Part shown: piece after piece, positions 1 to 18,578 of the stretch | Numbering within the stretch: the first letter of the stretch is position 1 | How the letters are laid out: each line of letters begins with the position of its first letter | Source: a virus | DNA: 18,578 bases | Direction: 5' to 3' (one strand) | UHGV virus genome: UHGV-0126919 | Notes under the pieces: generated by a model | The model's database searches: none | Told to the model about the DNA's origin: nothing | What the model saw: the letters and a program-made list of their open reading frames with translations, nothing else | Made by a program: the position numbers and the translations under genes

Positions 1-1782
1 TATGTTGGAAAGATAATCCCATGCTTTACCAAACATAGATATAATCCATCCATTGAGGTCAAAGTTTAAGATAAAGTTTTTTATAGCCTCAAATGATTTA
101 ACTGTATATTCCTTAACAGAAGGCCAAACTCTGACAGCATAATCTCTGATCTTATCCCAATTCTGATAGAGCAATATTCCTGCGGCAACCAGCGCAGATA
201 TAGCCATCTGAATCCACCCGAAGGGTGTTAGCTTTGTCGCTACAGATAAAGCCAGCATAGCTACCCTACACGCTATAACCACACTTTTCATGGTTAGAAA
301 CGCACCTGCCGCCATCACTATCTGAGACACAAAATTGGGGTTGTTAGCTACAAATTCACTAATTTTTGTAATCAGCGGAACCAAAACACTAAGCGCGGCA
401 TTCAAAGCAGGTTGCAAGGCCTGACCAAAACTTAATGATGCATTGCTAGCCTGAATACGTAATTGTTTCAATCGCTCCGCATTATCTTTCGTTATGTTGG
501 CAAAATCGCGGTCAATAACAGCACTTCCAGCTCCAAGAGATGTTGCTTTGATTCTCTGGTATTCCTTCCAGTTTTGAATCATCGGACGAACAAAGTTCTG
601 AACCTGCATATCGCCAAATAGTTCACCAAGTAACTTCTGATCTCCGTTCTTAGTCATTTTCATGACAGAATGCATTGCAGCTTCGAATGGATTCTTCCCT
701 TTTTTCTGCGCTGTTGTAACAATTTTATATAAATCTACACCGAAATTTTTCTTTGCTTTTTTTAGTGTTTCAGGGGAAAGTATTTTTGCCAAAAAGTTGT
801 TCATATTATTAGCAGCCTCATCCGAAGTTGCAGCCCCCTTGCGAGCTATCTGCAAAGCTGCACCCATCGTCGCGGCTGCTTCTTTACCTCCCATTTTTAA
901 TGCCTGGAACTGAGCACCAAGCACAGGAAGATTTTTGGCCATATCTTTAAATTCAAAGTTCCACTCTTTCCCTGCCTGAACCAGAATCCCCATTGCAGAC
1001 TTCATTTGAGATGGATCAATCTTCAATGAGTCACTTAATGTAAATGATGCTTTCGAGACATCGAGGATATCAGAGCCAGTAGCTGTAGCTGTTCGCCCAA
1101 TAGTTAGTAGATTCGCCTGAGCCTCTTTATAATCCTGCCCAGCAGCGACGAGAAAACCCTGAGCGGCCTGAATATCAGATGCAAACTGGTTGGTAGCCGT
1201 TCCGGTAACAAGCATCGCCTGCCCCATCGCCTGAACTTCTTCCGGCTTCATATCTGCCGTAAGACCAATCATTTTGTTTTCACGATTGAAATTTGCTGCA
1301 TTGTTAGCAGCAGCAAATGCACCAGCCGCTACAGCACCAGTTTGTAATCCTGACCTTACAAGTTGACTCTTTGCCTCACCAAGATGCTCTCGCTTCAATT
1401 CACGCTGCCTTTCCAACGCGCGGTTTAACTCCTCCTGAGCACGTTTTACTGCAAGAACATTTTTCCGTGCTTCAGCCAACGCATTTTTATAGCTGTTAAT
1501 TTTATCAATACGTTGTTTTTCTAATGCCCGGTTAAGTTCCTCCTGCTGTTTTTTCACTTGCTGAACATTTGCTCTGGCTAAAGCCAAAGCCGTTCTGTAG
1601 CGGTTAACCTGCTCAACGCTACGGGCCTGAGCCTCACGATTACGATCAATGCTGGCTTTAAGCTCTTTCTCTCTTGAGGCCAAAGCTCTGGCAGATGTAT
1701 CAGCTCCCTGATAGGCAGACTTTAAAGCGGCCAGTTCTTCACGCTGAGAACGTAGTGATGCTCGTAATGTGTTTTTGCCTTC
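1..1782 (-). CDS. tail tape measure protein, main body (partial; continues past window start)
   Basis: Minus-strand frame appears open from 1782 to the window edge by manual translation. Product is coiled-coil rich (…QARSVEQVNRYRTALALARANVQQVKKQQEELNRALEKQRIDK…) then hydrophobic (…FVSQIVMAAGAFLTMKSVV…), typical of tape measure proteins. Lies just downstream of the tail chaperone genes. No start codon with RBS at its 5' end; it is -1 relative to the N-terminal segment at 1722..2066. Confidence 0.75.
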
Positions 1783-2066
1783 TCAAAGTCACGAAGCATC
1801 GCTCTGGTTGGATTGGCCGTGTTTTTTATTTGCTTCTGTAACTCTTCAACGCGAGCGGCAGCTTTATGATATTCGAGGGCAGTCTGTCCAACCTTTACTT
1901 TTACAGATTGTAGCTTTTGAATTTCCCCATGTTCTTTCGTTAATCCAGCAAGCTCGGCATTTAATTTAGCAACAGCCTGATTAGCTGTAGTAAAACTTTT
2001 GGGGAGAGAGGCGGCAACTTTGCCGCCAATTTCAAAAGCCAGCTTAAAGTTCTTATTGCTGGCCAT
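1722..2066 (-). CDS. tape measure protein, N-terminal segment (114 aa), out of frame with main body
   Basis: Track ORF with ATG at 2066, 5 nt downstream of the chaperone extension stop. Coiled-coil N-terminus (MASNKNFKLAFEIGGKVAASLPKSF…). Ends at TAA 1722-1724 while the -1 frame stays open. Both frames are open only across 1725-1782, which contains an A5 tract (minus strand, 1772-1776). Confidence 0.6.
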   Translation of the reverse strand: MASNKNFKLAFEIGGKVAASLPKSFTTANQAVAKLNAELAGLTKEHGEIQKLQSVKVKVGQTALEYHKAAARVEELQKQIKNTANPTRAMLRDFEKAKTHYEHHYVLSVKNWPL

Positions 2067-2071
2067 TAGTA

Positions 2072-2502
2072 TTAATCCTCATTAAACACGTCAATCCATG
2101 CGACGATTCGCCTCAACCGAAGCGAAAGCCAGTAGGATATAGGTGTTGATTGAGATGATTGAGATAGAGAACTCGCGGCCCTCATTATTTGCTTATCAAT
2201 AGGTTTTTGCTCATCAAAACCTACGAGAGCAAAAAATTCTGTACCTTTTGACAAACTTTAACAAAGTCTTTCGCTGGTAATCCATTCAGATACTCTATTG
2301 GACGACCAATACAGCGAGCAGCCAAGGCTGCATGGACTTTATTATCAAGTGATGTTTGAACTGAAACATGCCCTTGAGATTGCAGTAAGTCCGATACCTC
2401 TAAAATATCACTGCCTTTTAGGTTGTCTAAATCAAGGTTGAGTTCAGTCACTGGCTCAAAGTCTTCAAAACGATATTCTTTACTTAATTTAACGGTTTCC
2501 AT
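2072..2502 (-). CDS. tail assembly chaperone, predicted -1 frameshift fusion product
   Basis: The -1 frame downstream of the heptamer stays open for about 54 codons to the stop at 2072-2074, 5 nt before the tape measure ATG. The track's 2072..2254 ORF has a TTG 'start' at 2254 with no independent RBS, consistent with expression only by frameshifting. Confidence 0.5.
2221..2502 (-). CDS. tail assembly chaperone, short product (93 aa)
   Basis: Small ORF between tail tube and tape measure, the conserved position of frameshifted chaperones (lambda G/GT, P2 E/E+E'). Slippery heptamer 4 codons before its stop. Confidence 0.65.
   Translation of the reverse strand: METVKLSKEYRFEDFEPVTELNLDLDNLKGSDILEVSDLLQSQGHVSVQTSLDNKVHAALAARCIGRPIEYLNGLPAKDFVKVCQKVQNFLLS
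2230..2236 (-). other. -1 programmed ribosomal frameshift slippery heptamer T_TTT_TTG
   Basis: Minus-strand reading CAG AAT TTT TTG CTC TCG TAG. TTTTTTG fits X_XXY_YYZ in the zero frame; a -1 slip gives TTT TTT GCT CTC GTA…, exactly the frame of the downstream extension. Confidence 0.55.
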
Positions 2503-2511
2503 TTTTTCACC

Positions 2512-3033
2512 TTATAAACCTAAATCATCACGAACAGTTTTTAATATATCTTCGCCATCAAAGATACAAATAAAGTTCAACTTATCAATTTCTAAGACTT
2601 CTTTCCCATCAATAAATAATTTGATATAGAGAACTTCGAATTCATTTTCTGAATCAGTGGCCTTTGCTACCTGTAGCGAACCTAAATCCAGTTTTTTAGG
2701 GTTTAGCTTCATTGAAGCCCGAATAGGAACCGTTTTATATTTTCCTGTTCCTGCATCATAAACCTGCTGGCTACCGCGAAAATCTACCTGATGCGATGAG
2801 GATAGAAATAATTTTGTACCAGCAGAGGTCAGAGTTCGCCATTTAAGAGAGACAGTCATTGGTTTGAAATGCCCCAGCGTTCCGCTCTCAAGCTCTCCAG
2901 CGATACCTGCACCACTAACAGTTTCTGTCATCATCTCAATTGATGGCAGCTTTGCGTCAGCAACACCGATAATACGGTTTCCTTCACCGTATACTGTAAA
3001 GTTAATAAGTCTCTCAGGAATTTGATTGCTCAA
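2512..3033 (-). CDS. tail tube protein
   Basis: 173-aa ORF directly downstream of the sheath gene, the conserved sheath-tube-chaperone-tape measure order of contractile tails; size typical of tube proteins. Confidence 0.7.
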   Translation of the reverse strand: MSNQIPERLINFTVYGEGNRIIGVADAKLPSIEMMTETVSGAGIAGELESGTLGHFKPMTVSLKWRTLTSAGTKLFLSSSHQVDFRGSQQVYDAGTGKYKTVPIRASMKLNPKKLDLGSLQVAKATDSENEFEVLYIKLFIDGKEVLEIDKLNFICIFDGEDILKTVRDDLGL

Positions 3034-3049
3034 AGCAACCTCCTATTAT

Positions 3050-4513
3050 TTATTCAGAAAACAAGTTCAGCAGATAATCAGGATTATATTCCATGACGAA
3101 CTCTATATCTCTGGCAGGTGAGAATGGTGTCATTTTCACATGGAATTTAACAATCCCGTCCATCAATGACGTAATCGTGTTTTCAGACTGATCAAAGGTA
3201 ACAACACCACCTGCAATATCCTGATTACCAGTGAGGCCGTTAAGCCAAATATTCGCACTAGTAACAATCGATTCAATTAATCGACGGTTTGCAGGATTGT
3301 CTATTTTTGACCAATGCGAAAGAATTAACGTATTACCCACCCAGTTAAACATACGTCGGCAAACACGAAATGCGTCTTTGGGGTCTGTAGATGTTGGATA
3401 AATAGCATTACGGTTTCCCCATGATTTCCAACCATCAAAATTAAGGCTTGTTACAATCCCCTGTCCATTTAAGTAGTTTGCCTGGCTAATGTTAAGCCAT
3501 ACCTCACTGCCATCTTTACGTACAGCACCGTCCATCTGTAGTTTTATATTTGACGGAGAACGTGATGGAATATCACCATACTGACTATCCAGCAAGCATG
3601 TTGCTGCCGCTAAATGGGTTGAGTGATGGTAAATATTGTCACCAAGTTTCACCATCGGCCAGCACACTGTCTGGTTAGCTGCCATATGATTATTGTTCTG
3701 CTTCCATTCAGGAACAGCAGAATAATCACTGATAGTAGATTTATCAGTCGGCGCATCGGTGATAGCTTCTGCTTTGAACAATTCACTAATCAGCGCAGCT
3801 TTAGCCGCCATTAGCTGGCCAACTTCACTATCAGAACTAAATCCAGGCGCAATCACTTGTCCTGGAACTAGTTTGAAGCGGGGATAAACATCCGACAGTA
3901 ACTCAAGCCCCGTATTCGCTTTAGTGTTGGAATCCACGCCACCAATAATATCGTTTTTAGTTACAGCCCCGGGATCAAGATACGTATAACTAACCTTAAG
4001 AGTGGCGTCTTTTTCAGTAACTTTTCCTCCGCTAATAGCGGTAATGACCGTATAGCCATTATCATCCAGCGCCAGTACATAATCTGTATCAACCGTTAAC
4101 CCTGGAGAATCACCATCTGCTTTTTTCACAACAACAGATTTATATAAGACACCATCGTTAGAGAGCGTACCTTTCCCGCCAGAAAGTTTTACTACCTCAT
4201 CAGTTACGTCTTTCTTATGCTTTGCTGGATCAAGCACATTGATAAATACAACTGGCGCAACACCATATATTCCAAATGCGACTTTAATTACTTCGCTTAA
4301 AGTATATTTCTCGAAGTTTGTGCTATATCCTATTTTAGATACGGCCTCTGCGTATGTATAAGCAATGATAGGTTTATTTACCGCTGAGGCTGGATCTTCT
4401 AACTGATTAACAGGAGCTGTACCAAATGCGACAATCAACCCAGCACTAACTTGTACTGGAGGAGTTATAGATGTAGCCAGCTCAGATATATAAATACCGT
4501 GGCGATATCCCAT
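3050..4513 (-). CDS. contractile tail sheath protein
   Basis: 487-aa ORF; size and N-terminus (MGYRHGIYISE…) typical of myovirus sheath proteins; followed by the tube gene. SD GGAGA 7 nt upstream of the ATG. Confidence 0.8.
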   Translation of the reverse strand: MGYRHGIYISELATSITPPVQVSAGLIVAFGTAPVNQLEDPASAVNKPIIAYTYAEAVSKIGYSTNFEKYTLSEVIKVAFGIYGVAPVVFINVLDPAKHKKDVTDEVVKLSGGKGTLSNDGVLYKSVVVKKADGDSPGLTVDTDYVLALDDNGYTVITAISGGKVTEKDATLKVSYTYLDPGAVTKNDIIGGVDSNTKANTGLELLSDVYPRFKLVPGQVIAPGFSSDSEVGQLMAAKAALISELFKAEAITDAPTDKSTISDYSAVPEWKQNNNHMAANQTVCWPMVKLGDNIYHHSTHLAAATCLLDSQYGDIPSRSPSNIKLQMDGAVRKDGSEVWLNISQANYLNGQGIVTSLNFDGWKSWGNRNAIYPTSTDPKDAFRVCRRMFNWVGNTLILSHWSKIDNPANRRLIESIVTSANIWLNGLTGNQDIAGGVVTFDQSENTITSLMDGIVKFHVKMTPFSPARDIEFVMEYNPDYLLNLFSE

Positions 4514-4803
4514 TATTTAATCTCCATGATAGAAGAAGAAACTCTAGAGTACATTACATACTCGACACTGGTTTTATCAGAAAGTCTTTTTTCTGCATCT
4601 GAAAAATCACTGGTTGCCACAAACAAACACTTTGCACCAGGAATATGTGATATTAATTTTTCACACTCTGGAGATAAGCCATTCTTAAATAGTTTATGCT
4701 TCAAAATTGAGAGTTGAGGGATTGTTGGCCCTATATATACAAATGTTTGAGCAACATCTTCCTTCTTTTCTATATCTTCTTTACTACTTTTCTTATTAGC
4801 CAT
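4513..4803 (-). CDS. hypothetical lysine-rich protein (96 aa), AT-rich gene
   Basis: Track ORF; its TAA overlaps the sheath ATG (TAATG), implying translational coupling. About 33% G+C by manual count, well below flanking structural genes. No family recognised. Confidence 0.45.
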   Translation of the reverse strand: MANKKSSKEDIEKKEDVAQTFVYIGPTIPQLSILKHKLFKNGLSPECEKLISHIPGAKCLFVATSDFSDAEKRLSDKTSVEYVMYSRVSSSIMEIK

Positions 4804-5289
4804 TTAGATAAACTCCTGAGACTGAATATTCTGAGGCTTTAATACTAGCCACGTTCCAGTTGCTTCCGTTATCCAATATGGATATGGTTGATCATCAAAC
4901 ATTCGCCATCTGATATCACCCTGAAAGAGAAATTTCTCTTCAAGTAAAGGCTTCTCCTGAAAATGAAACATCATCCTTTCAAGAAGAGCCATTACCCATT
5001 CATATCCAGTATGGTCCTCACAAAAACCACCTAGAAGAAACTTAACCTTAACTTCATCCGTTTCAGGCTGCATTCCTCCTTCCGTGGGCCTGATAATCAC
5101 ATGAGGAAATTCTGGCGGTTTATCTGGAGATGGTTGTGATTTAGGAGGCAAGTACCCTTTAAATATTGTTGGAACAAACAATTTAATATCGCTGTCTGTT
5201 TCATCATAAGGAGGCCCCTGCACTAATAAATCATGGAAAACCTCATGTTCCAACCGATTTTTTATTGCATCTATCAAAAGATTAATCAA
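4804..5289 (-). CDS. putative neck / tail-completion or terminator-like protein (161 aa)
   Basis: Sits between the FII-like gene and the sheath; ATGA overlap with the FII-like gene. Weak by-eye resemblance to tail-terminator (lambda U-type) proteins only. Confidence 0.4.
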   Translation of the reverse strand: MINLLIDAIKNRLEHEVFHDLLVQGPPYDETDSDIKLFVPTIFKGYLPPKSQPSPDKPPEFPHVIIRPTEGGMQPETDEVKVKFLLGGFCEDHTGYEWVMALLERMMFHFQEKPLLEEKFLFQGDIRWRMFDDQPYPYWITEATGTWLVLKPQNIQSQEFI

Positions 5290-5630
5290 ATCGGCATTCC
5301 TCTGTTAGTATTAACAGTGAGAGTTATTTCCAATACACCAACATTATCTGATACTTCATCAACAATATAATTTTTACCGTTGATTTTCATTGACTGGTCT
5401 TTGACAGGGAGAACAGGAAAATCTTTTCTTGAAACAAATAATATTATTTGCCCCTGATTTATTCCCTCTGCAAACTCAGCATATGAGCGTTTATTCCGCT
5501 CATGAATAAGGTCTGTATCAATAACGGCAAGGATATCCTTGCCGTCTATGTTATATGTATCGGCAAACTCTTTTTCATTGAGGAATATTGCAGAAATATC
5601 TTGCGCTATAACCTCTTTGAAGGAGTTCAT
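5286..5630 (-). CDS. head-tail joining protein (lambda FII-like)
   Basis: 114 aa. C-terminal half (…ILFVSRKDFPVLPVKDQSMKINGKNYIVDEVSDNVGVLEITL…) parallels lambda gpFII (…SLFVRTDEVRQLRRGDTLTIGEENFWVDRVSPDDGGSCHLWL…) by eye. Lies downstream of the capsid gene. Confidence 0.6.
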   Translation of the reverse strand: MNSFKEVIAQDISAIFLNEKEFADTYNIDGKDILAVIDTDLIHERNKRSYAEFAEGINQGQIILFVSRKDFPVLPVKDQSMKINGKNYIVDEVSDNVGVLEITLTVNTNRGMPI

Positions 5631-6022
5631 TACTTCTTATTACCTTTTTTTTGCGTTGATTTTTTCGCATTACTGGTATCAGAAGTAGCTACAGATTCAG
5701 ATGAATCATCAGCAACCATTTCCTCATTGCCGCCATCATCCTCAAACTCAACCTCGAATACACAGCTACCCGCCTCCGTTCGCGTAATCAACCCCGCGTC
5801 CACAGCATCATTAACAGCAGATGCGTATCCATGCTCAAAAGCTAACTTAGCAGCATCATAGCCCCCAGCCGATGCCAAATCACCATCCTCTTCGGTGGCA
5901 ATAGCATGTCCTGACGCAATCAGTTCGGCAATTCTGGAGTTATCCATTAGCCCATTAAGCAAACGGCCCGCTTTTAGCGAGCCGTGGCTTATCGTATCAA
6001 TGTTTTTAATCAGTCTGGCCAT
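5630..6022 (-). CDS. hypothetical head-module protein (130 aa, acidic, Lys-rich C-terminal tail)
   Basis: Track ORF directly downstream of the major capsid gene, at the position of lambda FI-type accessory proteins; no convincing sequence match. One-nucleotide stop/start overlap with the FII-like gene. Confidence 0.45.
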   Translation of the reverse strand: MARLIKNIDTISHGSLKAGRLLNGLMDNSRIAELIASGHAIATEEDGDLASAGGYDAAKLAFEHGYASAVNDAVDAGLITRTEAGSCVFEVEFEDDGGNEEMVADDSSESVATSDTSNAKKSTQKKGNKK

Positions 6023-7066
6023 TTAAACCACCTTAGCCACCAGATAGGCATCAGCCACACCAGGATTAGGCAGTGGAGATGACTTCATGGCAACATAACG
6101 GCCAGCCGGCTTACGAGTTACCCAGGTGTCTGGAACTCGTGGTGACTCAACAATCGTTAGAGTCTTTTCGGCGTCATCTACAAGCTCTACAGCACCATAC
6201 AGCATCGTTCCTCGACCAGGAGAGCCAAAGAGGATCTTATCTTCCGGTACTAATGGTTCAGGTTTTCCTGTTTTATCATTGCGAATAAGTTCGTCGTAAC
6301 CATAAAAATCGACACCTTCAAGATTGCCATAATGAGTTACGCCTTCTTCTAACTCTTTAGGCTCAATATACCCAAGCTCTTTTCGGCGATTATCAAGATA
6401 TTTAGTTACTGCTTCATTTTTAACGAAGGCATCAACAACTTTTGCGCCCATTACGGCAACACGAGGTGTAAAACCTGAAGTTAGTGATACCCGACGTTTC
6501 CAGTTGCGAACATTGACTAACGGATCTGATTTTGCTGCACTCCATAAATCATCACCTGTCAGTTCAAGATATGGTTTATCTCCTTCCTCTTCAGGCCAAA
6601 AATAAACTGTGTCATCCACTCCTTCACCAACAATATCAACCTGCCCCGTAAACAAGACTTGTGCACACATCCATTCTTCACGGCGGTTAACCATTTCATC
6701 AAGCTCAAGCAAATCTTTACCTAATTGCTCGGCGGCTCGTTCTGCTGGCGATTTTGCGTTGTAAATATTCTCACCCGGAAGCCTGTTTAAAAGCAGCTCG
6801 GCTGTTGTTACCAAATCAGGTGCAACAAGTGGTGGCTCCAGAGTTCTCGTTACAAAGCCGCGTCGCTCAACGGTTTTTGAGCCAAAACCTTTACCAACAA
6901 ACGGAGCCATAGTACGGCCACCGCGAACAAAATCCAGATCAACTTTCTTTGTATTAAAGGTCTGAACACCAGGAAAAAAGGTACGAAGAAGAAAACGACG
7001 AGCCTTGAAATTCTGAATAACAGGCTCAAGCATCGTACGTCGTTCAAAAATATCAATATTCGGCAT
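6023..7066 (-). CDS. major capsid protein (lambda gpE-like)
   Basis: 347 aa (lambda E is 341 aa). C-terminal region (…SPRVPDTWVTRKPAGRYVAMKSSPLP…) resembles lambda gpE (…ARYPKNWVTTGDPAREFTMIQSAPLM…). Follows protease and decoration-like genes. Confidence 0.85.
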   Translation of the reverse strand: MPNIDIFERRTMLEPVIQNFKARRFLLRTFFPGVQTFNTKKVDLDFVRGGRTMAPFVGKGFGSKTVERRGFVTRTLEPPLVAPDLVTTAELLLNRLPGENIYNAKSPAERAAEQLGKDLLELDEMVNRREEWMCAQVLFTGQVDIVGEGVDDTVYFWPEEEGDKPYLELTGDDLWSAAKSDPLVNVRNWKRRVSLTSGFTPRVAVMGAKVVDAFVKNEAVTKYLDNRRKELGYIEPKELEEGVTHYGNLEGVDFYGYDELIRNDKTGKPEPLVPEDKILFGSPGRGTMLYGAVELVDDAEKTLTIVESPRVPDTWVTRKPAGRYVAMKSSPLPNPGVADAYLVAKVV

Positions 7067-7086
7067 AAAAATACGACCTCTTTATA

Positions 7087-7470
7087 TTATGCAGATGGAT
7101 TTTGTTGTGCGGTATTAAGGAATATTCCAACCTTCCGGCAAGCCAGATATACATCGGCAACTTTTGCTGATTCAGGAAGGATAACCGCATGTGCATTGAA
7201 CATTCCGGTCAGCCATGCTGTTCCGACTTGCGCTGAATCAGTCGCATCAATATTGTGTTGAGCGATACAATACGGTTCTTTTGCCTCCCCTTCACCAGAG
7301 AGATTTATTGGCGCCACAGTGACAACATTTGTTGTCTGATCAATACTGACAAAAGCAAGTAACTCACCCCGTTTTACTTTACCGCTGGCAAGTTTAATAC
7401 TTGTTGGAATTGCTGGCATACCACCAGAAATAATCAGATTATCTGGTTCAAATGAAAAAGACTCTCGCAT
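7087..7470 (-). CDS. head decoration protein (lambda gpD-like), tentative
   Basis: 127-aa ORF between protease/scaffold and capsid genes, the position of lambda D; only weak by-eye similarity. Confidence 0.5.
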   Translation of the reverse strand: MRESFSFEPDNLIISGGMPAIPTSIKLASGKVKRGELLAFVSIDQTTNVVTVAPINLSGEGEAKEPYCIAQHNIDATDSAQVGTAWLTGMFNAHAVILPESAKVADVYLACRKVGIFLNTAQQNPSA

Positions 7471-7479
7471 AAACTCACC

Positions 7480-8568
7480 TTAATTTTTATCGCGGTTTTT
7501 AAATACTGACCCAATAACATTTTTTACTGCTTCAGCCTGTTTGTTGCCGTTGTTTTCTGGTTGATTAACATCAACTGAATCATTCACCTCACTTGCGTCT
7601 TCTTGCCGTTGATTAAGAAAGTTTTTGTTACGCGCTCGCTCTGCATTCATAATTTCCAAAGCAAGTTCAGCCGCAGAAACTCCTGTTTTGAATTTTGCAT
7701 TCTTAACCAGGTCGTCATGACCAGGAATCACGCTATTCTCGATTGTTTCAATGCGCTCGCGTTCTGATTTAACGCCCTCGTCTTTACCAGCATTAAAAAC
7801 CTGATTGTATAATTCTGGATATTTATTTTTTAATTCATCAAGAGTCACAATATCGTCCTCATTTTGTTCATTTGATTCAGTAGATAACTCATTTTTATTT
7901 TGCGGCAACTTTGCGAGTGAATCAGGTAATTTTGAAAACCTTGATGCTTCAAAAGTTATTCCATTAAGCGAAAGCATCCCTTCCTTTATAGAAGCGGATA
8001 AGCGTATTGGTTTTTCAACTTCGTCAGCAAATCCAAGCTCTACAGCCTCTTCTGCATTTAGCCATGTTTCCTGATCCATTAGTTCAATTAATTTATCCTC
8101 AGAAAGCCCTGTTTTCTCCTTATATGCAGATAAAATACTATTGCGTATCTTATCCATCATCTCAGCAATATCACGCAATTCATCCGCATCGCCAGCAGCA
8201 AATGTCCACGGATTATGGATCATCATCATAGCATTAGATGGGATAATAGTTTTATCACCCGCCATTGCAATAATAGTTGCAGCCGATGCAGCAATCCCGT
8301 CGATATAAACCGTAATATTCGCCTTATGACGCTTTAATGATGAAAGAATAGCTTGAGCAGTAAAAACAGAACCACCATAACTATTAATTTTTACGTTGAT
8401 AGTATTTGATGAAATATCCTTTAATTTATTAACTATGTCAGAAGAAGAAACCTCATCAAATTCACCAATATACCCGTAAATTAAAAGTTCAGCCGGAGAG
8501 TCATCTTCACCCGTGCTATTTTTTATTTCCCACCAATTAGGCATCATCAGTCTCCATATTTTGTTCAT
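7480..8568 (-). CDS. prohead protease / scaffold (ClpP/S49 family, lambda gpC-like)
   Basis: 362 aa with serine-protease signatures (…NSYGGSVFTAQAI…, …IDGIAASAATIIAMAGDK…, …MMIHNP…) and a charged, helical C-terminal half typical of a fused scaffold. Overlaps the portal gene end as lambda C overlaps B. Confidence 0.85.
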   Translation of the reverse strand: MNKIWRLMMPNWWEIKNSTGEDDSPAELLIYGYIGEFDEVSSSDIVNKLKDISSNTINVKINSYGGSVFTAQAILSSLKRHKANITVYIDGIAASAATIIAMAGDKTIIPSNAMMMIHNPWTFAAGDADELRDIAEMMDKIRNSILSAYKEKTGLSEDKLIELMDQETWLNAEEAVELGFADEVEKPIRLSASIKEGMLSLNGITFEASRFSKLPDSLAKLPQNKNELSTESNEQNEDDIVTLDELKNKYPELYNQVFNAGKDEGVKSERERIETIENSVIPGHDDLVKNAKFKTGVSAAELALEIMNAERARNKNFLNQRQEDASEVNDSVDVNQPENNGNKQAEAVKNVIGSVFKNRDKN

Positions 8569-10111
8569 TTACCTCAGAAACAGGAGGTGTAATAAGCCCC
8601 AACTCACGGCGAGCATTCTCTTCTCTGCCACAGATTTGTGCGGTTTCTTCCCAGTTAAGACCTGACATTTCAGCCGCTTCTTTTTCACGGGTAGAGAATG
8701 TTTCCTCAACACGCAGTTTTGCAGCTTTGACTTCTTTAAGGGGATCTAATTGGCCTTGTGATGGGCCATACCATTGAGCGCCACTCCATGCAGCGCGATA
8801 TTCAGGCCCATAAAAAAAACCAGGGGCAATAACACGACCTTTAGCAACGGCTTCGGCCAACCATTCCTCATAGATCGGTGGGCAAAATGACTGAACCATC
8901 CAGTCACGTCGCATACGGAACATTTTCCAGGCTTCAAGTAATGCGGCCCTGCTTGCGCTATAACTTGCTGTAAAATGCTTTACCAAGAGTTCGTAAGGGA
9001 GTTCTAAAGCAGCCCCAATTTGACGGCATATGGCGACAACAAAACCATCAAATGCCGTATTTGGTCGCCCGGGATTTGCTGTATCTATCGACTCACCTTC
9101 ACCCAAACTTACTATGGAGCCATTCCCCATTTCTTGGGTGTTATCATCATGGTTATCGATCTGCTCGTACTGAGGGATACCCGATTCACCGACTGGCCCA
9201 TCAGGAGCGTCTGTTTTAATAAAGACAGTAAACATCCCTGACACAACCGCAGCAACCAATTCAGCATCGGTGTATCGTCCTAACTGCTTCAATGCTTCAA
9301 TTACAGGAGCAAGGACAGGAACGCCACGGCGTTGCCCAGGCCTTTCAAAATCCTGCATGACATGCAGAATATTTCTTCTTCCTGTTTTACTCCCATATGC
9401 GGGAATACGTTCCCACTTGCGGGTTACAAAACCAGAAGTCCCGGCTGGGTGATGTTTTGCAACCCAGTACGCCACAGGCTCGCTAAATTCACCAACCTCT
9501 ACGCCACCGTAAAGATTTGGTATAAAACGATCCTCTGGATTGCAAACACGATCACCTTCAATTAAATAGACGCACAAATCATATATAACACCCTTACGCT
9601 TAATAACTGGTAGCGCAGCAAATATATCGCCAGATGTTAACGCAGATATTTGGACCAATGATTGCAATTGTCCAAAAGTACACATTCTTGATGCATCACA
9701 ATTTGGAGAATCAGCCCATAATCTAAACTCACGCTCAACATGCTTTTCCCATGCTCGCGCTTCTTCCTGCGTCATCCCCAAGAAATCGGCATCAATGTTC
9801 GCATTTAGTTTTAAACCGGAACCAACAACGTTTGTCCTGATAGTTTTTATTGCGCCAACAGATAGCGGGTTTCCCATGAAGAGATCACGAGAACGCTCAC
9901 GCAATTTATCTATATTTTTAACAATATCATCATCAGGAGAACCAGCTTTACTAAACCAACCCCTTAATGATTTTTTATGAGTGCTTGCACCATGACGTGA
10001 ATATCCAAGGTTATTAATACCTTCAAGTGCTTCTAACCGTTTTCTTGCCAAAGCTCGATTTAATGCCCTCTGAGGTGAAAACGGCGCAATAACTCGATCA
10101 AGAATATTCAT
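8537..10111 (-). CDS. portal protein (lambda gpB-like)
   Basis: 524 aa (lambda B is 533 aa). Sits between the W-like and protease genes; N-terminal region parallels lambda B by eye. ATGA overlap with the W-like gene. Confidence 0.85.
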   Translation of the reverse strand: MNILDRVIAPFSPQRALNRALARKRLEALEGINNLGYSRHGASTHKKSLRGWFSKAGSPDDDIVKNIDKLRERSRDLFMGNPLSVGAIKTIRTNVVGSGLKLNANIDADFLGMTQEEARAWEKHVEREFRLWADSPNCDASRMCTFGQLQSLVQISALTSGDIFAALPVIKRKGVIYDLCVYLIEGDRVCNPEDRFIPNLYGGVEVGEFSEPVAYWVAKHHPAGTSGFVTRKWERIPAYGSKTGRRNILHVMQDFERPGQRRGVPVLAPVIEALKQLGRYTDAELVAAVVSGMFTVFIKTDAPDGPVGESGIPQYEQIDNHDDNTQEMGNGSIVSLGEGESIDTANPGRPNTAFDGFVVAICRQIGAALELPYELLVKHFTASYSASRAALLEAWKMFRMRRDWMVQSFCPPIYEEWLAEAVAKGRVIAPGFFYGPEYRAAWSGAQWYGPSQGQLDPLKEVKAAKLRVEETFSTREKEAAEMSGLNWEETAQICGREENARRELGLITPPVSEVNEQNMETDDA

Positions 10112-10347
10112 AAATCTCTTATCACCACTCGTTTAATTCGTGGGCCTCGGCGTACACCTGCTGATAATCTTTCTACTTCATTACGCCAGTAATCCATCTC
10201 TTTTCTGACTTCTGATAAATCCGCACGAGTTAACTGCCGCGTACCAAATTTATATGACTGACCGCCAATAGCAATAGCGCGATATGCTTCCCGCCAGACA
10301 GATAACATCTCTCTGGCTTCAGTCAGAGAAAATGCTTCATTGTTCAT
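10108..10347 (-). CDS. head-tail joining protein (lambda gpW-like)
   Basis: 79 aa between large terminase and portal; C-terminal …RRGPRIKRVV… resembles lambda W …RRRGPAGFYV. Confidence 0.65.
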   Translation of the reverse strand: MNNEAFSLTEAREMLSVWREAYRAIAIGGQSYKFGTRQLTRADLSEVRKEMDYWRNEVERLSAGVRRGPRIKRVVIRDL

Positions 10348-10358
10348 TTATATTTCCT

Positions 10359-11780
10359 CTATATGGTTACGCCTTTACTTATAACTCTACGGCGTCTTCT
10401 ACGTATACCTGACGAGTTCTGCACATACACATTACCTCGCATTTCCTGTTCGGCAAGCCAGTTAAAATTAGGGTTCAGAATTTCCATCGCGGCAGTTGCA
10501 TAGTTACGGCAATCAAGAGGCTCGTTACGCTCGTAGACTTTCACCCACTTTTCTTTTGTCTGCCCATTTTTATATTCAAATATTTTTTTCTCTGATAATA
10601 ATCCTTTAAAGTATTCGGTATCATATCCTCTGTCAGAATCTAATGGGAAATGCATATAACCAGGACCAGGATCATGTAGTTTAATTCTTGCCATGATGGT
10701 CCCTTTACCATCATCAACCCCCAAATTAAACAACATAGCACCCACACGGTTATTATTACTTGGCTTTCCTATAAATGGTAAACCTACCCCACCACGCCCC
10801 CTGATAGAGTATATTCGCCTTGATTCTCTCGGCTTAGTAAAGCGATATACCTCTGTCGTAAAATGCCCACCAGAGTCAATACAAACGGAAGAAATCTGTA
10901 ATTTTCGACCGTCACGGAATGACCAGCTACGGAGTAAGTATTCATCAAGTTGTTTCCAGACAACATCTTGTGCGGGATCACCTGGGAATATTTTATATTC
11001 TATCCCCCATGACTCCTTACCTTTTCCCCAACCGACCAATTCACAAACTAAATACGTGTCCTGTACGTCAACACCAGCACTTAACAATAAAACATCATCT
11101 GGTAAAAACTCTTCAAACCTTATTCTGCGTTGCAACAAGTATTCAGGATCGATATCGTCTTTAGCATCCTCTTTCCATGGCTCACCCAGCTTAAGGTTAA
11201 TAAACTCCATTAATCCATTTTTATCGCGGTTTCTGGTTGCTTCCGTAAATTCTTCAACCAGCTCTGACAATGCAACCCACGGGGAGTAAAGACTGTTAAT
11301 ATGAAAACCAACAATACCTTTAACTCCAGTATGTTCAGCTATCCATACCCCCTTCGCCAACCAATCAACGTCTGGTTTACCAGATCCGCGCATAATCCCG
11401 CCGCACTCACAGCACTCATATCTGGCCGTTTCCGGTAACGCCTCACCTGAATCGCTCTTATCCCATCTGACTTGCGACCATTTCATCACCTGCATGGTGC
11501 CACAACATGGGCAAGGAACATGGTAGTAACGCTGATCGGAGAGCTTAAACCACTTGTGGATTTTGCTTGTTTCCTCCAAAACAGGAGTAGAAACAAAAAC
11601 TTTCTTACGATTATGAAAGTTGGTAGTACGCTGAATACCTAGTTTTAGTGGGTCGCCCTCCTGCGTCACACCGTAACGATCAATCTCATCAGCTAACAGT
11701 ATTCGAATTGGCCTGGATGCAAGACCTGCTGGGGAATTAGCACCAACAAGTGCTATATATCCACCAGCGTAATGCTTCAT
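10359..11780 (-). CDS. terminase large subunit (lambda gpA-like), C-terminal segment (473 aa)
   Basis: MKHYAGGYIALVGANSPAG… aligns with lambda gpA from about residue 137 (TMKRFTNGRGFWCLGG…) and continues through the …FHINSLYSPW… region (lambda …FHIWTAYSPF…). Its ATG overlaps the TGA of the N-terminal segment (ATGA). Confidence 0.85.
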   Translation of the reverse strand: MKHYAGGYIALVGANSPAGLASRPIRILLADEIDRYGVTQEGDPLKLGIQRTTNFHNRKKVFVSTPVLEETSKIHKWFKLSDQRYYHVPCPCCGTMQVMKWSQVRWDKSDSGEALPETARYECCECGGIMRGSGKPDVDWLAKGVWIAEHTGVKGIVGFHINSLYSPWVALSELVEEFTEATRNRDKNGLMEFINLKLGEPWKEDAKDDIDPEYLLQRRIRFEEFLPDDVLLLSAGVDVQDTYLVCELVGWGKGKESWGIEYKIFPGDPAQDVVWKQLDEYLLRSWSFRDGRKLQISSVCIDSGGHFTTEVYRFTKPRESRRIYSIRGRGGVGLPFIGKPSNNNRVGAMLFNLGVDDGKGTIMARIKLHDPGPGYMHFPLDSDRGYDTEYFKGLLSEKKIFEYKNGQTKEKWVKVYERNEPLDCRNYATAAMEILNPNFNWLAEQEMRGNVYVQNSSGIRRRRRRVISKGVTI

Positions 11781-12178
11781 ACGTATAGTCCTTCATGCAG
11801 CTTGTGTTTCAAACCAGGGGAATATTTGAACGTCGGATCAATACGCTCTTTTGAAAAAGCCTCAGCCGCCTCTACCGTTGGATAAATCATCAACTGAGGA
11901 GATGGCTCCTGATCTGCAAAGTAACCCATAACATTTAGCTGTAATTCGGATTTACCAATTTGCGAGCTACATTGCATCACTACTGTTTCTGTATCAGCGT
12001 CACCAATAACATCCATTGGTTCACGCAAATATGGCACTCGGCTTGTACGCCACGGCCCTGGCTCTGGAGACGTTCCCGGCGCTACATGACGATACTTATC
12101 AGCCCATTCGGAAACAGTTAGCCGTGATTTAGGGCGAAGCGCACGGAAAAAAGCGGTGCTCCATACTGTTTCGCCCAT
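11777..12178 (-). CDS. terminase large subunit (lambda gpA-like), N-terminal segment (133 aa)
   Basis: …TVSEWADKYRHVAPGTSPEPGPWRTSRVPYLREPMDVIG…VVMQCSSQIGKSELQLNVMGYFA… parallels the lambda gpA N-terminus (…TAVEWADANYYLP…VNVVKSARVGYSKMLLGVYAYFI…) including the P-loop-like segment. It ends where the homology continues in the -1 frame, so one gene is split by a frame break. Confidence 0.8.
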   Translation of the reverse strand: MGETVWSTAFFRALRPKSRLTVSEWADKYRHVAPGTSPEPGPWRTSRVPYLREPMDVIGDADTETVVMQCSSQIGKSELQLNVMGYFADQEPSPQLMIYPTVEAAEAFSKERIDPTFKYSPGLKHKLHEGLYV

Positions 12179-12183
12179 GAGGT

Positions 12184-12735
12184 TTATTCTTCCTGCTTAA
12201 TAAATCGGGATTCCTGGAGCGCCTGAAGCGCAAAATTAATCTCGTCTTCAATAATGCGCTCGATCTCCCTGGCTGTTTTGCCTTCACAACGGGGAGCTGC
12301 TCTTGGAGCAATACTAAATAAGCGGCTACGCAATTCATTAGCTGCCAGAAATGCATCATCCCTGACCGCATCTTTAGCGATGAGAGAGCCTTCCTTTTCT
12401 TCAAATTCAAGGCGTTTCAGCTTTGCCTGATAAATTTTTTCTGCGGTCTTAGCCTTGTTGAATTGCACCGCAACACCGGAAGTACCACCAGCTAATCCGG
12501 CATCATCAGCGGGTAACTCTGGTTGTTCCGAAGATATCCCATGCCCTCTTTTTCCATTTTCAGCAGATACCTCACGACCAACCTGTCGGCTCGCTTCATA
12601 AGCCGCACTGGCTTTATCAAAATCCAGCTTGCCGCTTTTCAGCACTGGAATGCGACCGGAACGACAGAGCTTCGTAACCATTGCCGGAGAAATACCTTTC
12701 CGGCGGGCAAACTCTGACTTACTGACGATGGCCAT
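12184..12735 (-). CDS. terminase small subunit (Nu1-like, HTH)
   Basis: N-terminus …SKSEFARRKGISPAMVTKLCRSGRIPVLKSGKLDFDKASAAYEA… resembles lambda Nu1 (…NKKQLADIFGASIRTIQNWQEQGMPVLRGGGKGNEVLYDSAAVIKWY…). Directly upstream of the large terminase. Likely start is ATG at 12735 overlapping the ParB-like TAA (TAATG); the track's TTG at 12744 is an alternative. Confidence 0.7.
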   Translation of the reverse strand: MAIVSKSEFARRKGISPAMVTKLCRSGRIPVLKSGKLDFDKASAAYEASRQVGREVSAENGKRGHGISSEQPELPADDAGLAGGTSGVAVQFNKAKTAEKIYQAKLKRLEFEEKEGSLIAKDAVRDDAFLAANELRSRLFSIAPRAAPRCEGKTAREIERIIEDEINFALQALQESRFIKQEE

Positions 12736-13325
12736 TACTTGCAACCATTAGCAAGATACTGAACAAATCCCTCATGCGTTTCATGCGCGTCGTGGTACTG
12801 ACGATAAACATCCAGCAACAATGCAATTTCCATATCCGTCGCGGGAATACGTTCTTTATCAATAGCCAGGTACTTAATTTGAACAACAGGGGAAGAATTA
12901 TCGTCTTCTTCCTGCGGCTGTTCATCGCTTAACATTTCGTCAAGCTCTGCATCATTAAACCCAAGCAGATCAATATCAAAATCATCATCCATTAACTCTT
13001 TGACTTCTTCGGCCAGAAGCTGCATATCCCAGCCAGCATTTAAGGCCAGCTTGTTATCTGCAATCCTGTAAGCCTTCTTCTGTTTTTCAGAAAGGTTACT
13101 CAACCGAATCGCCGGAACTTTATCCATTTCCAGAATTTCGGCTGCTGCAAGCCGCCCATGCCCCGCAATCAGTTCATTCTTTTCATCGATCAGCACAGGA
13201 TTAGTGAAACCGAACTCACGGATACTGTTCACCAACTGTTCAACTTGCTCATCTGAATGAGTCCGTGAATTTTTGGCATATCTGAGCAACTTACCGACTG
13301 GTAAATATTCGATTTTTAGAGCCAT
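12735..13325 (-). CDS. ParB-like N-terminal (ParB/Srx) domain protein, paralog A
   Basis: 196 aa; …NSRTHSDEQVEQLVNSIREFGFTNPVLIDEKNELIAGHGRLAAA…QKKAYRIADNKLALNAGWD… has the ParB-N style G-H-x-R box. Roughly half its residues match paralog B (15991..16614) by eye. Translationally coupled to the small terminase. Confidence 0.7.
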   Translation of the reverse strand: MALKIEYLPVGKLLRYAKNSRTHSDEQVEQLVNSIREFGFTNPVLIDEKNELIAGHGRLAAAEILEMDKVPAIRLSNLSEKQKKAYRIADNKLALNAGWDMQLLAEEVKELMDDDFDIDLLGFNDAELDEMLSDEQPQEEDDNSSPVVQIKYLAIDKERIPATDMEIALLLDVYRQYHDAHETHEGFVQYLANGCK

Positions 13326-13881
13326 TTTTTAACCGCCATAACACAACAGGTTAAAGAAAACTGTTTAACTTATTGATACTAAAAGAGAAAAATGACGATC
13401 TTTTTACTCATAAAAAATCACACAAACCAGCATAATTATCTGATTTTATTAAGTTTTTATAAGTAAAAAGGATCTTGCGATGGTGTTTTGGTTAAAAGAT
13501 TGGATGTATTTGCATGATTTATAACGATTTTTATCAGAACAACATCACATTGGTTAAAGATCTGCGCGTATCTTGATGATCTAAAAGAAAATTTTCCACT
13601 TTCTTCTTACCAGCACAAATACAGAAAAAATCACGTTTTCCCGATATTTTTCAATGAGATGAGTAAATTTCTTTTACCGCAACTTTTAACCTAACTTTTT
13701 TCACGTTTAGCTAGCCGAATATCGGGGTTCGAATGACCCGCATCCAACGCTTTTGGCCAGAAGGACCCAATTCTGCCGGACGATGAAACGATGCTCGTGC
13801 TCCCCCACAGACAGCCAGCGAGCGACGCTACAGAACACAGTGAATACACTCTGCATAACAACACCATCAACCACACGATGA
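13326..13881. other. 556-bp noncoding region (AT-rich left part, GC-rich right part) upstream of the packaging module; candidate cos/pac or regulatory region
   Basis: No convincing ORF. Direct repeat TTGGTTAAA(A)GAT at 13488-13500 and 13550-13561. Four GATC sites at 13397, 13471, 13559, 13578. GC-rich segment 13700-13860 with small hairpins. Confidence 0.5.
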
Positions 13882-14601
13882 TTAACGAGAGAAGGTCTTA
13901 GAAAGAATGTCATCAATCGCCTTTGTGACTTCATCAGCAAACGCATCCTCACCAGCACGCAGCGCCACGCCATGCCAATCAAGACGCTGCGAATAGTTAG
14001 GTTGCTGGATAAACGTAAGGATCAACGTAGGACGCCGCCCAACGCGCTGCCAGACGCCTGGTTGAAGCGGGTTACTTGTACCAGGTCGAACAACAAAAAA
14101 CTCCGTAGGCTTGCCCTGACGGCGATTTTGATGCGCATCTCGCTGAACTCTTAGGCCAGATAAGACCTGCTGTAATTGCCCCCGCGAAATATTCCCGTAT
14201 TTGTCCAGCTTTGCGCCGGGACCAGGAGCAAGCTGCCAGCCGTTAGGCAAATATCCACCAGCCCTTAGCGCCCCTTCTGAGCGTTTGTACTGTCGTTGGC
14301 CACCTTCGATTTGCGGAGTCAACGTTACAGGGGCTGGCGTTCCTCCCCATTCACGAGCATACACAATGGCTGTAGGATCACTCTTCTTTGCGGCCAAAAC
14401 GTAAGTAGAGTTCTGAATCCACGGCGTGGGCCTGTCAAATACCCGATTAATTTCATTCTTAATCGCAGCCTGAGAAGCCTTTGCCGTTCTGGTTGCCGCA
14501 AGCGCCATTGCGAACGGCAATTCGCGTTCTTCAAGGCGCTGGAGTTGTCGTTGAATATCCTGAGAAGAAAAATCCATCTTTATCTCAATTCTGTCAGCCA
14601 C
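13882..14601 (-). CDS. hypothetical basic protein (239 aa), no family recognised
   Basis: GTG start at 14601 preceded by a strong SD (TAGGAGG, 5-nt spacer), 16 nt downstream of the methyltransferase stop. Arg-rich throughout. Last gene of the ParB-B / methyltransferase unit before the noncoding region. Confidence 0.6.
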   Translation of the reverse strand: MADRIEIKMDFSSQDIQRQLQRLEERELPFAMALAATRTAKASQAAIKNEINRVFDRPTPWIQNSTYVLAAKKSDPTAIVYAREWGGTPAPVTLTPQIEGGQRQYKRSEGALRAGGYLPNGWQLAPGPGAKLDKYGNISRGQLQQVLSGLRVQRDAHQNRRQGKPTEFFVVRPGTSNPLQPGVWQRVGRRPTLILTFIQQPNYSQRLDWHGVALRAGEDAFADEVTKAIDDILSKTFSR

Positions 14602-14617
14602 CAGCGCCTCCTACACA

Positions 14618-15991
14618 CTACTTAATCAACGGCCGGAAAGCCGCCAGCACATCATCAGATCGTCCGATTGTTGAACCACCAGGCAACGGCAACTCAAACT
14701 CAAAACGAACAGCTTTCTCCAGACTCGCCCAACTAAGGGAATCATCGTTAATAACGTGCAAATACCAGCTCTTACAGTTGAATATTGACCGCTTAATCCT
14801 GAAACCATGTACACGACACAACTGCTTCACTTCATCATCAGAGTGAAACTTCTGGTAAAACCAGTGCCCCTTCCGGTACAACGCGGTAAAACCGTTATGA
14901 TCAATAAAATAAAGCCGGCTTTTGGAACTCGCAGCTTGTGTTTGCTTCAGGACTGTTTCCAGCTCTCCACGGCTACGGCCAGAAAAGAATATTGACCCAC
15001 CAGCTTTACACAAGCCTTTCAGAACCGTCAGAACGGACCATTCAGCCTCGACACTATCGACCGAGTTCAAAACGCTATCGCAAATCACGTAGTCGTAACG
15101 CCCTCGCGTTTTTAAGTCGTCCACCAGCGTATCAATCATCCGGTTTGTTGCGGTCCTATCCAGAGTGTTTCCAGCGCCCTTACGGCGGAAAAGCTCGAGA
15201 TCATGCAGGTTATATCCCTTTGCCCTGAGCATTCGCGCGTAGTCTCCCTGCCCCGAACCAAAATCAATTCCTCTTGGCGTCTTGGCAATGATCGGGAGGA
15301 TCAACGACTCATACAGGTTTGATTTCAGGCTGCCACCATTACGCAACCGCATAAGCTGCGCATACGTCTGGATGTATGTTGTTTTCTCCAGATGAGAATA
15401 CTCAAATACACCATAAGTTTTATTCAGATAACTTTGGTATTTTTCCTTCTCAACATCAGGGATCACAAACACCGTTAGCGGTGTGCGCGTCATTTTCGCT
15501 GCTAATGCATACTGAGCACAGTGAATAACCTCACCAGACTGAGTAGCAACACAACCACCCCACGGACCATACTTGATAACCAGTTCCGCTATGTTCTTTC
15601 GAACATATGCCATTTTCGCGCGCATATTGCCTGAGATCTGGCTTGCCGATACCTGAACAAAACCATGCTTATCTTCCAGACCGGACACCCTGCAACGCTC
15701 ATCTCCGCTATCAAAATCCGTTCCGTTATGCAGTTGGTTAAACCGTACTTCGTCGTATACCGTCGTTTCACAGGGCAACACATACACCGCAGCACGCGTT
15801 ATTCCCAACTTACGTAGCGCCTTCGTCCTTTGGTGTCCCGCCACCAGCAAATCGCCGCGCACTATCAATGGCTTCACAAGCCCCAGCTCCCTGACGCTTT
15901 CCGCCAGCCTCGCAAGATCATCCTCACCGATAAAACGCGGGTTATATTCCGCGCCGCGTAGGTGCGTTATGTCGTAATTGAGGTGAAGCAT
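14618..15991 (-). CDS. ParB-like N-terminal domain fused to a class I SAM-dependent methyltransferase domain
   Basis: N-terminus …YNPRFIGEDDLARLAESVRELGLVKPLIVRGDLLVAGHQRTKAL… is ParB-N-like. C-terminal half has Rossmann methyltransferase motifs in class I order: motif I GIDFGSGQGDY, acidic post-I (…YNLHDLELF), motif II YDYVICDSVL, motif III LCKAGGSIFFS. No (D/N/S)PP(Y/F/W) motif seen by eye. Likely start is ATG at 15991 (TGATG overlap with the ParB-B stop, SD GGAGG 7 nt upstream); the track uses GTG at 15997. Confidence 0.75.
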   Translation of the reverse strand: MLHLNYDITHLRGAEYNPRFIGEDDLARLAESVRELGLVKPLIVRGDLLVAGHQRTKALRKLGITRAAVYVLPCETTVYDEVRFNQLHNGTDFDSGDERCRVSGLEDKHGFVQVSASQISGNMRAKMAYVRKNIAELVIKYGPWGGCVATQSGEVIHCAQYALAAKMTRTPLTVFVIPDVEKEKYQSYLNKTYGVFEYSHLEKTTYIQTYAQLMRLRNGGSLKSNLYESLILPIIAKTPRGIDFGSGQGDYARMLRAKGYNLHDLELFRRKGAGNTLDRTATNRMIDTLVDDLKTRGRYDYVICDSVLNSVDSVEAEWSVLTVLKGLCKAGGSIFFSGRSRGELETVLKQTQAASSKSRLYFIDHNGFTALYRKGHWFYQKFHSDDEVKQLCRVHGFRIKRSIFNCKSWYLHVINDDSLSWASLEKAVRFEFELPLPGGSTIGRSDDVLAAFRPLIK

Positions 15992-16614
15992 CAGCACACC
16001 TCCCCAGCCAGCAATGCGGATACAAATCCGATATAGCTGCCATTATCATCAACATAACGAGACACCGCGCAGTCAAAACGATCCGCTTCCTCATCCGTTG
16101 CCGGGATTTTATGACCTCCAAATGACAGGTACTGAACTTTTACGCCTGATTTGGCCTCATCCTTCTCAAATGGGATATCCATACCCTCTGTGTCATCGTA
16201 GACCGCCGCACTCAATAAGTTATCCAGTTCGCGCTGAGTAAAACCAATTGAGTCCAGAGAAAAATCATCGGCCGCAAGATCTGCAAGCTCCGCGCTTAAC
16301 AACTCTTCATCCCAACCAGCATTCAGCGGAATACGGTTGTCGGCCAGACGATATGCCTTCTTCTGATTCTCCGTTAGCCCAGCCAGAACAATGCAGGGAA
16401 CATCATCCATCCCCAACTGAGTGGCCGCAGCAATTCGACCATGACCAGCAATTACAACGTTGTTCTCGTCTATCAGGATCGGATTAGTCCATCCGTACTC
16501 CTGTATGCTGGCAACAATCTGATCTACCTGCTCCACGGAGTGTGTGCGAGCGTTCTTTTCATAACCAATCAACACAGAAAGTGGTAAAGAAACCACATTA
16601 AGTTGTTTTGTCAT
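15991..16614 (-). CDS. ParB-like N-terminal (ParB/Srx) domain protein, paralog B
   Basis: 207 aa; …NARTHSVEQVDQIVASIQEYGWTNPILIDENNVVIAGHGRIAAA…QKKAYRLADNRIPLNAGWD… is clearly paralogous to 12735..13325. Translationally coupled to the methyltransferase fusion. Confidence 0.7.
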   Translation of the reverse strand: MTKQLNVVSLPLSVLIGYEKNARTHSVEQVDQIVASIQEYGWTNPILIDENNVVIAGHGRIAAATQLGMDDVPCIVLAGLTENQKKAYRLADNRIPLNAGWDEELLSAELADLAADDFSLDSIGFTQRELDNLLSAAVYDDTEGMDIPFEKDEAKSGVKVQYLSFGGHKIPATDEEADRFDCAVSRYVDDNGSYIGFVSALLAGEVC

Positions 16615-16742
16615 GCCGTTTATCCGCTAAAATCCCCTCGCTTGTGCAAGCAAGTGGGCCTCGGTTTGTATCCACGGCACCCTGTGGGTATGAATGACTG
16701 TCGTCAGGTCGCAACTGACGGCGGTCGCCCACCTTCCAGTAA

Positions 16743-16787
16743 TAAAAAAGCCACCAGCATTAACTCCACAATGAGCTGGAGTTAATG
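16743..16787 (-). terminator. hairpin (11-bp perfect inverted repeat) plus U-run; possible weak terminator or regulatory hairpin
   Basis: Inverted repeat CATTAACTCCA / TGGAGTTAATG (16758-16768 and 16777-16787, 8-nt spacer). On the minus-strand transcript it is followed by GCUGGUGGC and a U6 run (plus-strand A-run 16743-16749). The 8-9 nt gap between stem and U-run makes terminator function uncertain. Confidence 0.3.
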
Positions 16788-16848
16788 AGGCAGCTTTGGT
16801 TTGCGCATTATCGCAGCCCCTGATAAGCACAAGAGCTGCTGTAATGCG

Positions 16849-17259
16849 TTACTCTGGTATCAAACAGATGTGGCCGTTATTTACCTCAATACGGGAATAT
16901 TCCGGCTTACCATCCACGATTCCGGTAATGACAAGTTCGCCATCAGGCGACCATTCTTCTTTGTCGTCTTCAAGTACCGCGCCTTCTGGCAAATCAATAC
17001 AGGCAAAAACAGGGCAGCCAGGATGACGTTTATCCTCCATCGCAATCAGCATCGACTCACCGAACCACTCTGTGGTAGCACGGCCATCAGCCGCCTGATA
17101 GTGAATCAGATACTGGTTTTCGCCATTTGCATACTGAGCACGGGCTTTAACTTCTCCCCATTCGTCACTGATACGCATTGTTACCAGTTGGGATAATTCA
17201 AACTTAAACGGAACAGCATCTGCACCAATGGCAATCGGTTTATCTTCTTTCTTTTCCAT
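16849..17259 (-). CDS. hypothetical protein (136 aa; track ORF extends to 17328)
   Basis: Internal ATG at 17259 has a good SD (AGGTGA, 5-nt spacer) and lies just downstream of the 17271-17300 terminator; the track's upstream extension would read through that hairpin. Acidic soluble protein, no family recognised. Confidence 0.5.
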   Translation of the reverse strand: MEKKEDKPIAIGADAVPFKFELSQLVTMRISDEWGEVKARAQYANGENQYLIHYQAADGRATTEWFGESMLIAMEDKRHPGCPVFACIDLPEGAVLEDDKEEWSPDGELVITGIVDGKPEYSRIEVNNGHICLIPE

Positions 17260-17270
17260 AACATCACCTG

Positions 17271-17300
17271 AAAATAAAAAGCCCCGCGACACCGCGAGGC
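17271..17300 (-). terminator. rho-independent terminator (minus strand)
   Basis: Minus-strand RNA: GCCUCGCG-GUGU-CGCGGGGC (8-bp GC-rich stem with one G-U pair, 4-nt loop) followed directly by UUUUUAUUUU. Lies 9 nt downstream of the 50-aa gene stop. Confidence 0.65.
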
Positions 17301-17308
17301 TGTAAGAG

Positions 17309-17461
17309 TTACTTTCGATAGAAATCAAGGCGCAATTGCTCCCGCTTACGCCGAAAAGCTCTCTGCGCCACTAAGATGCGCCACAGGACACCAGCGATAA
17401 CCACCAGCGAGATACAAAAACACACGGCCACAACCATCAGAAAAATGCCAACACCATTCAT
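17309..17461 (-). CDS. small single-pass membrane protein (50 aa), not in the ORF track
   Basis: ATG at 17461 overlaps the upstream TGA (ATGA). Translation MNGVGIFLMVVAVCFCISLVVIAGVLWRILVAQRAFRRKREQLRLDFYRK: hydrophobic N-terminal helix and strongly basic C-terminus. Followed by the 17271-17300 terminator. Below the track's 60-aa cut-off. Confidence 0.5.
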   Translation of the reverse strand: MNGVGIFLMVVAVCFCISLVVIAGVLWRILVAQRAFRRKREQLRLDFYRK

Positions 17462-17664
17462 GAAACTATCCATTCTTCAATGAATATCTCCAGTAATATC
17501 AAGAGATACGCCGTTCCCAGCGCGGTTCCTACCGATATAGCTAAGACAAACCTCAAAGATAACGAGGTGTCCTTCGCTTTTCTCCAGACGTAAGCGCCAG
17601 CCAGAAATACCAACAAATCTCTTATTGGAAGCGGAAACCAGAACAAATCACTCGGCAAGTCCAC
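17458..17664 (-). CDS. small two-transmembrane protein (69 aa from GTG; holin-like topology)
   Basis: The track's TTG start at 17715 lacks an RBS and overlaps the upstream gene by 49 nt. GTG at 17664 has SD AAGGA with a 7-nt spacer and sits right after the upstream stop (17667-17669). Two hydrophobic segments (…LFWFPLPIRDLLVFLAGAYVW… and …FVLAISVGTALGTAYLLILLEIFI…). Confidence 0.45.
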   Translation of the reverse strand: MDLPSDLFWFPLPIRDLLVFLAGAYVWRKAKDTSLSLRFVLAISVGTALGTAYLLILLEIFIEEWIVS

Positions 17665-17666
17665 GG

Positions 17667-18122
17667 TTATATCCTTCCATTCATTTTTATCGGGTGACCA
17701 GATAGCCTTAGGCAATTGAGCTGTAAAGCTCCTGTATCAACTAAATGATCAACTAACATGATTAGAGATTCATATTCAGCCAGATAGCTAACCTGACGCA
17801 TTCGACCGCCGTTGTTCTCCAGAATGTCAGCCACCTTTGCAGCCAACTCGCTTAGACAGAAGAACTTATTCCCATATATCGTTTTATACTCGCGCTTCTG
17901 GCATTCTTCGGCTTGCGGCTGGTTATCGAGAGCTATCAGCGACCGATGGCTATCAATGAAGTCCACAATCTCATTCAGGCATTCTTTAGCTGCCTCATCG
18001 TGACTTTTTCCGTATGCTTCACGGAGGACTTTCATCCTCATCATTGCTCCGTCACATATAGTCGAAAGCGCGTAAAGCACATCACTAACCGCCATTTCTT
18101 TTTTGGTGCTTGTCGAAGGCAT
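17667..18122 (-). CDS. hypothetical protein (151 aa), first gene after the upstream terminator
   Basis: ATG at 18122 with SD AAGGAG about 9 nt upstream; the 18148-18173 terminator lies just upstream of that RBS. Soluble, no family recognised. Confidence 0.5.
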   Translation of the reverse strand: MPSTSTKKEMAVSDVLYALSTICDGAMMRMKVLREAYGKSHDEAAKECLNEIVDFIDSHRSLIALDNQPQAEECQKREYKTIYGNKFFCLSELAAKVADILENNGGRMRQVSYLAEYESLIMLVDHLVDTGALQLNCLRLSGHPIKMNGRI

Positions 18123-18147
18123 CCCATGTTCTCCTTTGTCTGGATGT

Positions 18148-18173
18148 AAAAAAGCCCCGGCAATTGCCGAGGC
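18148..18173 (-). terminator. rho-independent terminator (minus strand)
   Basis: Minus-strand RNA: GCCUCGGC-AAUU-GCCGGGGC (8-bp GC-rich stem with one G-U pair, 4-nt loop) followed directly by UUUUUU. Lies downstream of the 65-aa gene and about 10 nt upstream of the RBS of the 151-aa gene. Confidence 0.7.
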
Positions 18174-18196
18174 TCGTTGTTCGTTATCGTTACGGT

Positions 18197-18394
18197 TTAA
18201 TGCTCGCGTCGTCCGGCGACAACTTCGGATTTGTATTTCAGGTCGCCCAGCAAGAATTGCAGTTTAAGCATCTTTGCCGCCGTGTAGTTCCCTGATTCCA
18301 CAACCTCTTTCATGAGGTCATAAACGGCCGCTACATCATCAGCCAGGAACTCTTTGCGTTGCTGCTCAGTCGCACGTTTGAAGGAAATACGCAT
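18197..18394 (-). CDS. hypothetical small protein (65 aa)
   Basis: ATG at 18394 overlaps the TGA of the upstream partial ORF (TGATG), with SD AGGAG about 10 nt upstream. No family recognised. Confidence 0.4.
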   Translation of the reverse strand: MRISFKRATEQQRKEFLADDVAAVYDLMKEVVESGNYTAAKMLKLQFLLGDLKYKSEVVAGRREH

Positions 18395-18578
18395 CACTCA
18401 TCATCTCCTGCCGCACATACAACCTCACAAAAAAAATCAGCAGAATGTTTCTCCTTGAACGAATGACGCTCAAAACCGCACTCAATATCAGGCGCAAAAA
18501 CATCCACCACATACGGTCTTTCAGAATGTTTGTTTTCCCAACGATAAACCGTAGTGACGTTGAAATGTTTTAACGCTT
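18394..18578 (-). CDS. partial CDS, C-terminal end of a gene starting beyond the window
   Basis: Minus-strand frame open for 60 codons from the window edge to TGA at 18394-18396 (…VYRWENKHSERPYVVDVFAPDIECGFERHSFKEKHSADFFCEVVCAAGDDE). Absent from the track because its start is outside the window. Function unknown. Confidence 0.35.
   Translation of the reverse strand, partial: ALKHFNVTTVYRWENKHSERPYVVDVFAPDIECGFERHSFKEKHSADFFCEVVCAAGDDE

Follow-up and report, generated by a model that had tools for sequence, protein, structure and literature searches.

The two terminase reading frames and the gap between them

The window analysed here is a whole metagenome contig of 18,578 nt (ERZ1311068 NODE_874_length_18578_cov_2.89176), in which the large terminase gene (terL) is divided between two open reading frames (ORFs) on the minus strand. 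Is the division a property of the phage or of the contig? The evidence favours the contig: with a probability of roughly 85%, the frame break is a read-processing or assembly artefact of this contig and does not belong to the phage itself.

The N-terminal ORF (12178..11777, minus strand) encodes 133 residues ending ...KHKLHEGLYV and a stop, that is, native residues 1–130 followed by LYV, and is 100% identical to intact relatives as far as the gap described below. It carries the Walker A motif C70-S-S-Q-I-G-K76-S77 (11948..11971, minus), which aligns to the P-loop region of lambda gpA; K76, S77 and E78 are invariant among 53 homologs. The C-terminal ORF (11780..10359, minus) encodes 473 residues beginning MKHYAGGY (native M146–618) and carries Walker B, I-L-L-A-D176-E177 in intact numbering (11685..11702, minus; D176 and E177 invariant among the same 53 homologs), the remainder of the ATPase domain and the nuclease domain. 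It lies in the −1 frame relative to the first ORF, and its ATG, native Met146, overlaps the TGA of the first in an ATGA (11780..11777, minus). The first-pass annotation described these two ORFs, their overlap and their frame relation correctly; it was also right that the 14-nt stretch open in both frames, AAGGACTATACGTA, holds neither a homopolymer nor an X XXY YYZ heptamer.

Judged from sequence, terL of the window matches both domains of gpA-type large terminases far beyond chance. The N-terminal ORF matches positions 1–92 of the GpA_ATPase profile (PF05876; E = 4e-28, 99.1 bits) and the C-terminal ORF positions 105–247 of the same profile (E = 1e-41, 143.7 bits), positions 1–290 of GpA_nuclease (PF20454; E = 6e-85, 285.5 bits) and positions 477–972 of PHROG 15, the Pfam matches of both ORFs exceeding the gathering cut-offs. 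The homology is thus strong in each ORF; it is not continuous across them, as had been thought, since Pfam positions 93–104 and PHROG 15 positions 466–476 have no match in the window. No single polypeptide of the window combines Walker A, Walker B and the nuclease domain, as that of every relative does. The packaging-module context is otherwise in place. An intact terS, the small terminase subunit gene (12184..12744, minus; PHROG 57, E = 7e-42), lies directly upstream and is likewise present in relatives; a DUF6148/PHROG 118 adaptor gene and a Phage_portal_2 gene lie downstream. The gene order (ParB-like, terS, terL, DUF6148 head-tail adaptor, portal, ClpP-like protease) is the same in window and relatives.

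The closest intact TerL is WP_001406385.1, from ~48-kb E. coli phage-like plasmids, with 99.6–100% DNA identity over the 1820 nt of the window's gene. Relatives have 37 nt more than the window and one 618-aa ORF, against the window's two ORFs lacking profile positions 93–104. Alignment with phage, plasmid and metagenome relatives places the difference at 11789..11791 (minus) as a clean gap between window positions 11791 and 11789: the absent GGAAAGAGGGGCGCGGTGCAGCCAAAAAGTCCAGCAC is terL nt 390–426, codons 131–142 plus 1 nt. In the sense direction CTGCATGAAG is joined to GACTATACG with a 1-nt (G) ambiguity, the sequences meeting at the junction being CATGAAGG and ACTATACG. Two expectations of the first-pass annotation do not hold here, namely an intact protein of about 606 aa (it has 618) and a single-base change that restores one ORF (none does). 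The similarity to lambda that it drew across the junction (...HEGLYV against ...DNTLT) is fortuitous: in the shifted frame, the codons for T143-I144-R145 happen to be read as LYV. The junction also creates AAGGA (11789..11793, minus) 8 nt 5′ of the ATG, a Shine-Dalgarno-like sequence that appears fortuitous when read from the sequence. Promoter and terminator scans around the junction, and Rfam and tRNA scans over the whole window, gave no match.

Intact relatives and the residues lost

The element is a common 47–49 kb myovirus-like E. coli phage-plasmid whose terL encodes one 618-aa gpA-type terminase. The 37 nt are present in all 59 PLSDB plasmids and all five phage records, each with one 618-aa gpA-type TerL. 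Relatives with a TerL of the WP_001406385.1 type include pEC0585-2 (NZ_CP195051.1), p23AR1217C and the 48-kb plasmid of ATCC 25922; the phage relatives include Escherichia phage vB_EcoM-613R2, a predicted prophage (bioRxiv 10.1101/2022.06.29.498070), and Yersinia phages vB_YpM_39/41/44. No published name for this 48-kb phage-plasmid family was found in the literature. The 32-kb phage HQ103 (PMC11177050) is unrelated to it, and the phage-plasmids of the pSLy3/SSU5 groups (PMC7969092) seem to be different elements.

Among complete E. coli records 72 matched, and all 60 of the matches listed carry the 37 nt; these 60 match in two pieces over 1857 nt, the exceptions being a copy of 1856 nt and another that carries an IS insertion. 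A 70-mer spanning the junction has no match in 5,426 complete E. coli genomes, and in the viral and metagenome contigs searched neither this 70-mer nor a junction 30-mer has one, although the intact junction occurs there 13 times. The 133-aa product of the N-terminal ORF is found on this contig alone among 153 billion gene positions, and the 473-aa truncated product on fifteen other contigs of the public collection as well.

In intact relatives the GpA_ATPase profile is matched from 1 to 247 without interruption, and the codons absent from the window specify a highly conserved loop with Walker A on one side and Walker B on the other. Both fragments lack the 15 residues K131–R145, among which R134, T143, I144 and R145 are invariant and G133, G135, K139 and S140 nearly so. 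That the 37 nt are instead an insertion in the relatives is ruled out, as they restore both Pfam positions 93–104 and the conserved loop. An AlphaFold model of an 89%-identical homolog, which resembles solved large terminases (D6E, Sf6 gp2, T4 gp17, HK97 and P74-26), puts the break in a low-confidence loop (131–141, pLDDT < 50) predicted to sit between helix 102–119 and strand 145–149, outside the core elements. Searched by sequence, the PDB gave no match to the intact protein. Of the 120 best-scoring homologs (55–89% identity), almost all consist of one chain of 610–621 aa. Those that do not are partial calls, together with three proteins of greater length: two have an added homing-endonuclease domain (LAGLIDADG_3), and the third, of 762 aa, lacks that domain. 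Lambda gpA, at about 30% identity in a MAFFT alignment, has the same two-domain architecture (PF05876 + PF20454). The P-loop and DE (Walker B) regions of the two proteins align, and in both a T-x-x-M-K-x-[FY] motif follows the loop. Lambda gpA is a single 641-aa chain, with another sequence in the loop that precedes the MK(R/H)(F/Y) strand.

An adapter-like motif at the gap and at other lesions

At terL nt 387–396 lies AGGGAAAGAG (plus strand CTCTTTCCCT), a purine-rich 10-mer common to the Illumina universal adapter and read-1 primer and the sole 10-mer that terL has in common with Illumina adapters. The gap takes out most of it, leaving an AGG remnant (11790..11792, minus); the chance that the gap would meet an adapter-like 10-mer is estimated at ~1%. 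The motif belongs to a 13-nt polypurine/polypyrimidine stretch, CCCCTCTTTCCCT, that occurs twice in the reference region (L004), in terL and in the tape-measure gene.

The k-mer coverage given in the contig name is 2.89, a low depth, and the contig has other anomalies. Over window positions 1–11790 the further differences from pEC0585-2 are two SNPs and a second private gap. Both SNPs are private and radical missense changes (tape-measure G372W, portal Q411P). The second gap, out of frame in the tape-measure gene (1765..1766, minus), lacks 10 nt (AAATTCGATG) that are present in all 59 plasmids; adapter similarity was looked for at this gap and none was found. Two multi-nucleotide gaps against two SNPs in 11.8 kb are implausible as natural divergence. 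The tape-measure gene has the motif's other copy (962..973, plus); here a C>A change at 963, private against all 59 plasmids, turns CCCTCTTTCCCT into CACTCTTTCCCT and so extends the identity with the Illumina universal adapter to 12 nt. The contig itself starts (1..1) 1 nt past the GAACTCCAGT+T of relatives, GAACTCCAGT being a 10-mer of the TruSeq indexed adapter whose end lies 2 nt before the contig start. Exactly three 10-mers of the 19.4-kb reference region are in common with TruSeq adapters, and all three coincide with anomalies of the contig (its start, the private C>A and the terL gap). When positions were drawn at random, three of five anomalies fell within 2 nt of adapter k-mers in 1–3 of 200,000 trials, a figure to be read with the adapter hypothesis having been framed after the data were seen. 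A second low-coverage contig (L013, coverage 2.04) has a private 17–18-nt complex indel of its own in a variable gene, suggestive of low-coverage noise.

Other metagenome assemblies, from other samples and pipelines and independent of the window, are broken at the same place. One pair of contigs from an unrelated sample (L028/L037) has a run of 26 Ns in terL with exactly the boundaries of the window's gap. At the terL motif there are further runs of 15 Ns (L027/L041 and L033) and 10 Ns (L029), a run of 19 Ns abutting it (L025/L032), a 2-nt deletion (L026/L034) and a 7-nt deletion (L024). The terL lesions in these assemblies all touch or abut the motif, save the 1-nt deletion of L030 and the junction of a 12-kb deletion. 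The contigs were chosen through the 473-aa product, which limits detectable terL lesions to roughly nt 313–435, and the clustering in terL is therefore inflated. The clustering in the tape-measure gene is unaffected by this selection; there the motif copy is broken by 25 Ns in L033 and by a 4-nt insertion in L032, two contigs with few lesions elsewhere. None of the 59 finished plasmids has a lesion at either copy.

The exact processing step behind the gap we infer. Reads over adapter-like stretches may be clipped or lost in processing, or distorted by adapter homology in library PCR, and such loss at the motif would leave a fixed coverage hole. At roughly threefold depth an assembler could fuse the flanks of the hole through a 1-nt overlap, placing no Ns. 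As the gap measures 12 codons plus 1 nt, the frame shifts and the N-terminal ORF therefore halts at a TGA that happens to overlap the native Met146 codon, at which gene callers open the second ORF. The case is like other short-read assembly artefacts in its low coverage, in a lesion on an adapter-identical 10-mer, in that both copies are hit and in that finished genomes are intact; unlike them, the gap (37 nt) exceeds the motif. The right edge of the hole, which is also that of L028, bears only weak resemblance to adapters. A 10-nt adapter match falls below the default thresholds of common trimmers, which likewise counts against an artefact.

Several other origins for the hole were considered and rejected. 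Adapter sequence does not bridge the junction (junction 42-mers score 7–8, background mean 7.15). Repeat-mediated deletion, or an overlap made by a gap closer of the SPAdes type, does not fit flanks with 1 nt in common and no repeat of at least 10 nt; when the 10-mers beside the gap are compared with the ends of the deleted sequence, 3/10 and 4/10 positions agree. No hairpin brackets the gap, the only candidate being a 6-bp inverted repeat, GCTGCA...TGCAGC (terL nt 378–383 and 405–410). A cos site or virion end within terL would imply an implausible 37-nt overhang, and finished plasmids read through; cos is likelier to lie in the roughly 550-nt intergenic region 13326–13881, upstream of the ParB-like gene and terS.

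Other readings of the split

That the lesion is real is unlikely. The window would then carry a private inactivating 37-bp deletion in a lineage decaying to a plain plasmid, with the ORFs as pseudogene remains and the 10-nt tape-measure gap and two missense changes as further decay under relaxed selection. [quoted passage not shown] Independent terL lesions also occur in relatives: an IS1203 insertion in NZ_CP173475.1, a 1856-nt copy annotated as two pieces in the 32-kb plasmid NZ_CP024829.1, and a variant with a deletion of roughly 12 kb that joins the DUF3560 region to terL at nt ~429 with about 6 nt of microhomology (junction in L023/L035/L038/L040; counted in three assemblies, L035, L038 and L040). 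The platform seems not to be indel-prone, because the contig has no private 1-nt indels, and a clean 37-nt deletion is atypical as an Illumina read error; both points count for a real deletion. The IS1203 and 12-kb lesions of other defective phage-plasmids of the family, unlike the window's, have no link to the adapter-like motif. Several assemblies show the 12-kb deletion, whereas the window's gap occurs once, at a site prone to artefacts. Its allele is on no other sequence of the collections searched. Its edges equal those of an N-gap from an unrelated sample, and it meets an adapter-like 10-mer, as the contig start and one private SNP do. The skewed mutation spectrum and the coverage of 2.89 also speak against it. 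The first-pass annotation had offered an inactivating frameshift and a sequence error side by side. Error is the best supported reading, as a 37-nt gap and not a 1-nt slip; an inactivating lesion is much less likely and, were it real, would be a deletion and not a single-base frameshift.

A variant in which CCCCTCTTTCCCT is a fragile or cleavage site in vivo, generating recurrent small deletions that include a real 37-bp allele and resembling an adapter by coincidence, is very doubtful. If true, such fragility would inactivate virion genes and turn the phage-plasmid into a plain plasmid.

The first-pass annotation also proposed a two-polypeptide terminase reinitiating at the ATG. To be functional, both fragments would have to be translated, the second by coupling at the ATGA with AAGGA, and to reassemble across what would be a flexible surface loop of the intact protein. 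This is highly improbable. The stop/start overlap, the Shine-Dalgarno-like AAGGA 8 nt upstream of the ATG and the predicted placement of the break in a low-confidence loop instead of a core element would suit it, and PHROGs has short gpA-like fragment families (phrog_3925, phrog_21311), so that split annotations occur elsewhere. The AAGGA and the ATGA overlap are, however, by-products of the gap, and the split costs the conserved residues of K131–R145, four of them invariant. The same split was sought in the relatives and is present in none: terL is unsplit in all 59 PLSDB plasmids and all five phage records, the junction 70-mer is absent from the 5,426 genomes, and the best 120 homologs are nearly all single chains. 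Least credible of all is programmed −1 ribosomal frameshifting that joins both ORFs into one protein: the second ORF overlaps the first in the −1 frame, as in the lambda G/GT tail assembly chaperone, but AAGGACTATACGTA has no slippery heptamer, the window has no Rfam match, the two-frame arrangement is not conserved (relatives all have one ORF, which all but refutes this reading), the break falls inside an enzyme domain and the fused product would remain without 12 conserved residues. Jointly, a two-piece terminase and a programmed frameshift have only a minute share of the probability.

On the artefact reading, the finding bears on quality control and little on the biology of the phage. A 10–13 nt stretch identical to the Illumina universal adapter seems to be the cause of repeated N-gaps and small indels and, in at least one case, of a silent false join of 37 nt, and such lesions yield 'frameshifted' or 'split' terminase and tape-measure genes in short-read metagenome assemblies. 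When metagenome contigs are searched for pseudogenes, programmed frameshifts or defective prophages, candidate breaks should be compared with adapter-like k-mers and contig coverage. For the biology, the locus most probably encodes the ordinary gpA-type large terminase of an E. coli phage-plasmid that is already well sampled, and the split would not be a designed feature of it.

Two reading frames and a missing segment

The large terminase gene (terL) occupies two ORFs on the minus strand, an N-terminal one of 133 aa (N-ORF, 12178..11777) ending in KHKLHEGLYV* and a C-terminal one of 473 aa (C-ORF, 11780..10359) beginning MKHYAGGY, which lies in the -1 frame relative to the first and overlaps its stop codon in an ATGA (11780..11777). 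Pfam assigns GpA_ATPase profile positions 1-92 to the N-ORF and positions 105-247, with the complete GpA_nuclease domain, to the C-ORF, and the PHROG 15 match has the same hole (positions 466-476 absent). The two-ORF arrangement is genuine, and its match to gpA far exceeds what chance would give. The N-ORF carries Walker A (CSSQIGK76S) and the C-ORF Walker B (ILLAD176E177). The PHROG hits of the two ORFs also include families of short gpA-like fragments [phrog_3925 (~150 aa), phrog_4145, phrog_21311 and phrog_12876]; split or fragmentary gpA-type annotations thus recur in phage records.

Megablast identified near-identical terL (99.6-100%) in five phage records, 72 complete E. coli records and 59 PLSDB plasmids. 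In the complete E. coli records 74 of 75 terL places are on plasmids, mostly of 46-52 kb (31-57 kb among the records listed), and all 59 PLSDB plasmids are predicted to be non-mobilizable. The match falls into two pieces spanning 1857 nt, versus 1820 nt in the window, in all records listed except two: one interrupted by IS1203 (IS3 family; finished plasmid NZ_CP173475.1) and a copy of 1856 nt with a two-piece annotation (NZ_CP024829.1, a truncated 32-kb finished plasmid). These two lesions are independent.

Alignment with the relatives reveals a single clean gap: GGAAAGAGGGGCGCGGTGCAGCCAAAAAGTCCAGCAC, which in relatives stands between ...CTGCATGAAG and GACTATACG..., is absent from the window (placement ambiguous by 1 nt). 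The missing part is nt 390-426 of the intact gene, codons 131-142 plus one base. The N-ORF therefore encodes native residues 1-130 and then LYV* out of frame, the first codon of the C-ORF is that of the intact protein's internal Met146, and K131-R145 are absent from both fragments. In intact WP_001406385.1 (618 aa) GpA_ATPase 1-247 is matched without interruption. The first-pass annotation had described a -1 frame break with gpA homology continuous over the junction, but the cause is the 37-nt gap and no 1-nt frameshift, and about 12 conserved positions are absent (Pfam, PHROG 15); that the stretch with both frames open (AAGGACTATACGTA) lacks a slippery heptamer is borne out.

Residues lost in the gap

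Almost all of the best 120 of 7,819 homologs are single chains of 610-621 aa. In an alignment of 53 TerL homologs (55-90% identity) the lost stretch has the consensus E-G-K-[DE]-G-R-G-x-[SA]-[RK]-K-S-S-T-T-I-R-M-K-H, with R134, T143, I144 and R145 invariant and G133, G135, K139 and S140 nearly so. If the gap is real, the protein is very probably inactive. In the AlphaFold model for a homolog with 89% identity (mean pLDDT 86), which solved large terminases match, residues 131-141 form a low-confidence loop (pLDDT < 50) between helix 102-119 and strand 145-149. Lying between the Walker motifs, the basic loop at residues 130-148 is almost invariant down to 55% identity yet predicted to be disordered, and would be both conserved and flexible in this TerL clade; the corresponding segment of lambda gpA differs in sequence. 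Two homologs of 1015-1024 aa (P0097, P0117) carry an additional LAGLIDADG_3 domain (PF14528) and are probably intein-containing terminases; another oversized homolog (P0106, 762 aa) has the two terminase domains only.

Anomalies and breaks at adapter-like motifs

The sole contig with a record of the 133-aa product is the window itself (ENA ERZ1311068, NODE_874_length_18578_cov_2.89176), whose coverage of 2.89 is a first warning sign. A 70-mer spanning the junction has no match in 5,426 complete E. coli genomes, and the junction 30-mer was not found in viral and metagenome contig collections that hold 13 intact-junction copies. Besides the 37-nt gap, window 1-11790 differs from the near-identical phage-plasmid pEC0585-2 (NZ_CP195051.1) only by one SNP in the tape-measure gene (963, G372W), one in the portal gene (8880, Q411P) and a 10-nt gap at 1765/1766 in the minus-strand tape-measure gene. 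All four differences are private versus the 59 plasmids, and two multi-nucleotide gaps against two SNPs are no natural mutation spectrum. The 10 nt (AAATTCGATG) are present in 59/59 related plasmids; their loss, with a microhomology of only 2 nt, shifts the frame (N-fragment ORF 1722..2066) and cuts the tape-measure protein short after ~100 native residues. No adapter similarity was found at this gap.

Nucleotides 387-396 of terL are AGGGAAAGAG, on the plus strand CTCTTTCCCT, which is part of the Illumina universal adapter/read-1 primer ACACTCTTTCCCTACACGAC and the sole 10-mer that terL has in common with Illumina adapters. The 19.4-kb reference region (L004) holds exactly three TruSeq-like 10-mers, each coinciding with a window anomaly. 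In relatives GAACTCCAGT, from the TruSeq indexed adapter, ends 2 nt before the position at which the contig begins (1 nt after GAACTCCAGT+T); CTCTTTCCCT in the tape-measure gene has the private C>A at 963 directly 5' of it, extending the identity with the Illumina universal adapter to 12 nt (CACTCTTTCCCT; 962-973, plus strand); and the 37-nt gap interrupts CTCTTTCCCT in terL. When the five anomalies were placed at random, three of the five fell within 2 nt of adapter-like k-mers in only 1-3 of 200,000 trials; the adapter hypothesis was post hoc.

The private T>G at 8880 (portal, minus strand) falls within an adapter-like stretch, AGATCGGT[T>G]GG...CTGAACCATCCAGTCAC, with AGATCGG, CTGAAC and TCCAGTCAC at near-TruSeq-adapter spacing, and the sequence past the right end (18578) in relatives (CACGGAACTCAAC) resembles CACGTCTGAACTCCAG only weakly. 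The remaining 'private' SNPs concentrate in a variable segment (17240-17940) where relatives have replacements and indels, some with a partial tail-fibre-assembly pseudogene. A further contig of the element with very low coverage (L013; ERZ1106915 NODE-3185, cov 2.04) carries a complex indel of 17-18 nt, private to it, in a hypothetical gene (2324-2332) and stops a few bases beyond the hotspot, at terL nt 440.

Fifteen further contigs (Logan, ENA, JGI, NCBI) have the exact 473-aa product among their gene calls, and in those read terL is broken within the same ~40-nt patch. Ns replace nt 390-425 in L028/L037 (N26, with exactly the window's boundaries), nt 390-396 in L027/L041 and L033 (N15), nt 395-406 in L029 (N10) and nt 369-386, abutting the motif, in L025/L032 (N19); L026/L034 lack nt 395-396 and L024 lacks nt 395-401. 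Selection through the 473-aa product limits detectable lesions to roughly nt 313-435, and within this range every lesion listed touches or adjoins nt 387-396; of the contigs read, the pattern does not hold for L030 (1-nt deletion, nt 362) or for the junction (~nt 429) of a ~12-kb deletion. The tape-measure motif gives an independent check free of this bias: among contigs reaching it, L033 has N25 in place of L004 1463-1476 and L032 a 4-nt insertion at L004 1476, with few lesions elsewhere in the contigs compared. Both motif copies are intact in finished plasmids.

Its presence in three assemblies suggests that the ~12-kb deletion variant (L035 9505-10004, L038 and L040 1182-1681; ERZ27239214, ERR3503300, ERR3503301) is a truly defective derivative of the element. 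The deletion would cover the lysis genes, MT-A70, ParB-like genes, terS and the first ~428 nt of terL, with the join through ~6 nt of microhomology (TATACG). In the window three ParB_N-domain genes (12735-13325, 14618-15997 and 15991-16614, minus strand) lie upstream of terS, one being a 457-459-aa ParB_N-methyltransferase fusion; in relatives an MT-A70 methyltransferase lies just past the position of the contig end.

Origin of the split

The simplest account of the 37-nt gap, to which we give a probability of about 85%, is a technical artefact. Reads over adapter-like stretches would be clipped, discarded or distorted, leaving a fixed hole in coverage where scaffolders may place Ns or, at ~3x, join the flanks directly, in the window through a 1-nt overlap. 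The default thresholds of common trimmers exceed a 10-nt adapter match. At the gap there is no near-repeat of at least 10 nt that would explain a gap-closer join, the junction sequence when checked was not adapter-like, and the right boundary, common to L028, is left unaccounted for by the adapter account.

A true deletion, private to a phage-plasmid undergoing decay, is biologically reasonable, given the IS1203 insertion in terL and the deletion that, in three assemblies of the same family, fuses the DUF3560 region to terL nt ~429, and the decay of phage-plasmids into plasmids has been described (PMC12977533); it is nevertheless unlikely, since it leaves unexplained both the coincidence with adapter-like motifs and the boundaries common to an N-gap. 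A functional two-piece terminase, for which the predicted position of the split in a loop is the sole favourable point, is very improbable, and a programmed frameshift still more so: the arrangement is not conserved, invariant residues are lost and a slippery site is absent.

The window gene belongs to the lambda gpA-type large terminase family, with both Pfam domains and the packaging-module context, and its continuity as one chain is broken in this contig only. The locus offers no new kind of system, and the split is therefore best filed as not biologically real; in practice, recurrent pseudo-frameshifts in metagenome contigs can arise from adapter-like k-mers.

What the first reader, a model, noticed from the sequence alone, without database searches (positions are those of the whole stretch)
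12735..16614. ParB-like / ParB-methyltransferase / basic-protein cargo module next to the packaging genes
Three proteins carry ParB-N (ParB/Srx) domains within 4 kb. Two ~200-aa paralogs are each translationally coupled to a different partner: paralog A to the small terminase (TAATG), paralog B to the ParB-methyltransferase fusion (TGATG). The methyltransferase domain shows class I motifs I, post-I, II and III in small-molecule/RNA order, with no (D/N/S)PP(Y/F/W) motif visible, so it may not be a standard N6-adenine or N4-cytosine DNA methyltransferase despite the DNA/CTP-binding type domain. A basic 239-aa protein of no recognisable family closes the unit. The block sits on the late strand between lysis-like genes and the terminase, a known moron hotspot. 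Plausible roles are phage DNA modification before packaging (anti-restriction), an unusual nucleic-acid modification, or an exclusion/defence function; the combination is not one I can assign to a characterised system.
Basis: partly seen in the sequence, partly recalled or inferred. Interest (0 to 1): 0.75.

Follow-up and report, generated by a model that had tools for sequence, protein, structure and literature searches.

The report
Phage ParB-methyltransferase pair beside terminase genes
This stretch of an E. coli phage-plasmid carries a widespread but uncharacterised gene pair, a small ParB-like protein plus a ParB-fused methyltransferase of non-DNA-methylase type, that sits beside the DNA-packaging genes in many unrelated phages and probably modifies phage DNA around packaging; the neighbouring 239-aa protein is an ordinary tail-type virion protein.

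Summary
The genes are real and mostly as described. There are three ParB-fold proteins. The two small ones are paralogs (48% identical), and each overlaps its partner's start codon (TAATG, TGATG). The fusion carries a class I SAM methyltransferase domain with no PP-type motif.

Three points need correcting:
- The element is a 47-49 kb E. coli/Yersinia phage-plasmid (a myovirus), and its plasmid partition genes lie elsewhere.
- The block is not one unit. A probable 12-nt cohesive end (GGTCATTCGAAC, 13727-13738) separates ParB-B/ParB-MT/239-aa from ParB-A/TerS/TerL.
- The 239-aa protein has an HK97-gp10/lambda-gpZ-like fold. It travels with gpA-type terminases, not with the methyltransferase.

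The conserved unit is small ParB plus ParB-MT. A small ParB lies directly upstream in 55 of 59 viral loci. Two natural fusions exist. A large terminase of one of four families follows in at least 48 of 59 loci. The family has about 308 clusters across many phyla.

The ParB-Methyltransf_23 architecture has already been catalogued, and a fusion with the same GHQRTKA motif binds ATP. The function is unknown. The most likely reading is a nucleotide-gated, ParB-tethered DNA modification enzyme acting at packaging. Its substrate is unproven.

The parts
15991..16614 (-). ParB-B: small acidic ParB-like protein (207 aa, pI 4.25). It has an N-terminal nucleotide-binding ParB fold (GHGR, ADN, GWD motifs), an acidic linker and a conserved ~50-aa C-terminal domain, with no HTH. 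Its stop codon overlaps the ParB-MT start (TGATG).
14618..15991 (-). ParB-MT fusion (457 aa, pI 9.2). Residues 1-100 (nt 15692-15991) are a ParB nucleotide-binding fold with invariant YNPR, GHQRT and FNQLHNGTD motifs. Residues ~101-200 (nt 15392-15691) are a conserved basic middle domain (GEVIHCAQYALA) that may be a degenerate second ParB-like domain. Residues ~201-457 (nt 14621-15391) are a class I SAM methyltransferase (DFGSGQG, E266, CDSVLNSVD, SGR, W-YQK-H).
13882..14601 (-). 239-aa basic protein (pI 10.1) with an HK97 gp10 / lambda gpZ-like (tail-completion type) fold. It is the last gene before the probable cos site. It is not a conserved partner of ParB-MT.
13727..13738 (-). Probable 12-nt cohesive end GGTCATTCGAAC (cosN), inside the most conserved block of the intergenic region.
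   Evidence: Three Yersinia phage records of the same phage break either just before or just after this 12-mer. The block is conserved in relatives whose ParB-MT is about 90% and 70% identical. It is unique in the window.
13328..13691 (.). AT-rich spacer between the probable cos site and ParB-A. It holds 5 of the window's 6 TTTAACC heptamers, in both orientations. These are candidate cosB-like protein-binding sites, for TerS or for ParB-A/TerS.
   Evidence: A relative (L019) carries a longer array of TTGTTAACC in the same place.
12735..13325 (-). ParB-A: paralog of ParB-B (196 aa, 48% identical, pI 4.5). It is the first gene after the probable cos site, and its stop codon overlaps the TerS start (TAATG).
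12184..12735 (-). Small terminase subunit (183 aa, phrog_57, pI 9.1).
10359..12178 (-). Large terminase, gpA type. In this window it is split into 133-aa and 473-aa ORFs by a 37-bp deletion at about 11790, relative to the intact 618-aa gene of close relatives.

Best explanation
The functional unit is a two-gene module: a small acidic ParB-like protein (ParB-B) plus a basic ParB-fold-fused SAM-dependent methyltransferase (ParB-MT).

Proposed mechanism, all inferred: the ParB folds bind a nucleotide triphosphate, probably ATP. The two proteins associate, perhaps by NTP-driven engagement of their ParB folds. The small protein would then act as a cognate activator or clamp partner, as the ParB-like activators of phage thymine dioxygenases do. 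The complex would hold the methyltransferase on double-stranded phage DNA late in infection, just before or during packaging.

The methyl acceptor is most likely on DNA, but the chemistry is unknown because the catalytic domain is not of any known DNA methyltransferase class.

In this phage lineage the small ParB gene has been duplicated. The second copy (ParB-A) is coupled to the small terminase on the other side of the probable cos site. This suggests the acidic small ParB can also partner a basic DNA-binding packaging protein.

The 239-aa protein is a separate virion tail-completion-type protein.
For: SHOWN
- Operon coupling: a small ParB homolog lies directly upstream of ParB-MT in 55 of 59 IMG/VR loci, overlapping or within 20 bp in 48. 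The same arrangement is seen in most of the 43 loci from bacterial genomes of many phyla.
- Natural fusions: two ~659-aa proteins join a full small ParB to ParB-MT in one chain (hhalign probability 98.7%, E 3.5e-16).
- Terminase synteny: a large terminase follows within 4.5 kb in at least 48 of 59 loci, counting cluster members from one or two Pfam-tested representatives each. The types are gpA in 20, Terminase_6 in 21, Terminase_1 in 4 and Terminase_3 in 3. Bacteroides phage BS-TP3 shows the same order.
- Intact motifs: nucleotide-binding and SAM-binding motifs are invariant across 63 homologs. The structure model is confident (pLDDT 93.9).
- ATP binding in a relative: the P-motif GHQRTKA is identical to that of the 'Mtase23' ParB fusion that bound ATP in Kaljevic et al. 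2025 (PMC12704722 and its supplement).
- Link to DNA modification: the nucleotide-binding fold of the small ParBs is closest to the ParB domains fused to bona fide phage DNA methylases (phrog_498 E 1e-50; PADLOC MTase_II; tblastn). A ParB-like protein whose nucleotide-binding fold is 61% identical to that of ParB-A overlaps a TET-associated glycosyltransferase gene just upstream of terS/terL.
- Precedent: ParB-like proteins with a nucleotide-binding fold and C-terminal domain but no DNA-binding domain activate phage thymine dioxygenases specifically on dsDNA (PMC13229309).
- Charge complementarity: the small ParBs have pI 4.3-4.5. ParB-MT has pI 9.2 and TerS 9.1.
Against: - The methyltransferase domain resembles small-molecule, tRNA and protein methyltransferases (Trm9, CcbJ, glycine N-methyltransferase and others), not DNA methyltransferases.
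- It has no (D/N/S)PP(Y/F/W) motif and no C5-type motifs.
- The phage-plasmid already encodes a conventional MT-A70 DNA methylase. BS-TP3 and the Brochothrix phage also carry separate DNA methylases.
- No methylome, binding or interaction data exist for any member.
- Heterodimerisation, clamp behaviour and the timing of action are inferences.
- Other ParB/Srx-fold enzymes (sulfiredoxin, SerK) act on proteins or small molecules.
Confidence: 0.45

Rival explanations
1. The methyltransferase acts on a non-DNA substrate. Candidates are a packaging or virion protein (TerS, TerL, portal) or a nucleotide or small molecule. In this reading the ParB/Srx fold supplies ATP-dependent substrate activation or regulation rather than DNA tethering.
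For: - The fold neighbours are small-molecule, tRNA and protein methyltransferases.
- ParB/Srx-fold enzymes such as sulfiredoxin and SerK use ATP on non-DNA substrates (PMC12704722).
- A fusion with the same P-motif binds ATP, not CTP.
- The tight synteny with terminase genes would also fit a terminase-directed modification.
Against: - The closest relatives of the small ParB's nucleotide-binding fold are attached to, or paired with, DNA-modifying enzymes.
- The middle and methyltransferase domains are basic.
- The module occurs with four unrelated terminase families, which argues against a specific protein target among them.
Confidence: 0.25
2. The ParB-like proteins are packaging-initiation accessories. 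They would bind or nick DNA near cos/pac and help the small terminase assemble, as HNH proteins help some cos terminases. The methyltransferase domain would be regulatory or secondary.
For: - ParB-A overlaps terS and is the first gene after the probable cos site.
- TTTAACC repeats cluster between that site and ParB-A.
- ParB-like genes commonly sit at genome ends or next to terS in other phages.
- ParB domains fused to methylases have been reported to nick DNA (PMC5512222).
Against: - The small ParBs are strongly acidic and lack a DNA-binding domain.
- Most phages with the same terminase families lack the module, so it is accessory.
- SAM-binding residues are invariant, which implies the catalytic activity matters.
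Confidence: 0.15
3. A Dar-like anti-restriction system. ParB-MT and/or the small ParB would be packaged in the capsid and injected with the DNA to protect it on entry. Alternatively, the module is an exclusion or defence function against other elements.
For: - The genes sit in a late-gene context next to virion genes.
- P1 DarB is a methyltransferase-helicase, and P1 DdrB carries a ParB-like domain and enters the head (PMC5512222).
Against: - The ParB folds here group with the methylase-associated type. Their relation to the DdrB-like type was not examined.
- No capsid-targeting domain was found.
- No defence-system match was found beyond the ParB part of a methylase profile.
- The pair is conserved in strict synteny with terminases, unlike variable cargo.
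Confidence: 0.1

Closest known systems
ParB-CTPase-fold / Methyltransf_23 fusions catalogued by Kaljevic et al. 2025 (PNAS, PMC12704722)
   Same: Same architecture (PF02195 + PF13489) and same enrichment in phages and prophages. The P-motif GHQRTKA is identical to that of the tested 'Mtase23' protein, which bound ATP.
   Different: That survey gives no function, partner or genomic rule. Here the obligate small-ParB partner, the natural fusions, the terminase synteny and the non-DNA-methylase fold type are documented. Identity of the tested protein with this family rests on motif identity only.
ParB-like activators of phage thymine dioxygenases (5mYOX), O'Toole et al. 2026 (PNAS, PMC13229309)
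   Same: A small ParB homolog with a nucleotide-binding fold and a C-terminal domain but no DNA-binding domain. It is encoded next to a phage DNA-modifying enzyme, often near terminases.
   Different: The partner here is a methyltransferase that itself carries a ParB fold, not an Fe/2OG dioxygenase. No activation has been shown.
ParB-fused N6/N4 DNA methyltransferases of phages (phrog_498; PF01555 fusions; B. cereus ParB-methylase)
   Same: The ParB fold of the small proteins is closest to theirs (E about 1e-50). They share the phage late-region or near-terminase location.
   Different: Their catalytic domain is a classical amino-methyltransferase with a DPPY-type motif. ParB-MT has a Methyltransf_23-type domain without it.
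Lambda gpZ / HK97 gp10 family tail-completion proteins
   Different: It is about twice as long, with long terminal helices. It is encoded just upstream of cos/terS rather than among the head-tail genes. The window's own protein has no Pfam hit. Its presence in virions is untested.
Canonical ParABS partition ParB
   Same: It shares the N-terminal nucleotide-binding fold.
   Different: None of the three has an HTH or a ParA neighbour, and all score below the TIGR00180 cut-off. The plasmid's partition genes (ParA plus an 82-aa protein) lie elsewhere.

Membership tests
ParB/Srx nucleotide-binding fold (PF02195) | Profile match plus Box I / GxxR (Box II) / Box III motifs | tested here: met
   ParB-A scores 33.7 bits, above the cut-off of 26.3. 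ParB-B scores 23.9 and ParB-MT 24.3, just below it. PHROG ParB families hit at E 1e-74 and hhalign gives probability 98.9%. The motifs NxRTHS/YNPR, GHGR/GHQR and ADN/FNQLHN are conserved.
Canonical partition ParB (TIGR00180) | Score above the curated cut-off, an HTH DNA-binding domain, and an adjacent ParA | tested here: not met
   Scores are 40.1, 29.6 and 16.4 against a cut-off of 58.45. No HTH domain was found. ParA lies about 13 kb away, paired with an 82-aa gene.
DNA amino-methyltransferases (N6_N4_Mtase, N6_Mtase, MT-A70) | Motif IV (D/N/S)PP(Y/F/W) after strand 4, and a family profile match | tested here: not met
   There is no PP dipeptide in the 457-aa sequence. No such Pfam hit was found. 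No entry among the 50 listed fold hits is described as a DNA methyltransferase.
C5-cytosine DNA methyltransferases | PC and ENV motifs, and a PF00145 match | tested here: not met
   No Pfam match was found. The only PC dipeptide lies in the ParB domain.
Class I SAM-dependent methyltransferase (Methyltransf_23 type) | Rossmann-like fold with motif I GxGxG, an acidic residue after strand 2, and a profile match | tested here: met
   PF13489 scores 32.6 bits, above the cut-off of 27. D243-F-G-x-G247 and E266 are invariant. Foldseek E-values reach 7e-9 against class I methyltransferases.
Class I SAM-dependent methyltransferase (Methyltransf_23 type) | Methyl transfer from SAM to a defined acceptor | not testable with these tools
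   This needs biochemistry.
ParB-Methyltransf_23 fusion class (Kaljevic et al. 2025) | PF02195 + PF13489 in one chain, enriched in phages and prophages | tested here: met
   The P-motif GHQRTKA is identical to that of the paper's Mtase23 protein.
ParB-Methyltransf_23 fusion class (Kaljevic et al. 2025) | ATP binding by the ParB fold | not testable with these tools
   This was shown for one alphaproteobacterial fusion in the paper and has not been shown for this protein.
ParB-like activators of phage DNA-modifying enzymes (5mYOX type) | Nucleotide-binding fold plus C-terminal domain, no DNA-binding domain, encoded beside the enzyme | tested here: met
   The alignment of 30 small ParBs shows this architecture. 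Adjacency holds in 55 of 59 loci.
ParB-like activators of phage DNA-modifying enzymes (5mYOX type) | The partner is a TET/JBP-type dioxygenase, and activation has been demonstrated | tested here: not met
   The partner is a methyltransferase. No dioxygenase is annotated in the full plasmid. Activation is untested.
HK97 gp10 / lambda gpZ tail-completion proteins (239-aa protein) | Fold match and family profile match | tested here: inconclusive
HK97 gp10 / lambda gpZ tail-completion proteins (239-aa protein) | Located in the virion neck or tail top | not testable with these tools
   This needs virion proteomics or cryo-EM.
Known anti-phage defence systems (PADLOC) | Match to a defence protein model | tested here: not met
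   The only match is to the ParB-like N-terminus of a ParB-fused MTase_II profile. Nothing matched the methyltransferase domain or the 239-aa protein.

The most novel reading that the evidence does not exclude
The small-ParB/ParB-MT pair is an ATP-gated, clamp-like methyltransferase system that installs a DNA modification of a chemistry not made by any known DNA methyltransferase class, or marks concatemeric phage DNA for or during packaging. A further ~143-aa cysteine-rich partner is present in most lineages. If so, it would define a new family of phage DNA-modification enzymes mechanistically coupled to terminases.
Probability: 0.15. Interest if true: 0.8.

Novelty: new variant of a known kind. 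Interest (0 to 1): 0.5.

Why it matters
ParB-fold proteins are emerging as nucleotide-gated switches with roles well beyond chromosome segregation. Phages are where most of the unexplained fusions occur.

This module is a clean, widespread and experimentally tractable example. It has two genes, a cultured E. coli/Yersinia phage-plasmid host, and natural fusions that argue for a complex.

If it modifies DNA, it adds a new catalytic class to phage DNA modification, and it could explain modification signals that standard methylase catalogues cannot assign. If it modifies a packaging protein or a nucleotide, it reveals a new layer of control of DNA packaging.

The practical corrections also matter for annotation. 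These 'ParB partition proteins' are not partition proteins. The 239-aa 'hypothetical protein' is probably a tail-completion-type virion protein.

Tried and rejected
- PDB sequence searches for ParB-MT gave only marginal ParB and generic methyltransferase hits. Searches for the 239-aa protein and its profile, and for the 143-aa partner, gave nothing useful.
- NCBIfam and PADLOC gave no informative family for the methyltransferase domain or the 239-aa protein.
- Rfam found nothing in 12000-18578.
- The sigma-70 promoter and terminator scan was not above shuffled expectation.
- I tested whether the middle domain of ParB-MT is a duplicated ParB fold. The order of secondary-structure elements is the same. 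hhalign against the protein's own N-domain found nothing, and against the small-ParB profile gave only a weak in-register hit (E 0.017, probability 2.7%). I left this as a possibility only.
- I tested whether the ~143-aa protein that usually follows ParB-MT is related to the 239-aa protein or is present anywhere in this phage-plasmid. It is neither.
- A profile scan for small-ParB loci failed because no stretch was conserved enough.
- Literature searches for the phage names and protein accessions found no functional study.
- I rejected the idea that the three ParB-like genes serve plasmid partition.

Full report
WHAT THE ELEMENT IS

The window matches at 99.3-99.5% identity a set of circular 47-49 kb E. 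coli plasmids. It also matches Escherichia phage vB_EcoM-613R2 and Yersinia phages vB_YpM_39, 41 and 44.

A complete relative (NZ_CP024865.1) encodes RepA, ParA followed by an 82-aa gene, a RelE/ParE toxin pair, a lambda-like head module and a contractile tail. It is therefore a phage-plasmid. Its partition locus lies far from the region under study.

CHECK OF THE OBSERVATION

All four ORFs exist on the minus strand at the stated coordinates.
- The start/stop overlaps TAATG (ParB-A/TerS) and TGATG (ParB-B/ParB-MT) are present. The 239-aa gene starts at a GTG six bases behind AGGAGG.
- Pfam finds ParB_N in all three proteins and Methyltransf_23 in the fusion.
- PHROGs places the two small proteins in phrog_620, the fusion in phrog_5475 (unknown function, end-to-end match) and the 239-aa protein in phrog_1924, 'minor tail protein'.
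- The small proteins are 48% identical paralogs.
- ParB-MT has motif I DFGSGQG and contains no PP dipeptide at all.

None of the three proteins reaches the curated threshold for partition ParB.

THE BLOCK IS SPLIT BY A PROBABLE COS SITE

The 555-bp gap between the 239-aa gene and ParB-A is AT-rich.
- Its most conserved block, shared with relatives whose ParB-MT is about 90% and 70% identical, contains GCGGGTCATTCGAACCCCGA.
- Records of vB_YpM_41 and vB_YpM_39 end at ...GGATGCG and begin with GGTCATTCGAAC. The record of vB_YpM_44 ends with GGTCATTCGAAC and begins with CCCGAT.
- A 12-mer assigned to either end is what a 12-nt cohesive end produces. I therefore infer cosN at window 13727-13738.
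- Five of the window's six TTTAACC heptamers lie between this site and ParB-A. A relative carries a longer TTGTTAACC array in the same place. This resembles a cosB-type array of binding sites.

In the virion chromosome, ParB-B, ParB-MT and the 239-aa gene are therefore the last three genes, and ParB-A, TerS and TerL are the first three.

THE 239-AA PROTEIN

- Its family has about 100 detectable relatives and no Pfam domain on record.
- The AlphaFold model is good (pLDDT 85.5).
- Weaker viral fold hits are named tail component, minor tail or HK97 gp10.
- Eleven of 63 relatives hit Pfam Minor_tail_Z.
- In three unrelated phages that lack any ParB-MT, the homolog still sits immediately upstream of terS and a gpA-type terL. 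Only the window's own lineage combines it with ParB-MT.

It is thus a gpZ/gp10-like virion-type protein linked to gpA terminases. It is not part of a methyltransferase module.

THE CONSERVED MODULE

ParB-MT homologs keep one architecture end to end. There are 781 hits in the word-indexed search. The exhaustive search finds about 308 clusters (50% identity) at E <= 1e-30, nearly all 450-490 aa long.

Hosts span Gamma- and Alphaproteobacteria, Bacillota, Bacteroidota, Chloroflexota, Planctomycetota, Myxococcota, Chlorobiota and others. Cultured phages include Bacteroides phage BS-TP3 and a Brochothrix phage.

In 77 IMG/VR loci:
- A small ParB homolog lies directly upstream in 55 of the 59 loci with enough upstream sequence. 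In 48 of these it overlaps or lies within 20 bp.
- A large terminase follows within 4.5 kb in at least 48 of 59 loci. This count extends Pfam hits on one or two representatives to the members of each sequence cluster. The types are gpA in 20, Terminase_6 in 21, Terminase_1 in 4 and Terminase_3 in 3.
- Two ~659-aa proteins are natural fusions of a complete small ParB with ParB-MT.
- In 35 of 58 loci a ~143-aa cysteine-rich ORF follows ParB-MT. It has no Pfam, PHROG or PDB match, and it is absent from this phage-plasmid.

WHAT THE PARTS LOOK LIKE

- ParB-MT models with pLDDT 93.9.
- Its N-terminal ParB fold has invariant YNPR, GHQRT and FNQLHNGTD motifs.
- The P-motif GHQRTKA is identical to that listed for the 'Mtase23' ParB fusion that bound ATP in Kaljevic et al. 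2025. That paper also lists ParB-Methyltransf_23 as a phage-enriched fusion of unknown role.
- The methyltransferase domain matches generic class I enzymes, including 3d2l, 3h2b, Trm9, CcbJ and glycine N-methyltransferase. No entry among the 50 listed hits is described as a DNA methyltransferase.
- The small ParBs have a nucleotide-binding fold, an acidic linker and a conserved C-terminal domain, with no HTH.
- The small ParBs are acidic (pI 4.3-4.5). ParB-MT (9.2) and TerS (9.1) are basic.
- The nucleotide-binding fold of the small ParBs is closest to the ParB domains fused to real phage DNA methylases.
- In a lambdoid E. coli phage, a ParB-like protein whose nucleotide-binding fold is 61% identical overlaps a TET-associated glycosyltransferase gene just before terS/terL.

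MECHANISM

The synteny, the coupling and the fusions show that the small ParB and ParB-MT work together and are tied to the packaging region.

By analogy with the ParB-like activators of phage thymine dioxygenases, which are needed specifically on dsDNA (PMC13229309), I infer a nucleotide-gated complex. It would hold a methyltransferase on phage DNA late in infection.

The acceptor is unknown and the catalytic domain is of a non-DNA type. A protein or small-molecule substrate therefore remains a serious rival.

A packaging-accessory role and a Dar-like injected anti-restriction role are less likely. I found no support for a defence function.

NOVELTY

The architecture has been catalogued and one probable member binds ATP. 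The obligate small-ParB partner, the natural fusions, the terminase synteny across four terminase families and the 143-aa third partner were not described in the papers I read.

I rate it a new variant of a known kind, ParB-associated phage modification modules, of moderate interest.

Noticed in passing
window 11777-11800 (large terminase gene, 10359-12178, minus strand): The gpA-type large terminase is split into 133-aa and 473-aa ORFs by a 37-bp deletion, relative to the intact 618-aa gene of vB_EcoM-613R2 and the plasmids. This copy may be unable to package DNA, or the assembly has an error.
   Followed up: yes
window 13727-13738 and 13328-13691: There is a probable 12-nt cohesive end, GGTCATTCGAAC. 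It is inferred from three phage records that break on either side of it. A cluster of five TTTAACC heptamers lies between it and the first gene.
   Followed up: yes
L007:2210-2644, L005:9419-9883 and 33 other loci: A ~143-aa cysteine-rich protein family (HCARCL..YLCGV..PYxWxNNxH..TCRNFQFG) has no Pfam, PHROG or PDB match. It follows ParB-MT in 35 of 58 viral loci, sometimes on the opposite strand. It is absent from this phage-plasmid.
   Followed up: partly
L110 (Kouleothrix aurantiaca), L105, L108, L111, L112 (Chloroflexales): Chloroflexota genomes carry tandem arrays of two or three ParB-MT paralogs flanked by several small ParB genes. This expansion was not seen in the phage loci.
   Followed up: no
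L134:3489-5205 (Escherichia phage vB_EcoS-683R6): A ParB-like gene, with a nucleotide-binding fold 61% identical to ParB-A, overlaps a TET-associated glycosyltransferase (PF20691) gene. The pair lies between the lysis cassette and terS/terL. This is another ParB plus DNA-modifying-enzyme pair at the same genomic position.
   Followed up: partly
L005:11054-17196 (Bradyrhizobium prophage): Amidoligase_2 and two GGACT/AIG2-type genes lie between the ParB-MT module and a Terminase_3 gene. This may be a peptide or amino-acid ligation system of unknown role.
   Followed up: no
window 15392-15691 (ParB-MT residues ~101-200): The conserved middle domain has the same order of secondary-structure elements as a ParB nucleotide-binding fold. 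It gives a weak in-register profile hit to the small ParBs (E 0.017). It could be a degenerate second ParB-like domain, but this is unproven.
   Followed up: partly
L001:7228-7815 and 8123-8198 (just beyond the window's right end): Complete relatives carry an MT-A70 family DNA methyltransferase gene and a tRNA gene between the lysis cassette and the ParB-B operon. The phage therefore has a conventional DNA methylase in addition to ParB-MT.
   Followed up: no

Follow-up and report, generated by a model that had tools for sequence, protein, structure and literature searches.

What is the function of the 556-bp gap (13326-13881) that separates a 239-aa ORF from the genes for a ParB-like protein, the small terminase subunit (TerS) and the large one (TerL) in the 18,578-nucleotide stretch of DNA analyzed here, hereafter the window? 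A preliminary description of this DNA had read the gap as a noncoding region upstream of the packaging genes, and this was borne out: no ORF of at least 25 aa exists in 13326-13690, and the only ORFs that overlap 13691-13982 are four unconserved ones of 36-91 aa (the stop-free stretches that span the conserved block in several frames are uninformative). None of the records that we inspected annotates any feature in the gap, and RefSeq annotation within it was likewise absent from 72 E. coli genomes. We conclude that the gap is very probably the cos site of a ~48-kb E. coli phage-plasmid, a divergent homologue of lambda cosQ-cosN-cosB. This reading rests on sequence homology and spacing, on conservation, on the terminase family and on where the virion DNA or the records of relatives end. 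The site is biologically ordinary; it is useful for annotation and leaves current understanding in place.

The window, whose genes lie on the minus strand, is part of a larger element. The region was matched in 72 E. coli genomes, and in 71 of them the matching DNA belonged to a 47-50-kb plasmid with repA and parA, which identifies the ~48-kb element as a phage-plasmid; the ATCC 25922 plasmid (NZ_CP009073.1, region at 37250-37806) is one example. The Yersinia phages vB_YpM_41, 39 and 44 (OR545053-5), whose records are labeled circular, are 97-98% identical over the region, and these phages and the E. coli plasmids are essentially the same element as that of the window (96-99.8% identity over the region, gene order kept). 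Next to the site, the element encodes a large terminase of the lambda GpA family, as expected of a lambda-type cos, and its portal belongs to the lambda family. This terminase gene is frameshifted in the window: compared with the intact ATCC 25922 gene (alignment A2), a 37-bp deletion at ~11790 splits it into two ORFs (11777-12178 and 10359-11780; GpA_ATPase, E=4e-28 and 1e-41; GpA_nuclease, E=6e-85), whereas the Yersinia phages and the E. coli plasmids have an intact 1857-nt terL. The cos site of the window may therefore be unusable in cis at present. No named phage-plasmid group for the ~48-kb element was found in the literature; pSLy3 was considered and rejected, as it belongs to the ~100-kb SSU5 supergroup. 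The coordinates of all features are collected in the table.

Table. Features of the gap and of the adjoining packaging genes (window coordinates; A1, alignment of 11 sequences).
Feature	Position	Strand	Basis
TerL, lambda GpA family	10359-12178	-	Pfam GpA_ATPase and GpA_nuclease
TerS, 186 aa, N-terminal excisionase-like HTH	12184-12744	-	phrog_57 'terminase small subunit', E=7e-42
ParB/Srx N-domain protein, 196 aa, first gene after cos	12735-13325	-	Pfam ParB_N, phrog_620
Candidate cosB, AT-rich (24-33% G+C)	13328-13691		five GGTTAAA copies
GGTTAAA copies	13328-13334, 13349-13355, 13490-13496, 13552-13558, 13685-13691	-, +, +, +, -	word match
Second IHF consensus match, TATCAATAAGTTA	13366-13378		consensus match
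GATC sites	13397-13581		three of four are the 3' end of GGTWAAA(A)G(G)ATC
Imperfect inverted repeat, 31-nt arms (13400-13430 and 13440-13470)	13400-13470		opposite-strand self-match, 77% complementary
IHF consensus match, AATCAGATAATTA (WATCARNNNNTTR)	13433-13445	-	consensus match
GGTAAAA variant	13672-13678	-	within candidate cosB
R3-equivalent, AAAAGTTAGGTTAAAAGT	13682-13699	-	17/18 positions invariant in A1
Spacer from cosN to first repeat, CGGCTAGCTAAACG	13704-13717	-	12/14 invariant in A1; positional equivalent of lambda I2
cosN block, AGCGTTGGATGCG/GGTCATTCGAAC/CCCG, predicted nicking region	13723-13751	-	28/29 positions invariant in A1
Predicted 5' cohesive end, GGTCATTCGAAC, 11-12 nt	13727-13738	-	homologous record ends in relatives
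cosQ-like element, TTGGGTCCTTCTGG	13757-13770	-	13/14 positions invariant in 11 relatives
Variable spacer	13771-13881	-	between the stop codon of the 239-aa ORF and cosQ

The functional core of the gap is a near-invariant block at 13723-13770, and not the repeats that had been stressed earlier. On the minus strand this block reads TTGGGTCCTTCTGG-N18-/GGTCATTCGAAC/CCCG, where slashes mark the predicted nicks (top strand, 13739/13738; second nick, ~13727/13726, ±1 nt). Its two conserved elements, cosQ and cosN, stand out against surrounding intergenic DNA that is ~69% identical in 11 relatives. In the heptamer GGGTCCT (13762-13768, minus strand), the first G precedes the predicted top-strand nick by exactly 30 nt; lambda, N15 and the Vibrio phages R20L and X29 have GGGTCCT at an identical -30 offset. 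In lambda, this heptamer (bp 48473-48479) is reportedly cosQ (Wieczorek & Feiss 2001). In two IMG/VR contigs (L120 and L137), the complete 14-mer of the window precedes the exact cohesive end of lambda, GGGCGGCGACCT. In the literature, cosQ is a highly conserved element of 7 bp and CG dinucleotides flank both nick positions in lambda-like phages (PMC4669245). The left nick flank of the window, GCG/GG, fits the CG rule; the rule failed at the right flank (AAC/CCCG with a 12-nt overhang), where the alphaproteobacterial contig L060 does have /CG.

All evidence on the ends comes from relatives and from the terminations of database records and contigs. The records of the three Yersinia phages start exactly at window position 13738 (...GGATGCG/GGTCATTCGAAC). 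A second set of relatives is provided by the Vibrio myophages X29, phi 2, vB_VpaM_XM1, R20L, R19R and PVP-XSN, the proposed 'Weiviridae' (PMC11432961), whose ParB-like and TerS proteins are 59-62% and ~41% identical to those of the window. Their junction reads ...GGAGCG/GGTGCTCGCGAC/CCCG: the R20L, PVP-XSN and XM1 records start at its first G, the X29 and R19R records are broken 11 and 10 nt after this G, and the right end of XM1 falls 10-12 nt beyond it, XM1 carrying an 11-12-nt segment at both ends. The breaks at one junction and the repeated XM1 segment are as expected from two nicks with a filled-in 5' overhang. For X29, the ends are physical and defined, with experimental support from drop-offs in read coverage (PMC5690320).

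The record ends of relatives fall within the cosN block, and their breaks at two positions imply an 11-12-nt 5' cohesive end at 13727-13738. We infer nicking in the window element itself, as well as the polarity and exact length of its overhang: a 5' polarity would follow from the duplicated XM1 segment and from the terminase family, and the length is uncertain, with records breaking at 10, 11 and 12 nt. The N15 record annotates a 12-base 5' extension. Metagenomes also contain such ends: among 120 IMG/VR stretches with the 14-mer, all retrieved with the window's own copy of it, four contigs of 10-35 kb (L077, L131, L143 and L164) end 40-43 nt after the start of the 14-mer, where lambda geometry predicts an end at 44 nt. 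Two other contigs, L045 and L052, start at positions homologous to each other, 75-93 nt ahead of their ParB gene. No description of cos was found in the literature for the Yersinia or Vibrio relatives or for the E. coli plasmids, nor a paper stating how the Yersinia phage records were oriented. Altogether, homologous virion ends and the lambda-type cosQ/cosN geometry strongly support a cos packaging site upstream of the ParB-like, TerS and TerL genes. The preliminary description was right in naming a packaging site as one option for this gap, but the predicted nicking site and cosQ are in the right-hand part and not in the repeats that it had emphasized.

Comparison with well-described sites shows what has been kept and what has changed. 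With lambda, N15 and other lambda-like phages, the window shares the GpA-family terminase, the GGGTCCT spacing, the CG immediately before the top-strand nick and a 5' overhang predicted at ~12 nt. Further resemblances are the TTCG.CTA motif after cosN, a candidate first TerS-type repeat that begins ~48 bp beyond the nick, an IHF consensus with repeat copies of opposite orientation on either side, and a position ahead of the packaging genes as read on the gene strand. In contrast, its cohesive end matches that of lambda at only 3 of 12 bases, and the site is therefore a divergent relative, outside the narrow 'lambda-like phages' of Feiss et al. The right-hand flank is CC instead of the lambda-like CG, and the repeat word GGTWAAAAG is unrelated to the lambda R sites. 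The first gene, which is the ParB-like gene and not terS, starts 413 bp from cosN (190 bp in lambda and ~150 bp in the Vibrio phages), and the tail of the virion is predicted to be contractile from the tail sheath and tube genes.

The Vibrio myophages have the same succession of genome end, ParB-like, TerS, GpA-type TerL, adaptor and lambda-type portal genes; in X29, R20L, XM1 and PVP-XSN, the genome end is followed first by the ParB-like homologue. Their junction, TTGGGTCCT...GCG/GGT.....CGAC/CCCG..TTCG.CTAGCTA, is homologous to that of the window, including the TTCG.CTAGCTA of the spacer (lambda has TTTCGCTA in the same place), and repeats also lie between the end and the ParB-like gene. They differ in their cohesive end and in the repeat word, GTTAACA, present in five closely spaced copies; also, they are not known as plasmid prophages, and X29 carries integrase genes. 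The GGGTCCT element with its 30-nt spacing persists well outside the classical lambdoid phages: it is found in Vibrio myophages as well as in L060, a metagenome-assembled contig, while cohesive-end and cosB sequences diverge.

The AT-rich tract between the core and the ParB-like gene (13326-13700) looks like a cosB by its sequence. The direct repeat pointed out previously is present (TTGGTTAAAAGAT at 13488-13500 and TTGGTTAAAGAT at 13550-13561, 62 bp apart); it is part of a five-copy GGTTAAA family, which is plausibly cosB and whose copies are predicted, by analogy, to be TerS binding sites. Five of the six GGTTAAA copies of the whole 18.6-kb window, counting both strands, fall in 13328-13691, against 0.09 expected from local composition. 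Since any 7-mer reached five copies in 4.4% of shuffles, this enrichment is modestly significant, and conservation in relatives adds support. The most over-represented 7-mer of the interval in each related lineage is a variant of GGTTAAA (GGTAAAA, 5-6 copies in contigs L013, L021 and L024; GTTAACA, 5-6 copies in Vibrio R20L), and the copies are found at conserved positions in enterobacterial relatives. The GGTTAAA copy nearest cosN lies at bp 48-54 from the nick, and the first GTTAACA of the Vibrio phages at bp 50-56. Beyond this R3-like copy, the repeats are only partly conserved between subgroups and, given the 413 bp that separate cosN from the first gene, most copies are far from cosN. The arms of the inverted repeat carry GTAAAAAG(G)ATC and surround the first IHF consensus, whose specified positions (AATCAG....TTA) are invariant in 11/11 A1 sequences while the 4-nt spacer varies. 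This arrangement of site, IHF site and inverted site parallels the R3-I1-R2 layout described for lambda (PMC4669245).

A lambda-type cycle would account for these features. During lytic growth, TerS would bind to the AT-rich tract (13328-13699) at its GGTWAAA(A)G repeats, probably assisted by host IHF, which would bend the DNA at 13433-13445, and bound TerS would place the GpA-type TerL, the presumed cosN nuclease, on cosN. TerL would then introduce staggered nicks at the two predicted positions, ~12 nt apart, to generate the 5' cohesive ends GGTCATTCGAAC. Packaging would begin at the cosB side, with the ParB-like gene first and then terS, terL, the head and the tail genes, and stop at the next cos, where GGGTCCT would be needed for the terminating cut. 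After injection, annealing of the ends would restore the circular plasmid. TerS is the presumed reader of cosB; its residues 5-39 match phrog_575 'Cox-like excisionase'. Among solved structures, no sequence relative of TerS was detectable, so its link to the repeats is by analogy.

The distal part of the tract could have another role. With cosQ and cosN as proposed, the AT-rich 270 bp at ~13326-13600, where the IHF site and the inverted repeat lie together with the GATC-bearing words, could be a late-gene control region, or be read by the ParB-like protein, and not be a cosB read by TerS; we regard this as possible, although rather unlikely. The stretch is extra relative to the Vibrio phages and lies directly upstream of the first packaging gene, the ParB-like gene always follows cos in this module, and published work shows phage ParB-like proteins acting, when bound to DNA, as partners of other enzymes (PMC13229309). 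Yet, the same word is present at the R3-equivalent position beside cosN, which argues for one reader of all copies, and the 196-aa protein contains only a ParB N-domain, with no recognizable HTH. In addition, a consensus scan revealed neither sigma-70 promoters nor intrinsic terminators; the late-transcription control region that the preliminary description offered as an option for the gap is unsupported, though conceivable, in the extra ~270 bp.

The four Dam-type GATC sites previously singled out are indeed present within 185 bp (13397, 13471, 13559 and 13578), but their clustering is statistically unremarkable and mostly a by-product of the repeat motif. The window contains 52 GATC, and random placement gives a cluster of four in 185 bp somewhere 44% of the time (P=0.44); against local composition, P is ~0.015, uncorrected. 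The site at 13471 is invariant and the one at 13397 is found in 9/11 relatives, while those at 13559 and 13578 are lineage-specific. In P1, a phage-plasmid, the pac packaging site contains clustered GATC-bearing repeats and an IHF site; packaging from pac is by headful, with the PacA/PacB terminase, and Dam methylation of the hexamer repeats gates cleavage. In the window, the terminase and site are of the lambda cos type and the GATC cluster is not significant. Because three of the four GATC sites belong to the repeat word, a comparable gating can be imagined here: the ParB/Srx-domain protein would be an accessory packaging factor that reads GGTWAAAAG(G)ATC, adenine methylation controlling its binding and the use of cos. 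We consider this improbable; if true, it would make cos a site with a methylation- or ParB-dependent switch that leaves the resident plasmid uncut until lytic growth.

Low G+C content (24-33%), repeated words, four GATC sites and flanking genes with ParB_N domains could also be expected of a replication origin or a parS-like partition site of a plasmid prophage, in which case the tract would not be a packaging element. This is highly unlikely. On the ATCC 25922 plasmid, repA (13069-14049) and the ParA gene (21388-22041) adjoin other noncoding DNA at a distance of 16-24 kb, and thus the site is not adjacent to initiator or partition genes. The flanking proteins match just the ParB N-terminal domain, the GATC cluster lacks significance, and the repeat-bearing interval is shared by the non-plasmid Vibrio phages that have physical ends here. 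An iteron search near repA on the ATCC 25922 plasmid returned just weak two-copy repeats, so the case against an origin is one of gene position.

The right-hand ~180 bp of the gap had been described as GC-rich with small hairpins. Its G+C content is indeed higher than that of the tract (50-56% in 13700-13881), but this merely equals the coding average, and on both strands it folds no more stably than shuffled sequences (z = -0.69 and -0.72). The length of the gap and some predicted hairpins would fit a structured leader or small regulatory RNA, above all in this part; such an RNA is nonetheless most improbable: Rfam 15 gave no match in the whole window at the gathering score, nor in 13250-13950 at E<=1, and the scan found no promoter-like or terminator-like sites. 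Moreover, 13771-13881 is unconserved, being unalignable between subgroups of relatives with differing indels, the sequence upstream of cosQ in relatives is non-homologous, and the conserved block is invariant, without compensatory change. Equally implausible is that the conserved block is an attachment-site or tRNA-like remnant and that database records start there arbitrarily: the plus strand does contain a T-loop-like GGTTCGAAT (13726-13734) and the Yersinia records are labeled circular, but ARAGORN finds no tRNA and a remnant at GGTTCGAAT was rejected, several phage records that were deposited separately are each broken at one or the other of the same two positions, X29 has physical ends, cosQ identity and its 30-nt spacing equal those of lambda and N15, metagenomic contigs end at the site, and the element is maintained as a plasmid.

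Reading the gap as a cos site assigns a packaging site, probable virion ends and a packaging direction to the ~48-kb phage-plasmids. This group is widespread and little described; its hosts include clinical and reference strains of E. coli, among them ATCC 25922, and it has been recovered as Yersinia pestis phages. For cosmid-like vectors or transduction assays with such elements, the reading identifies the ~450 bp to be cloned. Also, the ends of metagenomic contigs can serve to map cos sites.

The 556-bp intergenic gap at 13326-13881 is predicted from sequence to contain the lambda-type cos site of a phage-plasmid, the probable ends of which are placed by the records of its relatives. Matches to the gap and the DNA on either side of it, at 96-99.8% identity, occur in 72 complete E. 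coli genomes, 71 of them on 47-50-kb plasmids, and RefSeq annotation of the gap is absent in all 72. In one example, the 48,488-bp plasmid of E. coli ATCC 25922, genes for a P2-like tail, a lambda-like head and lysis are combined with repA, ParA and toxin-antitoxin genes, showing that the element is a phage-plasmid; Yersinia pestis phages vB_YpM_39, 41 and 44 are isolates of the same element. No named phage-plasmid group could be assigned to it; pSLy3, suspected at first, belongs to the ~100-kb SSU5 supergroup and was rejected. All long ORFs of the window lie on the minus strand, on which gene order is read below.

Features around the predicted cos site, in minus-strand order
Feature	Coordinates	Strand	Remark
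ParB_N protein	15991-16614	-	ParB/Srx N-domain paralogue
ParB_N + methyltransferase fusion	14618-15997	-	Methyltransf_23 domain
239-aa ORF	13882-14601	-	PHROG 1924 'minor tail protein', E=2.5e-97; no Pfam family
Gap	13326-13881		between 239-aa ORF and ParB_N protein 12735-13325
TTGGGTCCTTCTGG	13770-13757	-	13/14 positions invariant
AGCGTTGGATGCGGGTCATTCGAACCCCG	13751-13723	-	28/29 positions invariant
CGGCTAGCTAAACG	13717-13704	-	next after the two blocks
AAAAGTTAGGTTAAAAGT	13699-13682	-	after CGGCTAGCTAAACG
ParB_N protein	12735-13325	-	directly after gap
Small terminase	12184-12744	-	phrog_57, E=7e-42
Large terminase, GpA family	10359-12178	-	
DUF6148 protein		-	after large terminase
Lambda-family portal		-	after DUF6148 protein

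Relatives were gathered through the ParB-like protein, and the intergenic DNA of 11 elements (ParB 76-100% identical) was aligned. Outside the window's own group, DNA identity is only ~69% and homology begins at window 13770; from there to the preceding stop codon (110 bp, 13771-13881), subgroups cannot be aligned with one another. Two near-invariant blocks, TTGGGTCCTTCTGG and AGCGTTGGATGCGGGTCATTCGAACCCCG, occur inside the aligned DNA. The preliminary description, which had named a packaging site first, then a late-transcription control region or a small RNA, was right in its leading idea, although the active core lies elsewhere in the interval than it suggested.

Three Yersinia phage records start exactly at window 13738, and their end ...GCGTTGGATGCG joins the start GGTCATTCGAACCCCG... 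with no base lost. In several Vibrio myophages, identified by protein search, the ParB-like gene is the first gene, ~150 nt from the record start, and the record ends are homologous to window sequence. R20L, PVP-XSN and XM1 begin with GGTGCTCGCGACCCCG... following ...GGAGCG; the break is 11 nt further on in X29 (...GGTGCTCGCGA/CCCCGG..., slashes marking breaks or nicks throughout) and 10 nt further in R19R, these two records having been linearised at the other nick. Record breaks therefore cluster at two positions separated by 10-12 nt, and the segment is doubled in one record, as expected of a cos with a filled-in 5' overhang, which may here be 11 or 12 nt long. The doubled record is that of XM1 (PP580404.1; compared as L069, left end, and L070, right end): GGTGCTCGCGAC is present at both ends, on the right as GGTGCTCGCGAC(A) with a trailing A, so that the deposited length is ~12-13 nt too long. 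For X29, drop-offs in read coverage show that the record ends are physical ends (PMC5690320). Termini are not discussed in the XM1 paper, and no publication describing the Yersinia phages was found.

In the work of Feiss and colleagues (PMC4669245, PMC4856287, PMC9026076), cos comprises cosQ, cosN and cosB: cosQ is a highly conserved 7-bp element needed for termination, the nicks are flanked by CG dinucleotides, there is an I2 spacer, and cosB combines R3 with an IHF site (I1) and with R2 in the opposite orientation. Aligned at the first nick, lambda reads ACGGGTCCTTTCCGG-N15-ACG/GGGCGGCGACCT/CGCGGGTTTTCGCTA, phage N15 ACGGGTCCTTTCCGG...TTACG/GGGCGGCGTCCG/CGC, the window TTGGGTCCTTCTGG-N15-GCG/GGTCATTCGAAC/CCCGATATTCGGCTA and R20L TTGGGTCCTTCTGG...GAGCG/GGTGCTCGCGAC/CCCGCGTTTCGTCTA. 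In all four, GGGTCCT begins 30 nt upstream of the nick, and the first 12 bases of the N15 record are annotated as a single-stranded 5' extension. We take lambda cosQ to be exactly GGGTCCT (bp 48473-48479), the position that Wieczorek and Feiss reportedly gave it in 2001; consistent with this, GGGTCCTT is the only block upstream of cosN common to lambda, N15 and metagenome contig L120. The window departs from lambda-like phages in that CG is missing from its right nick flank, and its cohesive end has only 3/12 identities with that of lambda, so its cos is not 'lambda-like' in Feiss's narrow sense. The site is precisely placed and of a kind already well known; a specialist would find it unsurprising, and its value lies in annotation and in illustrating the reach of the conservation of lambda cosQ and its spacing.

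An IMG/VR scan with the window's 14-mer returned 120 stretches, many of them chance matches in coding DNA. True lambda-type sites are present in two contigs, L120 (12098-12190) and L137, which carry the exact 14-mer TTGGGTCCTTCTGG followed by ...CTTACG/GGGCGGCGACCT/CGCAGG, in which GGGCGGCGACCT is lambda's own cohesive end; this pairing shows that lambda-type sites differ in how they combine cosQ variants with cohesive-end sequences, the two being shuffled. Seven others (L085, L099, L100, L121, L146, L157, L167) have the 14-mer, N15-18, then CG/GG-N10-/C. Genuine contig ends lie 40-43 nt after the 14-mer start in L077, L131, L143 and L164 (10-35 kb), against 44 nt predicted from lambda geometry if the 12-nt end is filled in; by our rough estimate, assuming ~25-kb contigs, ~0.01-0.02 such ends are expected by chance among 120 matches. 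The L164 end, GGTTATTCGAAT, is close in sequence to the window's GGTCATTCGAAC. Among distant ParB-linked loci, contigs L045 (6.8 kb) and L052 (39.5 kb) have mutually homologous starts, 75-93 nt before the gene, and in the alphaproteobacterial contig L060 (TTGGGTCCCTTCCGG-N15-GCG/GGGTCGCTGCCG/CGCG) the spacing is again 30 nt. With ends and starts at such cosQ-linked or homologous positions, the contigs of public viromes offer an experiment-free way of mapping cos sites.

The candidate cosB lies in the AT-rich part of the gap. GGTTAAA occurs five times (both strands) in 13328-13691 and six times in the whole window, against an expectation of 0.09; 4.4% of shuffles contain five copies of any 7-mer. 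The direct repeat described earlier (13488-13500 and 13550-13561, 62 bp apart) is real but belongs to this larger family. Counting the nick at 13738 as bp 1, GGTTAAA is found at bp 48 and 405 (forward) and 181, 243 and 384 (reverse), and GGTAAAA at bp 61. In the L013, L021 and L024 lineages, GGTAAAA is the top over-represented 7-mer of the interval, its 5-6 copies matching those of the window in position (48, 62, 130, 183, ~319-333 and 385); GTTAACA takes this place in Vibrio R20L, with five close-set sites starting at bp 50. One word thus recurs in each lineage as a multi-copy variant peculiar to that lineage, the first copy ~48-50 bp from the nick, the region where R3 is located in lambda; distal copies are only partially conserved between subgroups. 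An IHF consensus (AATCAGATAATTA, 13445-13433), with specified positions invariant in 11/11 relatives and a variable 4-nt spacer, is centred in an imperfect 31-nt inverted repeat (13400-13430/13440-13470) whose arms bear GTAAAAAG(G)ATC, an arrangement that resembles lambda R3-I1-R2.

The four GATC sites (13397, 13471, 13559, 13578) are where they had been reported, but a Dam-type cluster is unremarkable: when the window's 52 sites are placed at random, 44% of trials give four within 185 bp at some point (P ~0.015, uncorrected, against local composition). Three of the four close the extended word GGTWAAA(A)G(G)ATC on its 3' side, making the cluster largely a by-product of the repeat; one of these three is invariant in relatives and another present in 9/11.

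Near its N-terminus the small terminase carries an excisionase-like HTH (phrog_575, residues 5-39), the domain type expected to read such repeats; its assignment as reader rests on analogy, as no solved structure was found among its sequence relatives. The ParB-like protein might instead read some of them, a proposal to be taken seriously since phage ParB-like proteins acted as DNA-bound activators of partner enzymes in a recent study (PMC13229309). The extra ~270 bp relative to Vibrio phages might also hold a late control element. A replication origin or partition site is unlikely: repA and ParA are 16-24 kb distant in the ATCC 25922 plasmid, the ParB/Noc N-terminal domain is all that is recognised in the ParB-like proteins on either side, and the same interval with its repeats is present at the physical end of Vibrio phages that are not plasmids.

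The gap was correctly described as noncoding, with no ORF of at least 25 aa in 13326-13690 and only four short ORFs overlapping its right-hand part. G+C is 24-33% in 13326-13700 and 50-56% in 13700-13881, so the right part called GC-rich merely equals the coding average. The small RNA proposed for the gap found no support in Rfam, a promoter/terminator scan or folding against shuffles, and ARAGORN, together with the end evidence, rules out a tRNA or att remnant. The window's plus strand at 13726-13734 reads GGTTCGAAT, identical to the tRNA T-loop consensus; because ARAGORN finds no tRNA, this match in the cohesive-end region appears coincidental.

Compared with the ATCC 25922 plasmid, terL lacks 37 bp (GAAAAGAGGGGCGCGGTGCAGCCAAAAAGTCCAGCAC) at ~11790, inside the GpA ATPase domain, and the resulting frame shift splits it into ORFs of 133 aa (11777-12178) and 473 aa (10359-11780); the sequence is intact in all of the best 12 of the 72 E. 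coli records. Either this copy is defective in packaging or the assembly is in error; if real, the deletion would preclude self-packaging, the intact cos being usable only with terminase in trans.

The PHROG label of the 239-aa ORF, the gene just upstream of cos, may be unreliable, as it is distant from the tail gene cluster. The three ParB/Srx N-domain paralogues surround cos; a linear virion map would have two of them on its right and the third as the leftmost gene. In one relative, L028, the two paralogues (3001-3600, 6263-6436) lie ~3.2 kb from each other and enclose the cos block (match 5818-6239), which confirms that the paralogue-cos-paralogue layout is kept beyond the window's own lineage.

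Follow-up and report, generated by a model that had tools for sequence, protein, structure and literature searches.

The locus and its neighbouring genes

The window, the whole stretch of 18,578 nucleotides that was analysed (UHGV virus genome UHGV-0126919), comes from a ~48-kb E. coli myovirus phage-plasmid in which a gene for a ParB-methyltransferase fusion protein forms part of the late operon. The features discussed are as follows.

15991..16614, minus strand: gene for a stand-alone short ParB of 207 aa with GHGR as Box II, in translational coupling with the methyltransferase gene (phrog_620, E = 3e-74)
14618..15991, minus strand: the whole methyltransferase fusion ORF, 457 aa plus stop, with an ATG start in the ORF list
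15707..15991, minus strand: ParB-CTPase (ParB N-terminal) domain of the fusion, residues 1-95 (profile match to Spo0J 6sdk)
15296..15706, minus strand: probable degenerate ParB/Srx-like domain and conserved linker/lid, residues 96-232
14621..15295, minus strand: class I SAM methyltransferase domain of the Methyltransf_23 type, residues 233-457
15239..15271, minus strand: motif I (predicted SAM-binding loop), G241-IDFGSGQGDY-251
15056..15097, minus strand: strand beta4 and motif IV, Y299-DYVICDSVLNSVD-312, the place of DPPY/NPPY (strand 299-304 in the model)
13882..14601, minus strand: 239-aa gene directly downstream, phrog_1924 ('minor tail protein'), with no Pfam match
12735..13325, minus strand: another short ParB of 196 aa, a paralogue sharing 48% identity with the one at 15991..16614 and encoded directly upstream of TerS
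12184..12744, minus strand: terminase small subunit, TerS (phrog_57, E = 7e-42)
10359..12178, minus strand: terminase large subunit, TerL (GpA type), divided in the window into two ORFs by a 37-nt deletion

The ATG of the fusion ORF overlaps the TGA of the upstream gene (TGATG), a Shine-Dalgarno sequence, GGGGAGG, is located 7 nt 5' of this ATG and homologues of the fusion begin with ML. Thus the ATG is, on these sequence features, a likelier start than an alternative in-frame GTG at 15997 which would add 2 aa.

The short ParB encoded at 15991..16614 matches the first 150 residues of fusions between ParB and DNA methyltransferases (phrog_498, E = 2e-50; PADLOC MTase_II, E = 2.5e-37) and is presumed to be the partner of the methyltransferase fusion. 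Translational coupling of the fusion gene to a short ParB gene, with TerS and TerL following shortly after, is the arrangement in about 80 related loci. A short ParB gene was found within 1 kb upstream and on the same strand in 65 of the 71 loci counted, usually overlapping the start codon, and in 49 of 63 loci a TerL gene was located no more than 4.5 kb downstream, the terminases belonging to four unrelated families. The trio of ParB, TerS and TerL is also found in Vibrio phage X29, there without the methyltransferase. The phrog_1924 gene occupies the slot which in most relatives is taken by an orphan family of ~145 aa. Translation of the window in six frames gave no member of this orphan family, which has no Pfam, PHROG or PDB relatives. 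Scanning for parS-like repeats near the genes gave only short repeats at chance level inside coding sequence, and scans for promoters and terminators near the genes did not rise above background. An AT-rich imperfect inverted repeat of 31 nt was observed in the spacer at 13326-13881.

The fusion protein is a typical member of a widespread phage family, PHROG 5475 (E = 1.6e-265, with residues 1-457 aligned to profile positions 1-457 of 458). Homologous clusters at 90% identity number 781 and, among the 120 clusters listed, most are 455-480 aa in length, nearly all contain PF13489 and most also contain PF02195. The hosts are phages of Proteobacteria, Bacteroidota and Firmicutes, and the gene was found in ~70 sequenced E. 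coli phage-plasmids. Members are labelled 'ParB', 'nuclease', 'partitioning protein' or 'methyltransferase domain-containing protein' in databases. When the methyltransferase part alone was searched against 1.84 billion representatives for annotated stand-alone relatives, only this family was returned (391 representatives, mostly of ~460 aa). The methyltransferase clade therefore appears almost never to occur without ParB domains.

Domains of the fusion protein and the segment following strand beta4

The fusion of a methyltransferase to a ParB-N domain, as proposed in the original prediction, was borne out. The ParB_N domain of Pfam was located at residues 7-68, with a score on the single sequence of 24.3 bits, slightly below the cut-off of 26.3. 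PHROG ParB families match the fusion with E = 3e-14 and the family profile matches Spo0J (6sdk) with E = 3e-8, YNPR being aligned to YQPR and GHQR to GERR. Box I is A14-E-Y-N-P-R19, Box II is A51-G-H-Q-R55 and Box III is D80-E-V-R-F-N-Q-L-H-N89. Within them Y16, N17, P18 and R19, G52, H53, Q54 and R55, and F84, N85, H88 and N89, the last four in the helix following Box II, are invariant in 67 relatives ranging from E. coli phages to phages of Bacteroides and Brochothrix. The alignments show an N-terminal ParB domain whose Boxes I, II and III retain the predicted phosphate-binding residues and, given that the box residues are invariant across phyla, the ParB switch is predicted to be essential.

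The middle region of ~150 aa had been described as uncharacterised, a description which probably no longer applies. When this region was searched alone, all of the top 8 matches were ParB/Srx folds, with sulfiredoxin, SbnI and SerK among the best. Most likely it forms a second ParB/Srx-like domain, degenerate and lacking GxxR, with its core at ~110-190. A conserved linker or lid (Y193, G194, Y198, Q208, A211, Q212 and R215) leads from it to motif I.

The methyltransferase domain matches PF13489 (Methyltransf_23) at residues 231-398 with 32.6 bits against a cut-off of 27, while PF08242 and PF08241 match it below their own cut-offs. It has the seven-stranded Rossmann-like fold of class I methyltransferases and ends in a C-terminal beta-hairpin/helix elaboration; the AF2 model of the whole fusion has a pLDDT of 93.6 and a pTM of 0.89. 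The family profile matches UbiG (E = 1e-6), and the nearest neighbours in sequence and fold are UbiG, Trm9, METTL6, GNMT and natural-product methyltransferases, with no DNA methyltransferase among them. Motif I, GIDFGSGQGDY, was found at residue 241 as predicted. Within D243-F-G-S-G-Q-G249 the residues D243, F244, G245 and G247 are invariant in the 67 relatives, so the motif appears intact and SAM binding is predicted. The peptides originally put forward as motifs II and III, YDYVICDSVL and LCKAGGSIFFS, are indeed present at residues 299 and 327, but the former is strand beta4 with motif IV and the latter is strand beta5. The true acidic residue of motif II is E266 (in HDLELFRR), which is located at the end of beta2 after strand 261-265 and is conserved in at least 93% of members. 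Outside the SAM pocket N309, S310, D364, Q380 and E431 are invariant across phyla and R339, W377 and H383 are nearly so. The domain is basic throughout the family, with a median pI of 8.6 and 78% of members above 8.

The absence of the catalytic signatures of DNA methyltransferases, the central observation of the original prediction, was confirmed. Searching the 457 aa with the regular expression [DNS]PP[YFWH], including relaxed forms, gave no match for a DPPY/NPPY/SPPF-type tetrapeptide, and the 11 prolines of the protein do not even form a PP dipeptide. As for the C5-cytosine signature, ENV is absent, the single PC is at residue 73 within the ParB domain and Pfam gave no match to PF00145. 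Given that only 0.004 matches to [DNS]PP[YFW] are expected by chance from the composition of the protein, the bare absence of the motif is not informative alone. The informative point is a structural one, the occupancy of the segment following beta4. From the secondary structure of the AF2 model, the place held by DPPY in the amino-methyltransferases is taken by D305-S-V-L-N309-S310-V-D312, in which V307, N309 and S310 are invariant in the 67 relatives from several phyla. A hidden (D/N/S)PP(Y/F/W) was looked for at this structural position with a negative result, the position being DSVLNS. None of the DNA-methyltransferase models of Pfam, NCBIfam and PADLOC matches the catalytic domain, defence-system and NCBIfam models matching only the ParB part of the fusion, and no significant match was obtained to the profiles of DNA amino-methyltransferases (PF01555, PF02384, PF02086, MT-A70) or to solved DNA methyltransferases. 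The catalytic domain is outside every family of DNA amino- or C5-methyltransferases. The missing DNA-methylase motif is thus real but expected, and not an anomaly, since the domain is not a degenerate DNA methyltransferase but belongs to the Methyltransf_23/11/12 branch, which includes small-molecule, tRNA and protein methyltransferases. The earlier statement that the target cannot be read from the sequence also holds, and no common substrate can be inferred from neighbours of the UbiG, Trm9, METTL6 and GNMT type.

Possible substrates and role

The reading which we prefer, at a probability of about 0.4, is that the fusion protein assembles with the short ParB on phage DNA late in infection, as a complex switched by NTP, and adds a non-canonical methyl mark. 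The ParB domain would act as the nucleotide switch, probably with ATP or CTP, and together with the translationally coupled short ParB it would bring the enzyme onto phage DNA at packaging time. The methyl group would go not to the exocyclic amino group methylated by the DPPY enzymes but elsewhere, perhaps to a base ring nitrogen or oxygen, the backbone or a DNA end, and in the host infected next the mark may benefit the phage, for example by shielding it from restriction-like defence. The module would then be functionally analogous to the ParB-N6/N4 DNA methyltransferase fusions common in phages, with another type of catalytic head. The link to DNA and packaging is made because of the linkage to the short ParB and TerL genes, the homology of the ParB to that of DNA-methyltransferase fusions, the basic domain, the rarity of the methyltransferase clade outside ParB fusions and the precedent of a phage dioxygenase which requires a short ParB (PMC13229309). 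Phages with the fusion gene also carry an ordinary, canonical DNA methyltransferase, which makes simple protection through m6A or m4C a less likely role for the fusion but leaves the case for a different mark untouched.

Several points weigh against a mark on DNA. The substrate side is a prediction, and the fold neighbours are methyltransferases of small molecules, tRNA and proteins. No recognisable target-recognition domain was found in the fusion, and a lid such as Y193...R215 is typical of enzymes enclosing a small substrate. In Brochothrix phage BtpYZU02 the fusion gene is in the replication module without a short ParB. Accessory genes in general also tend to gather next to the terminase genes. 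A more elaborate proposal is doubtful, in which the short ParB would join the ParB-ParB'-methyltransferase in a heteromeric clamp gated by NTP. This clamp would load on phage DNA near the packaging site and deliver a methyltransferase of the small-molecule type, which would install a DNA mark other than m6A, m4C or 5mC. Candidate marks for such a clamp would be methylation of a ring nitrogen or oxygen, or modification of a DNA end or the backbone.

A nucleotide or other small molecule as the substrate is possible, though on the whole unlikely. The ParB/Srx domains would bind or even phosphorylate a ligand resembling a nucleotide, in the manner of sulfiredoxin, SerK and SbnI, and the enzyme would methylate either this ligand or a metabolite or signalling nucleotide related to it, for example blunting a host defence signal. 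The appearance of these same three proteins among the best matches of the middle domain is consistent with such a role, as are the conserved lid preceding motif I, the pTM of 0.89, suggesting that the three domains are one compact unit, and the closest folds, which are N-, O-, C- and S-methyltransferases (toxoflavin N-methyltransferase, UbiG, GNMT, NNMT, phosphoethanolamine methyltransferase). ATP binding has been reported for ParB-SAM-methyltransferase fusions, tied to the present family by the domain pair (PMC12704722). However, the linkage to the short ParB and the terminase would be left unexplained, the late-operon placement fits a function at packaging time better than early interference with a defence signal, no biosynthetic or transport genes are linked and the basic pI is unusual among metabolite methyltransferases. 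A basic domain would suit methylation of host or phage tRNA or rRNA, for instance for escape from anticodon nucleases or tuning of late translation, and several ParB-CTPase fusions to RNA-related domains have been noted (PMC12704722). Nevertheless an RNA substrate is improbable. Linkage to tRNA genes was unsupported, these being near the module in just 7 of the 41 loci scanned and with mixed anticodons, no PUA, THUMP, S4 or similar RNA-binding domain was found using Pfam, and the ParB and terminase linkage is again left unexplained.

Adjacency to packaging genes in most relatives might instead point to methylation of a protein such as TerS, TerL, the portal, the ParB partner or a host protein. 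The Methyltransf_11/23 clan does include protein methyltransferases, and the peptide N-methyltransferases CypM and MtfA are among the neighbours. This is very unlikely, as the downstream terminases are from four unrelated families and so offer no common protein substrate among them, the invariant NTP-binding ParB motifs would be unexplained and we know of no precedent in tailed phages. That the enzyme is a conventional DNA amino-methyltransferase of divergent sequence, producing m6A or m4C within a defined motif, was already disfavoured and has very little probability left to it. A ParB fusion and a position close to the terminase are typical of orphan phage DNA methyltransferases (phrog_498; Bce_0392), and one GenBank plasmid record labels the feature under the match 'phage DNA methylase/nuclease', though this label most likely belongs to the neighbouring short ParB gene. 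The lack of any (D/N/S)PP(Y/F/W) or PP, with DSVLNS at motif IV, the failure of the Pfam, NCBIfam and PADLOC DNA-methyltransferase models to match the catalytic domain and the separate canonical enzyme in the same phages all speak against it. Class I folds with roles other than methyl transfer, the SpnF cyclase and AzeJ, are also among the neighbours, and the Rossmann domain could merely sense SAM or SAH and regulate DNA binding or nicking of the ParB type. A non-catalytic module of this kind is hardly probable, since residues far outside the SAM pocket, N309, S310, D364, Q380 and E431, are invariant across phyla and R339, W377 and H383 nearly so, as is usual for a conserved active site.

A catalytic head which is neither of the amino nor of the C5 type halts the wrong transfer of function between annotations, and the locus of short ParB and fusion, two or three genes in all, provides a compact system for testing. 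The family joins an emerging theme in which phages reuse the ParB nucleotide switch to control enzymes modifying nucleic acids. With DNA as the target, the mark would amount to a novel form of epigenetic protection for phages, and with a nucleotide or RNA as the target the anti-defence chemistry would be new. Were the clamp to prove correct, it would represent a phage DNA-modification chemistry so far unrecognised and outside the scope of current methylome pipelines.

Comparison with known systems

The neighbours of the catalytic domain, UbiG (4kdr), toxoflavin N1-methyltransferase (5ufm), Trm9 (5cm2), METTL6 (8p7b) and GNMT, are just 11-20% identical to it. The Glu-His of the post-beta4 segment of UbiG is replaced by Asn-Ser in the present family, and only the latter combines ParB fusion with a phage context. 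With the partition proteins Spo0J and Noc the N-terminal domain has the fold and the NTP-pocket residues in common, but the residues for CTP hydrolysis are replaced in the alignment (Gln by N17, Glu by H53) and, by Pfam, the fusion has neither the HTH DNA-binding domain nor the C-terminal dimerisation domain. Nor is the gene adjacent to parA, the ParA gene being ~13 kb away in p142_C, which is of the same plasmid type. A partition ParB of the ParABS type was therefore rejected, the protein after residue 95 consisting of the Srx-like domain and the methyltransferase.

The ParB-CTPase-Methyltransf_23 (PF13489) fusion has been catalogued by Kaljevic et al. (PNAS 2025, PMC12704722) among those commoner in phages than in bacteria. 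Two examples, one from a phage and one from a bacterium, likened to the present gene by the domain pair, were purified, a GxxR R-to-A pocket mutant, described as the control for NTP binders, was built for the phage fusion and the Methyltransf_23 domain was called a 'predicted DNA methyltransferase'. The domain pair and the phage/prophage enrichment are the same here. That account does not mention the second ParB-like domain, the lack of an amino-methyltransferase motif, the short ParB as a regular neighbour or the linkage to the terminase.

A precedent for the pairing of a short ParB with an enzyme is the thymine dioxygenase 5mYOX176, which needs the adjacent short phage ParB176, a nucleotide-binding domain plus a C-terminal domain with no HTH, for activation (PNAS 2026, PMC13229309). 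That enzyme is an Fe/2OG dioxygenase without a ParB domain of its own, whereas the present enzyme is fused to ParB, and neither 5mYOX nor hypermodification genes were found in this phage-plasmid. The ParB-N6/N4 DNA methyltransferase fusions (phrog_498; PADLOC MTase_II PDLC03229; B. cereus Bce_0392) resemble the present module in their N-terminal ParB, terminase adjacency and late phage context, and the short ParBs of the window are homologous to their N-terminal 150 aa. They carry PF01555 with a DPPY-type motif where the window protein has PF13489 with DSVLNS. The window protein has instead two tandem ParB-like domains, and the module resembling the ParB of the phrog_498 type is encoded separately.

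Motifs, domains and fold of the fusion protein

The gene examined was as follows:
14618-15991, minus strand: gene for the ParB-methyltransferase fusion protein, ATG start, 457 aa

The start codon shares the sequence TGATG with the stop (TGA) of the upstream gene, GGGGAGG stands ahead of it, and homologues of the protein begin at the same Met-Leu; the protein is thus likely to be made in its 457-aa form. A search of the whole protein for [DNS]PP[YFWH] gave no match and even the Pro-Pro dipeptide is absent throughout, bearing out the original observation that a DPPY/NPPY/SPPF-type motif is lacking. The C5-cytosine signature was likewise correctly reported as missing; there is no ENV in the 457 residues and the sole Pro-Cys, at residue 73, lies outside the methyltransferase part. 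Since only 0.004 chance matches are expected in this protein, bare absence of the motif carries no statistical weight. In amino-methyltransferases DPPY, NPPY or SPPF lies in the segment after strand beta4, and the absence gains meaning once this position is fixed from the predicted structure. There, beta4 comprises residues 299-304 and is followed by D305-S-V-L-N-S-V-D312. A hidden (D/N/S)PP(Y/F/W) was looked for at this position, but the segment reads DSVLNSVD. The three peptides quoted previously are present (residues 241, 299 and 327), though two had been mislabelled: 'motif II' is really beta4 plus motif IV, the true motif II acidic residue being E266, and 'motif III' is really beta5. The observation itself was correct and its cautious interpretation stands.

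Pfam confirmed the fusion of a ParB-N domain to a methyltransferase, with ParB_N at residues 7-68 (E 3e-5), Methyltransf_23 at 231-398 (32.6 bits, cut-off 27) and weaker matches to Methyltransf_12 and Methyltransf_11; none of the Pfam DNA-methyltransferase families matched. NCBIfam and PADLOC recognised the ParB part alone, and phrog_5475 ('unknown function') in PHROGs matched the protein end to end (E 1.6e-265). When a profile of 40 homologues was searched against all PDB sequences, residues 5-82 matched Spo0J, Noc and ParB (E 3e-8) and residues 244-355 matched UbiG (E 1e-6), with UbiG VTCMEMLEHVPD aligned opposite the family consensus VVCDSVLNSVD. The AlphaFold2 model built from the 40-homologue alignment was confident (pLDDT 93.6, pTM 0.89) and Foldseek against the PDB concurred, giving GNMT, CcbJ, MtfA, NNMT and Trm9 as neighbours. 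Neither PDB neighbour list contained a DNA methyltransferase, therefore the missing DPPY is a property of this methyltransferase branch and not the mark of a degenerate DNA methyltransferase. The protein falls outside the DNA amino- and C5-methyltransferase families and has three domains, with the SAM-binding motif and the NTP pocket both intact.

In the model, residues 110-189 form strand, helix, strand, strand, helix, strand, helix, repeating the order of elements in the ParB domain (residues 2-90). The best eight matches of this middle domain alone were plant and human sulfiredoxin, PadC, SbnI, pNOB8 ParB, KorB, Spo0J and SerK; this region is probably a ParB/Srx domain, the second in the protein.

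Conservation across the family

The fusion family comprises 781 clusters at E<=1e-3. Over its full length the protein is 45-60% identical to prophage proteins of Serratia, Klebsiella, Bradyrhizobium and Hyphomicrobium, and is 36% and 27% identical to those of Bacteroides phage BS-TP3 and Brochothrix phage BtpYZU02. Conservation was scored on a 67-sequence alignment. Invariant residues were A14, Y16, N17, P18 and R19 (Box I); A51, G52, H53, Q54 and R55 (Box II); F84, N85, H88 and N89 (Box III helix); G142; Y193, G194, Y198, Q208, A211, Q212 and R215 before motif I; D243, F244, G245 and G247 in motif I; V307, N309 and S310 after beta4; and D364, G375, Q380 and E431. E266, R339, W377 and H383 were nearly so. 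The NTP pocket and the DxVLNS motif are invariant across phyla.

Alignment to Spo0J, with residue roles taken from PMC13229309, showed that the phosphate-binding arginines of canonical ParB are kept (R19, R55) whereas its two CTP-hydrolysis residues are replaced, Gln by N17 and Glu by H53. From this we infer a nucleotide-binding switch whose hydrolysis chemistry would differ from that of canonical ParB. The methyltransferase part alone, searched against 1.84 billion representative proteins, returned just 391, most of them ∼460 aa and matching at positions 225-460; the shorter ones may be fragments. Thus the catalytic clade seems to exist essentially only as a ParB fusion.

Gene neighbourhood and the phage-plasmid

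The neighbouring features of the window were:
15991-16614, minus strand: short ParB gene, paralogue flanking the module
13882-14601, minus strand: 239-aa gene, phrog_1924 'minor tail protein', no Pfam match
13326-13881: AT-rich non-coding spacer, 557 nt, 31-nt imperfect inverted repeat at 13400-13470
12735-13325, minus strand: second short ParB gene, paralogue flanking the module, 48% identical to the first

In the 80 related loci compared, viral and genomic, the recurrent order was short ParB, fusion, (small gene), TerS, TerL, portal. A short ParB lay <=1 kb upstream on the same strand, usually overlapping the start codon, in 65 of the 71 loci with room for one, and TerL lay <=4.5 kb downstream in 49 of 63 (median 1.1 kb); these TerL belong to four unrelated families (GpA, Terminase_6, Terminase_3 and Terminase_1). 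Near the packaging genes, the fusion gene and its obligatory short ParB partner form a conserved module at the terminase boundary.

The window belongs to a ∼48-kb myovirus phage-plasmid and shares 99-100% identity with Yersinia phages vB_YpM_39, 41 and 44 and E. coli phage vB_EcoM-613R2. Of 5426 complete E. coli genomes, 71 contain it (73 of 74 places being on plasmids), as do 63 plasmids of PLSDB. In the complete relative p142_C there are RepA, a ParA gene at a distance of ∼13 kb, a lysis cassette, a tRNA and an MT-A70 methyltransferase pseudogene, after which come the first short ParB, fusion, 239-aa gene, second short ParB, TerS, TerL and head and tail genes. The nearest phages by TerL (Vibrio phage X29, 59% identity) have the short ParB, TerS and TerL trio but no fusion gene. 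The E. coli lineage has therefore gained 'short ParB + fusion + 239-aa gene' on the opposite flank of the presumed genome end, and the trio in X29 suggests that short ParBs themselves have some function linked to packaging.

Several further observations were made. The MT-A70 family DNA methyltransferase gene of p142_C (16307-16893 there) is frameshifted; its position is just outside the window on the high-coordinate side, with the short ParB ∼2 kb downstream of it. A canonical methyltransferase locus distinct from the fusion is therefore present on the phage-plasmid. Compared with the intact gene in p142_C, which encodes 618 aa, the window TerL (GpA type; 10359-12178, minus strand) lacks 37 nt, a deletion that splits it near 11791 into 133-aa and 473-aa ORFs; it may be packaging-defective or an assembly error. 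The 239-aa gene sits between the methyltransferase and packaging genes, distant from the tail genes, and its 'minor tail protein' label looks doubtful. The record of vB_YpM_41 stops 143 nt past it, so that the spacer may hold a genome end or cos site. An orphan ∼145-aa family lies directly downstream of the fusion in 41 of the 80 loci (for example L002 9419-9883, L004 2210-2644, L072 7902-8417) and is absent from the window; its invariant residues are W..K...HC..(C)L.G ... Y.CGV ... N.H ... CRN, searches of Pfam, PHROGs and the PDB found no relative, and it is a candidate for the module's third component. Amidoligase_2 and GGACT (gamma-glutamyl cyclotransferase-like) genes adjoin the module in a Bradyrhizobium prophage and a metagenomic phage (L002 11054-17196, L006 9381-10973). 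In a group of metagenomic phage relatives (L071-L079; L073 8789-10498) an SNF2-family helicase gene separates a TerS-like gene from TerL immediately downstream of the module.

Possible targets and comparison with known systems

We give a probability of about 0.4 to a mechanism in which the ParB domain would act as a nucleotide switch. Partnered by the short ParB, perhaps in an N-domain heterodimer like those of ParB clamps, it would recruit the enzyme to phage DNA at a late stage of infection, where a methyl group would be added by chemistry unlike that of DPPY enzymes. The catalytic domain is basic across the family (median pI 8.6), which lends this slight support; arguing against it, the fold is of a small-molecule/tRNA kind, a conserved, lid-like stretch precedes motif I and no target-recognition domain is present. 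The next candidate for the target, though an unlikely one, is some nucleotide or metabolite to which the ParB/Srx domains bind. RNA is less probable still, linkage to tRNA being inconsistent across loci, and protein is improbable. A divergent ordinary m6A/m4C enzyme and a non-catalytic SAM sensor are both very improbable. Phages carrying the fusion also have an ordinary DNA methyltransferase.

The fusion gene is a typical member of a catalogued, functionally unsolved family, and dozens of annotated records hold proteins identical to it. What is added here is that motif absence is a class property, that a second ParB/Srx domain probably occupies the middle region, that the NTP pocket and DxVLNS persist across phyla and that the short ParB module is conserved at the terminase boundary. 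The gene would be of high significance only if it turned out to place a new kind of mark on DNA.

The ParB-CTPase fold was surveyed by Kaljevic et al. 2025 (PMC12704722), who found Methyltransf_23 (PF13489) fused to it more often in phages than in bacteria, termed this partner a predicted DNA methyltransferase, suggested anti-defence roles and reported ATP binding for ParB-SAM-methyltransferase fusions. Their strain tables include a purified phage fusion, uvig_65837_18, and its GxxR Arg-to-Ala mutant, a control they describe for NTP binders; this fusion has the domain pair of our protein and may belong to its clade. In B. cereus, ParB-adenine-methylase fusions (Bce_0392) lie beside terminase genes and have nicking activity. 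For thymine dioxygenases acting on DNA, activation by cognate short phage ParBs that lack an HTH has been shown (PNAS 2026, PMC13229309). The short ParBs here belong to phrog_620 and share a homologous stretch of ∼150 aa with the N-terminal module of ParB-N6/N4 DNA methyltransferases (phrog_498, E 2e-50; PADLOC MTase_II, E 2.5e-37).

Follow-up and report, generated by a model that had tools for sequence, protein, structure and literature searches.

The DNA analysed here, called the window throughout, is the whole 18,578-nt stretch of the viral genome UHGV-0126919, in which all genes lie on the (−) strand. It matches circular plasmids of 47–49 kb at 97–99% identity, present in 69 of 5,426 complete E. 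coli genomes, and the 1.8-kb terminator region described below gave the same matches, again at 97–99% identity. The carriers of these 47–49 kb phage-plasmids include E. coli ATCC 25922, whose copy is the 48.5-kb NZ_CP009073.1, as well as human blood and CSF isolates. Three Yersinia phage records (vB_YpM_39, 41 and 44) also match the window, as do two E. coli prophage records. We assign the window to a 47–49 kb phage-plasmid of E. coli. A database scan of genome contigs with the ParB protein returned only unrelated loci of Myxococcota, Sphingomonas and Bacteroidota, and a literature search on this phage-plasmid family, its transcription or its regulation found nothing relevant.

The closest complete relative, NZ_CP173594.1 (L002; 98% identical), was used for the regions beyond the window, position 18578 of which corresponds to position 24330 of L002. 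This plasmid carries genes for RepA, ParA and an XRE-type repressor, together with a head module resembling that of lambda and a tail module resembling that of P2, and nearly all its phage genes lie on one strand. Two Salmonella phage-plasmids, NZ_LN890526.1 (serovar Weltevreden) and CP053324.1 (subsp. salamae), formed the divergent comparison set. In both, identity to the window is ~76% over the ParB region; blastn could not align the accessory genes.

Along the coding strand, the early genes are followed by a 560-nt gap, two holin genes, an endolysin gene, a spanin gene, tRNA-Ile, an MT-A70 gene, an 89-aa gene and a 66-aa gene. Then come a terminator (T1), a 151-aa gene, genes for membrane proteins of 68 and 54 aa, a second terminator (T2), a 136-aa gene, a third terminator (T3) with a structured leader, and genes for ParB, a ParB-methyltransferase and a 239-aa protein (Table 1). 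A 557-nt gap separates these from ParB/Srx, TerS, TerL and the head and tail genes. Because the Yersinia phage records begin inside this gap, at window position 13738 or 13726, cos probably lies within it (13325–13882). The predicted gene order, with lysis genes, cos, packaging genes, head and tail on one strand, is lambda-like.

Table 1. Genes and RNA elements of the terminator region, in coding-strand order (window coordinates)
Feature	Position	Strand	Description
66-aa gene	18197..18397	−	phrog_6621; last gene of the 89-aa + 66-aa unit ending at T1
T1, predicted intrinsic terminator	18148..18175	−	10-bp stem, one G.U pair, AAUU loop, U6
151-aa gene	17667..18122	−	ORFan restricted to this phage-plasmid family
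68-aa small membrane protein, probable	17458..17664	−	GTG start after GGAAGGA; two hydrophobic segments
54-aa small membrane protein	17309..17473	−	one hydrophobic segment, basic tail; homologue in Salmonella relative
T2, predicted intrinsic terminator	17271..17301	−	9-bp stem, one G.U pair, GUGU loop, U5AU4
136-aa gene	16849..17259	−	phrog_1935; ATG at 17259
T3, predicted intrinsic terminator	16741..16797	−	~20-bp stem, then U6AUU
Conserved structured leader before ParB	16612..16740	−	last helix GUGCCG with CGGCAU, overlapping the ParB AUG
ParB/Srx-like gene	15991..16614	−	first gene past the terminator series

Accessory genes around T1 and T2

The genes between T1 and T3 vary among relatives. 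Many of them carry a different C-terminal half in the 151-aa gene, so that the product is a 99-aa variant; the breakpoints are at 17941 and 17657. Homologue searches with the 151-aa and 59-aa proteins recovered only members of this phage-plasmid family, which gave no functional lead and were too alike for a useful structural prediction. The 68-aa open reading frame, for which RefSeq carries no annotation, has a homologue in a Salmonella relative. The 136-aa gene is replaced in relatives by a DUF2513 gene or fused to a tail-fibre-assembly remnant. Lambdoid prophages carry homologues of it between the lysis genes and cos/terS, and these too are preceded by a hairpin, placed directly before the ribosome-binding site. 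One lambdoid group has a strong terminator there, AGCCCCGC-AAAU-GCGGGGCU with a U6 tract; in most homologues the hairpin is degenerate and lacks a U-tract.

Lambdoid late operons, which are switched on by Q antitermination, tolerate inserted and independently expressed 'morons' (PMC2629481). The cassettes described here show moron-like variation in presence and replacement, while their base composition is not atypical, with a GC content of 0.44–0.47 for the T1–T2 cassette against 0.47–0.50 in neighbouring sequence. The 151-aa and 136-aa cassettes each have a terminator downstream and no sigma-70-like promoter upstream. Only the DUF2513 variant, whose AT-rich upstream stretch looks promoter-like by eye, and the 89/66-aa unit show both a promoter-like site and a terminator. 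T1 and T2 appear to bracket exchangeable accessory cassettes.

A series of predicted intrinsic terminators

In a terminator scan of the window, T1 and T2 ranked first and second among 20 terminator-like hits. The T1 stem (18175–18152) reads GAGCCUCGGC-AAUU-GCCGGGGCUU, followed by U6, and folds with a ΔG of −18.8 kcal/mol (z = −4.9; 0 of 200 shuffles folded as well). The T2 stem (17301–17280) reads AGCCUCGCG-GUGU-CGCGGGGCU, followed by U5AU4 (ΔG −16.8 kcal/mol, z = −4.75; 0 of 200 shuffles as stable). The distance from the 66-aa stop codon to the start of T1 is 21 nt; downstream, the U-tract of T1 ends 11 nt short of AAGGAG, the ribosome-binding site of the 151-aa gene, whose ATG is at 18122. 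T2 starts 7 nt past the 54-aa stop codon and is separated by about 10 nt from the ribosome-binding site that follows it, that of the 136-aa gene. An initial annotation, made from the window alone, had placed both hairpins, each with one G-U pair and a 4-nt loop, where the folds on the (−) strand locate them: T2 between the small membrane-protein genes and the 136-aa gene, and T1 at about 10 nt from the ribosome-binding site of the downstream 151-aa gene.

Both elements combine a stable, GC-rich hairpin with a short loop, a U-tract on the coding strand and an intergenic position that is kept in relatives, and we classify them as predicted strong Rho-independent terminators of the (−) coding strand. 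Because the plus strand carries an A.C mismatch in place of the G.U pair and lacks a U-tract, the signals would work on one strand only. An Rfam search at T1, T2, T3 and the leader gave a sub-threshold match to isrJ as its sole result (E = 0.79), which reflects mere terminator similarity.

The pattern AGCCTCG-N4-12-CGGGGCTTTT occurs twice in the window against 0.00 expected occurrences. An exact-pattern scan for the stem base, AGCCUCG...CGGGGCU, returned at least 120 IMG/VR contigs, with 93 distinct sequences among the matches listed, and the shared stem is best read as a generic terminator form of unrelated viral contigs. The idea that T1 and T2 are a duplicated pair or a family-specific motif was rejected, as the stem is generic in phages and the flanks are dissimilar by eye. 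Of the 'twin terminators' in the initial annotation, the two elements and the likeness of their stems hold up; their standing as a pair does not, given a stem form of general occurrence and a third terminator, T3, 450 nt further on.

The T1 hairpin is invariant across ~18 loci of the E. coli group. Its stem is also unchanged in the two Salmonella phage-plasmids, where it lies in an 80–84% identical block (window 18173–18101) between two genes that have both diverged beyond alignment. This conserved block of 64–76 nt also spans the ribosome-binding site and the first codons of the 151-aa homologue. As the stem never varies, it gives no covariation evidence. In the Salmonella plasmids an extra terminator, Ta, stands behind the 66-aa gene, and a non-coding stretch of ~250 nt separates it from T1. 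In relatives, a sigma-70-like promoter, TTTACA-17-TATGGT, precedes the 89-aa gene ~600 nt upstream of T1, outside the window, and is kept in Salmonella. Because of this promoter, T1 is, at the least, the terminator of the small 89-aa/66-aa unit.

T2 shows no variation within the E. coli group where it is present, and the Salmonella relatives have at its position a terminator with a different, weaker stem (AGCCCGC/GCGGGUU, z = −1.1). Neither of the phage isolates vB_YpM_41 and 44 has it, and several plasmids lack it too, whereas the phage vB_YpM_39 carries it. In vB_YpM_41 and several plasmids, the stretch 17331–17239, which holds T2 and the initial codons of the 136-aa gene, is swapped for a terminator-free remnant, 373 nt long, of a tail-fibre-assembly gene. 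A DUF2513 cassette with its own terminator and an AT-rich upstream stretch that is promoter-like by eye takes the place of T2 and the entire 136-aa gene in pP136-7. By locus, the T2 slot holds terminator-free sequence in L001, L083 and L088, and a DUF2513 cassette in L093. The breakpoints of these variants indicate that T2 travels with its cassette. Given these losses, T2 is dispensable in deposited phage isolates and is not an obligatory gate.

T3, missed by the simple terminator scan, was found by a search for hairpins followed by U-tracts. It is located 3' of the 136-aa gene, before ParB, and is stronger than T1 and T2 (ΔG about −27.5, z = −6.05). Its stem has undergone compensatory changes in Salmonella, from AUUAACUCCA/UGGAGUUAAU to ACCAAUUCAG/CUGGUUGGU. 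Over T3 and the leader region, compensatory changes relative to Salmonella were seen at 9 of 72 predicted pairs. The whole spacer between the 136-aa gene and ParB (window 16605–16855) is structured (z = −4.69) and is 85% identical to Salmonella, compared with ~76% for spacer and ParB together. Downstream of the ParB/Srx-like gene come the genes for the ParB-methyltransferase and the 239-aa protein, then cos, and past it the genes for packaging and structure.

Together with T0, described below, these elements keep their positions in E. coli and the two Salmonella lineages, in the order T0-T1-T2-T3, while the stems of T0, T2 and T3 differ in Salmonella. Each terminator sits between the stop codon of one unit and the next ribosome-binding site. 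T1 and T2 are thus two of the four or five predicted terminators in this conserved series, all placed just ahead of genes.

T0, promoters and antiterminators

Outside the window, in L002, T0 (11-bp stem, U9) is located in the 560-nt gap past the early genes, about 20 nt before the start of the first holin gene. Its stem differs in Salmonella. It stands directly ahead of the holin gene, with no room for a promoter between the two, and the Yersinia phage records share the T0/holin region at 96–97% identity. Upstream of T0, near L002 position 27385, lies a 57-nt block that is identical in E. coli and Salmonella, CCTTGTTTTAkGTGGTAACTkrGTGTAGTGTTTCATTTAACGTAGTAAAACTGCGTT. This block holds a possible promoter, TTGTTT-17-TAGTGT, and is followed by a conserved 11-bp hairpin; T0 comes 60–80 nt further on. 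A second −10-like hexamer, TAACGT, just past the putative −10 is presumably reminiscent of the sigma-dependent pause element of pR'. A shared operator half-site between the late block and an early palindrome (6 matches vs 2.3 expected) was unconvincing.

Because T0 follows the invariant promoter-like block by 60–80 nt and stands ahead of the holin gene, it is T0, not T1, that we predict to be the counterpart of lambda tR'. The initial annotation had compared T1 with tR' and set it in front of the gene that opens the long array. The comparison fails, as neither T1 nor T2 has a promoter-like site within ~200 nt upstream, a recognisable Q gene or lysis genes behind it; and the co-directional array begins ~9 kb upstream, outside the window. 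Since the holin is essential, no promoter has room behind T0 and phages that lyse their hosts carry the region, we infer with some force that polymerase has to pass T0, at the minimum, during lytic growth.

A sigma-70 scan of the coding strand from 18578 to 16600 found no promoter. A relaxed scan gave one candidate, with a score of 8 of 12, which lies inside a gene between T1 and ParB. The initial annotation had set its model against an independent promoter for the downstream genes, and no such sigma-70-like site is predicted from T1 to ParB. Promoters that need a phage-specific activator would escape a scan of this kind; possible sites are the sequence after T3 and the AT-rich region past cos.

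A Q-like antiterminator, which the initial annotation suggested seeking upstream of the window, was not recognised, and the factor may be divergent or novel. The early and other non-structural genes of L002 had no match to Q or N antiterminators in Pfam, PHROGs or NCBIfam, and PDB sequence searches with the 230-, 134- and 59-aa proteins found no Q or N relatives. A search for boxA gave one match, in an irrelevant place and at chance level.

Read-through of the series and alternative readings

Terminators directly before ribosome-binding sites, no sigma-70 promoter after them and a lambda-like layout make dependence on terminator read-through the most economical model for the downstream genes, as far as sequence can indicate. 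As its cause we lean towards processive antitermination; T1 and T2 would then serve as internal terminators, keeping the cassettes and the late genes silent in the plasmid state. The late path would be single and co-directional, running from the late block through T0, the lysis genes, the tRNA and MT-A70 genes and the 89/66-aa unit to T1, and on through T3, ParB and cos to the tail genes. In the plasmid-prophage state, the terminator series would stop transcripts from upstream constitutive promoters, such as those of the tRNA and of the 89-aa gene, and thereby silence the accessory cassettes along with the ParB/methyltransferase and structural genes. In lytic growth, polymerase starting at the block upstream of T0, or at an early promoter, would be made terminator-resistant by a putative factor. 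Such a polymerase would pass T0, T1, T2, T3 and cos, as Q-modified polymerase does in lambda.

The wider proposal of the initial annotation, that antitermination controls everything downstream, is favoured by the same layout, with its co-directional terminators and lack of sigma-70 promoters behind them, and is weakened by the failure to find Q or N and by the dispensability of T2. Taken as observations on the antitermination model itself, the absence of a known antiterminator family, the dispensable T2 and the weak Salmonella counterpart of T2 all count against it.

A less probable reading, and one to be taken seriously, sees the terminators simply as boundaries between units, or as insulators, with no part for antitermination: T1 would close the promoter-driven 89/66-aa unit, and T2 and T3 the cassettes that follow. 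ParB and the packaging and structural genes would then be expressed from one or more activator-dependent late promoters downstream of T3 or cos, while leak-through or promoters that escaped recognition would serve the 151-aa and 136-aa cassettes. The conserved sigma-70-like promoter ~600 nt upstream of T1 fits such an arrangement, and so do the variable cassette content and the DUF2513 variant in the T2 slot, which has the promoter (promoter-like by eye), gene and terminator of a moron. No antiterminator was found, and the structured leader or the AT-rich post-cos region could hide promoters of a non-sigma-70 type. However, T0 abuts the essential holin gene with no promoter room, so that at least one terminator of the series must be read through in any case, and no promoter-like site follows T1, T2 or T3. 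Nor is the GC content of the T1–T2 cassette foreign, and the lambdoid homologues of the 136-aa gene carry their hairpin at the 5' side, not the 3' side.

A role as partial terminators, or as 3' stabilising hairpins, that would set expression levels within one polycistronic, unregulated transcript by attenuation or mRNA-end protection seems improbable to us. Their intercistronic spacers, directly before ribosome-binding sites, would suit this role, as would the weak T2 counterpart in Salmonella and the tolerance of phages to the loss of T2. The difficulty lies in the strength of T0, T1 and T3, with GC-rich stems of 10–20 bp and tracts of U6–U9; three or four such elements in series would leave very little transcript for ~30 kb of essential late genes.

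A mainly DNA-level function, as linkers promoting cassette exchange by homologous recombination or as protein-binding palindromes, is very improbable: the T1 block is 80–84% identical between genera while its flanking genes are unalignable, and cassettes vary on both sides, but the breakpoints lie off the hairpins (17941/17657 in the 151-aa gene; 17331–17334 and 17239 or 16847 around T2), which led us to reject recombination anchors, the G.U pairs and U-tracts make sense only as one-strand RNA, and T0, T2 and T3 keep structure, not sequence.

The region shares with the lambda late operon a long co-directional late array, a terminator (T0) ahead of the lysis cassette and shortly past a promoter-like block, transcription that must cross cos, and further terminators inside the array. 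It differs in having no homologue of the three Pfam Q families and no recognisable qut, and in the placing of T1 and T2, which are not promoter-proximal and lie 3.4 and 4.3 kb downstream of the tR'-like T0. The element itself also differs from lambda: it is a plasmid prophage of the RepA/ParA kind, its tail is P2-like, and its immunity RNA is of the C4/isrK type.

Terminators inside antiterminated operons are known from the nin region of lambda (tR2–tR4), and moron terminators from the comparative genomics of HK97 and HK022. T1 and T2 resemble them as intrinsic terminators between variable accessory genes of an operon that would still be transcribed end to end. Unlike these, the 151-aa and 136-aa cassettes are each preceded by a terminator and lack a recognisable promoter of their own, and their GC content is not atypical. 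T1 and T2 are ordinary intrinsic terminators, and overriding them would follow a principle known from lambda-style biology; the only potentially new element is the candidate read-through mechanism.

A conserved chain of terminators in the sole path to ~30 kb of late genes provides a testable regulatory map. This map would place the action of the lytic switch at T0 and the conserved block, and the gated cassettes on it would be the 151-aa gene with the membrane-protein genes, the 136-aa gene, and the ParB and methyltransferase genes. It implies an antitermination factor that is missing from current family libraries. If that factor is an ordinary one, for example a divergent Q, the finding amounts to routine annotation.

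RNA-based processive antitermination of the kind found in HK022 (put), or newer systems of mobile genetic elements such as conAn (PMC8191782), would explain read-through of several terminators without Q or N, and the 11-bp hairpin between the putative promoter and T0 invites the comparison; with no sequence or Rfam match, it is an analogy only. It is conceivable, if doubtful, that the family uses processive antitermination of an undescribed kind, with T1–T3 as downstream checkpoints. The candidate parts would be the 57-nt block with its 11-bp hairpin and the phrog_9594 protein, a product of 59–66 aa whose gene comes just before the block and which is confined to this phage-plasmid family.

T0 and the putative late promoter

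T0, the strongest of the serial intrinsic terminators of the late region, lies about 20 nt ahead of the holin start. Upstream of it are a 57-nt block, which is invariant between the E. coli and Salmonella phage-plasmids, and a conserved 11-bp hairpin; together, these elements are likely to constitute the late promoter and leader. An ORF of 59–66 aa (phrog_9594), restricted to this family, is found directly upstream of the region comprising the 57-nt block and T0. Within the window, promoter-like sites are fewer than expected by chance, and the two on the non-coding strand that face T1 and T2 (9/12 each) are therefore probably meaningless.

Coordinates of features in the window, in the closest complete relative (L002, NZ_CP173594.1) and in a Salmonella phage-plasmid relative (L091)
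Feature	Location	Strand	Description
T0 and upstream block	L002 27295-27400	minus	outside the window, ~3.4 kb upstream of T1
Ta-to-T1 interval	L091 3733-4030		extra terminator Ta, then non-coding DNA
Promoter-like site	window 17853-17882	plus	score 9/12, directed towards T1
Promoter-like site	window 17168-17197	plus	score 9/12, directed towards T2
T3 and leader region	window 16612-16797	minus	third terminator, then structured leader
Non-coding gap	window 13325-13882		557 nt; GC down to 0.28
AT-rich element pair, TATAATTATATAAA...-type	L002 about 25630-25670 and 24495-24530		related sequences
AT-rich element pair, TATAATTATATAAA...-type	L091 1430-1475 and 3115-3150		Salmonella counterparts

Terminators and leaders within the late region

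The 136-aa gene between T2 and T3 has homologues (70–85% identical) in lambdoid prophages of the phiP27-like or phage 21-like kind (loci L006-L082), where they are located between the lysis cassette and cos/terS. Each prophage homologue carries a hairpin immediately 5' of its ribosome-binding site, either as a strong terminator or in a degenerate version without a U-tract.

T3 is separated from ParB by a leader, some 130 nt long, that is both conserved and highly structured. The spacer ahead of ParB (window 16605-16855) has a z value of −4.69 and is 85% identical between the window and Salmonella, exceeding the identity of the adjoining ParB gene; nine of the 72 predicted pairs in the T3/ParB-leader spacer are compensatory. 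The region had no match in Rfam. As the final predicted helix of the leader, a GUGCCG/CGGCAU pairing, overlaps the ParB start codon, the structure suggests translational control or a cis-acting RNA role.

In the Salmonella relatives, the additional terminator Ta directly follows the 66-aa gene and is succeeded by a non-coding stretch of ~250 nt that ends at T1. This interval could encode a small RNA terminated by T1. Elsewhere in the same locus, a sub-threshold rydB-like match (E = 0.0037) occurs at L091 2473-2536.

The putative cos site and the large terminase gene

The Yersinia phage records start at window position 13738 or 13726, inside a segment of the non-coding gap that is conserved in Salmonella (GGGTCATTCGAACCCCG...), and cos is thus probably located within this gap. 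The putative cos segment is followed by an AT-rich stretch in which TTTTAACC and GATC-containing motifs recur. The large terminase gene of the window is split at about 11777-11790 into two ORFs of 133 and 473 aa by a frameshift, the window lacking 37 nt that are present in the intact 618-aa gene of L002. This may reflect a defective copy of the element or an assembly error.

RNAs and AT-rich elements outside the terminator series

Rfam matches at gathering score to ryfA, isrK and C4 antisense RNA were found at L002 36504-37337, just upstream of ORF6N/Rha anti-repressor-type genes; these matches and their position point to an immunity RNA of the P1/P7-like or Gifsy-1-like kind in this phage-plasmid. 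The tRNA/MT-A70 module is bracketed by two related TATAATTATATAAA...-type elements, an arrangement kept in E. coli and Salmonella; each element might serve as a promoter, an IHF site or a boundary of the module.
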